Positions 1 to 64,000 of a stretch of 64,000 nt of DNA are shown piece after piece. Within the stretch, counting starts at the first letter, position 1; each line of letters begins with the position of its first letter. The translations under genes and the position numbers were made by a program. This DNA is from a virus: positions 33 to 64,032 of IMG/VR virus record IMGVR_UViG_3300033565_000007. One strand, written 5' to 3'. The notes beneath the pieces were generated by a model. The model was not told the DNA's origin. It saw nothing but the letters and a program-made list of their open reading frames with translations, and made no database searches.

Positions 1-90
1 GTCGGGAATTTCGCCGAGACCCTGCCTTCGAACAGCAGTCGCTATGTGACGCAGATGTACGAGCAGTCGAAGGCGATCGAGGAGGCCTAC
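1..90. repeat. Terminal direct repeat (assembly overlap of a circular genome), copy 1
   Basis: 1-90 is identical to 63911-64000, and the reading frame is continuous across the junction. Confidence 0.97.
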
Positions 91-345
91 AGCTCCTGGC
101 GCCACTACCTGAAGCTCGGCGACGTCGAAGGCGCGAAGGCGGTCCTTGACGAGAACAAGGACAAGATCGGGAAGTATCACGCCTTCCAGGTCGTGCAGCG
201 CAGCGAGGCGGCGATCAACGCGCAGATTCAGCGCATCGAGGCCGACAAGACGATGAGCGCGGAGAAGAAGCGGGAAGCGCTGGATAAGCTCTACCAGCAG
301 AAGGACAAGATGGCGCGGCTACTCGCCCCCACTGGGCTCAAATAG
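1..345 (+). CDS. C-terminal end of the giant polyvalent virion protein (continues from 54029 through the circular junction)
   Basis: Same frame as the ORF starting at 54029 once 63911 is mapped to 1; stop TAG at 343-345. Confidence 0.9.
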   Translation, partial: VGNFAETLPSNSSRYVTQMYEQSKAIEEAYSSWRHYLKLGDVEGAKAVLDENKDKIGKYHAFQVVQRSEAAINAQIQRIEADKTMSAEKKREALDKLYQQKDKMARLLAPTGLK

Positions 346-468
346 CACGCCCCAGCGGATGAGTTGAATGACGGCGCCGACGCCGCCAAGCGCGAAGCAG
401 ACGACGACGATGACGAGCAGGATCTGGTCGATCGAATGAATGACGTCGTTGAGCCGAACGGGTTTCAT
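319..468 (-). CDS. Possible 49-aa membrane protein (moron-like)
   Basis: MKPVRLND...ILLVIVVVCFALGGVGAVIQLIRW hydrophobic stretch; CTGCAA-17-TATCAT just upstream. It overlaps the 3' end of the giant gene. Confidence 0.3.
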   Translation of the reverse strand: MKPVRLNDVIHSIDQILLVIVVVCFALGGVGAVIQLIRWGVLFEPSGGE

Positions 469-660
469 AGGTCTATGATAGACGAAGAAACTTTTTCTTG
501 CAGGCGCGCGTAGGTTTAGGCTATCGCAATCAGATTCTGCTACCCTTGGCAGAGCGCGAGTATGATGACAGAATGAATAAGCAACGGGGTTTTTGGGGAA
601 CAACTCAGTTTTTGGGGAACAAAAAATGGCTTGCGATTGCTCGCAAACCATTGGTATTAC

Positions 661-708
661 TGGCTCCTCGACCTGGGCTCGAACCAGGGACCTACGGATT
701 AACAGTCC
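661..708 (-). mobile_element. attP: attP core = 3' half of a tRNA-Asn(GTT) gene
   Basis: Minus strand reads GGACTGTTAATCCGTAGGTCCCTGGTTCGAGCCCAGGTCGAGGAGCCA: anticodon arm with GTT, T-loop GTTCGA and CCA end. The 5' half is absent. It lies next to the integrase. Confidence 0.92.
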
Positions 709-784
709 ATGGGATAGTGCATATAAAAACAATAACTTAGATGCCGTTTTGTTCCCCAAAAGACCCCCTTATGCCTATTAATAG

Positions 785-797
785 AATCAATTGCTTA
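785..797 (+). promoter_or_regulatory. IHF-consensus site in attP
   Basis: AATCAATTGCTTA matches WATCAANNNNTTR; a near match lies at about 727-739. Confidence 0.55.
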
Positions 798-1262
798 GGA
801 AAAATTAGGGAACAAATTCGACCGGAATTGCACGTTATATTTGGGGTTGATTCTGGCGATGTATTCCTGTTCCATAACATCTAGCAACGAAGGTTCTACC
901 TCAATAAAAAGAAATTCATCCCAATCCGTGATGTTGTGCTTGCCGAGTCGCTGAAGAAGATCGACAGTCTGCCCGACATAAACGATTTCTCTAATCTCAT
1001 CATCAAGAATCTTGGATAAGAAATAGATTCCAGACGTTCTCTTTGAGAAGATGAAAGCACCCTCGTCTGCAAGTTCTTTGATTGTTGGAAATGGAGTTTG
1101 GGCTGTTTTCTTGTTGAAGCCATCGAGTACGTTTTTTGAAACGATGGGATGGCCGTTCGCATCCACCCAATGCTTGATGTTATTTGCATTCAACCACAAA
1201 ATTTGCGCTGCACATGTGGCGCACCCGGTGAATTCTGAAATCTGCTCGTGCGTGAGAAACAT
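795..1262 (-). CDS. DUF4224 (excisionase-like) domain fused to a GIY-YIG nuclease domain
   Basis: N-terminus MFLTHEQISEFTG...ILWLNANNIKHWVDANGHPIV resembles the 2275 ORF; C-terminus GIYFL...IVYVGQTVDLLQRLGKH...EQEYIARINPKYN. AT-rich. Confidence 0.75.
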   Translation of the reverse strand: MFLTHEQISEFTGCATCAAQILWLNANNIKHWVDANGHPIVSKNVLDGFNKKTAQTPFPTIKELADEGAFIFSKRTSGIYFLSKILDDEIREIVYVGQTVDLLQRLGKHNITDWDEFLFIEVEPSLLDVMEQEYIARINPKYNVQFRSNLFPNFS

Positions 1263-1271
1263 GATTTTCCT

Positions 1272-2285
1272 TTACCGCGTCGGCTTGACCAATTTGCCCT
1301 TGCGATTGCGCACGTAATGGGTCGTCATCGCCGAACTCTTGTGCCCTAACAGATGCTGCGCGGCGGCTATGCCGGACGCTTCCTCGACCTCTGTGGCGGC
1401 CTTGGCGCGCAGGTCCCTGAACTGGAAGTCGTTGAGATTGACCTTGGCCTCGCGGCGCGCGTCCTCGAAGCGGTTGTCGAGTGCCGAGGCGCTGAGCGCC
1501 TGCCCAGTCTCATTGACGACGAGGTTGAGCGAGCGGATCTTGTAGGTCGCCTTGCGCGCGGTGATCCGGTCGATGACTGCCTTGAGTTTGCCGACAATCT
1601 CGACGCGAACCTTGGCCTTCGTCTTGCCCTGCGTCACCCAGAGCGCGCCGTCCTTGATATCGGTTTCCTTGAAGCGCAGCGAGTCGCCCGGGCGCTGGCC
1701 GGCGAGCCAGGCCAGATCCATCGCGTCCTGCGTCGGCTGGTCGGCCTTCTCATAGACCTTGTCGAAGAGGGCGTCATCGATGTAGATATCGCGCCCGGCT
1801 CCTTTGTTGCGGCGCACGCCAGAGGCGGGGTTTTCGCGCGGCGTGTAGCCGGCTTCCCGGGCATGCGCCCAGATTGCTGAGAAGCAGCCGAGTTCCTGCG
1901 AAGAGTGCGTGTTCTTGCGCCAGTCGCGATAGAGCGCAATCCAATGCGGCTCGATATCGGCAAGCGCGGCCGGCGGCGCGTCGAAGTATTCATAGAGCTT
2001 CTTGACGTCGTAGAGGTAATCCTTTTGCGTTCGAAGGCTCTTGGCCTTGAACGCTTCCGACTTGAAATATTGCTCGGCGGCGTAGCGAAACGTGATGACA
2101 GTCGACGTATTGGACTTCGAGTTTCCGCCTTCGAGGTCGGCCCACTTCGCCACTGCGGCGACGTAGTCTTTGCCGAGGGCGATTTCGCGCGCGCCGTCGA
2201 AATAGTAGTAATAGGTCCCGCTTGACCGCACGCGCGCTTTCATGCGTGCTGGTAGGCTTATGTGGACTGAGCGTTTACGTCCCAA
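1272..2285 (-). CDS. int: Tyrosine integrase
   Basis: Catalytic motifs GQRPGD, FRDLRAK, LLGHKS..MTTHY. Likely TTG start at 2285 (MGRKRSVH); the track start at 2471 is probably too long. Confidence 0.95.
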   Translation of the reverse strand: MGRKRSVHISLPARMKARVRSSGTYYYYFDGAREIALGKDYVAAVAKWADLEGGNSKSNTSTVITFRYAAEQYFKSEAFKAKSLRTQKDYLYDVKKLYEYFDAPPAALADIEPHWIALYRDWRKNTHSSQELGCFSAIWAHAREAGYTPRENPASGVRRNKGAGRDIYIDDALFDKVYEKADQPTQDAMDLAWLAGQRPGDSLRFKETDIKDGALWVTQGKTKAKVRVEIVGKLKAVIDRITARKATYKIRSLNLVVNETGQALSASALDNRFEDARREAKVNLNDFQFRDLRAKAATEVEEASGIAAAQHLLGHKSSAMTTHYVRNRKGKLVKPTR

Positions 2286-2481
2286 GGACTGCGGGCCTCC
2301 AAGGTTTGCTCGCGACCGTCGCGCTAGGGCGGCCACCTTCGACGGCTGCCCGGCAGACGACAGGGCGACCGGCTGCGTTAAGATAGAACGGAATCCCCGA
2401 TTTGCGCAACTGCTCGATCTGCAGCGCTTTGTGGGCGCGGCCGGTGAGTTTTCGAACCTCGTCGGGCTCAAGGAAAGTCAT
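2275..2481 (-). CDS. xis: DUF4224-family excisionase-like protein
   Basis: MTFLEPDEVRKLTG...QIEQLRKSGIPFYLNAAGRPVV; overlaps the int start, the typical position. Confidence 0.75.
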   Translation of the reverse strand: MTFLEPDEVRKLTGRAHKALQIEQLRKSGIPFYLNAAGRPVVCRAAVEGGRPSATVASKPWRPAVLGT

Positions 2482-2497
2482 ATCCGGCTGTGAGGCG

Positions 2498-2902
2498 TTA
2501 GGCCTCGACCCCATTCGACGAATCACCTAGCATCTTGCCGATCGCCATCGTCGGGCCGATCCGCTCGCGCAGCGCTGCGTTCTCGGCTTCGAGCTCGGCG
2601 ACGCGGCCGGTTCGTTCGGCGGCCGGCGCCGGGATCAGCGCGCGGATCTGCTCGGCGCGCTTCTGCAGTTCCGTCCTGACGGCGACCTTCCAATGCGGCG
2701 CGGCGACGATGTCTGCGGCGCGCTCAAGCTGCGCCGCGAGTTGCGCGTTGGCCTTCTCAAGCCGCTCGTTGTTCTGCCAGGCGCATTCAAGCGCATCGGC
2801 AACATAGTTCCGCGCGACGCGAATAGTTCGATCGTCATGTCCGTGCGGGTTTCGAACGACGTGGAGGTAAAAACCGGCGTTGCTCACGGTGTTGTCGGTC
2901 AT
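2498..2902 (-). CDS. Hypothetical early protein (coiled coil)
   Basis: Start MTDNTVS overlaps the upstream stop; tightly packed operon. Confidence 0.6.
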   Translation of the reverse strand: MTDNTVSNAGFYLHVVRNPHGHDDRTIRVARNYVADALECAWQNNERLEKANAQLAAQLERAADIVAAPHWKVAVRTELQKRAEQIRALIPAPAAERTGRVAELEAENAALRERIGPTMAIGKMLGDSSNGVEA

Positions 2903-3573
2903 AGCAGATCTCCCTTCTCGACGGCCTTTGCCAGTGCCAAAACCTCGTCGAGAGTCGGCGCGGCTACGGCGAAGAAGCCGATCGGAGTGTTCGGGTACCA
3001 TTGCAGCGTCCAGATTTCGTCAGTGTCGATGGCGCGTTGCTTGGCTTCGTCATCCTGCCATGCGTATGTTTCCCCATTCTCGACGATCCAATGCTCAGCG
3101 CTTTCATACGCGTTCTTGTGGTCGTTGTGGTCCAGATGCAGCTCGGCTCTGTGCGCTGGGAAAACGCTGCCGTCGAGAGCAACGGCGCGCAAGCGTTCGA
3201 GTTCGTCGGGCAGCGCGCGGATGCGGTCGCTCAACGCCTGCAGAACCTCGTGCGGGTCGGGGTCGGTCGGCCTGAAGACCATCGTGCGGCCGTCGGCTGT
3301 CGTGATCGGTGCCGGATACAGCAGCGAGTGGACGCCGGTGAGCAGGCGCACCGCGGTGTCGACGCGGGCTCGGGCCTGGTCGCGCTCGGCGCGCAGAACG
3401 TCGATCTGCCGCAGCACCGTCTCCTCGAAATGGCACGGCGCCCAGTAGCCCGGAAAACGATGCTCCTCCAACACCGCCAGGCTTCGCACCATGCCGGTCT
3501 TCGGGCAGCAGTAGAACGCCGGGGGAGGAAGCCGCCTGTCGTGCGGCGCGATCTCACAAAGGTCAGTACGCAT
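2899..3573 (-). CDS. Hypothetical early protein with a module shared with 4644..4985
   Basis: ORF with SD-like upstream sequence; contains LLYPAPITT.DGR.MVFRP..DPHEVLQ.LSDRIRALPDELE. Confidence 0.75.
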   Translation of the reverse strand: MRTDLCEIAPHDRRLPPPAFYCCPKTGMVRSLAVLEEHRFPGYWAPCHFEETVLRQIDVLRAERDQARARVDTAVRLLTGVHSLLYPAPITTADGRTMVFRPTDPDPHEVLQALSDRIRALPDELERLRAVALDGSVFPAHRAELHLDHNDHKNAYESAEHWIVENGETYAWQDDEAKQRAIDTDEIWTLQWYPNTPIGFFAVAAPTLDEVLALAKAVEKGDLL

Positions 3574-3581
3574 AGGGGTTC

Positions 3582-3851
3582 TTACGTCAGGGACTGATCG
3601 GCTTTGCCGTCAGTGGGTTGGAGTGTGTGTTCTGCACGCGGCCGGTCGTCCAGCTTTGCCAGTGCTTCGAGCACGCAGTAGCGGCAAAAGTGGCCGGCGT
3701 TGCTGGCGCCGTTCTTCGACTCGATGACTTCGACCGTCAGTTCACTGTTTCCGCGCTTGACCGTGGCACTCAGGCGGTGCAGCGGGTTGCGGTCTTTGGC
3801 ATCGCGCTCGGCGATTTCCTCTTCGCAGTTGTCGCAGAAGTAGCGAATCAT
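3582..3851 (-). CDS. Small Cys-rich (CxxC...CxxC) protein
   Basis: MIRYFCDNC...HFCRYC. Confidence 0.65.
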   Translation of the reverse strand: MIRYFCDNCEEEIAERDAKDRNPLHRLSATVKRGNSELTVEVIESKNGASNAGHFCRYCVLEALAKLDDRPRAEHTLQPTDGKADQSLT

Positions 3852-3852
3852 C

Positions 3853-4086
3853 TCAGCCCCTTTCAATCTGCAACGGCCGCGACTCGGTGGCGCGCTGGAC
3901 CGCGCGTAGCGCACGGCGCCTGTCTGCCCGATTCCACACGTTCCCTGGGGTCCAGCGAAGCATCGTTTCCAACGATTCAACCAACTCGTAGTAAGTCTCG
4001 ACGATGCGCTGCGCGTCCTCGGCGTCGAGGGTCGGCATGTCGCCGTTGCCGGCGCACTCCCGCAGGGGGTCGAAGATGGTTTTCAT
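3853..4086 (-). CDS. Hypothetical protein
   Basis: Start MKTIFDP preceded by GAGGA. Confidence 0.5.
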   Translation of the reverse strand: MKTIFDPLRECAGNGDMPTLDAEDAQRIVETYYELVESLETMLRWTPGNVWNRADRRRALRAVQRATESRPLQIERG

Positions 4087-4096
4087 GGGCGAGTCC

Positions 4097-4267
4097 TCAC
4101 GCCGACCTATGCGGGACAACCGGGCGCCCGGCGCTCGGGTTGCGCTCGTATTCGGCGCACGCTTGCCAGTAGGCAACCCACGAGTGCTCCGGCAGTGCGT
4201 CGTTGACAGGTGTCTTCCAGCCTTTGGTCCGTGCCTTCTTCAGCCACTTCTTGTATTCGGTCTTCAT
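4097..4267 (-). CDS. Small hypothetical protein
   Basis: Start MKTEYKKW preceded by AAGGA. Confidence 0.45.
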   Translation of the reverse strand: MKTEYKKWLKKARTKGWKTPVNDALPEHSWVAYWQACAEYERNPSAGRPVVPHRSA

Positions 4268-4301
4268 CTCGAGTCCTTTCGTCGGTTCGGGTAAATCGTT
4301 G

Positions 4302-4604
4302 TTAAGTCGCGGGCTGATCGGGTTGTTGATCAACGGGTTGAGGTTGATTTTCTGCACGAACCAACTCGGCGCCGTTCGCCAGATAGTGTTCGAGTTCGTC
4401 GTCGGGGATCGACACGTAGCGGTAGCCCATGCCGTGCGCCGCTGTGCCGGCGGGGATGGTCACCGCATGGAACGGGGAACCCTTCAGCTCGCTGATGTAC
4501 TTCACATAGGCCAGGACCGGCGCCAACGTGGCGTGGATCGGCTCAGGGTTCGCAATGTCGCGCTGCTTGCGCAGGGTCTTGGCTAAGTCTCGAAACTGCT
4601 TCAT
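4302..4604 (-). CDS. Hypothetical protein
   Basis: Start MKQFRDL preceded by AAGGGA. Confidence 0.55.
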   Translation of the reverse strand: MKQFRDLAKTLRKQRDIANPEPIHATLAPVLAYVKYISELKGSPFHAVTIPAGTAAHGMGYRYVSIPDDELEHYLANGAELVRAENQPQPVDQQPDQPAT

Positions 4605-4643
4605 CTCAGTCCCTTTCACGGGTTCGGATAATCGGGCTTACGT

Positions 4644-4985
4644 TCAGCGCTGAACGGCTGCGCCGTCAGCGGGTTGGGGTGTGCTGGGCGCACGCAGCTT
4701 TTCCAGTTCGTCGGGCAGCGCGCGGATGCGGTCGCTCAGTTCCTGCAGCACCTCGTGCGGGTCCAAGCTCTTCGGCCTGAACACCATCTGGCGGCCGTCT
4801 GGCGTGGTGATCGGCGCTGGGTACAGCAGCGCGAGAATGCCGGTCAGCAGCTTCACGGCGCTGTCCAAGCAAGCCCGCTGATGGTCGCGCTCGACGCGCA
4901 GGCGGGTGAGTTCGTCTTCTATGCGTTTATTTGTTCGACGTAGTTCGCGAATTGTTGCGTGTGCTGCGTTAAGTGCGCTCATCAC
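4644..4985 (-). CDS. Hypothetical protein, paralogous module to 2899..3573
   Basis: Shares a module of about 65 aa; coupled to the upstream stop. Confidence 0.7.
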   Translation of the reverse strand: MMSALNAAHATIRELRRTNKRIEDELTRLRVERDHQRACLDSAVKLLTGILALLYPAPITTPDGRQMVFRPKSLDPHEVLQELSDRIRALPDELEKLRAPSTPQPADGAAVQR

Positions 4986-5587
4986 TTCTCTCCTTTCTGG
5001 TGCCGCTCGATGGCGGCGGTGCCGTCGCTTGCTACCAGTTCAATCTCTTTCAGATCGCTGGCACAAGTTTCGGTCCCCTTGCGTTTGTGAAGCGATAGCA
5101 AAATGTCGTCAATAGCCTTGAATTTCGCTCGCGCCTGCTCGATCAGCGCGTTCGCTGCGGCGAGTTTCTGCCGTACCGGTTCCGCGCCATGCCAGCTACC
5201 CGGTTCACCGGTCGCGCCTGAGCAAAGCTGATAGATTTCGGCCAGCGTTGCGTTCGCTGTTCTGGCTTCCTGCGCATGAATCTGCGCTTCCATTTTCAGG
5301 CGGTCACGCAAATCGCTAATCTCCTTGATCTGCTCGGTTTGCTGCTCGATCAGGTTCAGCTTGCCGGTCATGCGGGCTTCAATCAGTGCCCAGACAATTT
5401 CGTACTCGGGCCAGTCGTCTGCAACGCAAACAAAGTCGTGATTCTTTTTGCCGACACTCTTTCTTCCGCTCGTAATGGCATCTGCGATTTCGCCAAGCAG
5501 TCCGCGATAATGCGGAGTCAGGTACTCGAAGACATCTTCCCGCTTGAGAACGAGATAACGGTTTTCGCGCTTGAACACTTCGCTCAT
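4982..5587 (-). CDS. Hypothetical early protein
   Basis: MSEVFKRENRYLVLKR...FVCVADDWPEYEIVW type N-terminus plus coiled coil; ATGA-coupled. Confidence 0.7.
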   Translation of the reverse strand: MSEVFKRENRYLVLKREDVFEYLTPHYRGLLGEIADAITSGRKSVGKKNHDFVCVADDWPEYEIVWALIEARMTGKLNLIEQQTEQIKEISDLRDRLKMEAQIHAQEARTANATLAEIYQLCSGATGEPGSWHGAEPVRQKLAAANALIEQARAKFKAIDDILLSLHKRKGTETCASDLKEIELVASDGTAAIERHQKGEK

Positions 5588-6540
5588 GATTTCTCACCTT
5601 CCTTTCTCGCGGCGTCGATGGCAGCGTCAAGCTCACGGTCATCGTTCGCATCAAACAGCGGATAAAGCATCGCGTTTGTGTAGCCCTTGAGGAAGCGATA
5701 CCGCTCCGCATCCTTCATCGCTTCGTCCCGCTGCTCTCTTGCGTCATCGCGTTCTTGCTGGATGGTGCTGGTCGTCTCATGCAGGCTGTCGAAGTTGCGC
5801 TGAAGCTCGTCCCGCTGGCGCTCGGCTTCGTCCGCTCTATGCCGTGCATTTTCAAGCGCAGCGCATACTGCTTGCATCGCTCGGTCATGCTCGAATTTCT
5901 GGCTGGTTAGCTGGCGCTCGGCTTCGGTGAGCTTGGCTTCTGCAAGTTCGAGCGGCCCGTTGGCTTCCGTTTGCGCGTCGAACAAGCGAGCCTCAAGCTC
6001 GGCGCACCGCTCGCACGGCTTGGCGTGGTCGAATACTGGAAATGAATCTGGCGCGGGAGTTGGCAGATGATCAACGTACAGTCCGCCGAACTCTGTTTTC
6101 CGGTACAGGAATGCGACCGGCTCGGCATTGGCGCAGGGAGCAGGGGCGGCGCGGGATTTCTCCACGGTTTCTATGTGGTCGAACCCCCACCTTATCTTTT
6201 CATCGGCAACTTTCGGATCAATGAGGCAAAGCGTGTTAAATCCGCCGCAACCGACGTATGACGCGAGGCCACGAAGAACGTCGTCGTAGTCCTCGTTAAG
6301 TCGCTCAGCTTTTGCAATTCGCTCACCATTGCGGCAAGGATTGCAATGCGGGCAGAAGTCAGCGTTAGCGATCGGATCCTGCTTCGCCTCTTGCGCCGGC
6401 TGCTTGCACTCTGCTTCGATGGCGCGGGCAAAGTTCTGCACGCTGTATTGCCCGTCGCGATTAAACACAACCGCTCCTTTGACGACGTCGCCAAAATCAT
6501 TGGCGAGTTCCATGATTCGGCCTTCGGATAACGCGCTCAT
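5584..6540 (-). CDS. Mosaic coiled-coil early protein (Ead/Ea22-like position)
   Basis: Long ORF, translationally coupled on both sides. Confidence 0.65.
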   Translation of the reverse strand: MSALSEGRIMELANDFGDVVKGAVVFNRDGQYSVQNFARAIEAECKQPAQEAKQDPIANADFCPHCNPCRNGERIAKAERLNEDYDDVLRGLASYVGCGGFNTLCLIDPKVADEKIRWGFDHIETVEKSRAAPAPCANAEPVAFLYRKTEFGGLYVDHLPTPAPDSFPVFDHAKPCERCAELEARLFDAQTEANGPLELAEAKLTEAERQLTSQKFEHDRAMQAVCAALENARHRADEAERQRDELQRNFDSLHETTSTIQQERDDAREQRDEAMKDAERYRFLKGYTNAMLYPLFDANDDRELDAAIDAARKEGEKS

Positions 6541-6755
6541 TCCTCGCTCCATTCGTTCATGCCCTGCGTGACGATCCGCACGGAACCGGCTTTGGGCGGC
6601 GTGATTACATCGGCCATCGGCGCGAAGAGGACGACGGGCGCCGGCAGTGGGTGCTCGACGTAATACTCGGCGTAGGGAATACAGCGATCCGGGAGCGGCT
6701 CTGCAGGGTGCGGCGTGCGAAGACCGTTGTGGTTTTCAAAGTTGATGGTGGTCAT
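6537..6755 (-). CDS. Hypothetical protein
   Basis: Start MTTINF overlaps the upstream stop. Confidence 0.5.
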   Translation of the reverse strand: MTTINFENHNGLRTPHPAEPLPDRCIPYAEYYVEHPLPAPVVLFAPMADVITPPKAGSVRIVTQGMNEWSEE

Positions 6756-7369
6756 GGCGTGATCCTCCGAAACTCGACGCACCAAACCCACGGATTCGAA
6801 TCCCATGAGCCAGGGCCGTTGATCGCTTCCCACAGGCGGATGTACGCGGCTACTGCTGACTCGTGCAAAACACACTTGCCGTCATCCTCTTCGTGGGTGT
6901 AGCCGTTACAGAGCGGGAATCCGTCGTCAGGTCTGAGTGGATAGCAATTGATCCCCTCGGCGATCGCGTCGGACTCGCTAATGTCCTGCAGCCGCTCGAC
7001 GCGGATGCCGGTGACTTCGAGCGTGATGCGCGACAATCCTTGCGGGCAGAACATCGACGGCAGATAGGCGCGCTTCCACGGCCAAGCGTCTGCGACCGTT
7101 AGCGAGCCGTCAGTCTCATAGATAGAAAGAACGCGGCCAGTACCGTCGTCCGGCTCTTGGTCTGGCACAAGGCGAATAGCCTCTTTGACGTAGAGCCGGT
7201 CGCCGGGCTGGCCGTAGGGGCAAAATTGCGAGAGTTCGCAAATACTCCAGTGCTCTGGCCTCCCGTTTTTGTACGGCTGCGGCTTCACCGGGCGCCGCGT
7301 CTGCGTCTTCGTGCCGGCGAGGATCGCGCGCACCATCGGCGCCGAGAATAAAATCGGGCGTTCTTTCAT
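6752..7369 (-). CDS. Conserved phage protein (ASCH/PUA-like, MKERPILFSAPMVRAIL family)
   Basis: MKERPILFSAPMVRAILAGTKTQTRR...RITLEVTGIRVERLQDISE.DA.AEG...WDSNPWVW. Confidence 0.85.
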   Translation of the reverse strand: MKERPILFSAPMVRAILAGTKTQTRRPVKPQPYKNGRPEHWSICELSQFCPYGQPGDRLYVKEAIRLVPDQEPDDGTGRVLSIYETDGSLTVADAWPWKRAYLPSMFCPQGLSRITLEVTGIRVERLQDISESDAIAEGINCYPLRPDDGFPLCNGYTHEEDDGKCVLHESAVAAYIRLWEAINGPGSWDSNPWVWCVEFRRITP

Positions 7370-7863
7370 CGCTGGATCTCCCAGGCCTGCGGCTGCACGC
7401 TGTACCCGACGTAAAGCGGGTGTCCGGGCGTGCCGTCGCTGTTGATCTTCAAATAATTCGGAATCGCGCCGGCGCCGCGGATCAAGGCAAGGACCGCGTC
7501 GCCGCGTCCGTTCAACCTGCCGTGACCGCCCCATGCGCAGACGACAAGACCGGCGCCGGCGATTGATTCAAGGATGGCCGTGTCGTTGTCGGGGCCGACT
7601 GGATCGCCGTCGGAGTAGAGCGCCGACGGGTCGGTCGAGCGCAGCGCGAAGATGTTGGCGACGCGCAGACCGCCGAATCCCATCGCTCGCGCGCGGCGCG
7701 CGCAGCGCTCGACGGTCGGATCGTTCTCGACCTCGTCGGCCGTCGACGGATTGAGCATCACGAAGACGGCCGGCGCCTTCGTCTCGTCCCATACGCGCCA
7801 GAGCCGATAGCGGTAGCGCCGACATGGAGAGAAGGCGGCGCCAGTAGTTTCGAAGAGGCTCAC
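7366..7863 (-). CDS. DUF1643-family protein
   Basis: FSPCRRYRYRLWRVW...FVMLNPSTAD...DPTVERC...NIFALRSTDP...GTPGHPLY; GTG start. Confidence 0.85.
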   Translation of the reverse strand: MSLFETTGAAFSPCRRYRYRLWRVWDETKAPAVFVMLNPSTADEVENDPTVERCARRARAMGFGGLRVANIFALRSTDPSALYSDGDPVGPDNDTAILESIAGAGLVVCAWGGHGRLNGRGDAVLALIRGAGAIPNYLKINSDGTPGHPLYVGYSVQPQAWEIQR

Positions 7864-8327
7864 GATTTTCGCTCCGCAGGTTGCTCTTTCGGCGCCGGCA
7901 GCAGGTTTTTCGATTGCGCCTCTTCGAGCACGGTTCGCCCGCTCGGGAGCATGATCTGGCCGAGGAATGCGCCTTCGAAACTCAGAATGCCGGTCTCGAT
8001 CGCCGTTACCTGACCCTTGATCCAGTCGCGCAGAATCGAATAGACGGCGACGCCGCCGATCTCTTTGGCCTGGCGCTCGTGCTCGGTCCGCGATCGCTTC
8101 ATGCGCGACGGGTTGTACGGGTGCTCCTTGAGCCACGCCTGGGCGTAGCCGTTGATGCTGGCCTTGACGCTCACCGGGCGGCCGTGATGTTCGAACTGCA
8201 CGAGCAATTCGCCGGCGTCGAAGTCGAGCATGTGACCGAACTTCGAGCAGCCGAAACCGCGCAGGATCTTCTGCATGTCGGCGACGGCCTTCTCGCCGCT
8301 AGTGGCGCTTTCGTAGGGCAGTGGCAT
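7860..8327 (-). CDS. Conserved hypothetical phage protein
   Basis: MPLPYESATSG...LRDWIKGQVTAIETGILSFEGAFL; coupled to the MTase stop. Confidence 0.75.
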   Translation of the reverse strand: MPLPYESATSGEKAVADMQKILRGFGCSKFGHMLDFDAGELLVQFEHHGRPVSVKASINGYAQAWLKEHPYNPSRMKRSRTEHERQAKEIGGVAVYSILRDWIKGQVTAIETGILSFEGAFLGQIMLPSGRTVLEEAQSKNLLPAPKEQPAERKS

Positions 8328-10141
8328 CACGCACCTCCTTGCGCGACACTCAGCGCCACCGCCACCGGCCGCACCCAGATCGGCGCCGCCGACAGCAGGA
8401 AGGTTTCGCCAGACCATGCGAGCAGCAGCGTCGTGCCCATGACGTTCCCGATCGCTTCGGCGGCGGCCGGCGGGACGGCGTTGCCGATGCGCTCGCGCCA
8501 GGCGCTGTCGCTCAGCCCGTCGAGCTCGAGCTGCTCTTCAGGATCGACGAGCGACTGGATCGCGGCGAGCTCGAGCGTCGTGAATGGGCGGTGCCAGGTG
8601 CCGTCGAGCGCGTGGATGACGGCGACGAGCTTGTCGGCGGCTGCCGGCAGGCGCGGATCGGCGACAGACCAGCGGCCGTTATCGTGGCATGCGGCCGACG
8701 AGACAGCGCCGGAGGTATCGCCCCAGCCGACGACGCCGTAATGGCCGCCGGTCAGGTAATGGTCGCCCTTCTGCGGGATGCCGTTCGGGCGCGGGTCGGC
8801 GACGGCATAGGCGCCGGAATCATCGCTGCTGATGACCGTTCCCGTGCTGCCGTCGAATTTCGCCACGGCGTATTTGCCGAATGGTTTGCGATCCTGCGGC
8901 GGCCTTGGGTCGGCGACGCACTGTCCGGTCCCGTGGGCGCTGCTGATCGTTTGCGCCGACGCGCCGAATGGCACGATGCGGAACTCGTTGCTGTGCTTGG
9001 CCGGGCCGAGGTGGCGTGGATCCGCGACAGCGAACCGGCCTTGGTTCGGCCACTGCTGCGCCGGCAGCGCGCCGCACGATTCTGACCAGCGATGAACGCC
9101 GTACTGCTGCCCGTGATTCCAGTTCGCCGACTTGTCGACGCGCGGATCGGCGACCGAGAAGGCGCCGTTACTTGGCGTCGACCGACCGGCGATCGTGCCG
9201 GCCGTGTCTTCCCATCGATTCACGCCGAGGTAACCGGCGCGGTATTCAGGCACGATTAGGAAGTCGCGCAGATGGCCGTTCTCGATCGCCAGTTTGTTGA
9301 GGCTGCGCCAGTCACTGCCAGCTTCGACAAAGGCCAAGCGCACCCAAGTCTTCCACTGCAGCGCCGGGATCCGGTGCATCGGACCGCCGGCGGGATCGCC
9401 CGGGAGCGGCATGCGATCGAGGACGGTGCCGACCGCCTGCAGCCGCTTTTTCTCCGGCTCGTACAGGAACGGGCGCACCTTCTCGATGTGGCGCGCGACG
9501 AGCAGGAAGCGCTTGCGGCTTTCGGCGAGGCCGCCGAGCTCGCCGCAGTCGTGCGTCGTCTCGGCGACGGCGTAGCCGAAGTGGCGCAGTAGATCGACGA
9601 TTTGGTCGAGCAGATGCCGTCCGCGAGTGGCGATGCGCGGAACGTTCTCGAAGACGAGCAGCTCCGGCGGCTCGTCGGCGAAAGCCTCGAGCATCAGCCA
9701 TATGCCGCGCAGCGTGAGCCGGTTCAGCGCCTGGTATTTCACCGTCTTGCTCTTGGTCTCGTTGAGCAGCCCAGAGAAGCCCTTGCACGGCGCCGACAGG
9801 AAAACGATGTGCGGATTCTCGTTACCGGCGGCGCGCCGAATATCGTCGGTCGTCGCTTCGCGCCAGCTCGCCGGCGGCTCTTTGCCGTGGAAGGCAACGT
9901 ACTGCGAGCGATCGAACAGGTCGAGCACGGTGCCGGGAACGCCGGCGAGACGACCGAAGTCTCGGATCGCCGCGGCGTCGATGTCGATGCCGCCGAGGCA
10001 GCGGAATTTGCCGACCATGTTGCCGACGCGCGGCGATGCTTCGTTGAAACCCTTGGCGCCGCCGCCGAGACCGCAGAACAGGTGAAAGTGGCGGATCTCG
10101 CGGACGTCGTCCGGGTAGAGGGTGAAGGGATCGCGGTTCAT
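8327..10141 (-). CDS. C5-cytosine DNA methyltransferase with internal repeats
   Basis: Motif I FCGLGG, motif IV APCKGFS, motif VI ENV, motif X GNAV; five xVADPR repeats in the variable region. Confidence 0.92.
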   Translation of the reverse strand: MNRDPFTLYPDDVREIRHFHLFCGLGGGAKGFNEASPRVGNMVGKFRCLGGIDIDAAAIRDFGRLAGVPGTVLDLFDRSQYVAFHGKEPPASWREATTDDIRRAAGNENPHIVFLSAPCKGFSGLLNETKSKTVKYQALNRLTLRGIWLMLEAFADEPPELLVFENVPRIATRGRHLLDQIVDLLRHFGYAVAETTHDCGELGGLAESRKRFLLVARHIEKVRPFLYEPEKKRLQAVGTVLDRMPLPGDPAGGPMHRIPALQWKTWVRLAFVEAGSDWRSLNKLAIENGHLRDFLIVPEYRAGYLGVNRWEDTAGTIAGRSTPSNGAFSVADPRVDKSANWNHGQQYGVHRWSESCGALPAQQWPNQGRFAVADPRHLGPAKHSNEFRIVPFGASAQTISSAHGTGQCVADPRPPQDRKPFGKYAVAKFDGSTGTVISSDDSGAYAVADPRPNGIPQKGDHYLTGGHYGVVGWGDTSGAVSSAACHDNGRWSVADPRLPAAADKLVAVIHALDGTWHRPFTTLELAAIQSLVDPEEQLELDGLSDSAWRERIGNAVPPAAAEAIGNVMGTTLLLAWSGETFLLSAAPIWVRPVAVALSVAQGGA

Positions 10142-10308
10142 GCTGCCTCCCTGCGTTTTTCGATCGCCTCGTCGGTCAGCTCGTCGAGGTCGGTGACGCG
10201 CGCCCAAGGGAATTTGTACATGTCGACGCGGATCACTTCGCCGGCGAGCAACTCGCGCAAAATCGCGTAGCGCTCGCCGTCGGTCGGCTTTGCCTTTTTC
10301 CGGTTCAT
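10138..10308 (-). CDS. Small hypothetical protein (56 aa, absent from the ORF track)
   Basis: MNRKKAKPTDGERYAILRELL...; fills the gap with coupled start and stop. Confidence 0.55.
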   Translation of the reverse strand: MNRKKAKPTDGERYAILRELLAGEVIRVDMYKFPWARVTDLDELTDEAIEKRREAA

Positions 10309-10310
10309 GG

Positions 10311-10841
10311 CTAGTCGTCGTCGTCCAGCGACTTGAGCCCGGCCTTCATCTGATCCTCGGCGCTCGGCGGCGTCAGGGTCAGCGTGATCTCGCGCTGCAC
10401 GAGCTCGGACAGGCGGCCGATTTCATCCGGCGTCGGATGCGCGACGATACGGAAGCAGATCGCGACCGTGCCGCCGTCCTGGCAGTCGAAGCGGAAGTTG
10501 TCGACCTGCGTCTGGATCAGGGTGACGTCGTCTTTGCCGCTGACGCCGTAATTAACGACCGCGTCATAGCCAGTTCCGGCCCAGCCCCACTTGATCGGCG
10601 CCATCATCGGGAATTTCAGCGCCGGCAGATAACCGGGCTCGTCGATCAACTGACCCTGGGCGGCGTCGCCGGCCTTCTCGTAGAGCGCCGACTTGAGGTC
10701 GGGATCGAACCACGACAAAACGTCGTTGCTGACCTTGATTTCGCACTTCAGGTCGACGGCAATCTTCGTCTCTTCGCCGTGAAGTTCGGCGCGCAAATTG
10801 AGGTTCGCGAGCTTGGCGGTCTGGGCGGATAGTTCGAACAT
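10311..10841 (-). CDS. Conserved hypothetical phage protein
   Basis: Strong SD (GGAGAG); high-GC3 codon usage. Confidence 0.75.
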   Translation of the reverse strand: MFELSAQTAKLANLNLRAELHGEETKIAVDLKCEIKVSNDVLSWFDPDLKSALYEKAGDAAQGQLIDEPGYLPALKFPMMAPIKWGWAGTGYDAVVNYGVSGKDDVTLIQTQVDNFRFDCQDGGTVAICFRIVAHPTPDEIGRLSELVQREITLTLTPPSAEDQMKAGLKSLDDDD

Positions 10842-10864
10842 GCGGCTTCTCTCCTGTGGTTGGG

Positions 10865-11035
10865 TTATCGCTTCTTGAACTCGTCGATCCTGCGTTTCAC
10901 GATCCTTGCTGCCTGTTCCCGCTGCCAGTGCTCCGGCAGGTGCTGGATCTGCTGCGCCGCGGCGATGAGGTCAGCGCGCGTCGTGGCAGAGGACAACTGG
11001 CGGGTGAGCGCCGGCAGCGGAATGACGTCAGGCAT
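10865..11035 (-). CDS. Small hypothetical protein (56 aa, absent from the ORF track)
   Basis: MPDVIPLPALTRQL...; fills the operon gap. Confidence 0.5.
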   Translation of the reverse strand: MPDVIPLPALTRQLSSATTRADLIAAAQQIQHLPEHWQREQAARIVKRRIDEFKKR

Positions 11036-11273
11036 TGGGGAATTTGTTGAACTTGCGCTTCGGCGCGACGAAGTGCTTGTGGATGTGCGATCCGATCGAC
11101 TCGGCCTTCTGCAGCGCGGCGTAGTCGTCGGCGGTGACGTCGGGGTAGTGGTACTCAGCCGGCGTGCGGATGAACTTGACGGCGAGCGTATTGGTGGCCG
11201 GGTCGTAGCCGATCGAATCGACTTGCGAACTCTTCACTTTGGCCATCGGAATGACGGGCTTCTTGGTGTTCAT
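11028..11273 (-). CDS. KTSC-domain protein
   Basis: VKSSQVDSIGYDPATNTLAVKF...EYHYPDV...AESIGSHIH. Confidence 0.9.
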   Translation of the reverse strand: MNTKKPVIPMAKVKSSQVDSIGYDPATNTLAVKFIRTPAEYHYPDVTADDYAALQKAESIGSHIHKHFVAPKRKFNKFPNA

Positions 11274-11473
11274 GCGTCTCTCCATTGTTGGTCGGTGAGG
11301 CTGGGACGCGGGTCGATGTACTTATCGACTCGGCAACGTTGCTGCGGCAGGAGGATCGTCGCGCAGGCCTTCGGACGAAGGCGTTTGCACTCCGGGCATT
11401 CCACGCCGTACTTGGCGCGGAGCCTCTGTTTGTGCTCCCGCATTGCGCGGAAATCGTCGGCCATGTCGCCCAT
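11270..11473 (-). CDS. Small CxxC protein
   Basis: MGDMADDFRAMREH...CPEC; coupled on both sides. Confidence 0.6.
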   Translation of the reverse strand: MGDMADDFRAMREHKQRLRAKYGVECPECKRLRPKACATILLPQQRCRVDKYIDPRPSLTDQQWRDA

Positions 11474-13113
11474 TACGCAGCTTCCTGCTGACGCATGGCC
11501 TCGATGCGTTCGCAGCAGTGCCGGACGACCATCAGTTCGTCGTGCGAGTAGGAGGCGATGCGCTCGGCAAGCTCTTGCGCAAGCGCCGGCGCGAGGGCTT
11601 CGGCAATGACCGACGGCGCGGCGGCGCGCAGTACTGCGCCCAGGGTCGGCCGCACCTGAACCGGTGCGTTCTCCGGTTCAGGTGAGCGCGTTGCTGGCGG
11701 GGGTGTATTCTTTGCCGCTTCGGCTTTGCGCGTGGCTTCTTCCTTGTCGGCCTGTTCCTTGCGGTCGGCCTCGAGCTTCGCCGCGGCTTCACGATCGGCG
11801 CGTTCCTGCTCGGCCTTGTGATCGGCGAGCCGCGACTTGATCAGGATGACCAAGTCATCGTTCGCCTTCAGGACGATCTGCGCCGCATCGGCGAACAGGA
11901 AGGCGTGCTCGGCCGCGAGTTCGCGCAGCGAGTTGATGTTCGTCTGGATGCGGTCGGCGATCTCGTTCGCCGCGAGCTTGCAGCGCGCGAGCTCGTCATT
12001 GACGGCGCTCTGCAGACTCGCGACCGTGCGCTTGTTCTTGATGACGCCGGCGAAGTTCTCGGCGACGACGGGCATATACGGCTTGCCGAGGCGCTTGTTC
12101 AGTCCGACGATGTGCTCAGCGAGCGCGGCCTTGCCAGCGGTGACGATTTCGACCTTGATCTGCGCTTCGCGCGCGGCGACGAGCTTCTCGAGCGCGAGGC
12201 GCGTCGTGCGGGCGAGGTCCTGATAGAGCTTCTTCTCGCGTCGCATTTCGTCGATCTCGGCCATCTGCGACAGGGCGCGCGCTTCTTCCGATTCGAGCTT
12301 TTCTTCGGCGTCTTTCAGTTTGCTCAACGCGGCCTTGCAGTCGGCGAATTCCTGATCGGTCGAAGGCTTCTCGGGCAGGCGCTCGATGAAAGCGTTCAGC
12401 GCTGCGCCGAAGGCTTTCAGGTTCGACCGGATCGCGATGGCGCCGCTCGTCTGAATCGAGACGATCGGCAGGTCGAGCGTCGGCGCCGCGACGGCGGCGG
12501 GAATGACTTCGACGGGAACGTAGGCGGCGACGTCGGCCTCGAGTTGCTTCCAGGTGGGGATGATCTTGGCGCGCAGTTTCGGATTCGACTCGTACCAGAC
12601 GTGCTTGATGTCGACCAACTGATCGTTGTCGTCCCACTTCGACGCGCTGAACAGGCAGCGCTCGGCGCCGGTGATCATCAGGCCTTGTTCCATCTGCCAG
12701 TGATAGAACGACGGGATGATTCCTTGCTCGAGCAATGCGGCGAGATCGGTGTTCAGCGTCTTATGCTCCCAGGTGATCGTGTCGGCCATTGTTTTGCCAT
12801 CGAGCGACACGCCGAGGCGTCTTCCAAGGGCAGCGGAGGCCGACAGAACGCTTGGGTAGAGCTCGTCTCCGATGAACTCTTCGGCGAGCGGGCGGGCAAG
12901 TCGCTCAAAGCGATGTCCGTCGTCAAAGCGGCGTTGCGTCTCGGGCGAGATTTCTTCCGCTTCGCCGGTGGCGATCTGGCGGATCAGCTTGTCGCGCGTC
13001 TTGTACGGGCTTTCGCCGGCGGCGGCGGCCAGGTCGGATGCGTTGTTGCGGGTATCGCGCCCGGCGGACCATTCTTCCGAGCCCTGCAGGCATTCGTGAG
13101 TTTCGTAGTCCAT
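11473..13113 (-). CDS. YqaJ/lambda-exonuclease-like recombination nuclease with long coiled-coil tail
   Basis: QGSEEW...ASD...GH.FE...SLDG...WEHK...YHWQMEQGL motifs. Confidence 0.9.
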   Translation of the reverse strand: MDYETHECLQGSEEWSAGRDTRNNASDLAAAAGESPYKTRDKLIRQIATGEAEEISPETQRRFDDGHRFERLARPLAEEFIGDELYPSVLSASAALGRRLGVSLDGKTMADTITWEHKTLNTDLAALLEQGIIPSFYHWQMEQGLMITGAERCLFSASKWDDNDQLVDIKHVWYESNPKLRAKIIPTWKQLEADVAAYVPVEVIPAAVAAPTLDLPIVSIQTSGAIAIRSNLKAFGAALNAFIERLPEKPSTDQEFADCKAALSKLKDAEEKLESEEARALSQMAEIDEMRREKKLYQDLARTTRLALEKLVAAREAQIKVEIVTAGKAALAEHIVGLNKRLGKPYMPVVAENFAGVIKNKRTVASLQSAVNDELARCKLAANEIADRIQTNINSLRELAAEHAFLFADAAQIVLKANDDLVILIKSRLADHKAEQERADREAAAKLEADRKEQADKEEATRKAEAAKNTPPPATRSPEPENAPVQVRPTLGAVLRAAAPSVIAEALAPALAQELAERIASYSHDELMVVRHCCERIEAMRQQEAA

Positions 13114-13266
13114 GAGCCACTTCCTTTCGAATAGGTGCAGGGTTTAGCTATCACCACTTCCCGGTTTTCCAGCCCTGCAAAGCGCCCCGGTGTGGTCAGT
13201 CGTCTATGGCTCCCCGCGAAACTGGCTGACAAGCCGCGCGGATTGACGCCCTCGGGGGGGTATTCG

Positions 13267-14340
13267 TTAAGCCTGACCTGCGGCCTCGTCGAGTTCGCGC
13301 TGGCGCGCCGCGGCGACTTCTGCATCGCTCATCACGCCATTGGGATCGGCCGGTCCGGCCTTCTTCACGGCGCGGATCGCCTTCTTCTGATCGTCGGTGA
13401 GCGGGTGCTTGGTCTGCATGGTGGCAATGACCTGATCGGCCGATTTTTTGCCGGACACGATGAGCGGAGAATGCTTCTTCAGCGCCGCGTCGAATTCGTC
13501 TTGCGGATAGGGTTTTGGCGATTCGCCTTTGGCCTTGTTGCCCGGATCGCCGGCTTCTGCGTCATCAAACCAGTCGGCGGCAGAACTCATGCCATCACGC
13601 AGGCTGACGTAGATTTTCTTCAGGCTGACGACTTGGGCAGGCTGGATGGCGTCAATACGACGCTGGATACGCTTCTCGATTTGCTCCTTCGTGACGCCGA
13701 ACGGCTCGAACGCGGAGATCATCTTCTGCATGGCCTCGGGCGTCGTATCGGCTTGCGTGCGCATCGTCACGTCGGCCTGTTTCATCGCAGCCTCGGTGAC
13801 GTCGCCGGGAATGATCGAGAGCAGACAGGCGCGCACGCGACGCTGCGCCATGTTGGCGACGAGTTCGTAAATCTCGCGCTCGTCGCGGAGTTGGTATCCG
13901 CCGTTTCTGGTGTCGCGCCAGTGGCGAACGATGAACTGCAGCGGCTTGCGCGTAATCGTCTCGGTGTCCCATGCGTAGGCGAGGACTTCGGAGTAGGGAA
14001 CGCCGTCTTGACCGATGCCGCGGGCGACTTCCTTGAACCCGAAATCGATATTCCCCCACTGCTGCGCGATCGCTTCAGCGGCACGGATCGAGGGGCCGGA
14101 AACATCCGATCCGCCTTTGCTGTACTGGTACTGCGAGGTCTCAGCGAGCGTCGGTCGCGAGAACGCATTGATGATGCGGTCCATCGAAGCGATCTGGTCG
14201 CGGGGGAAACGCTTCGCCATGATCACCATGGCTTGAACTTCGGCGATCTCGCGCTGCTCGGATTGCGCGATACCGACGGACGTCGACTTGTGTTGCGCGA
14301 CATTCGCCAGCGGGTTTTCCATTCGTTCGGTGTTCATCAA
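13267..14340 (-). CDS. Putative ssDNA-annealing recombinase
   Basis: EIAEVQAMVIMAKRFPRD...SGPSIRAAE family; directly upstream of the exonuclease. Function inferred from position. Confidence 0.7.
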   Translation of the reverse strand: MMNTERMENPLANVAQHKSTSVGIAQSEQREIAEVQAMVIMAKRFPRDQIASMDRIINAFSRPTLAETSQYQYSKGGSDVSGPSIRAAEAIAQQWGNIDFGFKEVARGIGQDGVPYSEVLAYAWDTETITRKPLQFIVRHWRDTRNGGYQLRDEREIYELVANMAQRRVRACLLSIIPGDVTEAAMKQADVTMRTQADTTPEAMQKMISAFEPFGVTKEQIEKRIQRRIDAIQPAQVVSLKKIYVSLRDGMSSAADWFDDAEAGDPGNKAKGESPKPYPQDEFDAALKKHSPLIVSGKKSADQVIATMQTKHPLTDDQKKAIRAVKKAGPADPNGVMSDAEVAAARQRELDEAAGQA

Positions 14341-14351
14341 TTCCTCCTTCG

Positions 14352-14579
14352 TTATCGCGCCCAGACATGGGCGAATTTGAGTTTCGGCGCCAACTCGGCG
14401 ACGCGTTGAGCGGCGGCGTGGCGAGCTTTGTCTTCGCTCTCGATTTGCACCTGGTCGTTGAAGTCCATCGTTCCGGTGATCAGCAGCAGAACGAACAGGG
14501 CGACGAGGTAAGCGCGGTCTTGACCGGCGACGGCTCTTTGACGGTGGCGGGCGGAATGATCGGCGCCCATCCGCCGCAA
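14352..14579 (-). CDS. Small membrane protein; start uncertain
   Basis: AYLVALFVLLLITGTMDF transmembrane-like stretch. Confidence 0.45.
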   Translation of the reverse strand: MRRMGADHSARHRQRAVAGQDRAYLVALFVLLLITGTMDFNDQVQIESEDKARHAAAQRVAELAPKLKFAHVWAR

Positions 14580-14609
14580 GTGTCCATGCCTTTTTTCATG
14601 GTTTTCATT

Positions 14610-14843
14610 TCAGAGTCCCAGGCGAAAGAAGCGCCGGATCAGCGCCTGTTGACGCGCGTTCCCGGTGGCTATGTCGTCAAACAGTTCGGCTTCAGCGAAG
14701 GCGTTCTCGAGCACGCCCGGAAGTTCGTCGAGCATCGCCAGTGCATGCGCGATGGTCGGGCTGTCCGGCTTGTGCCGATTAAGCAGCGGCACCGATTGCG
14801 TGTTCAGCACGGCCGCAAGCTGCAGGATTTCCTTCGCCGTCAT
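14610..14843 (-). CDS. Hypothetical protein
   Basis: Start MTAKEIL coupled to the upstream stop. Confidence 0.55.
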   Translation of the reverse strand: MTAKEILQLAAVLNTQSVPLLNRHKPDSPTIAHALAMLDELPGVLENAFAEAELFDDIATGNARQQALIRRFFRLGL

Positions 14844-15085
14844 GCCACGCACCCATCTGATTGACGCCGACGCTGCGCCGACTTCGCCCGCGTGCAGCAC
14901 TTGCACCACGACGAGCGGCGCCCGTCCGGGCGGATGTAGAAGGCCTCGATCGGCAACTCATCGCGCTTGCACTTCGGGCAATGACCGTCGTCGAGGTCGT
15001 CTTCGGGAAGAGCGAACGACTGCACGCGAACCCCGCTCGGAAGCGGGTAGGGCGCCATCGTCAGCAGCTGCAGCAGTTCGCTCAC
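14840..15085 (-). CDS. Small zinc-finger-like protein
   Basis: CPKC...FY...SSWCKCC. Confidence 0.65.
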   Translation of the reverse strand: MSELLQLLTMAPYPLPSGVRVQSFALPEDDLDDGHCPKCKRDELPIEAFYIRPDGRRSSWCKCCTRAKSAQRRRQSDGCVA

Positions 15086-15088
15086 AGC

Positions 15089-15373
15089 CTAGAGTCCGCG
15101 GCGATTGCTGCTACGGCACGCCATCTTGTTGCGCGCGCGGTTGCGGCGCTTCTGTGCCATGCGCTTGACGTGTGCCGCCGTCCAGCCAGGGCCGCTGATG
15201 TGAGAGTGCCAATTGGCAAAGGAACCACGGCCAAGCGGGCGCGGTTGCGGCGTCGAGCGTTTAACCTCGTCGATCGTCTGTGCGGTCAGTCCGAATGGCG
15301 GCGGTACGAAGGCCATTCCGGCCGCCGCTCCGGCTAGCGCCAGCGCAACCGCAATTCTCATTCTTATGCTCAT
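15089..15373 (-). CDS. First gene of the pL operon; hydrophobic N-terminus, Arg/Lys-rich C-terminus
   Basis: SD GGAGAGG; C-terminus KRMAQKRRNRARNK. Confidence 0.65.
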   Translation of the reverse strand: MSIRMRIAVALALAGAAAGMAFVPPPFGLTAQTIDEVKRSTPQPRPLGRGSFANWHSHISGPGWTAAHVKRMAQKRRNRARNKMACRSSNRRGL

Positions 15374-15688
15374 CAATCCTCTCCCGAGGAAAACGCGCGG
15401 CCTTCGAGGGATCAGGCGGCCGGGCGTCGGCCTTTGCTGCGCAATAGGCACTGATGGAGCTAGTTGCTCATCCGGCTTGCCATCTGGGGGAACGGCTTGT
15501 CTAGAATTCGCCGCCCGCTTCGTCTGGCTCACGGAGCTCTTGAAACTAGCTCCTTCAGTGCCTACTGCTTGCTGCTTGTCTCGCCGTCCGCCACTCTGAG
15601 TTGGTGTCAGTAACGTCTGCTGGTTTATGGCGATCCGCGTACTAGTGCGGTCCAGCTCCGGGGCGGTAATTCCTGTTCAAGAGCCTTC

Positions 15689-15716
15689 ATTATACGAAAC
15701 GGTATCGCAATGTCAA
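15689..15716 (-). promoter_or_regulatory. pL: pL promoter
   Basis: Minus strand TTGACA-16-TATAAT. Confidence 0.9.
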
Positions 15717-15729
15717 TACGAAAGCGTAT
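15692..15729. promoter_or_regulatory. OL operators (two ATAC-N6-GTAT sites)
   Basis: ATACGAAACGGTAT at 15692-15705 and ATACGAAAGCGTAT at 15716-15729, overlapping pL. Confidence 0.85.
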
Positions 15730-15759
15730 TTTATTTTTCGTGGGCCAGTGCGCAGGCAA

Positions 15760-15783
15760 CAAAAAACCCGCCGAAGCGGGTTG
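15760..15783 (-). terminator. Rho-independent terminator ending the repressor operon
   Basis: Minus strand AACCCGC-TTCG-GCGGGTTTTTT. Confidence 0.85.
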
Positions 15784-15806
15784 GGTGGGGTGATCCCTGG
15801 GTCCGG

Positions 15807-15860
15807 CTAGAGGCAGCCGGCCAGGATCGCGGCCGCCGTAACGGTCACAGCAATCTTCAT
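15807..15860 (-). pseudogene. Lipoprotein signal-peptide remnant (17 codons)
   Basis: GGAGG SD, MKIAVTVTAAAILAGCL then TAG; lipobox LAGC. Confidence 0.5.
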
Positions 15861-15999
15861 GAAAACCTCCGTCGTTCTTGACGAAATACGGAATGGGCGA
15901 ATGGACTTGATGTTAGAATCGCGCCGAGAAATCGGCGTCCGAGAAAACGCCCCGTGTGGCTTCCGAGCCCTCCCTCTGCTTGTGACGACAAGCGGATCT

Positions 16000-16028
16000 C
16001 GCCACCGTCCTACCGGTGGCCTTTTTTT
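16000..16028 (+). terminator. Plus-strand terminator-like hairpin
   Basis: GCCACCG-TCCTAC-CGGTGGC-CTTTTTT. Confidence 0.6.
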
Positions 16029-16076
16029 GCATCTGTTATAGTGCGCCGACATACCGGATTTGGGAAGACCTTCTTC

Positions 16077-16316
16077 TCATTCCGTCATGACAAGCGCCAC
16101 GGCCGAGCGAAACAGCGACGCAATCGCCTTGTCGTTGTCTCCCCGGTGCGACCCCATGCTGCCGACTCGCAGGATCTTGTGCCGGTCGCTGATCGCGAAC
16201 GTTATCCCGTGAATATCGCCGTTTGCGGCCTGGTCGGTCAGAATTTGAAGTTGGCTTTCGATCGCTCGAGCGTGGTTGGACGCAATGCTATATACGCTTG
16301 CTTTTCTTCGTACCAT
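16077..16316 (-). CDS. Small protein co-transcribed with the repressor
   Basis: Overlaps the repressor 3' end; 79 aa. Confidence 0.6.
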   Translation of the reverse strand: MVRRKASVYSIASNHARAIESQLQILTDQAANGDIHGITFAISDRHKILRVGSMGSHRGDNDKAIASLFRSAVALVMTE

Positions 16317-16806
16317 AAGTTCTAGTTTTGGGTGACGTATCGATCTGAACGTTCGGCGGTGGACCGAAAGCGGGATCGACGGTCGCCAAATTTAGAGGCT
16401 GTGCATCACTGTCCCGGCGGAAGCGCGGGGTTGTGGACGCGGCATCGAGCATCGCCTCAATCGCAGACAGCAGCGGGCCATTGTGCCGTTGCTGGGCGAT
16501 CGTCTTGACGATGAGTTGGATCCGGCGCGGCAAGGTCTGCGCTTCGACACTGACGCGGTCGGAAAGCGGTTTAAGGTCTTTGCCCACCAAGTAGTCGGCC
16601 GGCGGTAATCCGCGCGCCGCGCGTGCGTGCGAAATCGCTTGCCCGACCCGTAGAATCACGTCGATGCTTGGGTTCTTAGTCGTTCCGTTGACCATCCGAA
16701 GAATGGTCGGTTGGTTGATCCCAAGCGTTTCGTACTCGCGTGCCAGGGTGGTAGGCGTCATGCCCAGTTCGTCCAACTGGGTCTTCAGCCACGTCTTATA
16801 TTCCAT
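16288..16806 (-). CDS. cI: CI-like XRE-HTH repressor (no S24 peptidase domain seen)
   Basis: HTH LAREYETLGINQPTILRMVNGTTKNPSIDVI; divergent from cro; likely start at 16806 (leaderless). Confidence 0.85.
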   Translation of the reverse strand: MEYKTWLKTQLDELGMTPTTLAREYETLGINQPTILRMVNGTTKNPSIDVILRVGQAISHARAARGLPPADYLVGKDLKPLSDRVSVEAQTLPRRIQLIVKTIAQQRHNGPLLSAIEAMLDAASTTPRFRRDSDAQPLNLATVDPAFGPPPNVQIDTSPKTRTYGTKKSKRI

Positions 16807-16812
16807 CGCTAG

Positions 16813-16884
16813 ATTATGCGGCTCGGTATAGAACCAAGTCGAATACGAAAAGTATTTGACATCGAATACCGATTCGTATATATT
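16813..16884. promoter_or_regulatory. OR region: pR, pRM and three operators
   Basis: pR TTGACA(16856-61)-17-TATATT(16879-84); minus-strand CATAAT at 16813-18, 7 nt from the cI ATG; operators at 16816-29 (1 mismatch), 16843-55 (N5 spacer) and 16866-79. Confidence 0.85.
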
Positions 16885-16891
16885 GACCAGC

Positions 16892-17080
16892 ATGCTCAAA
16901 CAAATGCTTACCTCCATCACCGAAGCTGGCTTCACCCAGACGCAGATCAGCAAGCGTACCGGGATATCCCAGCCGACGATCAGTCGCATCCTGACCGGCG
17001 CCCAGAAAGAGATCAGCTACTCGGACGGCAAGGCCCTCGAGCAGTTGTTCAGCGAGGTCAGGAACGCGAAAGCGGCTTGA
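16892..17080 (+). CDS. cro: Cro-like HTH protein
   Basis: FTQTQISKRTGISQPTISRILTG; ATG at about the predicted pR +1. Confidence 0.88.
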   Translation: MLKQMLTSITEAGFTQTQISKRTGISQPTISRILTGAQKEISYSDGKALEQLFSEVRNAKAA

Positions 17081-17219
17081 TTCGCTGTGACAGCGCATCT
17101 TGCTCGCGACTCTCGCGGAGTCGGCGAATACTGCCGCTCCGATGTGACGGCCTGCTTCAACGTTTCAATGCTCACGTTTCTCGTCCTACAAAGCGCTTCA
17201 ATAACCAAGGCCGACTGAA

Positions 17220-17459
17220 ATGCTTGAATCCCGCGCAAAACTGGATGCGGATGCAAAGAAAACCGAGGCCGTGACGATCAAGCTCACCGACACCAGCCTC
17301 CTTTTCGTCAAGACCCGATCCGAGCAGATGGGGATGGAGTCGCCACCCGAGTACATCCGCTACCTGATCGACGAAGATCAGAAAAAGGCCTCTGCAGAAT
17401 TCAATCTATTGGCCAAAGCCCTTGGCGTAAAGGATTCCTCGGGAAACGTGGTTTCTTGA
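17220..17459 (+). CDS. Small DNA-binding protein at the cII position (ribbon-helix-helix-like)
   Basis: TEAVTIKLT...EQMGMESPPEYIRYLIDED. Confidence 0.6.
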   Translation: MLESRAKLDADAKKTEAVTIKLTDTSLLFVKTRSEQMGMESPPEYIRYLIDEDQKKASAEFNLLAKALGVKDSSGNVVS

Positions 17460-17483
17460 ATGGATTCCTATAGGAGATCGACC

Positions 17484-17609
17484 ATGAACACCCTACGCAT
17501 TATCGGATTCGTCATCGGCTATTTCGCCGTCGTTCTTCTGATCTGCCAGGTCCTCGGAATGAACCGTCGATTGGAGCGCCCCGATGAGGACCAGGGCCCG
17601 ACGGCCTGA
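17484..17609 (+). CDS. 41-aa membrane peptide (absent from the ORF track)
   Basis: AGGAG SD; MNTLRIIGFVIGYFAVVLLICQVLG. Confidence 0.6.
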   Translation: MNTLRIIGFVIGYFAVVLLICQVLGMNRRLERPDEDQGPTA

Positions 17610-17633
17610 CACCACCGAATCTAGGAGACTTCG

Positions 17634-18397
17634 ATGCGAGTCGAAAACGAAGTCTTAGCCGTTCTAAGCCGAGCACATACGAACGGCAACGCCTTGACAC
17701 TCGTCGACCAGCTCGACCGCCGCCTCTACGAGCGCACGAACAAGGTTCTCGAAGCGTGCGGCGGCAAGTGGAACCGGAAGGCCAAAGCGCATCTGTTCGA
17801 CATCGACGCCGCCGAGCGAATCGACCAGATCATCGTGACCGGCGAAGTCGAGATCCCGAAGGACGAGTTCAACTTCTTTCCAACGCCGAGACGGATTGTC
17901 GGGCGCCTTCTCGAAATCGCCGCCATCGAGCCGGGAATGCGCGTGCTTGAACCCAGCGCGGGGCAGGGTGCCATCGCTGCACCGATGGCCAATCTCGGCG
18001 CCATCGTCGATTGCTACGAGCTCATGGCCGAGAATTACCTTGCGCTCTGCCAGGACAAGCGCTTCTTCTCGGTCAAGCACGCGGACTTCCTCGAGTGCGA
18101 GCCCGAAGTCTTCTATGACCGCGTGGTGATGAACCCGCCGTTCGCCAAACAGGCCGATATCAAGCACGTCCTGCACGCGCTGCAGTTCCTCAAGCCGGAC
18201 GGCCTGCTCGTTTCGGTGATGGCGGCCGGCATTCGCTTCCGCGACAACCGGATGACGACAGACTTTCGCGCGCTGGTTGATGAGCGCCGCGGTTCCATCG
18301 AGGACTGCCCCGAGGGCGCGTTCAAAGAGTCCGGGACGATGGTGCAGACGGTAATCGTCACTATTCCAGGCTCCGGATCGCAGCTACGGAGGTCATT

Positions 18398-18401
<4 letters not shown>
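17634..18401 (+). CDS. Gamma-type amino (probably N6-adenine) methyltransferase
   Basis: FFPTP, LEPSAGQG (SAM binding), then VMNPPF. Confidence 0.88.
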
Positions 18402-19446
<1,045 letters not shown>

Positions 19447-19450
<4 letters not shown>

Positions 19451-20118
19451 GCGACAAGACCATCATCGAGGCCATCACCGTTACGGCCGAACTAACCCAA
19501 ACGCAACTCACCGGCGCTGCAATGGCGACGATGGCGATGGACCTGCTGTCCCAGTTTCCCGAGCCTGCGATTCTTCAGGCGCTCGTCCGCTGTCGGCGCG
19601 AATTGCCGGGCCGTCTGACGCCACAGACCATCATCGATCGAATCAACCAAGACGACGGCCGGCCGAGCGCGAACGAAGCTTGGGGCATCGCGCTATCTGC
19701 CTTCGACGAAGCGGCGACCGTCGTGACGAACGAGGAAATCAACGAGGCAATGGCGGCGGCGCGACCGGTGATGCAGGGCGGTGATGACATCGGCGCTCGC
19801 ATGGCTTTCCGAGACGCCTACGAGCGCATCGTTCGCCAGAACCGCACAAAGGGAATCAGGCCGACATGGTATCCATCGCTTGGTACCGATCCGCACCATC
19901 GCACCACCGCAATCGAGGCTGCCAGAGAGCAAGGCCGCCTAACGCACGATCAGGCGCGCGTGTATCTGCCAGCGCCGATGACCGCAGAAGATCAAGCGCG
20001 CGGCGCCGTGATTTCTGGGCTGCTCACCGGTGCCACTGCGCCGATGCCGAACGATCCGAAGTTCAAGGAACGCGTCGCCAGCCTCCTGGAAGTTCTGAAA
20101 AAGGATAGGGCGGCATGA
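19447..20118 (+). CDS. Helicase loader-like replication protein (P position)
   Basis: Coupled to the initiator; DDGRPSANEAWGIA...ARMAFRDAYER family. Confidence 0.7.
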
Positions 20119-20423
20119 GCGACATGTTCGCCATGGTCGAGAAGATGGCGGCCGGTCACCGGCAGCATCAGTCGGAAGTGGATGCGCAGATCAACCGCGA
20201 CAACTACGCCGCCTACGTCCAGTCGATGCGCGAAGCCGGCTGGACCGCGGAAGACGTCGCCGAGTATTTCGTCGAGGTCGAGCGAATCATGAAGTCCGGG
20301 ACGGATGACGAGCGCGCGGCCGCTCGCGAGTTCTGGCAGATCAAGATGGCGGACAGTCGGGCGAACGGCAGCAACGAGCGCATTCGCCAGTCGATTGCCG
20401 AGGGGAAGAGGAAAGCGGCGTGA
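20115..20423 (+). CDS. Hypothetical protein
   Basis: Coupled on both sides. Confidence 0.65.
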   Translation: MSDMFAMVEKMAAGHRQHQSEVDAQINRDNYAAYVQSMREAGWTAEDVAEYFVEVERIMKSGTDDERAAAREFWQIKMADSRANGSNERIRQSIAEGKRKAA

Positions 20424-21880
20424 AACTCGACCATTGCTTCCTTGGCGATTGCCTCGAGGTCCTGCGCGGCATGGCCGACAACAGCGTCGACTCGATCGTC
20501 ACGGACCCGCCGTACGGCCTGAGTTTTATGGGAAAGCAGTGGGATTACGACGTGCCGGGCGTCGAGGTATGGGCCGAGTGCCTGCGCGTCCTGAAACCGG
20601 GCGGCTATCTGCTCGCCTTCGCCGGCACGCGCACGCAGCACCGCATGGCGGTTCGGATCGAGGACGCGGGGTTCGAGATCCGCGACATGATCGCGTGGGT
20701 TTACGGCCAAGGGTTCCCGAAATCGTTGGACGTGTCGAAGGCGATCGACAAGCGAGGCGGTAATTCAAATCTGACGGTGCAGATTGGTGCAGCGATCAAG
20801 GCGGCGCGCGAAGCTCGTGGGTTGAGTGCATCCGAATGCGACCGCACGTTCTGCGGAGGAACAACAAACTGGTCTTGGTTCGAGGGACGCCCGAACGGGC
20901 AGCGCGCACCGTCACCGGAGACGTTCACCAAGATCGCAGAAGCGTGGCCCGAATTGGCGCACTTGGCGGAAGCTGTCGCCGAAGCGGAACGTGAGGTTGT
21001 TGCACGCGGGTCTGCCGGACTTGGGCAAGGACAGTTTAACGCTCGCGAGGTCGGCGTTGGAGGGTACGGCTTTTCGGTAGAGTACGACATCACCGCCCCC
21101 GCTACCGTCGCCGCCCGTCAGTGGCAAGGCTTTGGCACCGCCCTAAAACCCGCCCTCGAACCGATCACCGTTGCGCGCAAGCCGCTGATTGGCACCGTCG
21201 CGGCCAACGTCTTGCAGCATGGAACCGGTGCGCTGAACATCGACGCTTGCCGTGTTCCAACCGCTGACGCCGCTGACGCCGCTGACTACGCGGACAAATG
21301 CGCGAGCGTGGTGGGGTTTGACTCGAACCGCAACGGGGCGGCTTACGGCAATTGGCAAGGCAAGCGCGAAGACAGCGCCTCTCCGCTCGGACGCTTCCCT
21401 GCCAATCTAATCCACGACGGCAGCGAAGAAGTGAGCGCCATGTTCCCCGACAGCGCCGGATCGGGCGGCAGCGTGCCGAACGTACGGATCACCGGCTACG
21501 GCGGCGGCATCGGCACCGGCCAGAGCGAGTATTTAGGCGGCGAGCGCACGCAGCACGACGCCGGAAGCGGCAGCGCCGCGCGCTTCTTCTACACCGCAAA
21601 AGCGAGCAGGGAAGACCGCGGCGCGGACAACACGCACCCGACCGTCAAACCGACCGATCTGATGCGCTACCTCTGCCGCCTCGTCACGCCGCCCGGTGGC
21701 ACGGTGCTCGACCCGTTCATGGGATCGGGTTCGACAGGGAAAGCGGCAGTGCTCGAGGGGTTCAAGTTCGTTGGGATAGAGCGCGAGGCCGATTACCTGG
21801 CAATCGCCGAGGCAAGGATCGATGCGGCAAAGGTGCAATTCGCGCAGGAAAACGCACAGATGGGATTGGTGTTCGCATGA
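20420..21880 (+). CDS. Beta-class amino DNA methyltransferase with inserted XRE-like HTH
   Basis: VTDPPY near the N-terminus, DPFMGSGSTG near the C-terminus, HPTVKP; insert IGAAIKAAREARGLSASEC...WSWFEG..QRAPS. Confidence 0.92.
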   Translation: MKLDHCFLGDCLEVLRGMADNSVDSIVTDPPYGLSFMGKQWDYDVPGVEVWAECLRVLKPGGYLLAFAGTRTQHRMAVRIEDAGFEIRDMIAWVYGQGFPKSLDVSKAIDKRGGNSNLTVQIGAAIKAAREARGLSASECDRTFCGGTTNWSWFEGRPNGQRAPSPETFTKIAEAWPELAHLAEAVAEAEREVVARGSAGLGQGQFNAREVGVGGYGFSVEYDITAPATVAARQWQGFGTALKPALEPITVARKPLIGTVAANVLQHGTGALNIDACRVPTADAADAADYADKCASVVGFDSNRNGAAYGNWQGKREDSASPLGRFPANLIHDGSEEVSAMFPDSAGSGGSVPNVRITGYGGGIGTGQSEYLGGERTQHDAGSGSAARFFYTAKASREDRGADNTHPTVKPTDLMRYLCRLVTPPGGTVLDPFMGSGSTGKAAVLEGFKFVGIEREADYLAIAEARIDAAKVQFAQENAQMGLVFA

Positions 21881-22410
21881 AGCTCACCGTCGTCCGCACC
21901 AACATGGCGTTTCCCGAGAACATGGAAACGGCGAGCTACCTGCTGTTTAAGGTCTTCGACGGATTCACGCAGGCCGACCGCAGCGCCTGGCGCCGATTCT
22001 GGCGTCGGATGAAGGGGATGGAGCCCGGCGAGCTTGCGCAGATGGAATTGCTCGTCCCGCGCGACTACATCAAGCTCAAGAAGTTTTTCGCGCTGCTCAA
22101 CGTCGGATTCGACGCGTGGGAGCCGGGGCGCAAGCGCAAGACCTACCGCGGCCGCCCAGTGGTGAAGGATTTTGAGAATTTCCGCGAGCAGACCATCATC
22201 CTCGCCGGCTTCTACGAGCAGACCTTCGACCTCCAAGGCCGCATGAAGCTGAAGGCCAAGAGCATCAGCTTCGCGAAGATGGAAGACGACGAGTTCGATC
22301 GCCTCTACACGGCTGTCGCCAACGTGCTGCTCGAGAAGGTTTTGACGACGTATGCCGGTCGCGATGAGCTCGACGAGATCGTCGACAAGATCATGAGGTT
22401 CGGGCAATGA
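21877..22410 (+). CDS. DUF1367-like nin-region protein
   Basis: KKFFALLNVGFDAW...KAKSISFAKMEDDEFDRLY. Confidence 0.8.
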   Translation: MKLTVVRTNMAFPENMETASYLLFKVFDGFTQADRSAWRRFWRRMKGMEPGELAQMELLVPRDYIKLKKFFALLNVGFDAWEPGRKRKTYRGRPVVKDFENFREQTIILAGFYEQTFDLQGRMKLKAKSISFAKMEDDEFDRLYTAVANVLLEKVLTTYAGRDELDEIVDKIMRFGQ

Positions 22411-22574
22411 GCGCCGCCGACCAATTCGCGCGCGTCCTCGCTATGGTCTCGTCCCATGTCGAGCGCAAGGCCGATCACGCCAAGGCCGAACTTCACGCGA
22501 TGGTCGTCCGCGACCGGCGCAGCCTCGGCCAGCGCGCGCGGTGGGCCAATTACCGGGAAAGGATTGTTCGATGA
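22407..22574 (+). CDS. Small hypothetical protein (absent from the ORF track)
   Basis: ATGA-coupled on both sides. Confidence 0.55.
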   Translation: MSAADQFARVLAMVSSHVERKADHAKAELHAMVVRDRRSLGQRARWANYRERIVR

Positions 22575-22807
22575 ACTGCGAACAAGGGGATTTGGCCATC
22601 ATCGTGAAGGGCAAAAATTCCGGCGTGGTCGTTCGCTGCTTGAGTATGGCTTTCGATGACAAATGGTCGGTCAAGGTCTTGAGCTTGAAACTCGGCTGCG
22701 GCTTTTCGCATTGTTCCGATGCCGGCCTGCGCCCGCTGCGCGATACCGCCGGCATCGACGAGACGTTGATCTGGGCCGGCTTTCCGAAAGGGAGGATAAG
22801 GAAATGA
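22571..22807 (+). CDS. Small hypothetical protein
   Basis: MNCEQGDLAIIV...DAGLRPLRD family. Confidence 0.65.
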   Translation: MNCEQGDLAIIVKGKNSGVVVRCLSMAFDDKWSVKVLSLKLGCGFSHCSDAGLRPLRDTAGIDETLIWAGFPKGRIRK

Positions 22808-23022
22808 GCCGTGATCACTGCTTCCACTGCGGCAAGGAACTCGCCTTTGTGCCCAAGAAAGGCGTCGTGTTCGCCATCTACATCGACCCGCTCGGCCACG
22901 AGCACAAGATGCACAAGGAATGCCTCAAGTACGGCGACTACGGCAAGCGGCCGGTCACGGCGCAGCCCCACGGTCGGCTCATCGGCGATGGCCTTTACGC
23001 CGCAGAGAGAAGCGAGTCTTAA
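22804..23022 (+). CDS. Small Cys/His protein
   Basis: CFHC...HKEC. Confidence 0.55.
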   Translation: MSRDHCFHCGKELAFVPKKGVVFAIYIDPLGHEHKMHKECLKYGDYGKRPVTAQPHGRLIGDGLYAAERSES

Positions 23023-23045
23023 CCAAAACTTCGCCACGAAAGGAA

Positions 23046-23357
23046 ATGGTCATGTGGAATCGATCACCGCGCCTGCAGAGCCAAGTCGAGGCGCTCGTAA
23101 AGGAAGTGAACGAACTACGCCGCAGGGTCGTTCAACTGGAAGAGGGGCAGAACATCAGGATCGGCGAGATCCGTCTTGGTCAGAACTGGTTCGATACGTG
23201 GGGGCCGCTGGATCGGCGGCCGTGCGTGAAAACGTCGGCCCTGCTCAAGCTGATCCTTGACTACCTCGGCCTCGAACTGACGCACACCAAAGCGGCAGAG
23301 ACAACGACGTTGCAGCCGAAGACGAAGCCGACCGATCCGGGCGCGCAAGGCGAGTAA
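23046..23357 (+). CDS. Hypothetical protein
   Basis: AAGGA SD; coiled-coil N-terminus. Confidence 0.55.
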   Translation: MVMWNRSPRLQSQVEALVKEVNELRRRVVQLEEGQNIRIGEIRLGQNWFDTWGPLDRRPCVKTSALLKLILDYLGLELTHTKAAETTTLQPKTKPTDPGAQGE

Positions 23358-23384
23358 TTTTCAACTACGAAAGGGGACCAAGCA

Positions 23385-23720
23385 ATGTCCGAAGACCGCA
23401 TCGAATACGAAATCCAAGCCAAGGGCCTGACGGCGCCGCGCATCACGCTGGAGGACATCGAGGCGAACATCGCCAGCGAAGTCACGTTTAACGTCGGCTC
23501 TGTCCTGAAGGACTGCCCTGTATCCGCCAGTTGTGGGCTGCTGACTATCTGCGTGCTGACGCTGAAGAACGGCTTCACCGTCACCGGCGAGTCGGCCTGC
23601 GCGAGTCCCGAGAACTTCGACGCCGAGCTCGGCCGCAAGATCGCGCGCGAGTACGCCGTGCAGAAAATACGGCCGCTGCTGGGCTACGAGTTGTGCAGCA
23701 AGTTGGCGGGTGGCGCATGA
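23385..23720 (+). CDS. N4 gp49/Sf6 gp66-family protein
   Basis: APRITLEDIE...LTICVLTLKNGFTVTGESACASPENFDAELGRKIA. Confidence 0.88.
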   Translation: MSEDRIEYEIQAKGLTAPRITLEDIEANIASEVTFNVGSVLKDCPVSASCGLLTICVLTLKNGFTVTGESACASPENFDAELGRKIAREYAVQKIRPLLGYELCSKLAGGA

Positions 23721-24202
23721 GGCCGCTCTACATCTTCGATCTTGACGGAACCTTGGCGCTGACCGAGCACCGGCAGCATCTTGTGCGGTGCGACAAGCCG
23801 GATTGGCCGGCGTTTTTCGCGGCCTGCGTCAACGACGAGCCGAACCTTCCAGTCATTCGCACGCTGCAGGCGTTGCGCGCGGCCGGCGCTGAAATCTGGA
23901 TCTGGTCTGGCCGCAGCGACGAGGTCAAGGCGCAGACGGTCGAGTGGTTGTGCAAGCACGGATGCTTCTACAGTTGCACCACCTATCTGCCCTTGAGTTT
24001 CTTCGTGGCGCCAGAGCGTTTCCGCATGCGCAAAGCCGGCGATCACCGCGACGACGTTGCCGTCAAGAGCGAGTGGCTGGCTGAAATCGAGCCGCCCGAA
24101 TACGCTCGCTTGACGGCGGTGTTCGACGACCGCGACAAGGTTGTCGCGATGTGGCGCGCCGCCGGCGTGCCGTGCTTCCAAGTCGCTCCGGGGGCGTTCT
24201 GA
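23717..24202 (+). CDS. HAD-family phosphatase (polynucleotide 3'-phosphatase-like)
   Basis: FDLDGTL, SGRS, VFDDR..VV.MWR.AG.PCFQVA. Confidence 0.88.
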   Translation: MRPLYIFDLDGTLALTEHRQHLVRCDKPDWPAFFAACVNDEPNLPVIRTLQALRAAGAEIWIWSGRSDEVKAQTVEWLCKHGCFYSCTTYLPLSFFVAPERFRMRKAGDHRDDVAVKSEWLAEIEPPEYARLTAVFDDRDKVVAMWRAAGVPCFQVAPGAF

Positions 24203-24204
24203 CC

Positions 24205-24453
24205 ATGACACACCTGAAAGTCGTCGAATTTCCGCACAACTCGCTCGCCGATCTGCCGCAGAAGATGCGCGACCTGGCCGACGCGATCGAGGAAGGGCAC
24301 TTCGGCACAGCAAAGGCATGTGTCGTCGTGCTCAACGCCGACCTGCTTCAAGTCTTCGGCCTTGGCTCCGACGCGGACAGCACCGTCGCGCATTACCTGC
24401 TGGCGTGCGCGCAGCGGAAGCTCGAGCAGCCGTTGCTCGACCGGCAGCCGTAG
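24205..24453 (+). CDS. Small hypothetical protein
   Basis: 82 aa, in operon. Confidence 0.6.
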   Translation: MTHLKVVEFPHNSLADLPQKMRDLADAIEEGHFGTAKACVVVLNADLLQVFGLGSDADSTVAHYLLACAQRKLEQPLLDRQP

Positions 24454-24468
24454 GCAGAGGAACTGACC

Positions 24469-24774
24469 GTGCAGACGACCTACCGCTCCCGCAAGTTGCT
24501 CGACGCCGCGCGCGACTGCACCGAGTGCATGGGCTGCGGTCGGCACCATGCCGACGGTTCAATCGTTGCTGCGCATTCGAACCAGTTGCGCGACGGGAAG
24601 GGCACGGGAATCAAGGCTGCCGACTATCGCGTCGCCTTCCTTGGACCCGAGTGTCACCGCGAACTCGACCAAGGAAAGACGATGAACCGCGAAGAGAAGG
24701 TCGCGTTTTGGGAGCGGGCGCACAGAAAGACAATCGCGTGGCTTTTTGAATCGGGAAAGGTGGTGGCGAAATGA
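24469..24774 (+). CDS. DUF1364-like nin-region protein
   Basis: YRSRKLLDAARDC..C..C...AAHSN...GKGTGIKA.D. Confidence 0.8.
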   Translation: MQTTYRSRKLLDAARDCTECMGCGRHHADGSIVAAHSNQLRDGKGTGIKAADYRVAFLGPECHRELDQGKTMNREEKVAFWERAHRKTIAWLFESGKVVAK

Positions 24775-25262
24775 CGATCGTGGTCGGTATTGATCCCGGG
24801 TTAACCGGCGCCGCGGCGCTCGTGAGTCACCGAGGCCTGCTCGAAGTCTTCGATCTGCCGACCTCGAGCTCGAGCGACACCGCCCGCGTCTCCCGCAAGA
24901 TCGACGGCGCCGCCTTCGCGAAGATCCTGCGCGAGTCGCTGACCCGGCACGAAGCGTCGAAGGACGCCGTTCTCGTCGTTCTCGAAGACGTCCATGTGAT
25001 GCCGAAGGGCAACGCCGCGAACGCGAGCCTGATGCACACGAAGGGCGTCCTCGAGGGCGTTCTCGCGACGATGGGCCACAAGGTCGAGCTCGTCGGTTCG
25101 CAGAAGTGGAAAAAGATGTTCGGCCTGATCGGCGAGAAGAAGGACCTCTCGCGGGGCGTGGCGCTCGCGCTCTACCCGGGCGCGCCGCTGAGCAGGGCAA
25201 AAGACCACAACAAAGCGGAGGCAATTTTATTGGCGCGGTTCGGCCTGCGCTATTTCTGTTGA
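24771..25262 (+). CDS. RuvC-like Holliday junction resolvase
   Basis: VGIDPGLTGA, VLEDV, W.K, AEAILLA. Confidence 0.88.
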   Translation: MTIVVGIDPGLTGAAALVSHRGLLEVFDLPTSSSSDTARVSRKIDGAAFAKILRESLTRHEASKDAVLVVLEDVHVMPKGNAANASLMHTKGVLEGVLATMGHKVELVGSQKWKKMFGLIGEKKDLSRGVALALYPGAPLSRAKDHNKAEAILLARFGLRYFC

Positions 25263-25269
25263 GGGCGCC

Positions 25270-25644
25270 ATGCAAACCAATCTCCAGCGCAAACCCGTCG
25301 AGATCGATCCCCGCAGTTTGATCGACCCGATCGCCGACTATCACCTGTCGAACTGGAAGCGCTGGATGGAGAGCTACGAGGTCCGTACTGGCTATGACCA
25401 TGAGTCGGCCGTCGTCGGGAACTACAGGGCATCGACTTCCCTGGATGACATGTACGACAGCAAGGACCGCAACGACGCGATGATCACGAACGCGGTCATC
25501 GAGGATCTGGCGCCGATCCACCAGGTCGCGATTCACAACGTCTATCTGGCCTGCGTCTGGAGATTCCGCGGCGACCTCAATACCGTGTTCGTCGAGGCGG
25601 TCGAGAAGTTCTGGGCGGCGGGGCAGAAGAGGGGGTTGATATGA
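25270..25644 (+). CDS. Putative late antiterminator (Q position)
   Basis: Last gene of the nin block after the resolvase; L.NWKRWM...DA.I.DL...AI..VY pattern. Function inferred. Confidence 0.6.
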   Translation: MQTNLQRKPVEIDPRSLIDPIADYHLSNWKRWMESYEVRTGYDHESAVVGNYRASTSLDDMYDSKDRNDAMITNAVIEDLAPIHQVAIHNVYLACVWRFRGDLNTVFVEAVEKFWAAGQKRGLI

Positions 25645-25704
25645 TTGGCCTTGCGATAATCGTGCCGGCCGCGCAAGCGCGGAATTTCTTGGGAGATTGA
25701 TACG

Positions 25705-26202
25705 ATGGCCAGCAGGAGAGAGATTACCGACGCCGACCTCGCTACGTGCTTGAACGAAAATACAGTAGAACTTATTCAGGCGATGAAAGTTGGTTTTACC
25801 ACGCAACAACTCAAGACTCGAACCGGTCTTTCTTATCAATTGATAAGAGGAACCTTCAGCGCATGGGATCAGGCTGTAGGGATCGCTAAATACAAGAAGA
25901 ATACGAACGGAAGAATGGCGTGGTTTTTGGACTTCCTCGGTCTTCTGGAAAAATATCTTGACCTGGTCAACGACTTTTATCTACTGCAGCAGGCGGCAAG
26001 GGGTAGGGCGAACAAGGCTTGGATTGACATCAAGGAGCAACGACCGGAAGACGGCCAAGTCGTTCTAATCCTCATTCGAACCGAATACAAATACGCGCCA
26101 ACGCGATTAGATATCACGATCGGGCAATACAAGTGGGGTGAATTTGGTAGTTCGCGCTATCCGACCCACTGGATGCCACTGCCTGAACTGCCGGAGCCCT
26201 AG
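25705..26202 (+). CDS. AT-rich protein with C-terminal DUF551 domain
   Basis: WIDIKEQRPE...PTHWMPLPELP. Confidence 0.75.
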   Translation: MASRREITDADLATCLNENTVELIQAMKVGFTTQQLKTRTGLSYQLIRGTFSAWDQAVGIAKYKKNTNGRMAWFLDFLGLLEKYLDLVNDFYLLQQAARGRANKAWIDIKEQRPEDGQVVLILIRTEYKYAPTRLDITIGQYKWGEFGSSRYPTHWMPLPELPEP

Positions 26203-26315
26203 TAATCCGGCTTTCATCCTACCGTCATCGCCTGTTGATCTCGCTGACATCATGGACTATCATCATTCATGCGGGAGTCCTGAACTTACAATCCGAAAAG
26301 AAAGGGTAGTTCGTC

Positions 26316-26600
26316 ATGACCAGCACCGAGATTGCCCATTGCCCGTTCTGCGATAGCGCCAATACAAGAGTGATGTCCTCATGGACAACTTGGCATGTGG
26401 AATGCGAAGACTGCCGGGCCGCAGGGCCGACGGTCTACCGTCGAGAGCGTGATGGTGCGCGGAACGACAAGTCCAAAACGATAGCCGAGTGGAATAAAGC
26501 CGCCAGAATGCCTTGTCGCAATGCCGACGCAACAGGATGCAATCTCGTGCCGTCTCGCGAGCAATGCTTTCCGGAGCAATCCGCTCCCCAGACCGCTTGA
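26316..26600 (+). CDS. Lar-family restriction-alleviation-like zinc-ribbon protein
   Basis: CPFC...VECEDC.A.GP...AEWNK. Confidence 0.7.
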   Translation: MTSTEIAHCPFCDSANTRVMSSWTTWHVECEDCRAAGPTVYRRERDGARNDKSKTIAEWNKAARMPCRNADATGCNLVPSREQCFPEQSAPQTA

Positions 26601-26625
26601 CAATCGAATAGCCACGGTTTAGCAT
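26597..26625 (+). promoter_or_regulatory. Late promoter 1 (pR'-like)
   Basis: TTGACA-17-TAGCAT. Confidence 0.88.
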
Positions 26626-26653
26626 TTTGTCGTGGGCGTCGTGCGCCCCAAAG

Positions 26654-26689
26654 AAACCCGCTCAGGTGAAAGCCTCGGCGGGTTTTTTT
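26654..26689 (+). terminator. tR'-like terminator
   Basis: AAACCCGC..AGGT-GAAA-GCCT..GCGGGTTTTTTT. Confidence 0.88.
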
Positions 26690-26690
26690 A

Positions 26691-27010
26691 CGTCCGCGCC
26701 GGATGCAGCCGCAGGTAGGGCAGGCGACGAAGGGCCGGCTGAAGCGCCATGCCGGTGGAGTGGCACACCCAGGGTGAGATCGCACGGACGGAGCCGCGGT
26801 CCGGTTAATGAGCCCGACGACACGACGCAGGTTATACCCAAATCAGGCAGGCCAATTCCCAAATTGGGCCGAACTGCCGCTGGACGCTGTAACCAGCATC
26901 AACACGAATGCCTCAACGTCGTCAATACGATCTTTTTACAATCCCCGGCGACACGCCTCGGGGCTGATGAATACCGAGGCGGCATTCGTGCTGGTACTGC
27001 GCAACCCACC
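26691..27010 (+). ncRNA. Candidate structured RNA, late leader part A
   Basis: Helices 26691-96/26785-90 and 26900-12/26981-93 (12 of 13 pairs); inner 8-bp helix 26954-61/26974-81. Confidence 0.5.
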
Positions 27011-27024
27011 CCAAGGAGATCCAG

Positions 27025-27267
27025 ATGCACTATCGCAATGGCCGTGAAGCAAAGAATGGCGACAAGATCGTGAAACTCGAAGGCGGCAAGGTCGTCTCCT
27101 TCGGCGTCTTACACAGCGCGACGCCGGGGAATGACTTCTGCAACGGCAATATCGCCGTGGTTCAGCCGGCGAACGACTACGCCTGCATGTGCGATTGCCT
27201 GCACATCGACGACGTCGCCGAATTGCTGGCCGAGAAGGGGTTGGATAAGCGCCCCGCCGGCAAGTAA
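27025..27267 (+). CDS. Conserved small protein (MHYRNGREAKNGD type), function unknown
   Basis: AAGGAG SD; 80 aa with Cys/His/Asp cluster DYACMCDCLHIDD. Confidence 0.85.
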   Translation: MHYRNGREAKNGDKIVKLEGGKVVSFGVLHSATPGNDFCNGNIAVVQPANDYACMCDCLHIDDVAELLAEKGLDKRPAGK

Positions 27268-27269
27268 GC

Positions 27270-27650
27270 AAAACCCGCAGCCCTTGCTGGGTCAAAGCAG
27301 GGGCAACACGAATTCCGCTTGCGGCGCATGCAGTGCCGGCCTTACTACCCGGTGCCGGATTCGGCGGAATCCGTGTTGGCGTGACAGCGCAAGTCGAACC
27401 ATTGAGGCATCAACTGGACGCAAATCCCGGCGTCGAATGCCATTCCGCAAGGATGCGGAGCCACAGACAAGCCCGCCTCGCATAGAGGACTCGCCAACAA
27501 CCCTTTCGATCCACCACGAAAGGCTAGGTGATCCACGAAGCGCGCCCAGCGCGCGACGCCGCGAGGCGGTGTATCCCGAAGCAGGAAAACGAACCTCCCT
27601 CGTTCTCGCTAGAGAGCGTTTCAGCCGCCCTACGGGGCGGCTTTTTTCTT
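27270..27650 (+). ncRNA. Candidate structured RNA, late leader part B (about 380 nt, ends in a terminator)
   Basis: 15-bp helix 27304-18/27364-78, several GNRA-capped hairpins, and AGCCGCCC-TACG-GGGCGGCT-TTTTT at 27623-48. Confidence 0.6.
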
Positions 27651-27665
27651 TTCTGGACAAGGAAG

Positions 27666-27869
27666 ATGAAACCGCACGAAGAGCGCGTGATCGCCGAGAA
27701 GGCCGAACTCGAAGCGAAAATCGCACGCCTGTCCACTTTCATCCGCTCGCCAGCCTACCGGGAATTGCCGATCGAAGAGAAGCAGCTCCTGCTGCGCCAG
27801 GAAGTGCTCATGTGCGAGCTCGTGCAGTGCCTGGTTGAGCGCATCGCGTTGTTCAAGGCGGTGGCGTGA
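27666..27869 (+). CDS. crAss001_48-like small helical protein
   Basis: MKPHEERVIAEKAELEAKIARLSTFI...EEKQLLLRQ...LVERIALF. Confidence 0.8.
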   Translation: MKPHEERVIAEKAELEAKIARLSTFIRSPAYRELPIEEKQLLLRQEVLMCELVQCLVERIALFKAVA

Positions 27870-28486
27870 TGGTAGCGAAGAAGCCGGCGCTTCCGAAGCC
27901 CGGAACATCAAGGCGGCAAGCTGAAGTGCGAAGGTCGCTCTTCATCGAGGCCTACATTGCGAACGGTGGCAACGCGACGCAAGCGGCTATCGCTGCTGGA
28001 TATTCAGTGCGAGACGCCAGAAATCGCGGATTGCGACTGTTAAAAGAGGCCGACATTGGCCGACAGATTTCCCAAAGGGCAGAAAAACTCGCGACCAAGT
28101 ACGAGCTCACGACCGAATCGGTCATCGCCGAGCTCTCGAAGATCGTCCATGCCGACCCGCGCAAGATGTTCAGCGCCGACGGTCGGCTGATTCATCCGCA
28201 CGACTGGCCGGACGACATGGCCGGCGTCATCGCCTCGATCGAGGTCGATGAACTCTTCGAAGGCACCGGCAAGGCGCGCCGCTGGACCGGCTACACCAAG
28301 AAAGTGAAGCTCTGGGACAAGAACAGCGCGATCGACAAGGCGATGAAGCACCTTGGCCTGTTCGCCGAGGACAACAAGCAGCGCGGCAGCGCGCTATCCG
28401 ATCTGCCGCGGGAAGTGGTCAAGGCGATCCTTGAGCGCTTGCAGCAGTTGAACGCCAAACATGGGCAACCCGCTCGACTGGATTGA
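27866..28486 (+). CDS. terS: Terminase small subunit
   Basis: FIEAYIANGGNATQAAIAAGYS...KVKLWDK..A. Confidence 0.93.
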   Translation: MMVAKKPALPKPGTSRRQAEVRRSLFIEAYIANGGNATQAAIAAGYSVRDARNRGLRLLKEADIGRQISQRAEKLATKYELTTESVIAELSKIVHADPRKMFSADGRLIHPHDWPDDMAGVIASIEVDELFEGTGKARRWTGYTKKVKLWDKNSAIDKAMKHLGLFAEDNKQRGSALSDLPREVVKAILERLQQLNAKHGQPARLD

Positions 28487-29900
28487 CCAGCTTCCGGCCG
28501 AAGCGCGCGCCGCGCTGATGGCCGAGGCGCAGACCGAGTTGGATCGCAACAAGCTCGAGGATTACCGGCCGTACCCGAAGCAGCGCCAGTTTCACGAGTT
28601 CGGCGCGACGATGCGCGAGCGCCTGTTGCGCGCCGGCAACCAGAACGGCAAGACCTTCTGCGTCGCCAACGAAGTCGCCTATCACCTGACCGGCGAGTAT
28701 CCGGACGACTGGACCGGCCGGCGATGGGATCGCCCCGTCGTGTGCTGGGCCTCCGGCGAGACCGCCGAGACGACGCGCGACAACCCGCAGCGCGCGCTGC
28801 TCGGGATCGTCGGCGAGTTCGGCACCGGCGCCGTGCCGTTCCGCTGTCTCGGCGACTACGGACTGGCGACCGGCGTCGCCGATCTCTACGACTACGTCAA
28901 GGTCAAGCACGTCGCGGGCGGCTGGTCGCTGCTGCGTTTCAAGTATTACGCCCAGGGCGCGAAGAAATGGATGGGTCCGCCCGTCGATTTCGTCTGGTTC
29001 GACGAAGAGCCGCCCGAAGAGATTTACGACGAAGGCCTGGCGCGCACGATCGCCACCGGCGGCATGGTCGCGCTGTCCTTCACGCCGCTAATGGGCATGT
29101 CGGAAGTCGTTCGCCGCTTCCTCGTCGATCCGACGCCGGACCGCGCCGACGTGAACATGACGATCGAGGACGCCGAGCATATCCCGCCGGCCGAGCGCGA
29201 ACGCATCATCAAGAGCTTCCCGCCGCACGAGCGCGAAGCCCGGGCGCGCGGCATTCCGACGCTGGGTTCCGGGCGGATTTACCCGGTCGATGAGGCGCTG
29301 ATCACCGAGAAGCCGCTGCTGATTCCCGAGCACTGGCCGCGCCTCGCCGGACTCGACTTCGGCTGGGATCACCCGACCGCCGCGGTCTGGGGCGCTTGGG
29401 ACCGCGACACCGACACGATCCACCTGTACGACTCCTACCGCGTCAGCGAGCAGCCCGTCATCGTGCACGCCGCGGCGATCAAGAGTCGCGGCGCTTGGAT
29501 TCCGGTCGCGTGGCCGCACGACGGACTGCAGCACGACAAGGGCGCCGGCATCGAGCTCGCCGAGCAGTACCGCGCGCAAGGCGTCGCGATGTTGCATGAA
29601 ATGGCGCAGTTCCCAGAAAACGACGAGCAGACGACGCTTTCGAAGGTCTCGGTCGAGGCCGGCATCGCCGAATTGCTCGACCGCATGCTCACCGGCCGAC
29701 TCAAGGTCGCCTCGCACCTGACCGAGTGGTTCGACGAGTTCCGGCTGTATCACCGCAAGGACGGCAAGGTCGTCAAGGAGTACGACGACCTGCTGTCGGC
29801 GACGCGCTACCTCTTGATGATGCTGCGTTACGCCAAGACCAAACCCGTGCAATCAACTGAATGGAAGGCGCGCCCGCGCGTCTCGTGGAGGACAGCATAG
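28461..29900 (+). CDS. terL: Terminase large subunit
   Basis: Walker A RAGNQNGKT, Walker B WFDEEP, nuclease GLDFGWDHPTA and DDLLSATRY. Confidence 0.96.
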   Translation: MGNPLDWIDQLPAEARAALMAEAQTELDRNKLEDYRPYPKQRQFHEFGATMRERLLRAGNQNGKTFCVANEVAYHLTGEYPDDWTGRRWDRPVVCWASGETAETTRDNPQRALLGIVGEFGTGAVPFRCLGDYGLATGVADLYDYVKVKHVAGGWSLLRFKYYAQGAKKWMGPPVDFVWFDEEPPEEIYDEGLARTIATGGMVALSFTPLMGMSEVVRRFLVDPTPDRADVNMTIEDAEHIPPAERERIIKSFPPHEREARARGIPTLGSGRIYPVDEALITEKPLLIPEHWPRLAGLDFGWDHPTAAVWGAWDRDTDTIHLYDSYRVSEQPVIVHAAAIKSRGAWIPVAWPHDGLQHDKGAGIELAEQYRAQGVAMLHEMAQFPENDEQTTLSKVSVEAGIAELLDRMLTGRLKVASHLTEWFDEFRLYHRKDGKVVKEYDDLLSATRYLLMMLRYAKTKPVQSTEWKARPRVSWRTA

Positions 29901-32290
29901 TGAACGATCCGACCTTGGTTGTCGACCGCGCAACCGCCGCCGACATCGTCGCGACCGGTGTGTCCTCGCCCGGCGCGCTGCCGTGGCGCACCTTCGAAAA
30001 ATGGATGGGCGACCTGCGCAATCAGCCGGCCTGGCGCACGCTCGCGGACAAGTGCGCCGACTACTACGACGGCAACCAGATCACCGCCGACCAGCTGCAG
30101 GCGATGGAAGACGCCGGCATGGCGCCGATCATCGCGAACATCATCCGCCCGACCGTCGACGTCGTGCTCGGCATGGAAGCGAAGACGCGACAGGACTGGC
30201 GCGTCGTCTCCGACGCCGGCGAGTTCCAGGACGTCGCCGAGGCCGAGTCGTTCAAGCTCGCCGAGGCCGAACGCGAAGCCAAAGCTGACCGCGCCTGCTC
30301 GGACGCCTATGCCGGGCAGATCAAGGCCGGGCTGCACTGGGTCGAAGTCTCGCGATCCCTCAATCCCTTCGAGTTCCCGTACCGCGTCCGCGCCGTCAAT
30401 CGCCGCGAAATATGGTGGGACTGGCGCGCGCAGGAACCTGACCTGTCGGATGGGCGCTTCCTCCTGCGCAAGCGCTGGATCGATCTCGACGAGTCGATCG
30501 CCGTTTTCCCTGAGAAGAAGGAACTGCTCGAGCACATCGGTTCCGGGCGCATCACGTTCAACCGCTTCGACCTGACCGCTGAAACGCAGTCCGAAGCGCT
30601 GGTCGACGCCCACACGCGCGAACTCAGGACGACGCTCGACGACCTCGAATTCCGCGATACCGAGCGCGGCATGCTGTGCCTGGGCGAGCTCTGGTACCGC
30701 ACCTGGCACCGTGGCCACGTCATCAAAGTCGCCGGCCGCGTCATTCCGGTCGATACCTCGAATCCCGTCATCGCCGCCGCGGTCGCCTACCAGAAAGTCA
30801 AGGTGATGCCGGCCGTCTATCCGAAGGTGCGGCTCAGTTGGTGGGCGGGCCCGCACTGCCTCGCCGACATCGAGACGAAACGCCGGCGCTTCCCCTACGT
30901 GCCGTTCTGGGGCTTCCGCGAAGACCGTACCGGCATCCCGTATGGACTGATTCGGCCGATGCTCGACCCGCAGGACGAATACAACGCGCGCCGGGCAAAG
31001 CTGATGTGGCTGCTCTCGGCGAAGCGCGTCTTTGCCGATTCGGACGCGCTCGACGAGAACTACAACACACTGTCGGATCTCGCCAAGGAAATCGGTCGTC
31101 CTGACGCCGTCGTGGTGATGAACCCGAACCGCAAGCCCACGTCTGGCGTGAAGGTCGATACCGACCACGCGCTCGCGACGCAGCAGTTCGAAGTCATGCA
31201 CGACGCGCAGAACCTCCTGCAGCAGACCGCCGGCGTCTATCAGACCATGATGGGACAGGCCGGCAACGGCGTCACGGCAAACAGCGCCTTGAACACGCTC
31301 GTCGAGCAGGGCGCGACGACGCTCGCCGAAATCAACGACAACTACCGTTTCGCGCGGCGCCTCGTCGGCGAAATGCTGATGGAACTCATCGTCGAGGACA
31401 TCGGCGGCGAGCAGACCGAAGTCTCGGTCGGCGAAGGCAAGAAGGCCAAGAAGATCATCCTCAACCAGCGCCTGCAAGACGGCAGCATCGCCAACGACGT
31501 GATGCGCGCCGGCACGAAGGTCGCGTTGGCCGACGTCCCGAGCACGCCGGCTTACCGCGCGCAGCAGCTCACGATGCTTGGCGAACTCACGAAGTCGCTG
31601 CCGCCGAACATCCAGGCGACGATCATCGACTTCGTCATCGAGGCGACGGATCTGCCGCAGCGCCGCGAAATGGCCGAGCGCATCCGCGGCGCGCTCGGCA
31701 TCCAGGATCCGGCCGACATGACGCCCGAGCAGCAGGCGCAGGCCGAGAAGATGCTCGGGGAGCAGCAGCAGGAAGCGCAGGCCGCGAAGGCACTCGCGGT
31801 GCGTGGTGCCGTGGCCGACATTTCGGTCAAGGAAGCCAGTGCCGCCAAGATCGCGGCCGAAGCCCGGAAGACCGACAGCGAGGCGGCGCAGTCGCAAACT
31901 GCCGGCCAGGCTTCCCCGCGCGAGCAGGAACTGCAGGCGCAACTTCAGGATCTCGTCGCCCAGATCGCCGCGGCGCGCACCGAGGCGAACGACCAACTCG
32001 CCGAGATCAAGGCGACCTACGAGAAGCAGATCGACGACCTGCGCGAGGCCCTATCGACCGCACAGATCGCCGTCGACGACAAGCGCATCGAAGCTGACAC
32101 GCGCCGGTATGAGGCCGACGCCGAAGTCAGGAAGGCGCAGATCGAAGCCGACGCCCACGCGCGCGAGGAGGACATCGAGGCGAAATTCGGCGAGCAGTTA
32201 AAACCCCTGCTCGAGCAGATCAAGAGTGTTCGCGACGAGCTCGCCAAGGCCAGAAAGGAACCGAAGGCTGAGAAAGGGGATGACAAATGA
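29900..32290 (+). CDS. Portal protein (podovirus type)
   Basis: Follows TerL; DYYDGNQ...N.IRPTVD.VLG.E...FPYVPFWG...YGLIRPM.DPQ.EYN; GTG start. Confidence 0.92.
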   Translation: MNDPTLVVDRATAADIVATGVSSPGALPWRTFEKWMGDLRNQPAWRTLADKCADYYDGNQITADQLQAMEDAGMAPIIANIIRPTVDVVLGMEAKTRQDWRVVSDAGEFQDVAEAESFKLAEAEREAKADRACSDAYAGQIKAGLHWVEVSRSLNPFEFPYRVRAVNRREIWWDWRAQEPDLSDGRFLLRKRWIDLDESIAVFPEKKELLEHIGSGRITFNRFDLTAETQSEALVDAHTRELRTTLDDLEFRDTERGMLCLGELWYRTWHRGHVIKVAGRVIPVDTSNPVIAAAVAYQKVKVMPAVYPKVRLSWWAGPHCLADIETKRRRFPYVPFWGFREDRTGIPYGLIRPMLDPQDEYNARRAKLMWLLSAKRVFADSDALDENYNTLSDLAKEIGRPDAVVVMNPNRKPTSGVKVDTDHALATQQFEVMHDAQNLLQQTAGVYQTMMGQAGNGVTANSALNTLVEQGATTLAEINDNYRFARRLVGEMLMELIVEDIGGEQTEVSVGEGKKAKKIILNQRLQDGSIANDVMRAGTKVALADVPSTPAYRAQQLTMLGELTKSLPPNIQATIIDFVIEATDLPQRREMAERIRGALGIQDPADMTPEQQAQAEKMLGEQQQEAQAAKALAVRGAVADISVKEASAAKIAAEARKTDSEAAQSQTAGQASPREQELQAQLQDLVAQIAAARTEANDQLAEIKATYEKQIDDLREALSTAQIAVDDKRIEADTRRYEADAEVRKAQIEADAHAREEDIEAKFGEQLKPLLEQIKSVRDELAKARKEPKAEKGDDK

Positions 32291-32544
32291 ACGACTCACT
32301 ACAGCTTGAAGTTGCGAAGGTGACGCCGCCTGTCGGAGTCGTCGTTTATGAAAAGCTGACACAAATCACCTTGTCAGACGTTGTCCTCTGGCTGACGGCG
32401 ATCTATACGGCGCTGCTCATCATCGGATGGATCAGGAAGTATCTGAAGTCGCGCCGCCTTGCAGACAGCGACCCGATCTGCGCCGAGGACTGTCCGGTCG
32501 CCAAGCGTCTGATCGAAGAGCGCGACGAGGCTGTGAAGCCATGA
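32287..32544 (+). CDS. Putative holin/antiholin
   Basis: Transmembrane ITLSDVVLWLTAIYTALLIIGW and charged C-terminus, upstream of the endolysin. Confidence 0.65.
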   Translation: MNDSLQLEVAKVTPPVGVVVYEKLTQITLSDVVLWLTAIYTALLIIGWIRKYLKSRRLADSDPICAEDCPVAKRLIEERDEAVKP

Positions 32545-32714
32545 ACGAGAGCTTCACCTTCCTGCGCGCGCTGACGGCGCTCGTCGTCGCGCTCTACATC
32601 GGCGCGGCCATCTACGCGCTGGTAGTCAAGATGGTGTCATGGCCGGACTTCGCCGGCGCAGTGGGTCCGATGGCCGGCATGCTCGTGGGCTACTGGGTCC
32701 GTGGCGAGAAATGA
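32541..32714 (+). CDS. Two-TM small protein, putative (pin)holin
   Basis: 57 aa, two hydrophobic helices, directly before the endolysin. Confidence 0.55.
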   Translation: MNESFTFLRALTALVVALYIGAAIYALVVKMVSWPDFAGAVGPMAGMLVGYWVRGEK

Positions 32715-33196
32715 AGCCCATCGCGCGTATCGCTCTGGCGGTTTCCGGAGCGCTGGCGATTGCTGCGCCTGCCGAAGGCCTGCGCCAGTACGCCTACTAC
32801 GATCCGCCCGGCATCCTGACGGTGTGCTTTGGTCACACCGGCGATGTGCAGATTGGCCGCTTGTACCCGCTGGCAGAGTGCAAGGCGCTGCTGAACGCGG
32901 ATATGCTGCGCGCCGTCGAGACCGTCGAGCGCTGCGTTCCCGGACTTCCGTTTAAGACCCTGGCCGCGTTCGGTGACGCCGTCTTCAATCTCGGCCCGAC
33001 GATCGTCTGCAACGAGAAGGCGTCGATGGCAGCGCGCCTGCTCGCGGTCGGCAACCTTGTCGCCGCCTGCAACCAGTTACCGCGCTGGAACAAGGCGACG
33101 ATCGCCGGCGTGAAGGTCGAACTGCCGGGTCTGACCAAACGGCGTGCCGCAGAGCGCGCCTTGTGCCTCGAGGGTGCCCATGCGATCGAAGCGTGA
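32711..33196 (+). CDS. GH24 lysozyme, SAR-type endolysin
   Basis: Hydrophobic N-terminus followed by the E-8-D-5-T triad (EGLRQYAYYDPPGILT). Confidence 0.93.
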   Translation: MKPIARIALAVSGALAIAAPAEGLRQYAYYDPPGILTVCFGHTGDVQIGRLYPLAECKALLNADMLRAVETVERCVPGLPFKTLAAFGDAVFNLGPTIVCNEKASMAARLLAVGNLVAACNQLPRWNKATIAGVKVELPGLTKRRAAERALCLEGAHAIEA

Positions 33197-33374
33197 CCCC
33201 TTCCCGCCGCTGTGCTGTGGCGCGTGCCACTTCTGCACCAAAGAAGACGACGGTTATTTCTGTTGGGCTGCGTTGCCGTCGCTAGATGAAACAACGCGGG
33301 AGGCTCGGCGCGGCGTTCCCGTTGTGCCCGAGTGGCAAGACTGCGCCACGTTCAAACCGAGGATGAACGCATGA
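33180..33374 (+). CDS. Small Cys-rich protein
   Basis: CGACHFC...C...C. Confidence 0.55.
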   Translation: MRSKRDPFPPLCCGACHFCTKEDDGYFCWAALPSLDETTREARRGVPVVPEWQDCATFKPRMNA

Positions 33375-33703
33375 CGTTTACCTATTTGGCGAGCCCATAC
33401 TCGCATCCCGACCCGGTCGTTCGCCAGCAACGGTTTGAAGCAGTTTGCAAGGTGGCCGCCAAACTAATGCTTGCCGGCGAAGTCGTGTTCTCGCCGATTG
33501 CGCATTCGCACTCGATCGAGACGGTCGGTCTCAAGGACGTGAAGAACGGCGCCTTCTGGAAAGAACAGGACATTCCGATCCTGCGCCACGCCGCGCGCCT
33601 CGTCGTGCTGATGCTGCCCGGCTGGCAAGAGAGCGCCGGCATCGCCTGGGAGATCGAAACCGCGCAGTACCTGCGCATTCCTGTGGAGTTCATCGAGCCA
33701 TGA
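33371..33703 (+). CDS. DUF1937 (nucleoside deoxyribosyltransferase-like fold)
   Basis: YLASPYSH...FSPIAHSH...W...D...LPGWQES.G...E. Confidence 0.85.
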   Translation: MTFTYLASPYSHPDPVVRQQRFEAVCKVAAKLMLAGEVVFSPIAHSHSIETVGLKDVKNGAFWKEQDIPILRHAARLVVLMLPGWQESAGIAWEIETAQYLRIPVEFIEP

Positions 33704-34062
33704 GCCTGCCCACTGATCCCAAGGCCCGCAAGGACATCCCGATCTATTCCGGCTTCGTCTGCTACTTCCCGCTGGCGATGGCCGCGGTCGCCGAGCTCTC
33801 GCGCATCGGCAATGACCAGCACAACCCCGGCAAGCCGCTCGGTTGGGACCGCTCAAAGTCCGGCGACGAGAAAGACGCGATGATGCGGCACCTCGTCGAT
33901 CAAGCGATCGATGGTGACCAAGCCACCGACCAAGACGGCGTCTTGCACGCGACGAAAAAAGCCTGGCGGGCAATGGCTGACCTGCAGAAGATCCTCGAGC
34001 GGCGCGCGGAGAAGGCGTCGGCGCCGAAGCTCGCAGGCTTCCCACCCGAGGATGGCGAATAA
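33700..34062 (+). CDS. dATP/dGTP diphosphohydrolase-like (DUF5664-type) protein
   Basis: RK..PIYSG...YFPLAMAAVAELS..GNDQHN...W...DAMMRHL...DGVLHA...AWRAMA. Confidence 0.75.
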   Translation: MSLPTDPKARKDIPIYSGFVCYFPLAMAAVAELSRIGNDQHNPGKPLGWDRSKSGDEKDAMMRHLVDQAIDGDQATDQDGVLHATKKAWRAMADLQKILERRAEKASAPKLAGFPPEDGE

Positions 34063-35315
34063 TGGCGAACCGACCGCTTCCCGAACATGTTCTGCAAGAA
34101 GCACGCGACGCGCTGGCAAAATACAAAACGCAGGCCGCCGCCGCCGCCGCGCTCGGCATCAGCCGCGCGACACTGCAGAGCCGGTTGCTCAACGCTGACC
34201 GGGTGCTGCCCAAGCAGCAACCTGATATTCGGGTCAGTTACCCGATCGAGCGCGCCTTCGTCGGAAAATCCGGGCAGGCCGCGGCCGACACCGAGGACTT
34301 GTGTACGCGCATCAAGCGCGTGCTGCGTAAAGCGCCGGCGTCGCTGGACGCGATCGCAGCGGGGATGAATATTTCGCGTGGCGCCGTACTCGATGCGATC
34401 GACACGCTCAAGGCGGCCGGCGTCAATATCTGCCACTTCGGCGAAGAATTTTCGATCGAGACGGCGCCGGCGCCGCAGTATGCCGCCGACGGCGGCCTGC
34501 CTGTATATACGTCGCGTCCCGACAACACCTTCCTCTACGGCTTCACGAGCGACGGCCACATGGGCAGCAAATACGAGAGGCTCGACGTCATCAATGACCT
34601 GTACGACCGTTTCGCCGAGGCCGGCGTCGATCGCGTCTTCAATGCCGGCAACTGGATCGATGGCGAGAAGCAGGGCATCAACAAGTTCGACCTGCACACG
34701 CACGGGATGGACGCGCAGTTGGCCTACCTCGCCAAACACTACCCGCAGCGCGAGGGAATCGTCACCTACGCCGTCGCCGGCGACGATCACGAGGGCTGGT
34801 ATTGCCAGCGCGAGGGCGTCGATATCGGCGCCTACGCCGAGCTCAAGATGCGCCAGGCAGGGCGCGAGGACTTCGTTAACCTCGGCTACATCGAGGCCTT
34901 CGTCGAACTGACGAACGCCAACAGCGGCCAGAACGCGAAACTGCTCGTCTGCCATCCGGGCGGCGGGTCGGCCTACGCGATCAGCTACACGAGCCAGAAG
35001 TCGATCGAGGCCTTCGAGGGCGGTGAGAAGCCGGCGGTGGCGCTGTTCGGCCACTACCACAAGATGATGTACGCCTGCATCCGCAACGTCCATGCGATCC
35101 AGACCGGCTGCTGCGAGGACCAGACGCCGTTCATGCGCAAGAAGAAACTTTCGGCGCACGTCGGCGGCGGAATCTGCAGGCTGACGCAGGATCCAGTGAC
35201 GGGCGCGATCACGTCCTGCACGGTGCAGTTCTTCAACTATTTCAATCAGGGCTACTACAACGACCGCTGGTCGATGTCTGGCGCGGTCAATAACCCGGAA
35301 AGGAAGCGGCCATGA
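34062..35315 (+). CDS. Calcineurin-like metallophosphoesterase with N-terminal HTH domains
   Basis: SDGH, AGNWIDG, AGDDHE, HPGGG, FGHYH; N-terminal AAAALGISRATLQSRL and IAAGMNISRGAV. Confidence 0.88.
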   Translation: MANRPLPEHVLQEARDALAKYKTQAAAAAALGISRATLQSRLLNADRVLPKQQPDIRVSYPIERAFVGKSGQAAADTEDLCTRIKRVLRKAPASLDAIAAGMNISRGAVLDAIDTLKAAGVNICHFGEEFSIETAPAPQYAADGGLPVYTSRPDNTFLYGFTSDGHMGSKYERLDVINDLYDRFAEAGVDRVFNAGNWIDGEKQGINKFDLHTHGMDAQLAYLAKHYPQREGIVTYAVAGDDHEGWYCQREGVDIGAYAELKMRQAGREDFVNLGYIEAFVELTNANSGQNAKLLVCHPGGGSAYAISYTSQKSIEAFEGGEKPAVALFGHYHKMMYACIRNVHAIQTGCCEDQTPFMRKKKLSAHVGGGICRLTQDPVTGAITSCTVQFFNYFNQGYYNDRWSMSGAVNNPERKRP

Positions 35316-35560
35316 GCGTCGTCGCGCTGCACGGCGGTATCAGGGTCGCCACCGGCAAGCCGAACGAGGCGCTGGTCAAGGGGCTAGAGCAGATGCTGGG
35401 CATGGCAAAGACCGGGCAATTACAGTCGTTCATCGGCACCGGCTTTACCGTCGACGGCTTGAGAGCATCGACCTGGGCCGATTATCACGACAACGTCTAC
35501 CAGATGCTCGGCGGTCTCGAATGGCTCAAGTATGAATACATCGCGAGGCACCCCAAATGA
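35312..35560 (+). CDS. Small hypothetical protein
   Basis: ATGA-coupled. Confidence 0.7.
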   Translation: MSVVALHGGIRVATGKPNEALVKGLEQMLGMAKTGQLQSFIGTGFTVDGLRASTWADYHDNVYQMLGGLEWLKYEYIARHPK

Positions 35561-36021
35561 CCCTGCCGCTCTGGGCGAAAGCCCTGATCTTCGCCGCGAT
35601 CCTCGGCGCCGCGGCGTGGGCCGTCAATGCCTGGGGCAACAAGCACGAGCAGATCGGCTACGACCGCGCCGTCGCTAAGTCCAACGCCGAGCGGATTGTT
35701 TCGTTGCAGGAATCCGCCATAGAAACCGCTGCAATGCTAGGAGCAAAAGAAAATGCCATCAATGTGCGCATCGAAGCTGAAAAGAAGGCCAAGTCTGCTC
35801 TTGCTGCTGCTCGCGCTGAGTCTGGCGAGCTGCGCGACACGATCGCCGATCTCCGCAGCAGCCTGTCCGACGCTTCCCTCGAAGCCTGTCGCGCTCGAGC
35901 CGACGCCGGACTACGACTACTTGGAGCGTGCCAGGAGCGATATCTCGGAGTGGCAGAAGCAGCTAAAGGCCACCTTGCCGACGCGCTGATGTGTCAGCAG
36001 GCGTGGCCGCGCACGAAATGA
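35557..36021 (+). CDS. Rz: i-spanin (Rz-like)
   Basis: Single N-terminal transmembrane helix plus coiled coil. Confidence 0.82.
   Translation: MTLPLWAKALIFAAILGAAAWAVNAWGNKHEQIGYDRAVAKSNAERIVSLQESAIETAAMLGAKENAINVRIEAEKKAKSALAAARAESGELRDTIADLRSSLSDASLEACRARADAGLRLLGACQERYLGVAEAAKGHLADALMCQQAWPRTK
35753..35989 (+). CDS. Rz1: o-spanin lipoprotein embedded in Rz (+1 frame)
   Basis: Basic N-terminus, LLLLLLALSLASC lipobox, Pro-rich, fully nested. Confidence 0.82.
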   Translation: MPSMCASKLKRRPSLLLLLLALSLASCATRSPISAAACPTLPSKPVALEPTPDYDYLERARSDISEWQKQLKATLPTR

Positions 36022-36023
36022 TG

Positions 36024-36052
36024 TTGCAATTTCGCAATTAGGGGATTAGCAT
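36024..36052 (+). promoter_or_regulatory. Late promoter 2
   Basis: TTGCAA-17-TAGCAT; downstream sequence homologous to late promoter 1. Confidence 0.8.
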
Positions 36053-36123
36053 TTCCTTCGTGGGCCGAGTCGCGCCCAGACAATCCCGAATTCACGCACG
36101 GCCATTGCGACAACATGGCCACA

Positions 36124-36180
36124 GAAACCCGCCTTCGTGCGGGTTTTTGCGTTTCTGAGCCGCCTTCGGGCGGCTTTTTT
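36124..36180 (+). terminator. Tandem terminators before the head genes
   Basis: AAACCCGC-CTTCGT-GCGGGTTTTT and AGCCGCC-TTCG-GGCGGCTTTTTT. Confidence 0.88.
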
Positions 36181-36215
36181 ATTGCCGCATCCACGCGATA
36201 ACTGGAGATCCCGAA

Positions 36216-37289
36216 ATGGCAGAAGCAAACAGCACCGACCTTGAAACGCAAATGGCAAGTTTCGATCCGACGAACCCGGAAGCGCTCGCGGCCTTGGAAA
36301 AGGCGGCGATGGGCGGCGAAGACGTCGCGGCAGAGGCAACTCCGTCCGCCGACGACACGCCCGAGCCCGAAGCGGCACCGGCCAAGAAGGACGAACCCGC
36401 GCCACAGGACGATAAGACAGTCGCAGCGCCGCCGGCCGACAAGCCGGCCGAGCCCGGCGAAGGTACGCCGTCCGGTACCGGCAAACCCAAGGGCGTGCAG
36501 GCAAGGGACGGGGATCACATCATCCCGTATTCCGTGTTGGAGCGTGAGCGTGACCGTGCGTCGCGCGCCGAGGCAACCGCGAAGGCGCTGGCCGAACAAC
36601 TGCAATCCCTGCAGTCCGGCAAGACCGTCGAGGCTCAGGCACCGGCGAACGCCGGCAACCTCACCGAGGAAGACCTGGCGCAACTCGATACCGACCTGCC
36701 GGGCGTCGCGAAAGTGATTCGCGCGCAGATGGCGGCGATCGAGGCGATGCAAGGGACGATTCACACGCTCCAGCAAGAGAACGAAATCGAGCAGCAGAAT
36801 CGCCAAGCGGCGGCGCTGGACCAGACCGAAGCGGCCATCATGGCCAACGCGGACCTGAAAGCCTGGCGCGACGCGGCGACCCGGAAAGACAACCCGGATC
36901 CGCTGATGTGGAACCGGGCAGCCGGTCTGGATGAAGTTCTGCGCGACGATCCGGATTGGAAGGACCAGCCACTTGCCACTCGCTTTGCCAAAGTCGTGGA
37001 ATCGATGCGCTCGCTCTACGGTGTCCCGGCCGCTGCTACGCCGACGCCGCCCGCACCGGTCCCGCCCGCTCCACAACCCGCAACCGACCTGAAGCAGGTC
37101 GCCGACGCCAAACTGAAAGCCGAGCCGGCCCCCGTGCCGACGACGCTTTCGGACATTCCAGGGGGCGCCGCGCCTGCACAGAGCGACATCGAGACCATCG
37201 AGAACACCAGCGCCGTCGCGCTCGGGCAGAAGTTCTTGTCGATGTCGCCGGACCAGATGGACGCCTACCTGGCCCGCATCGGTATCTGA
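36216..37289 (+). CDS. Scaffolding protein
   Basis: Acidic/Pro-rich, DGDHIIPYSVLERER, coiled coil, directly upstream of the MCP. Confidence 0.85.
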   Translation: MAEANSTDLETQMASFDPTNPEALAALEKAAMGGEDVAAEATPSADDTPEPEAAPAKKDEPAPQDDKTVAAPPADKPAEPGEGTPSGTGKPKGVQARDGDHIIPYSVLERERDRASRAEATAKALAEQLQSLQSGKTVEAQAPANAGNLTEEDLAQLDTDLPGVAKVIRAQMAAIEAMQGTIHTLQQENEIEQQNRQAAALDQTEAAIMANADLKAWRDAATRKDNPDPLMWNRAAGLDEVLRDDPDWKDQPLATRFAKVVESMRSLYGVPAAATPTPPAPVPPAPQPATDLKQVADAKLKAEPAPVPTTLSDIPGGAAPAQSDIETIENTSAVALGQKFLSMSPDQMDAYLARIGI

Positions 37290-37324
37290 TCAACCATCAC
37301 CCATCTCCCTGGAAGCCAAGACCG

Positions 37325-37348
37325 AACCGCCGCGAGGCGGTTTTTTTT
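37325..37348 (+). terminator. Terminator between the scaffold and capsid genes
   Basis: AACCGCC-GCGA-GGCGGTTTTTTTT. Confidence 0.8.
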
Positions 37349-37370
37349 CGTCCTGACTTAGGAGATCCTC

Positions 37371-38660
37371 ATGCAAACCAACGTTCCTGCCGGTTCCGCA
37401 CTGGCTCGGAAAATCTTCGGCGCGGCGCTCTTCGCGCGCTCCATCCAGGCCCCGACCTGGCTCACCAACCTCACCGGCCCGGCGCCCAAGCAGTCCGACG
37501 CCGAGGCCAAGCTCAAGGGCCAGACCGCCCGCGACATGCCGGTCGTCCGCGTGACCGACCTCAGCAAGACCGAAGGCGAAACGATCAGCGTCGATGCGTT
37601 CGACACGATCAGCGGCAAGCCGCTGATGGGCGACGTCAATGCCGAAGGCAAGGGCGAGAAGCTCTCCAGCTCGAGCATGGACATCAAGATCGACCTGTCG
37701 ACCAAGGTCGTCGACGCCGGCGGCAAGATGAGCCAGCAGCGCACCCTGCATAACCTGCGCGGGATCGCGATGGCGCAGCTCGCGGGTTACTTCCCGCGCC
37801 TGCAGAACCAGGTCGCGCTCGTGCATATGGCGGGCGCGCGCGGTTCGATGACCGGCAAGGACTGGGTCGTCCCGCTCGAGAGCGACGCCGACTTCGCCAA
37901 CATCATGATCAACGCCGTCAAGGCGCCGACCTACAACCGGCACTTCGTCATCGACTCGACGAGCCTCGTGCAAGGCGGCCTGCAACTCGGTTCGATCGAC
38001 TCGGCCGACGTCTGGACGCTCGACCACGTCGACGCGCTGAGCCTGATGCTCGACGACATGGAAGTGCCGTTGCAGCCAGTCAAGCTCGCCGACGACCCGG
38101 CGGCCAACGACGAGCCGATCAAGGCGGTGCTGTACCTGACGCCGCGGCAGTGGGCGCAGATCAAGACCAGCACGTCGACGACGAACAACTGGCGCACGTT
38201 CCTGCAGAACGCCTGGAACCGCAAGAGCTACGGCACGAAGCACCCGCTGTTCTCGGGCGAGCCCGGCATGTGGAACGGCATCCTCGTTCGCGTCCTGCCG
38301 GCGCGCGCGACGGTCCGCTTCAATCCGTCCGACTCGACCAAGGTCGTTCTCGTCGCCAACCGCTACACGGCGACCGAGACGGACCAGACCGTCAACGCCT
38401 CGCTGACCGCGGGCTACGCCGTCGAACGCGCGCTGGTGCTCGGCGCGCAGGCGCTCGGCAACGTCTACGGCAAGAACCAGTCGAGCGAGTATTTCTTCTC
38501 GTGGCATGAGCGGAAATACAACTTCGAGCGCTCGCTCGAGGTCGCCGGCGACTGCATGGGCGGCATGGGCAAGATCCGCTTCAAGTTCAACGACGGCGCC
38601 GGCAATCTCGAGCCGACCGACAACGGCATCATCGTCATCGACTCGGCGATCAAGAAGTAA
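37371..38660 (+). CDS. Major capsid protein, N4-gp56/DUF4043 family (933W-like)
   Basis: PVVRVTDLSK..G..I...PLMGD...EGKGE.L...VDAGGKMSQQRT.HNLR...VHMAGARG. Confidence 0.93.
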   Translation: MQTNVPAGSALARKIFGAALFARSIQAPTWLTNLTGPAPKQSDAEAKLKGQTARDMPVVRVTDLSKTEGETISVDAFDTISGKPLMGDVNAEGKGEKLSSSSMDIKIDLSTKVVDAGGKMSQQRTLHNLRGIAMAQLAGYFPRLQNQVALVHMAGARGSMTGKDWVVPLESDADFANIMINAVKAPTYNRHFVIDSTSLVQGGLQLGSIDSADVWTLDHVDALSLMLDDMEVPLQPVKLADDPAANDEPIKAVLYLTPRQWAQIKTSTSTTNNWRTFLQNAWNRKSYGTKHPLFSGEPGMWNGILVRVLPARATVRFNPSDSTKVVLVANRYTATETDQTVNASLTAGYAVERALVLGAQALGNVYGKNQSSEYFFSWHERKYNFERSLEVAGDCMGGMGKIRFKFNDGAGNLEPTDNGIIVIDSAIKK

Positions 38661-38740
38661 GTCGCCGGACTCCGAGGTAGTCACCGCATCAATAGCCAGG
38701 CCCGGACCGCCTGGCTAAACCCCTTTTCAGGAGATTCATC

Positions 38741-39217
38741 ATGGCCAACGCCACTTACAACCCTGCAAACCTCGCCGACTCGCTGAAGTCGGCCGGTGAT
38801 TGCGGCAACCGGATGGTGTTTTCCGGCAAGGCCGTCATCGCCGCGAACCTCGCCACGACCGACAAGGTGCGCCCGTGCCGCATTGCGGGCGGCACGCTCG
38901 TCGATCGCGTCGTCATCAACACCCCGGATCTCGATTCGGGTACCGCGCTCGCCGTGAACATCGGCTTCGCGCACACCGACGGATCGGCGGCGACCACCAG
39001 CGAAGCGGCGGCAGCGACCGCGGTCTCGCTGACGGCGGCCACGCTCGTCGCGGCGGCGGCAACGACATGGCAAGGCGCCGCGACCACGACCTACGAAATC
39101 TTCCCGCCGTTCCTCGTGGAAGCCGATTCGTACCTCGAGGTCGTTCCGACTGTCGGCGGCACTGGCACTGGCACCGTGTACGCCAAGGTCGAAGGCGAGG
39201 CCATCGGCGTCAAGTAA
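38741..39217 (+). CDS. Head decoration/minor capsid-like protein
   Basis: Follows the MCP; beta-rich; strong SD. Confidence 0.75.
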   Translation: MANATYNPANLADSLKSAGDCGNRMVFSGKAVIAANLATTDKVRPCRIAGGTLVDRVVINTPDLDSGTALAVNIGFAHTDGSAATTSEAAAATAVSLTAATLVAAAATTWQGAATTTYEIFPPFLVEADSYLEVVPTVGGTGTGTVYAKVEGEAIGVK

Positions 39218-39235
39218 GTCGTTCAACCCGAGAGA

Positions 39236-39256
39236 GGGGGCTTTCGAGCCCCCTTA
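39236..39256 (+). terminator. Hairpin (terminator-like)
   Basis: GGGGGCT-TTCG-AGCCCCC-TT. Confidence 0.55.
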
Positions 39257-39278
39257 TCTCTTTCTGGGAAAAGACCTC

Positions 39279-39683
39279 ATGAAAAACATTCGCTACATCG
39301 GCAAGAAGGACGAGCGGACCGACAACGTCGCAGGCACTGGCCTCGTCTGGAACGGCCAAGGCGACGTGCAGACCGTGAGCGACGCAGCCGCGGCAAAGTT
39401 GCTGGCGCATCCGGATATCTGGGAAGACGCCGGCGATGCGCCCGTCGACGAGAAGCCGAAGGCCGAAAAGCCGGTCGCGGACAAGCCTGCCGACGAGCCC
39501 ACGCCACCGAAGCAGGACGATCCCGAGGATGACTCTGCGCTGGCGCCGATGGTCAATCTCGAGACGATGGACAAGGTCGCGCTCAAGGAATACGCGCAGC
39601 GCCACTTCGGGCATGAGTTTCATCCGAACACCGGCGAGCCCAAGATGCGCTCGACGATCATCGGCCTGATGAACCGAGGCTGA
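39279..39683 (+). CDS. Virion-associated hypothetical protein
   Basis: MKNIRYIGKK...; C-terminal helix-extension-helix-like MDK.ALKEYA. Confidence 0.75.
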   Translation: MKNIRYIGKKDERTDNVAGTGLVWNGQGDVQTVSDAAAAKLLAHPDIWEDAGDAPVDEKPKAEKPVADKPADEPTPPKQDDPEDDSALAPMVNLETMDKVALKEYAQRHFGHEFHPNTGEPKMRSTIIGLMNRG

Positions 39684-39684
39684 C

Positions 39685-40329
39685 ATGGCACTCAAGGTCT
39701 GGGCAGAACTGATGCCGGAAGCGCGGCTGAACGCCTCGGGCTGTCCGGACCCTGTCATCGAACACTACCTGCGCGCGGCGGCAATCGACCTCTGCGCGCG
39801 CTCGAAGGCGCTGACGTTCGAAATGCCGGCCTTCGACACGGTCGCCGGCAATGCGGTCTATGCGCTCGCGCCGGCCGCTGAGACCCAGACCGTGCAGATC
39901 GCCGAAGTGACGGTCAACGGCACCGCGATTGACCCCATCGGGCGCGACGAGCTCGCGCAGATGAGCCAACGCCCGGGCGAGCGCGACACGCCGACGCGCT
40001 TCATGATGTACGCGGGCGACCGCTCGGTGCTGCTCTGGAAGACCCCGGACGGCGTCTATTCGGTTGTGCTGACGCTCGCCGTCAAGCCGTCGCTGACCGC
40101 GACTGGCATCGAGGCCTGGTTCTCGGACGCCTTCGGCGACGTGATTATCGCCGGCGCGCTGGCGGCGCTGCTCGCGCTGCCGGGCAGGTCCTGGACGAGC
40201 GGCGACCTGTCGTCCTACCACAAGGATTTCTTCGAGAGCGGCGTCATCAAGGCGCGCGCTTTTGCCGAGAAAGACGGCGCACGCTCGCCGCGCGCCCCGC
40301 TGCGCACGACCCGGTACGGCCGGTTCTGA
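39685..40329 (+). CDS. Head-tail adaptor-like protein
   Basis: PGCP-like SGCPDPVIEHYLRAAAIDLC; position in the module. Confidence 0.75.
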   Translation: MALKVWAELMPEARLNASGCPDPVIEHYLRAAAIDLCARSKALTFEMPAFDTVAGNAVYALAPAAETQTVQIAEVTVNGTAIDPIGRDELAQMSQRPGERDTPTRFMMYAGDRSVLLWKTPDGVYSVVLTLAVKPSLTATGIEAWFSDAFGDVIIAGALAALLALPGRSWTSGDLSSYHKDFFESGVIKARAFAEKDGARSPRAPLRTTRYGRF

Positions 40330-40356
40330 TCACATTTCTGTCAAAGGAGCACCGCA

Positions 40357-40788
40357 ATGTCATCTGCAAACTTCACGAATCTGGCCCGAGCCTTGGCGAA
40401 AGGCGACATTGATTTCGATACGCTGACCTGCAAGGTGCTGCTCGTATCGTCGCTGCCATCCGAAGCGAACCTCGACGCCTGGGCGAACCGCTCGGATGTG
40501 GCGAACGAGATCACCGGCACGGGCTACACCGCCGGCGGTATCGCGCAGACCTTCACGCTGGACGCGCTCGACACGGCCAACAACCGGCAGCCGATCACCT
40601 ACGCGAACCAGTCGCCGGGATGGAGCGGGTCGAATACGTTCTCGGCCGTCGGCGCGATCATCTACAAGAACAGCGGCAACGCCGCGACCGACACGCTGAT
40701 GCACCTGATCGACTTCGGCGGAACGGTGAGCTGCGTCGCCGGCGTCTACAACCTGACGTACTCGGCGCCGTTCTACATCAATCGATGA
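40357..40788 (+). CDS. Tail-fibre-associated structural protein
   Basis: DIDFDTLTCKVLLV...EITGTGYTAGG family. Confidence 0.75.
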   Translation: MSSANFTNLARALAKGDIDFDTLTCKVLLVSSLPSEANLDAWANRSDVANEITGTGYTAGGIAQTFTLDALDTANNRQPITYANQSPGWSGSNTFSAVGAIIYKNSGNAATDTLMHLIDFGGTVSCVAGVYNLTYSAPFYINR

Positions 40789-40795
40789 TCGATCG

Positions 40796-41005
40796 ATGAA
40801 ACGTCCAACCTGCCGGGCGCTGCGCGATTACTTCGACTCGCTGTGCCAACTCGGGCATGGCGAGTACGAAGTCGCGATCGATTGGCGCAGCGTGCCTTGC
40901 CGCCGGTCCGTCTGCCAGATCGATTCAATCCGGCCGCCGGCCCCGGAACGCCGGGTCGATACGGAAAACCGCGTCGTCCTCATCGACGTGCAGATGGAGC
41001 CGTGA
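40796..41005 (+). CDS. Small hypothetical protein
   Basis: Fills the gap between tail genes. Confidence 0.45.
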   Translation: MKRPTCRALRDYFDSLCQLGHGEYEVAIDWRSVPCRRSVCQIDSIRPPAPERRVDTENRVVLIDVQMEP

Positions 41006-41008
41006 GCG

Positions 41009-43786
41009 ATGGCCGCGCCGGTCGTAGACTCCTATTCGTGCGCATCGGGCGGTGTCATCAACGCCGGGAGGTATGGTGAAGATCCGCCGGTCGATCCGGG
41101 CGAGTATGTCGGGGTGATCGCCCTGTCCGCACAAGGCGCAGCCGATCCGTTTGCTGCGAGTCCTCCGGGACAATTGCCTACGATGCCGAATGCGCCGGTT
41201 GGTGGAACGTTCTCCTGTAAGCATCAATACTGGACATATGACTCCACCCACGGCGATATGGTAGTGAGCGGGGGAGATTCTTGGGGTAACTCGAGATCTG
41301 ACGTTTTCTCTTACACGCCGGCAACGAGGACTTTTGCCAAGATCCTACGTCAAGATGAGTGGGGAGCGCAGAACCTTGATCGTTCGATTACTCAGTTTAA
41401 TCCAACTGATCTTATCGTTACGAATGGCTCAGGGTATGTAAATGGCATTTACCCTGATGCGGGCGGCGCTACCGGAGTTCCCTTGGCTGGGGGAACGGGA
41501 ACGGGCGCGACGGTGTGGATAGAGGTAATTGGGGGCGCCGCTTACATAAAAAATCACGAATTCGGCTATTTGGTAACTTCTGGGTATGGCTATACAGTCG
41601 GAGATGTGCTCACAGTGAACAATGCACATCTTGGTGGAAGTGGTTCTGGTTTCTCCATAACCGTGACCGCTGTAAGCGACGCTGGAACGCCATCTTCAGT
41701 TGTCGGGCCAATCGGACGGTGTTTGCCGGGCCTGTGCCATGACGCTAACCGAAATGTTATCTGGTTCGAGGGCGGTACGACTCGTCCGAGCATTTGGGCA
41801 AGTAACGCGAAGGTTGGCGGTCTGTGGGCGCTCGATCGGGAGACTACGCCTCTTCCAACTTGGCACCGCCAAGGGCCTGGATGCCAAGAGGCTACTGGCA
41901 GAATAGCAGACCAATATTCAGGCGGCCTATTCTACGATCCGGTCGGGGATGCGCTATACCGCATGTGCTACGGGAAGTTGTATAAATATTCCCTCGGAGG
42001 CATAGAGATTGACGGGGTAAGTCGCGACAACTGGCAAGAGTTCGACCAGCCGCACGGAACAGGTGGGTACAGTTACCCCGCCTACGATAGTCGTCGCAGA
42101 CGTATCGTGCATCTGAATGGTGATTGCAGCGCGACCTACGCCTGGGACTGCGCTACAGATACCGATGTTCTTCTGAATGACACTCCTTTCCCGTTTAGTA
42201 CCGATGTCCATCTTGCCTATGATTCGGCATTAGATCGCGTAATTCTTTGGGCGGCGGCCGATAACCGGTTAAATAACGCGCCTGACTGGCAAGGCGCGAG
42301 AATTCACTGGATGTATTGGATGGACCCGGAAGGTAACTGGACACAGTTCACGCCGGAAGGGGATCAACTTATTGAGCCCGATGTTGTTTATCCGCAATTC
42401 TCCGGTGCTTACGATGGCAATGAGAAATGCCTAGTCGCGCAGACGGGGAATCAAAACAATGCTGCCTATGATTATGTTTCCCCGCCTCGCGCGAACATCT
42501 ACCATCTGTATTCGCCTTCGTCTGCGGCGCCGGCCCTGAACCTCGTCGGCACGAACTGGACGCCGAACCGCGACGCTTCCCATAACGTGCTCGCCAGCGA
42601 TTGGGCGGCGCTGCCGCTGAACACATGGGTTGCAGTGGTTGGAGAGACTCTGAGCGGCGTCATTGAGACGCCGCATTACCTTGGTGGTTTCGGCGACTCG
42701 GCGAATAGCATTACGGGTGCGTGGAACGGCGCCGCGTGGGACTACATCAACCAGCGGATGTACATCGCTGGCGGCGGCCACAGCGACAGTTCCGCATGCG
42801 AGACCGGCATCTACATGGTGGACGCGGCGACGGCTAAGTTTTCCCGCGTGCGCGACCGCGACCCGATGTCGGTGGTGCAGGGTTGGGACGGGAATGCCCA
42901 CGCGCTCGTGCCGGCGGAAAAGTGGACGGGCTTCAACGTCCCGTTGCAAAACGGCAACCCAAGTGCAGTGCATACCTTCAACGGCCTCGTCTGGGTGCCA
43001 CCGGAGGTACTCGGCAACACCAACGGCGGGCTGTTTTATCCGGGCGAAGCGAAAGCCGTCTGGAACTTCGACACGCACGCATGGACGGCGACGCACTGGT
43101 TCAACGCAGACAGTACGAGTTACAGCTCGGCGAACGTTTGCGCCTACATCGACGGCTCGAAAATCTACGGCCCAAGAGGGGCGTGGTATCACTGGCGCTT
43201 TGACCTTACGCAGACCGAGATTACGCAGTGGGGCGCGAGCTCGTTCGGTGAGCAAAACCTCAACATCGCCAACCAAGATATTGGGATGTTCGACACCAGC
43301 GGGGCGATTTGGAACTGGATGCGCGAGCGCCGCGAAGAGTTTTGCATCATCTCCAGCACCGCGCGGACAAGGACCAAGTACGGCTTGGCGCTCGACGCGG
43401 GCGCCACGAACTGGACGCCCTACAGCGACGCGATCACGCTGACTTCGAGCGACGGCTCCCACGCCTACTTCGGCGACGACAACAACTACGATCTCAATCC
43501 TGCCGACCCCCAACCCGATGAGTCGCTCGCGCAACCGGGCATGGCTTACGACCACGCGACCGAGACGTTATACATTCAAGCCAATAAGCCGGGCGACTTT
43601 CTCTACAAGATCACCGGCCTCTCCGGTTCAACGTGGACGGTGCAACGGATATCCGGAACGGGCGCGCTGTACTGGAGCAAGCACGGCAACTACGGCCGGA
43701 TGCGACTGGCGACGCTTGGCGGCAAGAAGATCCTGTTGCGTGTAACGCACAGGGATGATCCGCTACAAGTCATGAGGATAAGCTGA
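41009..43786 (+). CDS. Receptor-binding/tailspike-like protein with two propeller-like modules
   Basis: 925 aa, Trp/Gly/Tyr-rich; YD...+GG kelch-like motifs twice; Gly-rich TNGSGY..GGTGTGA..GYTVGDVLT insert. Confidence 0.7.
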   Translation: MAAPVVDSYSCASGGVINAGRYGEDPPVDPGEYVGVIALSAQGAADPFAASPPGQLPTMPNAPVGGTFSCKHQYWTYDSTHGDMVVSGGDSWGNSRSDVFSYTPATRTFAKILRQDEWGAQNLDRSITQFNPTDLIVTNGSGYVNGIYPDAGGATGVPLAGGTGTGATVWIEVIGGAAYIKNHEFGYLVTSGYGYTVGDVLTVNNAHLGGSGSGFSITVTAVSDAGTPSSVVGPIGRCLPGLCHDANRNVIWFEGGTTRPSIWASNAKVGGLWALDRETTPLPTWHRQGPGCQEATGRIADQYSGGLFYDPVGDALYRMCYGKLYKYSLGGIEIDGVSRDNWQEFDQPHGTGGYSYPAYDSRRRRIVHLNGDCSATYAWDCATDTDVLLNDTPFPFSTDVHLAYDSALDRVILWAAADNRLNNAPDWQGARIHWMYWMDPEGNWTQFTPEGDQLIEPDVVYPQFSGAYDGNEKCLVAQTGNQNNAAYDYVSPPRANIYHLYSPSSAAPALNLVGTNWTPNRDASHNVLASDWAALPLNTWVAVVGETLSGVIETPHYLGGFGDSANSITGAWNGAAWDYINQRMYIAGGGHSDSSACETGIYMVDAATAKFSRVRDRDPMSVVQGWDGNAHALVPAEKWTGFNVPLQNGNPSAVHTFNGLVWVPPEVLGNTNGGLFYPGEAKAVWNFDTHAWTATHWFNADSTSYSSANVCAYIDGSKIYGPRGAWYHWRFDLTQTEITQWGASSFGEQNLNIANQDIGMFDTSGAIWNWMRERREEFCIISSTARTRTKYGLALDAGATNWTPYSDAITLTSSDGSHAYFGDDNNYDLNPADPQPDESLAQPGMAYDHATETLYIQANKPGDFLYKITGLSGSTWTVQRISGTGALYWSKHGNYGRMRLATLGGKKILLRVTHRDDPLQVMRIS

Positions 43787-45153
43787 TGGCAACGGTCAAT
43801 GCAAAAACGATAGGCCCCGGCGGCGACTACGCGACCCTCACCGCTTGGTTTGCGGCCTGTCCGCCCGACCTGACGGCCGCCGACGCTTCCGGCTATATCT
43901 ACCGAGGGCAAGTGCTGAACACCGAGCTTGTCTCCGCTGCGGGCCTCGATATCACCGGCATCGCAGGGGCCGACGCGACGCACTACATCGAACTGACGGC
44001 GGCCAGCGGCTGTTCGTTCGCCGACCACGCGAACAAGGCGACGAATCCGCTGCGTTACAACGCCGCGGTCGGCGCGGCGCTGAATTGCACGGCTGGAAAC
44101 CCAACGGTCGGAATTGCTTGTACGGTTCCATATACCCGTATTACTCGGCTTCAGATTCAGAATAGCGAAGTCGGGAGTCACGCGGCGACCACGTTGCAGA
44201 TGGAAGGAAACAATTCGCTGCTTGATGGTTGCATTGTGGAAGGCGGGGCAACAACCACACCCCTTACAGTCTGTTCAGGATCTGGTTCGAAGTTCTCAAA
44301 TTCGGTCTTTATTTATAAGCATTCGAGTTGGAATGATGCGCGCGGACTGGTGGCGTTACGGTCTGGGGCGGAGGCGCATAACCTTACCCTGATTGCTTCG
44401 ACGATCGCGCAACCTTATGGATTTAGTTATGAATATACGCCGATTCTGGTCCAGAATTGCTATGTTGGAAATTGTACGGACCCGTTTATAGGCGCAATCA
44501 CTACCACAGACCATTGTTTTACCGATAAGGCCACCCCGCCGACGGGTTGGACAACCGCCCCTTACAGCACGGCGACCTTTGCGAGCATTACTGCGGCTTC
44601 CATGGACGTGCGCCTGGCCGCCGGATCGGCGCTCATCAACGCCGGCGCGGACGACACGGGTGCGCAGACCGACATCATCGGCACCGCCCGCCCTGCGGGC
44701 GCTTTCGATGTCGGTGCCTGGGAGGTTCCTGCCTCAGCCACCAACGGCACGGCGACCGGAACGCTGGCCGCAAGCTCGCTGACCGCGCCGACAGGCAGCG
44801 CGACGGGCGGCAACGGCACGACAACCGGCAACGCGACGGGGGCGCTCGCTGCGACGACGCTCACTGCGCCGGCAGGCGCTGCATCGGGAACGACCGTGAC
44901 CGCCGGAACGATCACGATCTCGGCGATCAAGGATTTGACGACCGGCGGACTGCGGGCCAACGAGACCGGCATCACGGTCATCGTCAATGACGTGTCGACC
45001 GGCGCACTCGTCGCGAAGATCACTGGCGAGACGACGGATGCCTCGGGCGACTGCGCCTTCTCGCATGCGTCGATCGTGATTGGAACCGAGTACCGCTGCA
45101 CGACGATCCTGTCCGACGGGTCCGAAGGCACCTGGAAATACACGGCGGCCTAA
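43786..45153 (+). CDS. Tail protein with beta-helix-like core and GxATG repeats
   Basis: IGPGGDYATLTAW N-terminus; DI.GTARP.GAFDVGAWE choice-of-anchor-like motif. Confidence 0.7.
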   Translation: MATVNAKTIGPGGDYATLTAWFAACPPDLTAADASGYIYRGQVLNTELVSAAGLDITGIAGADATHYIELTAASGCSFADHANKATNPLRYNAAVGAALNCTAGNPTVGIACTVPYTRITRLQIQNSEVGSHAATTLQMEGNNSLLDGCIVEGGATTTPLTVCSGSGSKFSNSVFIYKHSSWNDARGLVALRSGAEAHNLTLIASTIAQPYGFSYEYTPILVQNCYVGNCTDPFIGAITTTDHCFTDKATPPTGWTTAPYSTATFASITAASMDVRLAAGSALINAGADDTGAQTDIIGTARPAGAFDVGAWEVPASATNGTATGTLAASSLTAPTGSATGGNGTTTGNATGALAATTLTAPAGAASGTTVTAGTITISAIKDLTTGGLRANETGITVIVNDVSTGALVAKITGETTDASGDCAFSHASIVIGTEYRCTTILSDGSEGTWKYTAA

Positions 45154-45843
45154 ATGAGCCAGCGCGTAACCTCGACGCCGTTGTTTGGCGGGTCTCATGT
45201 CGTCTCGCTTTGGGGCGGGCTCGGCATCCCGGGCAGCGCAATACCGACGACGGGCGATGCCGGCGGATCGCCGCTCGCCAATGACGAAATCGTCTCGACG
45301 TCCGAATACCGCCTCGAGGTCGTGACGCTGCCGACGGCCGGCACGCTCCAGTTTTTCCCCGACACGAGTTTCCAATTTTCCGGCGCGCCGGATGGGACCT
45401 ATTCCTTCGAGTACGAAGGGTTCGAGGACGGCATCAGCTACGGCTCTGTAACGGATCCGCTCAATGTCGGCGTCACCAATGGAACGGCGACCGGTGCGCC
45501 GCATTCGATTTCGCTCACGCCGCCTGCGGGCGCCGCTTCGAGCACAACCGGCAGCACGAGCGGAACGGGTACTGGAACGATCGCCGCCCTGTCTCTCACT
45601 GCACCGATCGGCGCGGCCAGCGGGACGGGAGCGGTCGTCAACGGAACGGGAACCGGCGCAATCGCTGCCGTCGGACTCATTGCCCCGCTCGGCGGGGCGT
45701 CCGGAACCATGACCGAGGGCAACGGGGCCGCCGTGGGCGACTTCGCCGCGCTGACGCTGTCGGCGCCTGCCGGGTCGGCCGTAGGCATCTGGTCGGTCGG
45801 CATTGTCCGGCACACCAAGGTCGGATCGATCACGCGCCACTAA
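45154..45843 (+). CDS. Tail-associated protein with Gly/Ala/Thr repeats
   Basis: GT.TG.IAA.SLTAP.GAASG repeats shared with the previous gene. Confidence 0.7.
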   Translation: MSQRVTSTPLFGGSHVVSLWGGLGIPGSAIPTTGDAGGSPLANDEIVSTSEYRLEVVTLPTAGTLQFFPDTSFQFSGAPDGTYSFEYEGFEDGISYGSVTDPLNVGVTNGTATGAPHSISLTPPAGAASSTTGSTSGTGTGTIAALSLTAPIGAASGTGAVVNGTGTGAIAAVGLIAPLGGASGTMTEGNGAAVGDFAALTLSAPAGSAVGIWSVGIVRHTKVGSITRH

Positions 45844-45860
45844 TTTGACGAGACAAAGCC

Positions 45861-46451
45861 ATGAAACCCAGGGACATCATTACCGCGGCGCGCCTGACGC
45901 TCAATGACAAGGATGCGATTCACAACAGCGATCTGGAACTGCTTAAGTACGTCAATCTCGCGATCTGCGAGTGCTCGACACTCGCGCCGCAACTGTTCTA
46001 CTCGACCGGCGACATGCTCTGCTCGCCCGGCGAGACCGAGCAGGGCGTCGTGTTCGCCGATGCGCAGCTCGTGATCGAAGTCATCGGGATCAAGGACGGC
46101 CCCGCGATCCTGCTTGGCGACATGGCAACACTATCCGCGTTCGATCCGAACTGGCGGCAACGGCCGGCCGGCATTCCGGAAAACTGGTTCAAGCATCCGC
46201 TCGATCCGCTGCGCTTTTACCTCTCGCGCAAGGCACTGCCGAATCAGGTGATCGAAGTGAAATATGTGCGCAGTCCGCAACCGGTTGCGATCGACGACGA
46301 ACTCACCGACCTGCCGCCGTCGATGGAACCCGCGCTGGTGCAGTACGTGATCGGGATGGCCGAAGCCAAGGATGCGGCGCACGTCAATTCCGGCCGCGCG
46401 CAGGCATTCCTGCAGGCGTTCGTTGCAAAACTCAATGTGAAATCTGCGTAG
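45861..46451 (+). CDS. Adaptor/tail tubular-like protein (DUF6682-like)
   Basis: II..ARLTLND...ELLKYVN.A; position before the nozzle gene. Confidence 0.7.
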   Translation: MKPRDIITAARLTLNDKDAIHNSDLELLKYVNLAICECSTLAPQLFYSTGDMLCSPGETEQGVVFADAQLVIEVIGIKDGPAILLGDMATLSAFDPNWRQRPAGIPENWFKHPLDPLRFYLSRKALPNQVIEVKYVRSPQPVAIDDELTDLPPSMEPALVQYVIGMAEAKDAAHVNSGRAQAFLQAFVAKLNVKSA

Positions 46452-46463
46452 AGGGGCACGCCC

Positions 46464-48074
46464 ATGACCGGTTTCGTCGTCCGCAACTTCAGCGGGGTGG
46501 CGCCGCGCGTGAATCCCCGTCTGCTTGCCGACAATAAAGCGCAGAGCGCGTCGAACTGCGTCGTGACGTCGGGAACGCTGCGCCCGCTGAAAACGAATCT
46601 GGCGGTGATGACGCTGCCGAAGTCCGGCACGATCCGGACCATTCACCGCTTCGGGCAGGACGTTGCGGAAGACGATCGGTACTGGTTCCACTGGGCGGAC
46701 GATGTCGATGTCGTGCGCGGTCCCATTTTCGGCGACACGCAGGAGCGCACCTACTGGACGGGCGACGGCCTTCCCAAGGTCTCCGACAACTCGATCGCGC
46801 TCTCGGGCGGCACGCAGTACCCAATGAACGCCTACACGCTGGGCATTCCGGCGCCGGCAACTGCGCCGATCGCGACCGTGGGCGGCACGGCAACGCCTGG
46901 TGCGCTGGCCGAGGCGCGGGTTTATGTGGAAACGTTCGTCTCCGGCTGGGGCGAAGAAGGCTGCCCCTCAAACGCGTCGAACGAAGTCGATGTGCTGCTT
47001 GGGCAGTCGGTCACGCTGTCGCTCTCGGCCGTGCCGACCGGCGCCTACAACCTGACCGCGCGGCGCATCTACCGCTCGGTGCCGGGATCGTCCGGCACGC
47101 CCTACCTGTTTGTCACCGAAATCCCGATTGCCAGCGCCACCTACACCGATAGCCTGACCGCTGATGCCCTCGGCGAGTTGTTGCCCTCGCTCGACTACGC
47201 GATGCCGCCGGCGGCGTTGCGGGGGCTTGTGGCGATGCCGGGCGGGGTGATGGCCGGGTTCGTCGGCCGCGACGTTTTCTTTTGCGAACCGTTCAAGCCG
47301 CACGCTTGGCCGATCAAGTATTCGCAACCGGTGGATTCAGAGATTGTCGCGCTCGCCGTCTTCGACACGACGCTGCTCGTCCTGACCAAGGGGGCGCCGA
47401 CCATTATTTCGGGCTCGCACCCGGAGAACTACACGCCGGTCAAGTGCGAGCTTCCGCAGGCGGGCGTTTCCAAACGCTCGGTGGTCGACGTCGGCGGCGG
47501 CGTCGCGTACGCTTCGCCCGATGGACTGTTCCTAGTCGGGGGCGGCGTAACGCGCAACCTGACCGAAGCCCACTTCACGCGTCGTGAGTGGCAGGCAATG
47601 AGGCCGTCAGAACTCAGCGGCTACCTCATCGACGGGCGCTATGTCGGTTTCAACAGCACCGGCGGCTTCGTTCTCGACCTGATCAGCGGCGACCTGATCC
47701 CGCTCAACTGGACGGCCAGCGCCGGGTTCTACGACCCGATCCGCGACGCGTTGTTCTTGGTGACGGACGGCAATCAACTCGTCAAGTTCGACGCCGGCGC
47801 TACCGACTCGACGCTGACATGGAAGTCGAAGGACTTCTATGTTCCGAAGCCGATCAACATGGGCGCTGCGCGCGTCGAGGCGGCCGCGTACCCCGTCACG
47901 TTCAAGGTGTATGCCGACGGCGTCCTGAAACACACGCAGACCGTCTCGAGCGCGCTGGAATTCCGGCTTCCCGATGGTTTCTTGGCCCATACCTGGGCGT
48001 TCGAGGTTTCCGGTACGCATGAAATCTATAGCGCGGCCATCGCGGAAACCGCGCTGGAACTGCAAAATGGGTAG
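46464..48074 (+). CDS. Tail nozzle/stabilisation protein
   Basis: [12 protein letters not shown]...[11 protein letters not shown]...WKSK.F. Confidence 0.8.
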
Positions 48075-49659
48075 GCTCGGCTTCCCGGCGATTTCATCGA
48101 AATTGCCCTCGGACCTCCGGCAGTTTCTGGAACGTGTGCGCGAAGCGATCACCGACGGCGACTTCCTAACGCGCCGGGACCTGGTCGGCGCCGGGATCGG
48201 TGCCTACGACAATTACGGGAATCTCGTGCCCGGAACTGGCGACGGCGGTAGCGGCGTAGGTGTCGATTTGACGCCCCCGCCCGCGCCGGTGAACGTCGTC
48301 GCGACGGGCGCGATGACGACGATCATTCTCGAGTGGGACGACCCGCACTACGGCAATTTCTCGTATGCGGAAATCTTCCGGTCGGCGACCAGCCTTTTCG
48401 CCGATGCGGTGCACGTCGGTGTGTCGTCGGGGATGCTGTACGCCGACCCGGTCGCGCCGGACTCGAGCTATTGGTATTGGGTGCGCTTCTGGTCAAAGGC
48501 GAACATCGTTGGTCCGTGGCACGGGACGGTCGGCATTCAGGGGCAGACGGCCGTCGATCCAACGTATCTGCTCGACGTCCTGACCGGCGCGATGGGGAGT
48601 CAGCCGTTTTTTGCGATCAGCGAGCCGACCGTCATCAACGGTGTGACGATCCCGCCGGGCGTCTACATGAAAGCGGCGTATATCCACGACGCCGCGATCA
48701 CGAACGCGAAGATCGGCAACCTCGCCGTCGATTCTGCCAAGATCGCCAATGCGTCGATCGTCACGGCGAAGATCGACGACGCAGCGGTCACGTCGGCGAA
48801 AATCGCCAACGCGGCAATCCAGACGGCGCACATCGAGTTGGCGGCGATCACGACCGCAGTCATTGCCGACGCAGCGATTACGAACGCCAAGATCGGCAAC
48901 ATCATTCAATCTACCAACTATGCGGCGGGCGTCTCCGGCTGGCGGATCAACAAAGACGGCACCGCCGAATTCCACAACATCTACGCGCGCGGCAACATCC
49001 AGGCGACTTCGCTGAACGCGGCGACCGGGACTTTTACCGGCGCGCTACAGGCCGCGACCGGGACCTTTGCCGGTGCCGTGAATGGCGGCTCGTTCAATGC
49101 GGGCGCTTTCACCGGCTACGCCTGGCCCCCGGCAGGACAGTACGGAGCGCATCTGAGCGGGAGCGGCTTGCTGATCGGCAACGCCAACAACGGAACGTAT
49201 TTTCAGGTGACAGCGGCGGGCAATATCTACGCGCCAGGCTTCCATGTTGAAAATGGCGTGCTTACCGTTTCACAGGCGAACGTCATTGACACCCTCAATA
49301 TCGCCGGCAATGCGGTCACGATCCCAGTCAGCGCGCAAGGGGGTGCCAGCGTCGCGGCGGCGATCTATTCCAGCGGTGGCGTCATTCAAATCATTGGCTC
49401 TGTGTCACACACCTCTTCTGGCCCTTACGGTGGGAGCGCTCCGGTCCTAGACGTCGTGCTTTATCGAGACGGCTCGCCGATATTATCCCGGCCTCTGCCG
49501 ATAACGACCCAGCTCGGAAACGAAAGCCAATCCAATTATTACGCAGGCTCGGGGACGATTACCTATAGCGAGCAGCCGGGCGCTGGTTGGCACACTTACA
49601 CGATCGGCTCAATCGGTGGGGGCGCGTCGAATATCTGTCTTTTGGAGACGAAACGCTAA
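48067..49659 (+). CDS. Tail fibre/host-specificity protein
   Basis: FN3-like YWYWVRF, AAIT.AKI repeats, [12 protein letters not shown]. Confidence 0.8.
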
Positions 49660-50270
49660 TGTCGAAACTAGTCATCATCGGCGCCTATGGCGAGATCATC
49701 AGGGTTGTGACCTGTCCCGATTCGATGGACGCCAATCAGGCGGCCGAGGGAGAAACCGCGCAAGCATGGGTCCAAGGGGTCGGCTTCGGCACCCACTATT
49801 ACGACGATGGCGATTTTCACGAAATACCGGCAGCGCCCGGCCAATATTATTTTTGGGATTGGCCGACGCATGCTTGGATCATTTCAGCGACAGCGCTCGC
49901 CGATGCCAAGGCCAAACAGTCGGGAATTGTCTCCGCTGCTTGCAAGGCGCAAATCGTCGGCGGCTTCCTCTCCTCGGCGCTCGGCGCCGCGCACCATTAC
50001 CCGGCCAAATCGAACGACCAGCAAAACCTGTCGGCGTCGGTGCTCTCGAGCCTGCTGCCGGGCCTGCCCCCTGATTGGGTGACACCGTTCTGGTGCGCCG
50101 ATAGCGCCGATGTCTGGGCCTTCCGGCTGCACACGGCCGCGGAAATTCAGCAGGTCGGCACCGACGCCAAGGCCGCGATCCTCGCCGCGATGGGCAAGAA
50201 CGAAGTCTTGCAGGCGCTGGTAGCTGCTGCCAGCACCATTGAGCAGGCCCAGGCGGTTGTATGGGACTGA
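49659..50270 (+). CDS. DUF4376-like tail-fibre-associated protein
   Basis: GF.SSALGAAHHYP....DQQNL...HTAAEIQQV. Confidence 0.78.
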   Translation: MSKLVIIGAYGEIIRVVTCPDSMDANQAAEGETAQAWVQGVGFGTHYYDDGDFHEIPAAPGQYYFWDWPTHAWIISATALADAKAKQSGIVSAACKAQIVGGFLSSALGAAHHYPAKSNDQQNLSASVLSSLLPGLPPDWVTPFWCADSADVWAFRLHTAAEIQQVGTDAKAAILAAMGKNEVLQALVAAASTIEQAQAVVWD

Positions 50271-50536
50271 GGAACGTTGTTATCGCGCTTGACCAAGCGC
50301 TGAATTGCTGCGTCAAGCTCACGGACGGATGGGGCGAGCCCGACGAAATGCTGTCGGCGCGGGCATATCGGCTTCGCAAACAACACCCGGCCCTGATCAA
50401 GTGGTTCGATCGCCTATTCTTCTGGGACCGCGATCACTGCCAGGAATGCTACGAAATCGAGTTGAGCCGCGCGCAGTTGCCATCCGAATACCGGGATGGG
50501 GCTGAGGGCAAGGCGACGCCCAACCTCGGGGAATGA
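50261..50536 (+). CDS. Small conserved tail-region protein
   Basis: IALDQALN...PDEMLSARAYR...DRLFFW...HC. Confidence 0.78.
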   Translation: MGLRNVVIALDQALNCCVKLTDGWGEPDEMLSARAYRLRKQHPALIKWFDRLFFWDRDHCQECYEIELSRAQLPSEYRDGAEGKATPNLGE

Positions 50537-50549
50537 TCGGACGACTGTC

Positions 50550-51032
50550 ATGAATTTCGAGCTCATGAAAGACCGCGAGTTGATGCTCTACGCCTTCAAG
50601 GGCGACCAGGCGGCCGTCGATTACGTGTTGATGGTCGTTCGTGTTGCCGACGTCTGGGACAACCTCATCGATCGCGACAAACCGGTCAGCAACGAAGAGA
50701 TCAATGACGCGTTCTGGAAAATGTCGGTCGAGATTCCGCGGAACGCGTTTTACCGGGCGCACATTGACGACCTTCTGCCGGTAATGGCGACCGGCATCCT
50801 CAACTGGATGGCTGCCAATTCGATCGAGCGTGACCGCACCGAGCGGCGGGCGATCGAGATTGCGCACGTCATTCGCTACAGCATCGCTGACATTTGCCTG
50901 TTGGCGGCGACGTTGTGCGGCGGTCTTCAATGGGCAGAGCACGTCGCCGCAGAATTGCGACTGCGGTCGCAGAGAAGCGACTTGAACGAATACATCACCA
51001 GTCTTCAAGGAGTTGAACATGCGAGCAAATAG
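50550..51032 (+). CDS. Conserved helical protein with (D/H)xWD(D/N)LID motif
   Basis: ADVWDNLIDRD...NAFY..H; upstream of the ejection proteins. Confidence 0.8.
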   Translation: MNFELMKDRELMLYAFKGDQAAVDYVLMVVRVADVWDNLIDRDKPVSNEEINDAFWKMSVEIPRNAFYRAHIDDLLPVMATGILNWMAANSIERDRTERRAIEIAHVIRYSIADICLLAATLCGGLQWAEHVAAELRLRSQRSDLNEYITSLQGVEHASK

Positions 51033-52125
51033 GAAATTGATTGCGATCCGGTCGGCAGATGTTGCCGATGACCTGATCAGCCAGAAGCATGCTTGCTTCT
51101 TCGACATGGGTAACGACGCTCCCGATCCGCCTGACTACACCGCGACCGCCGCTGCGTCCGAGAAGTCCGCGCAGCTTGGCAAGGAGCTCGGCGACGCCCA
51201 ACTGGCCGAGGCACGCCGCCAGTACGATGAGAACATAGCGGTCGTCAAGCCGATTGTCGACGCCCAGACCGGTTTGATGAAGCAGAGCATCGATCAGGGC
51301 GACGAACAGTACAACTACATGAAAGACACCTTCCGGCCCGTCGAGGCTGGATTGGTCAAGGATGCGACCGACTTCAGCACCGAGGGCGCGAAAGAAAAAT
51401 ATGCGCGCACCGCGGCGGCCGACCTTGAACAGCAGCAGTCAAACGAGGCGGCCCAGACCGACCGGGCGCTGTCGGCGGCGGGCGTCAATCCGAATTCGGC
51501 CAAGTTTGTCGGACTGAAGCGGATTCAGGAAATCAGCAACGCAGCCGCCCGCGCCGGCGCGGTGACCAATGCTCGGGATAAGGCCGACAGCCTGTCGTTC
51601 GCAAAGCGCATGGACGTCGCCGGACTTTCCCGCAACCTCACTGGCGCCTCGCTAGGCTCCTACGGCCTTGCACTCAGCGCCGGCAACTCGGCCACGAGTA
51701 ACCAGATGGCTCCCGGGCAGGCACTGACGAGCGGCGTAGCGCAGGGCACCGGCACGATCATGCAAGGGCAGGGGCAGAAGGTGCAAGGCTTGACCAGCAT
51801 CATGAACGCCCAGACGAGCTACGCGAACAGCAATCAGCCGGCCGACTATGGCGGCGCACTCATTGGGGCGCTTGGAGGCATCGGCTCGGCGGCGCTACTC
51901 AGTTCGGATCGTCGGCTGAAAGAGAACATCGAGTTTGTCGGGATCGACGAAGGCACGAATCTTCCGTTGTACGAGTTCAACTACATCGGAAAGCCGGGCA
52001 CGAGGTTCCGCGGCGTCATGGCCGATGAAGTGATCCATCCGTTCCCTGACGCCGTCACTTTCGACAGCGAAGGATTCGCGTCAGTGAATTACGAAAAACT
52101 CGGCATCGAAATGCGTGAGGTTTGA
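51019..52125 (+). CDS. Internal virion/ejection protein with C-terminal peptidase S74-type chaperone domain
   Basis: APDPPDY near the N-terminus; SSDRRLKENI...LYEFNY...GVMADEV...VNY. Confidence 0.82.
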   Translation: MRANRKLIAIRSADVADDLISQKHACFFDMGNDAPDPPDYTATAAASEKSAQLGKELGDAQLAEARRQYDENIAVVKPIVDAQTGLMKQSIDQGDEQYNYMKDTFRPVEAGLVKDATDFSTEGAKEKYARTAAADLEQQQSNEAAQTDRALSAAGVNPNSAKFVGLKRIQEISNAAARAGAVTNARDKADSLSFAKRMDVAGLSRNLTGASLGSYGLALSAGNSATSNQMAPGQALTSGVAQGTGTIMQGQGQKVQGLTSIMNAQTSYANSNQPADYGGALIGALGGIGSAALLSSDRRLKENIEFVGIDEGTNLPLYEFNYIGKPGTRFRGVMADEVIHPFPDAVTFDSEGFASVNYEKLGIEMREV

Positions 52126-52126
52126 T

Positions 52127-54004
52127 ATGGGACACAGCGGAAGAAACAACCAAGCGCTCGACGCGCTGCATGCGTTCGGCATTGCCTATGGCATGACCAA
52201 AGGCGTGATGCTGGATAAAGACCTGCAGAAGGCCGGCGATGTGAAGCCGGAGACCGTCGACAATGTCCAGGTGGCCGACAACACCCCGAACACCGAAGGC
52301 ATGGTGCAGGATTCGGAAACTGGTCGTTACGTGCCGAAGCTGTTCGATGCCGACGGCAACATGACCGAGGCCGGCCTCACGCAGACCAACGGCGTCGAAG
52401 GCGGCGAGGCGAGTCCCGGCGTAGATCCGACCTTCAAGAGCACGACGACGCGCAGCTACCGCTTGGGCGACACCGAGCAGGCCGCCCCGTTCTCGCAGGA
52501 ACAACTCGACGCCCGGCGCTACCGCAACCAGGCCGACGTCTATTCGAAGCACGGCCTGCCGGAACGGGCTGCGTCGATTCAGGGATTGGCGAAGGCGCGC
52601 GAGGAAGAGGCGACGATGAAGGATATCCGCGCCGGCGGCGTCGCCGGGCTGAAGAACGGCAAGGACATGCGCGCCGAAGAGAAGAACTTCGCGATCACCA
52701 AGGGGATGTACGAGAGCGCGCTGAAACTCAACCGACCGGACCTCGCGGCGGGCTACTACGCGCAAATGAACAAGGCGCGCGACGAACTGCTCGCGCACGC
52801 CAACGACCGGGCAGACAAGGTCTATCGCGCCACCGGCGGCAATATCAGCGGCTTCGTCGACACCTACAACAAGTATGTCGCCGACGGCAATACGATCGAC
52901 GCATTCCAGCGCAACGATGACGGCTCGCACACTTTCAGCATCAACGACGGCACCGGCAAGACCCGCGACATCAATGTCCCGAAGGAAAAGATCAGCGAAT
53001 ACCTGCTGGCGCTGCGTGACCCGAAGCGTATCGCCGAACTCGAGCAGCGTCGCGCCGAGATCCTGTTCAAGGCGAGCGCCGACGCGCAGGAAGCGCTGAA
53101 CAAGCCGGTCGCCGTCGGTAGGGATCAGACGCTCGTCGTGCCAAGCACCGGCCAGACCTTCGCGCCGGGCGCCAACCGCGGCTTCGACCCGAAGGAATCG
53201 GGATCCGTCCTCGACGACATCAGCAAGATTTTCGTCAGCAAATACGGACAGGCCGATCCGAACAATCCGCTCGCACCGAAGGGGCTTAGCGACGAAGGGC
53301 TCGCCAAGGCCTCGCTCGCGCATCGCCTGTTCATGGAAAACCGCAATCTGCCGCCGGCTGCCGTCGCCGAAATCGCCGACAAAGGCACGCTCGGCGTCGC
53401 GACGGTCGAGATCGGCGGCCAGATGCACAAGGTTCCGGCCGTCCATTACAACGGCCGCGCCTTCCTGCTGGGCGGATCGAACGCCGGTATGCCGACGCCC
53501 GCGCCGCAACCTACCGCCGCGCCGGGGCCGACCGGTCTCGGAACGCGCAGCGTCAGCGGCAAGATTGGCGACTCGGGCTTGCAGCGGGTCGAACCGTCAA
53601 AAAAAGCTGAGCCGGTCGCGTTCAATGCGCCAGAACTCGACCGGCACGCCAGCGAAGTGGAACAGGCGCTCGGACTGCCTTCGAACCTGCTTCTCGCCGT
53701 CAAGAACGTCGGCGAGCGCTCGAACAACGATCAGGTGAGCCCCAAGGGCGCCGCCGGCGTGATGCAGTTCATGCCGGCCACGGCTCGCCAGTACGGGGTC
53801 GATCCGACCAATCCGCAGCAGGCGATCGAAGGCGCCGGGCGCTACCTCGTCGATCTCATCAAGCAGTACGGCGGCAACGTCGCCGCGGCCGTCGCGCACT
53901 ACAACGGCGGATCTTCGCAGGGGCAACTCGTGGCGGCCGGGCAACAGCCGTCCTACCCCGAAACACGCGCCTATGTCGCGCGCGTGATGAAGTCCCTCGC
54001 GTAA
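52127..54004 (+). CDS. Internal virion protein with C-terminal lytic transglycosylase
   Basis: GERS...SPKGAAGVMQFMPATA...AHYNGG. Confidence 0.9.
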   Translation: MGHSGRNNQALDALHAFGIAYGMTKGVMLDKDLQKAGDVKPETVDNVQVADNTPNTEGMVQDSETGRYVPKLFDADGNMTEAGLTQTNGVEGGEASPGVDPTFKSTTTRSYRLGDTEQAAPFSQEQLDARRYRNQADVYSKHGLPERAASIQGLAKAREEEATMKDIRAGGVAGLKNGKDMRAEEKNFAITKGMYESALKLNRPDLAAGYYAQMNKARDELLAHANDRADKVYRATGGNISGFVDTYNKYVADGNTIDAFQRNDDGSHTFSINDGTGKTRDINVPKEKISEYLLALRDPKRIAELEQRRAEILFKASADAQEALNKPVAVGRDQTLVVPSTGQTFAPGANRGFDPKESGSVLDDISKIFVSKYGQADPNNPLAPKGLSDEGLAKASLAHRLFMENRNLPPAAVAEIADKGTLGVATVEIGGQMHKVPAVHYNGRAFLLGGSNAGMPTPAPQPTAAPGPTGLGTRSVSGKIGDSGLQRVEPSKKAEPVAFNAPELDRHASEVEQALGLPSNLLLAVKNVGERSNNDQVSPKGAAGVMQFMPATARQYGVDPTNPQQAIEGAGRYLVDLIKQYGGNVAAAVAHYNGGSSQGQLVAAGQQPSYPETRAYVARVMKSLA

Positions 54005-54028
54005 TCACAATCACAAGGACATTGGACT

Positions 54029-57000
54029 ATGGCTCAAGGTCTTGAGCGGATTCCGCTCGCCGTCGATTCCGACTTCCAGTATCAGCCGGTGCGCGCGAAC
54101 TTTCCCGAGCAGAAGCAGCCGGAGATCAAGTTCATCGGCTTCGAAGCCGATCAGGCTCCGGTCGAAGCGGTTCCTGCTACGAAGATGGGCCTTGGCGACA
54201 CGCTTTCCTCGCTCGGCCGCAACGTCTGGGACGCGGTCGTCTACCACACGCCGGCGGCGGTCGCCGCGGCGATCGAAGGCGACGATCCGTTCGCGACGAA
54301 GGACTGGAAAGACGCGCTAATCGAACGCGCACGCAAGCGGGAGCAGGAAACGAGCAAGGTTGGCGACGACAAGGTCAAGACGGCGATTCCCGGCGTCAGC
54401 GCGCAGGACATCAACTCGGTCGGTCCGAGCCTTGGCTTCTCGGCCGTCGGAGCTGGTACCGGACTTGCCGTCGGCGTACCGGCCGCGGCAGCGGGCAGCG
54501 TCGTCGCGCCTGGCGTAGGAACGGCAGCAGGTTACTCGGCAGGCATGGCCGCGTCCGGCACGGCCGCCTACCGCATGGCGACGAATCAGTTCATCCGCGA
54601 CCTGCACGAGAGCGCGAACGAGGAAAGCATCAAGACGACCGGCAAGCCGATCAGCGACCAGGCGTTCAAGGACAAGCAGGCGCAGCTCGCCGACGTCATC
54701 AAGTCCTATGGCCTCTGGGAAGCGGTACCGGAAGCCGCCGGCAATGCGCTGTCGTTCGGTATTCTGACGGCGCCGGTGAAGGGCGCGATCGGCAAGCTGT
54801 TCGGCAAGAACATCGCGACGCGATTCGCCGGCAAGGCCGGTTCGCTCTATGGCGAGGAACTCGCGACCGAGACCGCGACGCAGATGGGCCAGCACAATGC
54901 CGAGGTCGACGCCGGGCTCAGCAAGGATCCGAAGCGCGACTTCGCGTCAGCGTCCGACTGGGCCCAGTCGGCAAAGGAAGTTGCCGCGCCGACGATTCTG
55001 CAAACCACGCTGATGGCTGGGGGCTTCAAGGCAGCACACGGTCTCGCGAACCGCGGCGCCAAAGCCGAACCCAGCGTCGGCGCGCCGCCGGCATCTTCGG
55101 ATCAGCCGACTCAACCGACTCCGCTGGAAGGCGAGTTCATCGGCGCCGAGCCGCCGGGCGGACGGCCGCAACTCCAAACGCCGGCGATCGACGGCGAATT
55201 TTCGACCGTCGGCGAACTGCCGCGCCTCACGCTACCGGCGCCGGCCGACGGCGGGCCCACCCCGCGCGAGCTCGCCGCGGCGCGCGGACTCCTGAATCAC
55301 CACTCCCGGCCATCCCCTGAACTGCTCCAGCGCACGCTCGGCTACGACGCCGACATGGCTGCGCGCCTCTATGCGCACTGGCTCGAGACCGACAAGAAAC
55401 AGTCGCCCATTCCCGATTCGACCACTCAACCGCAAGGAGAAAGCCTTGGCCCTACGTCCGATCAAGCCGTCGAAACGCAAACGCAACGAGCGGAAGAAGA
55501 ACAAGCCCCAGTAGTCGCGCCGCCGACGACGCTTGATGTTCTCGCGCACGGCGCGGCGACCTCGCCGTTCAACGCGCACCCGCAGCCCAGCGAGGCCCAG
55601 CGCGAGGCGGGAAATTATCGCAAGGGACACGTCTCGATTCAGGGGCTCGACGTCTCAATCGAGAATCCTGCGGGGTCCGTGCGCTCTGGCGTCGACGCCG
55701 ACGGCAAGCCGTGGCAGACCGAACTGCAGCACCACTATGGCTACCTGCGCGGCACGGTCGGGCGCGACAAGGATCATCTTGACGTATTCATCGGACCGAA
55801 CGCCGAGGCGGCCGACACGGCGTACGTGATCGACCAGATCAACCCGAAGACCGGGAAGTTCGACGAGCACAAGGTCCTTCTCGGCGCGGCGTCGAAACAG
55901 GAAGCGAGCGAGATTTACCACGCGAACTATCAGGCGGGCTGGAATGGCCTTGGCGCCATTACGGCAATGCCGATGGCCGAATTCAAGAACTGGATCCGCA
56001 GCGGCGATACCAAGGCGCCGCTCGCCTATACCGACCAGACCGCGCGCGCCGCGACGCCGGCGGTCGAAACAATTGCCGGAACGCCGGCAAGTGAGCTGCC
56101 GGATGCCTCGCTGCAGCAACTCGCGAAGAGCAGTCAGCCGGCCGCCGAGAAAGCCAAGCGCGAACTCGCAAGGCGGTCTGCACCGATCATGCGACGGGAC
56201 GATCTTGTCGGCGCCATCATGCGCGTCACCGGCGGCAACGGCATCGCGGCGAGCATGAGCGAAACCCTGATCGGCGAGAAGGCGAATCGGGTCGGCAACC
56301 TGCGCGGACTCTTTACACAGCGTGGACAGATGGACATGGGCGACCTCGCGATGCTGCTGCGCGAGGAAGAGGGCTATGACGTGCGCGACGCCGCCCAGCT
56401 CGAGGACATGATTCGCGAGGCTGCGGCCGGTAACGTCCCGATCAGCATGGCGCGCCAGGAGCGGGAAAAAGCCGGGAACGAAGAGAAGAAATACCGCGCT
56501 GACATCAGGCAGCGGGCAGCGGCTTTCGGGATCAAGACGGTCGGCAAAAAACACGACGATCTCGAGCGCGAAGTGCTTGCGCGCGAGGCCCAGGAAGCGC
56601 AAGATGAAGCGGATGCCGAGCGGGCCGCGATCCAGGCGGCAGACTCGGGCGTCAGCGATGACGACATCAACGCGATGCTGCAAATCGCCGCGGAGGACGA
56701 GCATGAAAGTGAAATCAATCAGCGACAATACGCTTCAGAAGATGCTCAAGCCGATCGGGGAAGAGGGCGCGCCGACAACGCTGACGCCGTCCCAGCGAAT
56801 CAGCCGAGTGAAGAACAACCGGTTCGTGCACGCGCTGGCGAAACTGCCGCAGCAGAAGCGCGGTCTCGTGTTGAAGGGCGTGGCGCAGAAGCGCGGCCTG
56901 ATCTAGCCCTCGCCGGACAGACGAACGAAGAGGCGGCTGCCCAGGCCGCCCAGCAGGACCAGCAGGAAACCACCCCCAGCAAGCAGCAAGCCGACACGGA

Positions 57001-60000
57001 GCGCGACGCCGTTCCGTTCTCCCTTGCCGTCGAGAGTCAGCCGAAACCGGTCGGCGTGCAGACCGGATTGTTCACCGCGGATGGACGGGTCAGCGCCGAG
57101 GCGAAGCCTGTTCGCCCCTTTAACTCCGCGCAAGAGCGCGAGGATGCCATCTATCGCATGCAGGTCATGGCGCGCGATGCCGGGATCGAGTACGCCGAGA
57201 ACACCATAAAGGACGCCATGGAGTTCGGCGCGTCCGAGCAGGAGATGACGACGGCGATCGGCAAAGGTGAGGAAGCCATTCATGCGCTCGCGAACGAGGC
57301 GATGCGCCGCAACAACGGACTCAAGCAAGGATTCGGAAAAGGCAACAACGACCACCTGATCAAGCGCACGCCATTGACGGAACAGGAGCGGAAAGTCTCC
57401 TCGCTGGCGGGCGGGCAGGGTCTATACAATCTGCCGCTAGATCAGCAAGCCAGCCTATTGAAGAAGGCGAAAGCCAAGAGTATCGATGCCTTCGAGTCGA
57501 TGCCTATCTCGGAACGTCAAAAGATCGTTGAGCAATGGCTTGCCGAGCAAGAGCAGACCGCTAAATCCAGGACAGAAGACGCCGTCGCCCAAGCTAACGC
57601 GATCGAGCCGGCCAAGTCCGAGACGCCAATCGAACCCATCACCACGAAACAGAAAGCGCAGGGCATCGGCCAGCCGTCTCAGGTGGCCGATTTCGGGGAA
57701 AAAATCGGCGGCGCGCGCAAGGATACCGCCGTGCCGCTTGGCCGGCGCACGACCTCTACCGCAAACGACGAGCGCCCGGGATGGATGCGTCGTTACCACG
57801 CCGTGCAGATCCTTCCCTCGTCCACGCGGCTGAACAAGCCGAACGTCGGCAAGTGGCAACTCGCGATCGAATCAGGCGGCGCGCGCGGGTCGGTGCGGCC
57901 GGTCTCGTCGAAGGTTTATGACACCGAACAGGAAGCGCTGGCCGCCATTCCGCTCGCCGAGGTTTCGCGTAATCACCGAGCCTATTCCTACGTCCGCGAC
58001 GGCGAAACGAAATGGGGCATCTTCCGCAACATCACTGATCGCAAACGCGCGCTCGTGAAGGGTGGATTCGCGACCTACGAGGACGCGATGAAAGCGATGG
58101 CGACCGACCCTGTCCCGATCATCGAGCACAAGTTCCAATTCCCTGAGCGGCCTTGGCTCGACCGCATCGAGCGTATCGGCCAAGAGCGCCGCACCGGCGA
58201 CGTCACGACGCAGATGTTCCAGGAGACTTTCGGTTTCCGCGGCGGCGAGTTCGGCAACTGGAATATGGGCGGCGACGGCCAGGCGGCATTGAACCATGCC
58301 TATGACGCGCTGCTCGACTTTGCTGAAATCCTCGGCGTGCCGCCCAAGGCGCTTTCGCTCAACGGCGAGCTCGCGATTGCCTTCGGCGCGCGCGGCACCG
58401 GCGGAAAGAATTCGGCGTCCGCGCATTACGAACCTGACCGTGCCGTTTTCAACCTGACCAAGATCAAGGGCGCCGGATCGCTCGCGCATGAATGGTGGCA
58501 TGCCGTCGATCACTATTTCGCCAAGAAGAGCGGGGTCAGGGACAGCAGCAGCGTCATCGCAGGCGGATTTTGGAGCAAGAGCGAAGTTCGTCCGGAACTG
58601 ATGGCGGCGATCAAGAAGGTAATCGACGTCATGAATTACGCCGAGAAATCGACGACGACCGACGCCGACTTGATTCGTGCCAATGCGCAGAAGCGCATGG
58701 ACGGCGCGCTCAAAGACCTCGACTACCGTCTCAACGACCTGCGCAAACCGTACTCGCCGAAGCGCGCCTACACCGCCGACGAGATCAAGAAATGGGATGC
58801 GCTCGTCGAGAAACTGCGCAGCGGCGAGGCGGGCGAAGAGGTCTATATCGAGAACCCAAGCAAGACGCGCGGCGCGATGCGCTTCATGGTCGGATCGAAC
58901 ATCCGCGACCTCAACGTCATCTACAAGGCGGCGACCGGCCGCAGTTTCCTGCGCCAGGACCCGGCGAGCGTCGGCCGGCAGATGGGTTGGACCGTCAAGG
59001 CCATTGCCGACAACAAAGCCAAGCTCGACGTCAAAGAGTCCGTCACCACGACGAGCAAGGGCCGCACCGAGTTCTACATCGAGGCCCGGGCGATCGACAA
59101 TTTCCGCGCCGGCGAATACTGGAGCAAGCCCGAGGAAATGGGCGCGCGCGCCTTCGAGTCCTACGTCTTCGACAAGCTGATCGGCGACCAGAAGCGCAGC
59201 GATTACCTGGTGTATGGCGTCGAGAACCGTTTCTACGCGCTGCTCGACATGAAGCCGTACCCGGAAGGTGAAGAACGCAAGACGATCAACGCTGCCTTCG
59301 ATCGCTTTTTCCAGACGATCGAGACCCGTGAAACCGAGAAGGGCGTCGCGATGGAGTCGCGCGCGGCAAGCCGCCAGACCGAGACGCCAGAGTTCAAGAA
59401 GTGGTTCGGCGACAGCAATGTCGCCGATGCTGAAGGTCGGCCGCTGATCGTCTATCGCGGCGAACACGGCGAGAGCGACGCGCAGTTTCACAGCAAATTG
59501 GGCAGCTTGTCCTTCGGCGACCGGGAAACGGCCAACACCTACGCGACCGACCCGAACGACCATCGCGACACGCCGCACGCGCCGCGCGTGTTTCCGGTCT
59601 ATCTCCGAATCAAAAATCCGTTCGTCGGCAACAAGTACGGCGACCCCTTCCTCGACTTCGACGAGGCCGCGCGCCAACTCGGCCATGATGAAGCCGTGCG
59701 CATCTTCAAGAAGTTTGCCGATCACGTCGAGAACACCGGCAATTGGATGGAAGAAATCAACCCGGACGGGCAGTTCAAGTCGGCGGGCGAATTTCTCGAC
59801 AAGCATCCGAACCGCGCCAGCGAGCTATATTTCAATCTCTATCCGTTCGTGGATGACGCGAGCGAAGTAGCAAAGCTCAAGGCCAAGGGTTTTGACGGCG
59901 CGATTTACGACGGATCAGGCGAAAACGCCGGGGAAACCGAGTATCGAATATTTGACGAGTCGCAGGCAAAATCCGCTATCGGCAACAACGGCAACTTCGA

Positions 60001-63000
60001 CGCCAGCAATTCAGACATCCGCGAATCCGTTTCCGCGCCCGCCGACAAGCCGCCCGCCGCCGCGACCGAATCCGTCAAGGCGATCCGCGCGATCGTCGAC
60101 CAATTCAAGAAGCTATTCAAAGGCGCGGTCGCGCTCAATATCCGCGTCGTCGGATCCACCGAGGAAATTCCCGCACAGTTTCGCCCGAGCCCCTACGCCG
60201 AAGGCGTCTTCCACGACGATGCCGGCCTGATCTACTTGGTCGCCGACAACCTGATGACGGACGGCAAGGCGAACACCCCACGTGCGTTCCAGGTTCTGAT
60301 GCACGAGGCCATCGGACACTTCGGTTTCGCGAAGATGATGGGCGACCGGTTCAAGGGCATTCTCAAGCACGTCCTGCAGGTCGCGCGCGACGCCGGCGTC
60401 AAGGAAGATATCTACGGTCCCGGCGACAAGGAATATGCGACCGTCGAGGCGGTGCGCCTGCGCTATCCCGAAGCTAGCGACGAGGACATCGCGCAAGAGG
60501 TCATCGCGCGCATGGCCGAGTCCGGCGACACGAGTTCGAAGTTCGGCTACGTCCGGGCGGTGATTCGCCAGTGGCTGCGCGACATGGCGCGAGCGCTGGG
60601 TATCACCGTCTCGCTGACGACCGAAGAACTGAACGACCTCGTCAAACTCGCATCGGCCTACATGCGCGAAGGGAAGAACCTCGAAACGTCGTCCGAGCCG
60701 TCGGGTCTTGTGGCGGCGTCGCGGAAGGGTGAGATTGTGCGCGACCGAGAGAATATCGACACCGCGACGCGCCGGATGGATCGGTTCGTTGCTGAATTCG
60801 AATCCGGCCGGCTGAAGGATTCCGACACGCAAGTGCTCGGGACGACGCCGACGGTGCTACAGGCGCTAGGCGCGAAAGACCTGTCGCTGCAGATCGACGG
60901 CGCGACGGTTCGAAAAGTCTTGACTGGCAAGCACAGCCACGACATAACGGCTGCGATGCTGCGCCAACTACCGAACGGCCTCTACAATCCATTGATGGTT
61001 TTTGATAGCGCCACCGGCGCAGGAAAGGTACTCGTCACCGAACTTCAATCCGTCAATGGTAAGCCGGTCGTGGCCGTTGTCCATTTCGAGAAGCGACATG
61101 GCGGCATGATCGTGAATGACGTTGCGAGCGTGCACGAAAAGAGCAGCGCTGAACGCTCTCTGGCATCGTGGATTGATGCCGGACTGCTTCGGTACGTCAG
61201 AAATAAAAATGACCTTTCGGAGTCCGCTACTCGTCATCCGTTGCCTGCGAGCATAGCGAACCTTGTGAAAGGTCAGGAAGCGAACATACTCCAGGAGGCA
61301 GACATTGTCAATGCCTATGGGGCCAAGTACAGTCAAAAAGGACGCCAGGCCAGTGAGGTACGCGAACTATTGTCGCGCAGCTATAACCTTGCGTCCTCAA
61401 ACAAAAACATAGCCCATCCCTCTGAGGTTGTCAATTTGAGCGCCGGGGGCAGTGCGCGGTTCTCTCCCGGTGGCATGGAATCTCGCAGCCACGTCGCTGG
61501 CGACTCCGGCCGCCAGTACAGCGCCGACCAGATCAACACCTTCCGCAAGGTCGGCCGCGAAGTCGAGACGCCGACGGTCAAAGAGCGCATTGCCGGCTTG
61601 TGGCAGGACATCGGCAAGAAGCTGCAGCAGGGCATTGCTGACCAGTTCGCGCCGCTGAAGGAGCTCGGCGGAGACGCCTACCTGCTCTCGCGCATGTCGC
61701 GCGGCGCCGACGGCGCGCTCGAGGCGCTGCTGATGTACGGCCGCGTCTTCCTGCGCGACGGCGTCTATGACGTCGACGTCAAGGACGGCGGCGTGATCGA
61801 CAAGCTCCTGCGCCCGCTCGGCGCCGAAGCCGACGACTTCATCTGGTGGGTCGCCGGCAACCGTGCGGACATCCTGACGAAGGAGTCCGCGGCCGCGCGC
61901 GCCGAGGGAGCCAGGCTGCTCAACCAGGCCGATGTGCTCGAGCAGCAGGCGCGCCAGGCCGACGCCGACGCGAAGCAGATCCTGCAGCAGGCCGGCAACC
62001 TCTCCAAGGGCATGCTGGGTCATCAATACGGCCAGAAGGCGAACGCGCAGCAGGCCGAGGATCTGTTGCGCGAAGCCAAGCGCCTGCGCAAGGCCGCGAT
62101 CGAGGCGCGCACCAAAGGCAACGAGCTCAAGAATGTCAGCCGCGAGAACCTGATGGACGCGAAGGACATCGCCGGACTGAAGGCGCTCGGTACCGGGCAA
62201 CTCGGATTCGACTTCACACTGAGTAATGGCCAGAAGACGCGCGACCGCGCGAAGGCCTATGCCGACGCGAACGCGACGCTGCAGGCGTTCAACAAGTCCG
62301 TCATGGATATGGCCGAGCAATCCGGGCTGATCGACGGCGCCGAGCGCGCGATCTGGGAGCGCGACTTCTACGTCCCGTTCTACCGCGAGAGCGAAGAGGG
62401 CGACAAGCCGAAGTTCCCGAACGTGAAGTCCGGGCTCGTCCGGCAGAAGGCCTTCGACCGGCTGAAGGGCGGCACCGACAAGCTCAATCACGATTTGCTC
62501 GCCAACACGCTGATGAACTGGTCGCACATCCTCAACGCCGCGGCGAAGAACCGCGCGGCGAAGGCGTCTCTGGAGGCGGCCGAACAGATCGGCGCGGCGA
62601 CGCGCCTGCCCGGCAATGAGAAGGGCGCCGTCTCCTTCCGCGATGGCGGCAAAGAGGTCCATTACCAGGTCGACGACCCGTTCATCCTCGACGCCGTCAC
62701 CGCGCTCGAGTTCTCCGGTTTCTCCGGCCCGGCAATGCAGGTCATGGGCGCCTTCAAGCGCTGGCTGACGATGGGCGTCACCGCCAACCCGGCCTTCAAG
62801 ATCCGCAACCTGATCCGCGACTCGATCAGCGCGATCGGCCAGGGCGAGCTCTCCTACAACCCGATCAAGAATATCGTTCAGGGCTACAAGGGCACGAACA
62901 AGAAATCGCAGACCTACGCCTCGCTGCTCGCCGGCGGCGGCATCATCCGCTTCGGCACGATGATCGAGGGCGCACGCGCGAACCACGTTCGCCGCCTCGT

Positions 63001-64000
63001 CGAATCCGGCGTTGACCAGAGCACGATCATCGACAGCGAATCGAAGCTGAAAGCGCTGTGGAAGCGCAAGATCATGCCGATCCTCGATGCCTACAACGAA
63101 CTCGGCGACCGCTCCGAAGGCATCAACCGCGCCGCGCTGTACAAGCAGCTGCGCGCCAAGGGCGTGAGCCACGCCGAGGCGAGCTACGCCGCGCGCGACC
63201 TGCTCGACTTTTCGATGGGCGGCACGTCGTCGGCGATCCGCTTCCTGACGCAGGTCGTCCCGTTCGCGAACGCGCGGATTCAGGGCATCTACAAGCTCGG
63301 CCGCGCCGCCAAGGACAACCCGCGGCGCATGGGCTATGTCGTGGGCGCCGTCGCGCTCGCCAGCCTGGCGCTGCTCGCCGCCTACCACGACGACGACGAC
63401 TGGAAGAAGCGCGAGGACTGGGATCGCGACAATTACTGGTGGTTCAAGATCGGCGGCATCGCCTACCGGATTCCGAAACCCTTCGAAATCGGGACGATCG
63501 GCACGCTCGCCGAGCGCTCGGCCGAACTCCTGTTCGACAAGGAAATGGACGGTCAGCGTTTCGGCAAGCGCCTCGGCTTCATGGTCTCGAGCACGTTCGC
63601 GATGAACCCGGTCCCGCAACTCTTCAAGCCGTTGGTCGATCTCTACGCGAATACCGACAGTTTTACCGGCCGGCCGATCGAGACGATGGGTATGGAGAAG
63701 ATGCAGCCCAAGGACCGTTTCACGGCGCGCACGAGCGAGGCGGCGAAACTCGTCGGCAAAGCCGGCGTCCTGTCGCCGGTGCAAGTCGACCATCTGATCC
63801 GCGGCTATTTTGGCTGGCTGGGCACCGCCTCGGTGTCGGCGGTCGATCAGGTACTCAGGCTAGGCGACGATACGCCGCGGCCCGCCATGGCGCTGCGCGA
63901 TGCCTTCCTCGTCGGGAATTTCGCCGAGACCCTGCCTTCGAACAGCAGTCGCTATGTGACGCAGATGTACGAGCAGTCGAAGGCGATCGAGGAGGCCTAC
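54029..64000 (+). CDS. Giant polyvalent internal virion protein (about 3,408 aa including 1-345); absent from the ORF track because it runs off the window
   Basis: ATG at 54029. Sampled translations in the same frame give InPase-like, FGEKIGGARKD (LPD5), HEWWH, LPD1, ART-like, HEAIGH, MuF-C/BECR-like and LPD38 segments. No plus-strand ORF ending in this frame is listed in the track. Confidence 0.9.
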   Translation, partial: MAQGLERIPLAVDSDFQYQPVRANFPEQKQPEIKFIGFEADQAPVEAVPATKMGLGDTLSSLGRNVWDAVVYHTPAAVAAAIEGDDPFATKDWKDALIERARKREQETSKVGDDKVKTAIPGVSAQDINSVGPSLGFSAVGAGTGLAVGVPAAAAGSVVAPGVGTAAGYSAGMAASGTAAYRMATNQFIRDLHESANEESIKTTGKPISDQAFKDKQAQLADVIKSYGLWEAVPEAAGNALSFGILTAPVKGAIGKLFGKNIATRFAGKAGSLYGEELATETATQMGQHNAEVDAGLSKDPKRDFASASDWAQSAKEVAAPTILQTTLMAGGFKAAHGLANRGAKAEPSVGAPPASSDQPTQPTPLEGEFIGAEPPGGRPQLQTPAIDGEFSTVGELPRLTLPAPADGGPTPRELAAARGLLNHHSRPSPELLQRTLGYDADMAARLYAHWLETDKKQSPIPDSTTQPQGESLGPTSDQAVETQTQRAEEEQAPVVAPPTTLDVLAHGAATSPFNAHPQPSEAQREAGNYRKGHVSIQGLDVSIENPAGSVRSGVDADGKPWQTELQHHYGYLRGTVGRDKDHLDVFIGPNAEAADTAYVIDQINPKTGKFDEHKVLLGAASKQEASEIYHANYQAGWNGLGAITAMPMAEFKNWIRSGDTKAPLAYTDQTARAATPAVETIAGTPASELPDASLQQLAKSSQPAAEKAKRELARRSAPIMRRDDLVGAIMRVTGGNGIAASMSETLIGEKANRVGNLRGLFTQRGQMDMGDLAMLLREEEGYDVRDAAQLEDMIREAAAGNVPISMARQEREKAGNEEKKYRADIRQRAAAFGIKTVGKKHDDLEREVLAREAQEAQDEADAERAAIQAADSGVSDDDINAMLQIAAEDEHESEINQRQYASEDAQADRGRGRADNADAVPANQPSEEQPVRARAGETAAAEARSRVEGRGAEARPDLALAGQTNEEAAAQAAQQDQQETTPSKQQADTERDAVPFSLAVESQPKPVGVQTGLFTADGRVSAEAKPVRPFNSAQEREDAIYRMQVMARDAGIEYAENTIKDAMEFGASEQEMTTAIGKGEEAIHALANEAMRRNNGLKQGFGKGNNDHLIKRTPLTEQERKVSSLAGGQGLYNLPLDQQASLLKKAKAKSIDAFESMPISERQKIVEQWLAEQEQTAKSRTEDAVAQANAIEPAKSETPIEPITTKQKAQGIGQPSQVADFGEKIGGARKDTAVPLGRRTTSTANDERPGWMRRYHAVQILPSSTRLNKPNVGKWQLAIESGGARGSVRPVSSKVYDTEQEALAAIPLAEVSRNHRAYSYVRDGETKWGIFRNITDRKRALVKGGFATYEDAMKAMATDPVPIIEHKFQFPERPWLDRIERIGQERRTGDVTTQMFQETFGFRGGEFGNWNMGGDGQAALNHAYDALLDFAEILGVPPKALSLNGELAIAFGARGTGGKNSASAHYEPDRAVFNLTKIKGAGSLAHEWWHAVDHYFAKKSGVRDSSSVIAGGFWSKSEVRPELMAAIKKVIDVMNYAEKSTTTDADLIRANAQKRMDGALKDLDYRLNDLRKPYSPKRAYTADEIKKWDALVEKLRSGEAGEEVYIENPSKTRGAMRFMVGSNIRDLNVIYKAATGRSFLRQDPASVGRQMGWTVKAIADNKAKLDVKESVTTTSKGRTEFYIEARAIDNFRAGEYWSKPEEMGARAFESYVFDKLIGDQKRSDYLVYGVENRFYALLDMKPYPEGEERKTINAAFDRFFQTIETRETEKGVAMESRAASRQTETPEFKKWFGDSNVADAEGRPLIVYRGEHGESDAQFHSKLGSLSFGDRETANTYATDPNDHRDTPHAPRVFPVYLRIKNPFVGNKYGDPFLDFDEAARQLGHDEAVRIFKKFADHVENTGNWMEEINPDGQFKSAGEFLDKHPNRASELYFNLYPFVDDASEVAKLKAKGFDGAIYDGSGENAGETEYRIFDESQAKSAIGNNGNFDASNSDIRESVSAPADKPPAAATESVKAIRAIVDQFKKLFKGAVALNIRVVGSTEEIPAQFRPSPYAEGVFHDDAGLIYLVADNLMTDGKANTPRAFQVLMHEAIGHFGFAKMMGDRFKGILKHVLQVARDAGVKEDIYGPGDKEYATVEAVRLRYPEASDEDIAQEVIARMAESGDTSSKFGYVRAVIRQWLRDMARALGITVSLTTEELNDLVKLASAYMREGKNLETSSEPSGLVAASRKGEIVRDRENIDTATRRMDRFVAEFESGRLKDSDTQVLGTTPTVLQALGAKDLSLQIDGATVRKVLTGKHSHDITAAMLRQLPNGLYNPLMVFDSATGAGKVLVTELQSVNGKPVVAVVHFEKRHGGMIVNDVASVHEKSSAERSLASWIDAGLLRYVRNKNDLSESATRHPLPASIANLVKGQEANILQEADIVNAYGAKYSQKGRQASEVRELLSRSYNLASSNKNIAHPSEVVNLSAGGSARFSPGGMESRSHVAGDSGRQYSADQINTFRKVGREVETPTVKERIAGLWQDIGKKLQQGIADQFAPLKELGGDAYLLSRMSRGADGALEALLMYGRVFLRDGVYDVDVKDGGVIDKLLRPLGAEADDFIWWVAGNRADILTKESAAARAEGARLLNQADVLEQQARQADADAKQILQQAGNLSKGMLGHQYGQKANAQQAEDLLREAKRLRKAAIEARTKGNELKNVSRENLMDAKDIAGLKALGTGQLGFDFTLSNGQKTRDRAKAYADANATLQAFNKSVMDMAEQSGLIDGAERAIWERDFYVPFYRESEEGDKPKFPNVKSGLVRQKAFDRLKGGTDKLNHDLLANTLMNWSHILNAAAKNRAAKASLEAAEQIGAATRLPGNEKGAVSFRDGGKEVHYQVDDPFILDAVTALEFSGFSGPAMQVMGAFKRWLTMGVTANPAFKIRNLIRDSISAIGQGELSYNPIKNIVQGYKGTNKKSQTYASLLAGGGIIRFGTMIEGARANHVRRLVESGVDQSTIIDSESKLKALWKRKIMPILDAYNELGDRSEGINRAALYKQLRAKGVSHAEASYAARDLLDFSMGGTSSAIRFLTQVVPFANARIQGIYKLGRAAKDNPRRMGYVVGAVALASLALLAAYHDDDDWKKREDWDRDNYWWFKIGGIAYRIPKPFEIGTIGTLAERSAELLFDKEMDGQRFGKRLGFMVSSTFAMNPVPQLFKPLVDLYANTDSFTGRPIETMGMEKMQPKDRFTARTSEAAKLVGKAGVLSPVQVDHLIRGYFGWLGTASVSAVDQVLRLGDDTPRPAMALRDAFLVGNFAETLPSNSSRYVTQMYEQSKAIEEAY
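63911..64000. repeat. Terminal direct repeat, copy 2
   Basis: Identical to 1-90 (gtcgggaatttcgccgag...gaggaggcctac). Confidence 0.97.

Follow-up and report, generated by a model that had tools for sequence, protein, structure and literature searches.

The leaders of lambdoid late operons are textbook examples of regulation; what is mainly known of them is a promoter, a Q-binding site and a single terminator. The late region of lambda and of the Stx phages is the closest described system (Q, PR', 6S RNA or StxS, tR', and a slot for tRNA genes and stx; PMC7547250). The window analyzed here, a stretch of 64,000 nt of viral DNA (positions 33 to 64,032 of IMG/VR record IMGVR_UViG_3300033565_000007), contains a region with several of the same traits: a strong sigma-70 promoter 3' of a small regulator gene, a short leader closed by an intrinsic terminator and followed by late genes, and, in relatives of this phage, a slot after the terminator that holds tRNA and accessory genes. 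It differs from the lambda and Stx arrangement in that the regulator has no detectable relation to the Q families, a second terminator (T2) is present, and the phage carries a second promoter-hairpin-terminator cassette at 36024-36190. In addition, 250-950 nt of conserved structured RNA modules, without a described counterpart in lambda or 933W, lie between the terminators. We consider it probable that the region is a late-operon leader composed of separately conserved RNA modules, in which a doubled helix, here called P-long, brackets a mobile gene; as we read it, the leader would combine a cis-acting late leader with a cargo slot. Three traits set this leader apart. Several of its RNA domains exceed the surrounding proteins in conservation, show compensatory changes and have no Rfam entry; two mutually exclusive helices both covary; and a widespread small accessory gene has been slotted in beside a doubled RNA helix. 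Such elements may bear on late transcription, RNA processing or host take-over in phages of Betaproteobacteria, as well as on RNA binding partners and on the movement of accessory, probably anti-defence, genes between phages.

All features described below are on the plus strand. A sigma-70 type promoter at 26597-26625 (TTGACA-17-TAGCAT, 10/12 matches to the consensus) is followed, in the first transcribed bases, by a hairpin read from the sequence (GGGCG-loop-CGCCC, 26634-26648) and then by T1, a tR'-like intrinsic terminator at 26650-26690 made of inverted repeat I5 and a T run. Non-coding RNA and a single gene of 80 codons come next, followed by T2 (27623-27652; 8-bp stem, UACG loop, T run) and then by the first of the invariably present genes, one of the Sequestin family and after it those for terminase. 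Profile searches identified Lar, Sequestin, TerS and TerL, and both terminase and portal genes lie downstream of the leader. The same succession of promoter and terminator, typical of a lambda-type late region, is repeated in more than 10 relatives; equivalent promoters occupy the same place in L082, L108, L125, L141, L146, L147, L148, L156, L158 and L159 (L numbers denote the loci compared). The small hairpin motif is also found 3' of the promoter in relatives, and it recurs at 36062-36078 within the second cassette of the same phage. Most relatives have a terminator at the T2 position, and in L156 a T2 homologue precedes the Sequestin gene. By its layout, the region serves as 5' leader for the first late transcription unit of the phage, with a lambda PR'-tR'-like architecture. 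An earlier reading of the letters alone (the first-pass annotation) had called it a late leader, closed by a strong terminator and holding about 700 nt of non-coding sequence; the promoter and terminator found just upstream, which fit a lambda/933W-type region, the UACG-loop stem at 27623-27642 and the measured non-coding length (334 + 398 = 732 nt) agree with this description. The parallel it drew with the tRNA genes of 933W-type phages also holds in relatives, where the slot contains a tRNA-Met gene or small accessory genes; ARAGORN found no tRNA or tmRNA gene in the window. The second cassette (36024-36190) has two terminators and no RNA of the Domain type described below.

The candidate late-gene regulator is a 124-aa protein encoded at 25270-25644, which is Q-like by position only. 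Its homologues are encoded directly 5' of the promoter, T1 and leader in L108, L109, L125, L132, L136, L142, L146-L149, L156, L158 and L159; in this phage two extra genes lie between the 124-aa gene and the promoter. The protein matched nothing in Pfam, PHROG or NCBIfam, nor in a profile search of PDB sequences. In a fold search, its best local likeness was to sigma region 4 (3hug, probability 0.93), Q21 appearing only at E ~3 with a TM score of 0.26-0.37, and neither profile nor fold searches placed it in a known family of Q antiterminators. In the mechanism we propose, the promoter would fire constitutively, T1 would halt most transcripts, and passage of RNA polymerase through T1 and T2 would depend on a regulator, for which the 124-aa protein is the probable candidate. 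The leader modules would fold during transcription, and the first two of them, Domains 1 and 2, would probably be sites for a conserved host or phage factor.

About 20 related phage or prophage contigs have leaders built of conserved modules with compensatory base changes, different relatives carrying different subsets of the modules. Since a whole-leader MAFFT alignment was unreliable past Domain 1, the modules were aligned separately. The most conserved parts, Domains 1 and 2 (26688-26898), lie outside the features listed in the first-pass annotation. Domain 1 is a multi-helix RNA of ~135 nt (26688-26822, seven helices). Among 13 distinct sequences, its 31 pairs are formed in 98.5% of cells and 11 of them show compensatory changes, a level reached in 0/500 shuffles, while slid controls gave at most 3. 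All 13 sequences share identical stretches of 22-25 nt, even though the proteins encoded next to them agree at just 30-65% of residues. The predicted fold of Domains 1 and 2 is not more stable than that of shuffled sequences (z = +1.46). A covariance model of Domain 1 (R1) scores 146.8 bits in the window and, across 100 loci, finds the window and L082 only. A scan of genome contigs gave one true match, in a Gallionella MAG, and six chance matches; the same MAG was the single positive among 151 Burkholderiales genomes searched with R1. Because the family is small (~20 contigs, 1/151 sampled Burkholderiales genomes), the covariation rests on few independent lineages. The metagenome scan also drew 23S rRNA 5' ends, where R1 scores 15.9 bits (E = 0.59), and a motif of Domain 1, GGCGACGAAGG-hairpin-GGAGTGGCACAC, is present in the 23S rRNA 5' region as well; this likeness looks like a weak resemblance rather than homology.

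The RNA domains of the leader match, as far as their sequences tell, no described RNA family. A search of the 64 kb with Rfam 15 at gathering thresholds gave 0 matches; with E values up to 10, terminator-type matches appeared at T1 and T2 only and none in 26691-27550, in keeping with the earlier statement that the element could not be assigned to a named family. A blastn search of 26600-27700 against 50,697 GenBank phage records gave no match.

The distribution of Domain 1 among the relatives suggests a possible alternative, to which we give appreciable but clearly lower weight: that Domain 1, perhaps joined by Domain 2, is cut from the late transcript like the tRNA of the slot and persists as an independent, stable non-coding RNA, acting in trans on a host or phage target, for example as a decoy or in anti-defence. 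On this view the leader would serve chiefly to carry cargo, which is compatible with the reading that we favour. In L111, L136, L138 and L142, Domain 1 begins 0-3 nt past the 3' end of tRNA-Met, and elsewhere it starts directly after the T1 U-tract. It also comes and goes among close relatives like an accessory module, being present in the window and missing in L146, L148 and L156. L141 has promoter, hairpin, Domain 1 and terminator within ~190 nt, a unit that resembles a small-RNA gene. The identity of long stretches in all 13 sequences despite divergent neighbouring proteins fits a stand-alone RNA, as does the presence of an anti-defence sponge gene in the nearby cargo; the lack of any Rfam relative of Domain 1 speaks against it.

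The position of Domain 1 relative to the terminators bears on another alternative. The put RNA of phage HK022 acts in cis to make RNA polymerase resistant to termination, and the conserved domains could be processive antitermination RNAs of this kind, binding RNA polymerase as it transcribes and carrying it past T2 and later terminators. Domain 1 shares with put its stem-loop character, its place in a phage operon leader ahead of terminators, and a conservation that does not depend on any phage protein; its extreme conservation beside a divergent regulator would fit interaction with a conserved host machine. It lies in the late leader 5' of T2, and in L141, and there only, it stands between the promoter and the sole terminator. 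In the window and in most relatives, however, Domain 1 is downstream of T1 and consequently could not act on T1. In addition, L156 and L146 retain T2 without having Domain 1, and the second late cassette has two terminators and no such RNA. The description of put itself sets the two apart: put is ~70 nt long with two stem-loops and precedes the first terminator, while Domain 1, at ~135 nt with several helices, usually follows T1 and is dispensable in close relatives. We regard antitermination of the put kind as unlikely. Similarly doubtful is the broader proposal that Domain 1 represents a new class of phage-borne RNA that binds a highly conserved host machine. It could do so as a put-like modifier of RNA polymerase or as a decoy of the 23S rRNA 5' region, able to titrate away a nuclease of host defence or another host factor late in infection. 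If this proposal were true, P-long and its alternative helix (see below) would be a true RNA switch.

Conservation of Domain 1 might also reflect coding for a 19-residue peptide (MPVEWHTQ..., 26749-26808), but this is very improbable. A frame of 19 codons with the same stop is shared by the window, L108, L109, L111, L132 and L135, yet indels break it in L125 and L141, no Shine-Dalgarno sequence is found at a usable distance, and the ATG lies within a helix arm. Moreover, amino acids vary where stems covary; in L135, the substitution that turns Pro into Ser is the very one that compensates in the hairpin.

Domain 2 (26842-26898) consists of an outer helix (GGCAG/CTGCC), an inner hairpin and a hairpin CTGG-ACGCTGTAA-CCAG. 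In 12 sequences, 6 of its 10 predicted pairs show compensatory changes and the loop ACGCTGTA is invariant; L160, L162 and L170 are additional members. A hairpin at 27281-27303 (CCCTTGCT-loop-AGCAGGGG), which is part of the minimum-free-energy fold and overlaps direct repeat D2 (26891-26912 against 27295-27316), probably derives by decay from a copy of the hairpin that ends Domain 2, to judge from this likeness. Domain 3 (GAAAGG..GGTGATCC..GNRA hairpin..TCCCG.AGC.GGA, ~27500-27590) is common to L146, L148/L149 and L156.

Between these domains lie the two long helices, A and B, on which the first-pass annotation had centred, and their coordinates, pair counts and shared first 10 nt were found to be exact. 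Helix A pairs 26900-26912 with 26981-26993 (12/13 Watson-Crick pairs) and helix B pairs 27304-27318 with 27364-27378 (14/15), both opening with CAACACGAAT. When 26691-27650 was scanned for helices of at least 12/13 pairs with a loop of up to 100 nt, exactly these two passed, versus a mean of 0.12 in dinucleotide shuffles, where two were reached in 1/100. The likeness between A and B exceeds the 10-mer: the 5' block 26891-26912 is 77% alike to 27295-27316 (D2), and the 3' blocks, including their flank, are alike with a score of 23, reached in 5/500 shuffles. As judged from these likenesses, A and B represent the same conserved helix, P-long, in duplicate: copy A at 26900-26993, with a homologous 3' flank to ~27008, and copy B at 27304-27378. 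A wider family of CAACACGAAT hairpins was also sought and discarded, the pattern CAACACGAAT..ATYCGTGYTG giving 11 matches in IMG/VR, about the number expected by chance and none of them related.

The same helix occurs once in L146, L111, L125, L160 and the L131/134/139/142 group, and it is absent from L156, L147, L148, L108, L109 and L132. Among seven distinct P-long sequences, the basal stem takes three forms, each complementary along its whole length, and the distal stem takes six, each paired without a mismatch. The internal mismatch keeps its place, and the distal part varies in size, with a 10-nt loop at one extreme and over 60 nt of additional structure at the other. The P-long of L146 includes a G-U pair and so fits only plus-strand RNA. 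These features make it highly unlikely that the repeats work at the DNA level, being bound by terminase (as pac or cos) or by some other protein. A small terminase gene does lie nearby, and a CAACA-type motif occurs three times in direct and twice in inverted orientation; distal stems that are wholly different in sequence yet complementary are nevertheless unlike a sequence-specific double-stranded DNA site, and G-U pairs are found on the plus strand only. In L111, L125, L108 and others, furthermore, the modules precede lysis genes, and terminase is present only in some, kilobases downstream. In shape only, P-long recalls the RNase III stems of T7 intergenic regions and of the lambda N leader, as long imperfect helices (7 bp, an internal mismatch, then 5-10 bp) that bracket a gene, the position of the mismatch being conserved.

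That the hairpins are functionless chance products of GC-rich DNA is barely credible. The segment 26691-27024 does fold no better than shuffles (z = +0.71), but two long helices are present versus 0.12 expected, the segment 27268-27665 folds with z = -4.58 on the plus strand (0/100 shuffles; minus strand, z = -1.84), and the covariation counts in relatives contradict chance. The first-pass description of the surroundings as packed with hairpins is, in thermodynamic terms, apt for the 3' segment and not for 26691-27024. The GNRA and UACG loops it listed exist at ~27559-27569 (GCC-GCGA-GGC) and 27623-27642, respectively; the hairpin at 27502-27523 has a 7-bp stem with an 8-nt loop of neither type.

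Two copies of P-long were found only in this phage among the ~20 related contigs, and between them lies the 80-aa ORF (27025-27267), with the ribosome binding site AAGGAGA at 27013-27019. The ORF has a GC3 of 0.80 and a GC2 of 0.37. Its product has 433 relatives in IMG/VR, the best 80 of the 433 being 81-95% identical within unrelated flanks, and 6,334 homologues in a large protein collection, most of them more than 80% identical. Likewise, in 81 matches among the fetched loci the DNA of the ORF is conserved and the flanks are not. The gene is absent from all leader-family relatives. Residues C39, C54, C58 and H60 of the protein are invariant. Structure prediction for it gave a pLDDT of 64 and a pTM of 0.37, values too low to base a fold comparison on, and an Atlas feature search led to nothing beyond clusters labelled "hypothetical" and weak leads (DUF7205, YdfZ). 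Direct repeats of 12-33 nt flank the gene in L010, L029, L002 and L006; since repeats of at least 12 nt were seen in just 4/67 distinct loci, this duplication signature is not general. Taking its distribution as a guide, the 80-aa gene is a highly mobile accessory gene, acquired here between the P-long copies.

The contexts of the two copies bear on how the doubling came about. In its 5' context, copy A shares 92% identity with the lone helix of L146; the 3' flank of copy B has its homologue behind the lone helices of L111 and L125. From these comparisons, copy A retains the ancestral 5' context (Domain 2), and copy B the ancestral 3' context together with a covarying alternative partner. We infer that the doubling dates from the acquisition of the gene: either the helix was duplicated or two leader variants were joined at it, the order of events being deduced from these contexts. 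A simple recent duplication is unlikely, because the arms of A and B are only ~77% alike and their interiors are unrelated. The first-pass suggestion of a repeated cassette of RNA element plus small gene does not survive this comparison, as relatives hold the helix once or never and the two copies bracket one acquired gene. A parallel is offered by the PeSL cassettes of T4-type phages, in which a repeated stem-loop flanks a small accessory ORF (PMC2839356, PMC4122927). Here too helices A and B flank a variable small ORF, and ORF-less relatives have one copy; recombination between copies could explain ORF gain and loss, and elsewhere the 80-aa gene is also flanked by short direct repeats. PeSLs, however, combine an early promoter with a stem-loop and are repeated many times per genome, whereas P-long is present in two copies, belongs to a larger conserved leader RNA and shows nothing resembling a promoter in or around 26880-26900 and 27285-27305.

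The 3' strand of helix B can also pair elsewhere. It had been proposed that its GTTGGCG might pair with a downstream CGCCAAC, and this complementarity is real: it extends to 8 bp, between TGTTGGCG at 27374-27381 (the 3' end of P-long B plus 3 nt) and CGCCAACA at 27492-27499. On its own, a single match of this kind has P ~0.05-0.1. The pairing is kept by compensatory changes in L146 (TGTTGGTG/CACCAACA), L111 (ATTGGTG/CACCAAT) and L125 (TATTGGG/CCCAATA), so that the helix covaries in four lineages, and its register and distance (+116 to +136) are preserved across them. The first-pass annotation had named covariation among homologues as a check on its proposal; compensatory changes are found in Domains 1 and 2, P-long and the alternative helix. 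P-long may exchange its basal 5 bp for the downstream partner and form a two-state element, which would probably govern the processing, stability or read-out of downstream RNA.

Two mutually exclusive helices, each kept by compensatory changes, also raise the idea of a riboswitch-like attenuator, in which a ligand or factor would decide between P-long and the alternative helix, with T2 termination or translation of the following gene as the output. The alternative partner of L111 is ~15 nt before the Shine-Dalgarno sequence of a holin-like gene, and in most loci T2 comes next. In the window, however, the partner is 124 nt before T2 with Domain 3 intervening, direct competition with the T2 stem was not seen, Domain 1 and T2 lie ~60 to ~900 nt apart depending on the locus, and the Rfam scan detected no known aptamer. 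An attenuator is consequently unlikely.

Behind T2, a 67-aa ORF (27666-27869) matches the Sequestin family (PF21825), marked by 3'cADPR binding and the blocking of Thoeris defence, over residues 3-61 with 58.2 bits (cut-off 24.8; E = 7.5e-16). This second small gene stands in the same place in L156, which has no P-long helix. Residues R7, E11, Q45 and R59 of the pocket of SequestinB have been studied by mutation (preprint 10.1101/2025.07.12.664507). The ORF carries all four, in SequestinB numbering. Its likeness to the sponge family described in that preprint consists of the model match and these pocket residues, and is confined to the downstream gene, not extending to the RNA; from its sequence, the product is predicted to be a 3'cADPR sponge.

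The source IMG/VR phage record (64,037 bp, terminal repeats, 62% G+C) is nearly all covered by the window. The layout around the late leader starts with an HNH-type nuclease and a RuvC-like resolvase, followed by a 124-aa protein of no known family (25270-25644), DUF551 and Lar genes, a sigma-70 promoter (TTGACA-17-TAGCAT, 26597-26625), a small hairpin and the intrinsic terminator T1, which ends at 26690. There is no convincing gene in the 334 nt between T1 and an 80-aa ORF (27025-27267), whose codon composition is of the coding type. A non-coding stretch of 398 nt closes with the strong terminator T2 (27623-27652), downstream of which lie a 67-aa PF21825 gene and the small terminase, large terminase and portal genes. 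No tRNA genes were found in the window. The DUF551 and Lar-family genes (25705-26600) are probably insertions, since they fail a GC3 filter that adjacent genes pass and since, in relatives, the late promoter lies directly 3' of the regulator with neither gene between. A second late-type cassette (36024-36190) combines the promoter TTGCAA-17-TAGCAT with the small hairpin also seen at the first one and a tandem pair of terminators; it has no structured leader and lies directly 5' of a gene starting at 36217.

The first-pass annotation had described two long look-alike helices in the leader, A (26900-26993) and B (27304-27378). Both exist as described: exactly two helices in 26691-27650 reach 12 of 13 Watson-Crick pairs or better with a loop of at most 100 nt, against a mean of 0.12 in dinucleotide shuffles, where two were reached once in 100. 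The likeness, first noticed as a shared 10-mer, extends past it to both arms and the flanks. The idea that the surroundings are unusually structured held for the 3' non-coding segment, whose plus strand is far more stable than its shuffles (z = -4.58) and whose minus strand is so to a much smaller degree (z = -1.84), but not for the 5' segment, which folds no better than shuffles (z = +0.71). As anticipated, no named RNA family could be assigned; at any threshold, Rfam gave only terminator-like matches at T1 and T2.

Relatives of the leader were found through the small terminase (L082) and pattern scans of IMG/VR, genomes and metagenomes, and further ones through close homologues of the 124-aa protein, about 20 contigs in total, one being a Gallionella MAG (L numbers denote these phage or prophage loci, or other loci with the 80-aa gene or a 23S rRNA end). 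Almost all of the leader relatives share one order, with a regulator-like gene, a sigma-70 promoter, a GGGCG/CGCCC-type hairpin, T1, structured non-coding RNA, T2 and the first late genes (lysis or terminase) in succession. Which modules lie in the leader varies from relative to relative. The gene order closest to that of the window is found in L156 (regulator, 94-aa gene, leader, Sequestin, terminase), whose leader of about 250 nt holds only T1, the conserved RNA modules Domain 2 and Domain 3, and T2. A different 5' module replaces Domain 1 in L146 and L148, a third type is present in the L147 group, and in L141 the promoter hairpin and a single terminator enclose Domain 1 and no other module. 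In four loci Domain 1 directly adjoins the 3' end of a tRNA-Met gene. A pyrimidine-rich, anti-Shine-Dalgarno-like CUCC(C/U)UCC motif lies 5' of T2 in most leaders (27591-27605 in the window, within a hairpin loop; equivalents in L108, L109, L125, L131 and L132).

Domain 1 (26688-26822) was found in 13 distinct sequences, all of which share identical stretches of 22-25 nt; the neighbouring proteins are just 30-65% identical. Its consensus has 31 pairs, with 98.5% of cells paired and compensatory changes in 11 pairs; none of 500 shuffles reached this, and slid partners leave at most three compensatory pairs. Domain 2 (26842-26898), which also has members in L160, L162 and L170, consists of an outer helix, an inner hairpin and a terminal hairpin with the invariant loop ACGCTGTA, and 6 of its 10 predicted pairs show compensatory changes (12 sequences). 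Domain 3 (about 27500-27590) is common to the window, L146, L148 and L156. The invariant core of Domain 1 (26723-26775: GGCGACGAAGG, hairpin, GGAGTGGCACAC) recurs, similarly spaced, at the 23S rRNA 5' end of some bacteria (L130, L133, L143, L144); the covariance model scores just 15.9 bits on such ends (E = 0.59), and the likeness may be due to chance. A 19-codon frame within Domain 1 (MPVEWHTQ..., 26749-26808) keeps its stop position in 6 of 8 lineages and is broken in L125 and L141; its changes track the RNA helices. A two-codon ORF (ATG AAG stop) preceded by a strong Shine-Dalgarno sequence lies just 5' of Domain 2 in two distant members, L160 (about 4380-4400 in the orientation used) and L170 (about 1790-1810).

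Directly 3' of Domain 2 is P-long, the conserved long helix of which A and B are the two copies in the window. Its 7-bp basal stem exists as three sequence variants, each fully complementary; an internal mismatch is at a fixed place, and the distal stem has a different sequence in each lineage and perfect pairing in all; one G-U pair is compatible with the plus strand only. A switch had been proposed in which the 3' strand of helix B would pair further downstream, and comparison supported that pairing: 27374-27381, comprising the last five bases of P-long B and three more, is complementary to 27492-27499, and both sides covary. In L146, L111 and L125 the alternative pairing recurs with register and distance unchanged. 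Each match is by itself unremarkable (P about 0.05-0.1); the partners have changed together (TGTTGGCG/CGCCAACA, TGTTGGTG/CACCAACA, ATTGGTG/CACCAAT, TATTGGG/CCCAATA). Since the basal stem of P-long covaries too, selection acts on both of two mutually exclusive helices. The alternative helix lies 5' of Domain 3 and T2 in the window; in L111 it stands just 5' of the first late gene's ribosome-binding site.

P-long is single in L146, L111, L125, the L131/134/139/142 group and L160, and is absent from L156, L147, L148, L108, L109 and L132. Among leader relatives, two copies occur in the window only. Between them lies the 80-aa gene with its own ribosome-binding site, a gene absent from all leader relatives. 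Copy A continues the Domain 2 context (92% identity to L146 over 38 nt) and has lost the complementarity to the alternative partner; copy B, which alone keeps the downstream partner, is followed by the sequence that L111 and L125 have 3' of their single helix. Copy number, the position of the gene and the contexts of A and B thus indicate that the doubling goes with acquisition of the 80-aa gene. The arms of the copies are only about 77% alike and their interiors unrelated, so that we consider an on-the-spot duplication no more likely than a junction of two diverged leader variants.

Hundreds of viral contigs carry the 80-aa gene (81-95% protein identity among the best 80), and conservation at the DNA level is limited to the ORF, with unrelated flanks, which marks it as a mobile passenger. 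In L010, L029, L002 and L006, direct repeats of 12-33 nt lie on both sides of it; they include the ribosome-binding site of the next gene, and the downstream copy extends to its start codon, a pattern that would fit insertion of the ORF precisely at the start codon with duplication of the ribosome-binding region. These repeats recall the PeSL cassettes of T4-type phages, mobile stem-loops subject to repeat-mediated shuffling (PMC2839356, PMC4122927); unlike PeSL, the P-long repeat in the window contains no promoter. The protein has 6,334 homologues, mostly above 80% identity (80-95% for the best 120 listed), and no Pfam, PHROG or NCBIfam model. This very large, very uniform family has invariant C39, C54, C58 and H60, and may therefore bind zinc; the predicted structure is of low confidence. 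The gene occurs in many unrelated phage contexts (L002-L081, L150-L155), at times adjoining tRNA genes (L033, L067, L074). A 12-nt inverted repeat (ATACTTGACTCC ... GGAGTCAAGTAT), with a TATATAA-type motif after it, encloses the gene in L013, L011, L004 and L030; this arrangement could reflect a stem formed over a long distance, or else a promoter or terminator specific to the phage.

The late-operon leader as a kind of element is already known; its RNA domains, the covarying helix pair and the mode of gene embedding are not described in Rfam and lack a match among GenBank phages. In lambda and Stx phages, transcription from PR' is constitutive and terminates at tR' except when Q intervenes (PMC7547250). 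The 124-aa protein family is invariably 5' of the late promoter in the loci examined and is Q-like by position only: no sequence similarity links it to known Q proteins, nor does any confident fold match, and the structure that it locally resembles best is sigma region 4. If the leader works as in lambda and Stx phages, an analogy on which we draw for everything beyond layout, conservation and covariation, most transcripts would end at T1 and a regulator would permit read-through of T1 and T2. The leader modules would fold while the RNA is being made and act in its processing or stability or in the binding of factors, and the slot between the terminators would hold cargo, such as tRNA, RNA modules or small accessory genes. 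Alternatively, the leader RNA may be a stand-alone processed RNA, a put-like antitermination RNA or an attenuator.

The 67-aa ORF behind T2 is a member of the Sequestin family (PF21825, 58 bits), reported to bind 3'cADPR (10.1101/2025.07.12.664507). It has R7, E11, Q45 and R59; in SequestinB, mutation of E11, Q45 and R59 abolished anti-Thoeris activity, but that of R7 did not (10.1101/2025.07.12.664507). Two phage contigs that carry the 80-aa gene, L067 (5787-5861) and L074 (3813-3887), also encode a tRNA with anticodon CTA, of the amber suppressor type and labelled Pyl by ARAGORN.

Follow-up and report, generated by a model that had tools for sequence, protein, structure and literature searches.

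What is the role of a single protein whose gene takes up one sixth of a phage genome? The gene begins near the end of the window, by which we mean the whole 64,000-nt stretch of DNA analysed here, where a reading frame on the plus strand starts at 54029, with AAGGA 10 nt upstream of its ATG, and remains stop-free to the window end at 64000. The contig measures 64,037 nt and its two ends overlap exactly over 127 nt (an assembly overlap), from which it follows that the contig is a circle of 63,910 nt; window positions 1–90 are a repeat of 63911–64000. Since the contig is circular, the main part of the gene (54029–64000, plus strand, aa 1–3324) continues across the circle junction at window positions 91–345 (plus strand, aa 3325–3408 and the stop), giving a complete chain of 3,408 aa and 370 kDa. 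A preliminary description, made from the DNA letters, had proposed about 3,400 aa in one frame; the open frame is confirmed, as no in-frame stop is present between 54029 and 63910, and the motifs lie exactly where they had been placed (FGEKIGGARKD at 57692, aa 1222; HEWWH at 58487, aa 1487; HEAIGH at 60302, aa 2092). No near-identical DNA turned up when the gene was compared with the phage collection by megablast, and a search of IMG/VR with the least conserved stretch of the protein returned a single distant relative (28% identity) and no near ones.

A late gene in the ejection-protein slot

The giant gene closes the late operon, where it is preceded by adaptor, nozzle, fibre and SLT internal-virion genes, and its stop at window position 345 is adjoined by an integrase gene on the minus strand (1272–2471). 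Its direct upstream neighbour (52115–54004, plus strand) encodes a cysteine-free internal-virion-type protein of 629 aa whose C-terminus holds an SLT lytic transglycosylase domain, next to a virion structural, DNA-ejection-like protein with a Peptidase_S74 chaperone domain (51013–52125, plus strand; phrog_8003, phrog_4287). The gene therefore occupies the slot of ejection proteins. Along its entire length, the nozzle protein shares 32–38% identity with its counterparts in Stx, Ralstonia, Burkholderia and Achromobacter podophages; the phage is temperate and short-tailed, with a tail of the phi24B/GP4 type, and since its relatives point there, its host is probably a betaproteobacterium. A tape measure protein was considered and ruled out, the phage being short-tailed and carrying nozzle and adaptor genes.

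The composition of the chain points the same way: none of its 3,408 residues is a cysteine, compared to 0.87% in 20 other genes of the same phage (P ~1e-13), and 240 relatives hold 74 cysteines in 691,567 aa (0.011%). Zero cysteine is also found in gp50, gp51 and gp52 of N4, and cysteine suppression has been described as a feature of ejection proteins in the work on phage DEV (PMC11445570). The ejection-protein slot, the same position of the homologous gene in Stx phages (see below) and the lack of cysteine, taken together, argue that the giant protein is very probably packaged in the virus head and ejected into the host with the DNA.

Swappable cargo on a conserved C-terminal chassis

The last ~900 aa form a mostly helical region (aa ~2482–3408; 61472–64000, then 91–345, plus strand), here called the chassis, which is common to 110–112 of the best 120 relatives. 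It contains a single strongly hydrophobic, predicted membrane-type helix (aa 3101–3119; 63329–63385, plus strand; hydropathy peak 1.91), followed by DDDDW...WDRDNYWW and located ~313 aa from the C-terminus, a position that is fixed in 231 of 240 relatives. The part of the chassis that bears a Pfam name is LPD38 (aa 3122–3291; 63392–63901, plus strand; E 2e-36), which had been listed in the preliminary description and scores above the curated cut-off. Foldseek with the chassis against the PDB gave nothing at E ≤ 0.001, and in a wide VIA search the only part matched was a long helical hairpin (aa ~2620–2704), a generic arrangement. The fold does recur in viral polyvalent proteins, gp25 of phage PTXU04 among them.

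The chassis family comprises 12,655 representative clusters, and the relatives share the same one-gene organisation over lengths from 915 to 5,127 aa. Its minimal members, of 915–1,300 aa, carry almost no cargo, and close relatives swap cargo freely, domain order included; judged by these comparisons, the region upstream of the chassis is shuffled cargo. The suggestion that the exact string of domains may be unique was borne out insofar as the full set has no match among the best 120 relatives. A unique combination is, nevertheless, the normal state of a combinatorial family and confers no distinction.

The cargo, as predicted from sequence, consists of a pyrophosphatase-like InPase domain, a zincin that an insert interrupts (HEWWHxxD plus LPD1), an ADP-ribosyltransferase (ART)-like domain, a second zincin of the HExxxH type and a MuF-C/PBECR RNase-like domain. 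Ahead of it lies an N-terminal module (aa 1–350; 54029–55078, plus strand) containing a hydrophobic stretch rich in Gly and Ala (aa 137–163); this module is found in 15 of the 120 best relatives, always at the N-terminus. The InPase domain (aa 522–656; 55592–55996, plus strand), already recognized as inorganic-pyrophosphatase-like, exceeds the curated Pfam cut-off (E 6.5e-55, 185 bits). It follows both the profile and the metal-binding acidic pattern of family I inorganic pyrophosphatases: among 44 aligned sequences, conservation reaches 90% or more at E545, D580 and D585, and 70% or more at D582. A solved structure of the same domain exists as the C-terminal part of a phage portal (PDB 9b41, E 2e-27 by sequence search), and no other part of the giant protein was matched in the PDB by sequence.

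A charged, low-complexity region follows (aa 660–1220; 56006–57688, plus strand), which falls up to aa 1018 under a DarB-like PHROG match; a search of the protein atlas with the entire region gave no usable match. Its aa 700–950 are common to 13 of the 120 best relatives, and aa ~1050–1200 are shared by only 1–3 of them. Next comes a partial LPD5-like segment (aa ~1320–1400; 57986–58228, plus strand), covering profile positions 61–144 only and remaining below threshold (17.2 bits where 27 are required). The earlier claim of an LPD5 domain thus stands as a partial, sub-threshold match, and the motif FGEKIGGARKD has to be discarded as the domain start, because it lies upstream of the expected start and is missing in four relatives with a full LPD5. 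Apart from this weak match, Pfam at E values up to 10 returned nothing but noise for aa 1–520, 660–1220, 1990–2310, 2390–3130 and the last 114 aa.

The core of the first candidate zincin (58229–58528, plus strand) combines H1487-E-W-W-H-x-x-D1494 with an upstream His at aa 1466, and this HExxHxxD motif plus upstream His is invariant across 32 aligned sequences. It is followed by a helical insert (aa ~1539–1679; 58643–59065, plus strand), whose length varies between relatives, and then by LPD1 (aa 1690–1767; 59096–59329, plus strand; motif YW..PEE..ARAF), with a Pfam E of 8e-22, above the cut-off. In a model of aa 1220–1794 (pLDDT 84), the best alignments in the wide VIA search were to zincin peptidases, namely anthrax lethal factor (Z 8.0) and PPEP-2 and PPEP-3 (Z 7.9 and 7.8), all middling scores. 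Pfam gave no match at either HExxH site, and Foldseek of the zincin 1 region against the PDB none either; conserved motifs and the middling fold scores (Z about 8) therefore suggest, at the level of sequence and model, a zincin here. Both the HEWWH zincin and LPD1 had been listed as distinct domains; each of them holds, and only their separation does not, as we read HEWWH and LPD1 as one zincin unit in which LPD1 would supply the C-terminal helices.

Between LPD1 and the second zincin there is an ART-PolyVal domain (aa 1800–1990; 59426–59998, plus strand; E 3.6e-11, 44.4 bits, the cut-off being 31.2), which was absent from the domain list of the preliminary description. It carries R1810 where 34 of 37 relatives have His, and S-L-S instead of the aromatic triplet; deviating as it does at the most conserved positions of the family, it may be inactive. 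The second putative zincin (aa ~2010–2235; 60056–60733, plus strand) shows H2092-E-A-I-G-H and then an E..A..A helix motif, which refines the earlier assignment of HEAIGH to the HExxxH type; both HExxH sites are conserved among relatives. The cargo ends with the MuF-C/PBECR RNase-like domain (aa 2301–2393; 60929–61207, plus strand), where MuF_C is found above its curated cut-off (E 1.6e-20), in agreement with what had been proposed.

Known relatives and the likely role of the protein

Large polyvalent proteins of this phage type were described by Iyer, Burroughs, Anand, de Souza and Aravind in 2017 (PMC5512222), and the assignment of the giant protein to them is well founded: like the members of that class, it joins several unrelated effector-type domains in one polypeptide (InPase, ART-PolyVal, MuF_C, LPD1 and LPD38 all exceed their Pfam cut-offs), it has zincin hubs and its gene lies among virion structural genes. 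In the class, zincin peptidases serve as hub domains, in the variants HExxH followed by Asp and HExxxH (PMC5512222), and both variants are present here, as are InPase and LPD38, two phage-only domains. There is no difference in kind; the combination is the one feature unseen in the 120 closest relatives.

The comparison with the giant protein of Stx phages (Traversvirus; 2,793–2,794 aa) brings in experimental data. In phage Sp5 this protein (ORF80/ECs1242) is essential, its deletion mutant producing tailless heads (PMC5155283), and in phi24B its counterpart gp47 (vb_24B_48) is abundant in virions by mass spectrometry and invisible in cryo-EM (phi24B preprint). Three collinear BLASTP segments relate the two proteins (27–40% identity, E 2e-40 to 1e-14), covering zincin 1, LPD1, and zincin 2 with MuF-C, and both show the same order of LPD5-like, zincin HExxHxxD, LPD1, zincin HExxxH, MuF-C and LPD38. 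The tail genes of the phages are also related, the Stx gene is likewise the last of the late operon, by the integration end (in SH2026Stx1 it ends 122 nt before the record end), and the Stx protein is nearly cysteine-free, with 1 in 2,794 aa. On the other hand, the present protein has ~1,200 additional N-terminal residues, InPase included, an extra ART domain separating LPD1 from zincin 2, and 210 inserted aa within zincin 1, whereas LPD5 reaches 152.6 bits in the Stx protein and is the partial match described above in ours; the hosts differ as well. BLASTP between the two C-terminal regions gave no match, Pfam LPD38 in each being the sole link there. The homology to proteins with experimental data, as far as sequence allows it to be traced, is thus partial.

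Within the phage collection, the strongest match is a 2,684-aa protein of Achromobacter phage CF418P1, annotated as 'putative portal', with 42% identity over 716 aa of the chassis, 34% in the InPase region and 35% in zincin 2. CF418P1 is likewise temperate, its nozzle gene is 38% identical, and its protein is cysteine-free; this protein has LPD3 and no zincin 1/LPD1, ART or MuF-C. In the case of Escherichia phage PTXU04, the predicted C-terminal fold of gp25 is that of the chassis (Foldseek E 6e-30, TM 0.69), although gp25 is shorter (2,198 aa) and merely 23% identical over the aligned part; plating drops strongly when gp25 is knocked down (PMC11879866). A further parallel is offered by the virion RNA polymerases of N4 and DEV (gp50/gp71), packaged and ejected giants of about 3,400–3,500 aa that are built like beads on a string, contain a zincin-like region and associate with the membrane, and which the giant protein resembles in size, build, zincin and predicted membrane segment, the N4 polymerase being cysteine-free too. 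No polymerase family was found among its Pfam or PHROG matches, for which reason we rejected the reading as an N4-type virion RNA polymerase, and Schitoviridae appear neither among the tblastn matches listed nor among the ten commonest organism names. This likeness is one in the mode of working and not family membership.

On these grounds we consider it probable that the giant protein is an ejection (pilot) protein, built of an N-terminal module, a swappable cargo string and a cysteine-free chassis of ~900 aa, that is packed, expelled and brought by its chassis to the inner membrane, so that the cargo acts in the host. We infer its packaging, ejection and processing, and every enzymatic activity, along the following lines. 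During assembly, the protein would be packed into the capsid. Upon infection, the neighbouring transglycosylase protein would open the cell wall first, and the giant protein would then be expelled, largely unfolded, through the channel of portal and nozzle, ahead of or with the DNA. The chassis would insert in the inner membrane or associate with it, helping to form a DNA conduit, and the cargo domains, possibly released by cuts of the two zincins, would have nucleotides, proteins and RNA of the host as their targets during the first minutes of infection.

An unlikely alternative is a mainly structural or assembly role, in which the protein would be required for building or plugging the tail and for forming the trans-envelope conduit, and its peptidase and further domains would help it to penetrate the envelope or to mature itself rather than to attack host targets in the cytoplasm. 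The tailless heads of the Sp5 mutant speak for it, a phenotype that an assembly role fits equally well as an effector role; so does the phi24B preprint, which proposes a conduit and a peptidase acting on the cell wall, and so do the chassis with its predicted membrane helix, the only part conserved family-wide, and the minimal family members with hardly any cargo. However, InPase, ART and the PBECR RNase-like domain point to substrates of the cytoplasmic type, i.e., nucleotides, NAD and RNA (Iyer 2017, PMC5512222), the free exchange and reordering of cargo fits accessory weapons, not structural parts, and the adjoining gene already provides an SLT enzyme dedicated to the cell wall.

Far less probable is a late protein that stays in the cytoplasm, is never packaged and serves host takeover, the exclusion of other phages or, as a chaperone, assembly in the producing cell. 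Its place in the late operon would suit such a protein, and the phage is known here from sequence alone; yet a cytoplasmic protein has no reason to avoid cysteine over 3,408 aa and throughout a family, a homologue is present in phi24B virions, and the gene sits within the ejection-protein block. Hardly credible at all is an artefact, be it a chance frame, a gene fusion by sequencing error or a wrong join across the contig ends. DNA of 62% GC does give rise to long spurious frames, and many overlapping ORFs are seen, and the gene does span the assembly junction, but protein-level relatives with the same one-gene organisation cover most of its length (aa ~1050–1200 being the exception), the junction is an exact overlap and the tail beyond it matches the C-termini of relatives.

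Within the reading as an ejection protein, we tentatively suggest, as a possibility that we hold with some doubt, that the chassis would be a general delivery vehicle for any upstream cargo, and that the present cargo would be a counter-defence kit for the first minute, in which pyrophosphate or a nucleotide signal would be destroyed by InPase, the ART, with key residues altered from the His type of its family to an Arg/Ser type, would hit a new target, the RNase-like domain would be delivered and the two zincins would free the pieces.

The giant protein adds to an already described and very common class, of which it is a good example and not a new system. No new question is opened by it: the class has been known since 2017, the representative clusters of the family number more than 12,000, and homologues are already known to be essential and virion-borne. 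Polyvalent proteins are nevertheless among the largest and least tested of phage proteins, and the course of the first minutes of infection, when no phage gene is yet expressed, probably depends on them. Here the genome is circular and the gene entire, five domains of enzyme type can be recognised, and chassis and cargo are clearly set apart; this protein is therefore a possible test case for the function of the cargo and for the way in which a 370-kDa chain leaves the capsid.

The giant gene in a circular genome

The preliminary description had placed a polyvalent protein of about 3,400 aa in one frame at 54029-64000. This frame opens with an ATG at 54029 and indeed runs to the end of the window without an in-frame stop, with AAGGA 10 nt 5' of the ATG and its start 25 nt past the stop of the gene before, and all motif coordinates of that first reading are exact. 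The first 127 nt of the full contig (64,037 nt) match its last 127 nt exactly, this overlap including window positions 1-90 and 63911-64000, and therefore the sequence is a circle of 63,910 nt. Across the junction the frame resumes, ending with a stop in 91-345, and the product reaches 3,408 aa, as estimated. Gene calls halting at the contig end truncate the gene.

The genome, which also encodes the small and large terminase, portal, major head protein, endolysin and integrase, is that of a temperate phage. The giant gene is preceded by genes for an SU10-type adaptor, a nozzle-type protein (phrog_511), tail fibres and a virion/ejection-like protein. Along its entire length the nozzle-type protein shows 32-38% identity to its counterparts in Achromobacter phage CF418P1, JC1 (Burkholderia), Stx and Ralstonia phages, and others. 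At 52115-54004, a Cys-free 629-aa protein with a C-terminal SLT transglycosylase domain, comparable to SU10 gp20, is likely a co-ejected cell-wall enzyme. The late genes end with the giant gene, which adjoins the integrase region, a position it shares with its Stx-phage counterpart. Elsewhere in the structural block, no Pfam or PHROG family was found for three consecutive genes (41009-45843; 925, 455 and 229 aa), the first two of whose products are Cys-rich (12 and 11 Cys), unlike ejection-block proteins.

A conserved chassis and variable cargo

Among 5.8 billion proteins searched, 475 relatives with lengths of 1.8-5.1 thousand aa were recovered, and the best 120 were mapped by module onto the query. 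Residues ~2500-2610 and 2700-3408 are found in 110-112 of these 120, every other segment in only 1-53, and query coverage is at most 55% in each. We refer to the conserved C-terminal ~900 aa as the chassis and to the variable domains upstream as cargo. Close relatives, ~80% identical in the chassis, bear different cargo, and the same module set occurs in none of the best 120, in keeping with the suggestion that this exact domain string may be unique. Cargo on the chassis of these relatives includes RadC, SNF2 helicase, DNA methylases, GGDEF, GH108 and SLT lysozymes, ddrB-ParB, phosphoribosyltransferase, GNAT, LPD3 and LPD37. Module order is inverted in some, MuF-C and zincin 2 being swapped in P0011 and P0019.

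Queried alone, the chassis matches 12,655 representative clusters (3,293 at E <= 1e-30); among the 150 matches listed, whose lengths span 915-5,127 aa, it is always C-terminal. AlphaFold predicts a helical structure for the chassis (pLDDT 70), and the searches run gave this model no match among solved structures; in BFVD it matches the C-terminal regions of numerous viral polyvalent proteins, including PTXU04 gp25, as well as some stand-alone proteins of 500-950 aa. Prophage copies are mostly in Betaproteobacteria. The 2,794-aa Stx-phage protein has three collinear modules at 27-40% identity in identical domain order, and the CF418P1 homologue (2,684 aa; 5532-13586 of that genome) matches the giant protein over its last 700 aa (42% identity) as well as in zincin 2 and the InPase region. 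GenBank names the latter a 'putative portal'; its Pfam domains are InPase, LPD3 and LPD38, with no portal family among them, so that this name is probably a mis-annotation.

In the giant protein, five Pfam matches exceed the curated cut-offs: InPase (aa 522-656), LPD1 (1690-1767), ART-PolyVal (1800-1990; window 59426-59998), MuF_C (2301-2393) and LPD38 (3122-3291), bearing out the earlier InPase, LPD1, MuF-C and LPD38 assignments. Aligned relatives retain the acidic residues of the InPase site, and a structure of this domain is known from the C-terminal end of a phage portal (PDB 9b41). The proposed LPD5 start, FGEKIGGARKD, did not survive. LPD5 gives a weak partial match at aa ~1320-1400 that covers only the latter half of its profile and scores 17 bits, below the cut-off of 27. 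In each of four relatives whose LPD5 match is full, the domain stops ~87 aa ahead of HExxH and the motif is absent; FGEKIGGARKD therefore marks an alternative upstream element, borne by 10 of the 120 relatives. At the positions that its family conserves most, the ART-PolyVal domain is atypical: it reads IVYRGE, against VVYHGT in 34 of 37 relatives (R1810 replaces His), and G-S-L-S, the last position of which is Phe in 31 of 37 and the two before it in 17-19. The domain has either switched to an Arg/Ser-type site or decayed.

Two zincins had been described, with LPD1 as a separate domain. At the first (HEWWH, aa 1487), relatives share an Asp three residues after the motif and an invariant His before it, an arrangement known as a widespread phage-type peptidase variant (Iyer et al. 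2017, PMC5512222). This site co-occurs with LPD1 in 49 of 52 cases among the 120 relatives, LPD1 never occurs without it, and the spacing between them varies from 64 to 246 aa. The AlphaFold model of aa 1220-1794 (mean pLDDT 84) best matches anthrax lethal factor (Z 8.0) and Pro-Pro endopeptidases (Z 7.9 and 7.8), and aligns with other zincins, over a range covering both the HExxH helix and LPD1. Co-occurrence, variable spacing and a fold match over both parts thus lead us to read HEWWH and LPD1 as one zincin interrupted by a helical insert, a reading supported but not proven, given middling Z values and no Foldseek match for the region. The second site, HEAIGH (aa 2092), belongs to the HExxxH type, which Iyer et al. 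2017 (PMC5512222) likewise describe; relatives conserve it, and an E..A..A helix motif comes after it.

Proposed packaging, ejection and action

That the giant protein is packed and ejected is suggested indirectly by gene position, homologues, Cys absence and a fixed helix. The gene is located within the ejection-protein block. The protein has no Cys in 3,408 aa, against 0.87% in 20 other genes of the same phage (P ~1e-13), and 240 relatives hold 74 Cys in 691,567 aa (0.011%), with zero in 180 of them. As controls, the known ejected proteins of phage N4, gp50 (3,500 aa), gp51 and gp52 (14524-27524 of its genome), also have zero Cys, and N4 replication proteins have 1.1-1.4%. These zero counts agree with the DEV paper (PMC11445570), in which Cys suppression is a conserved feature of Schitoviridae ejection proteins, linked to periplasm passage. 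A strongly hydrophobic helix (aa 3101-3119) directly precedes LPD38; in 231 of 240 relatives its distance to the C-terminus is a constant ~313 aa, and as a rule the whole protein contains no other segment of this kind.

In the case of the homologues, the Stx-phage one is, in phi24B virions, abundant by mass spectrometry and invisible in cryo-EM, and the authors of that work propose an ejection protein (preprint 10.64898/2026.04.10.717836); knockdown of PTXU04 gp25 strongly reduces plating (PMC11879866). The Stx-phage homologue is also essential in Sp5, where the deletion mutant yields tailless heads (PMC5155283). The main rival explanation gives the giant protein a chiefly structural or assembly role, and is compatible with its being an ejected effector.

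Most likely, the giant protein would be packed in the head and pushed out largely unfolded through the tail channel, an exit proposed for N4 vRNAP. The chassis would then associate with the membrane and add to the conduit, and the cargo domains, perhaps freed by the zincins, as proposed by Iyer et al. 2017 (PMC5512222), would act in the cytoplasm; for InPase that work names pyrophosphate or nucleotide-like molecules as candidate substrates, and for MuF-C/PBECR it names RNA.

Iyer et al. 2017 (PMC5512222) already cover the polyvalent class with its hub peptidases, its InPase and LPD domains and the delivery proposed for it, and the essentiality and virion presence of homologues, as well as the Cys signature for N4-like phages, are already published. 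As small refinements, we read LPD1 as part of a zincin and LPD38 as part of the ~900-aa chassis, and the fixed helix and the Cys absence hold across the LPD38 family. What sets the giant protein apart is its own combination of cargo and the atypical key residues of its ART domain.
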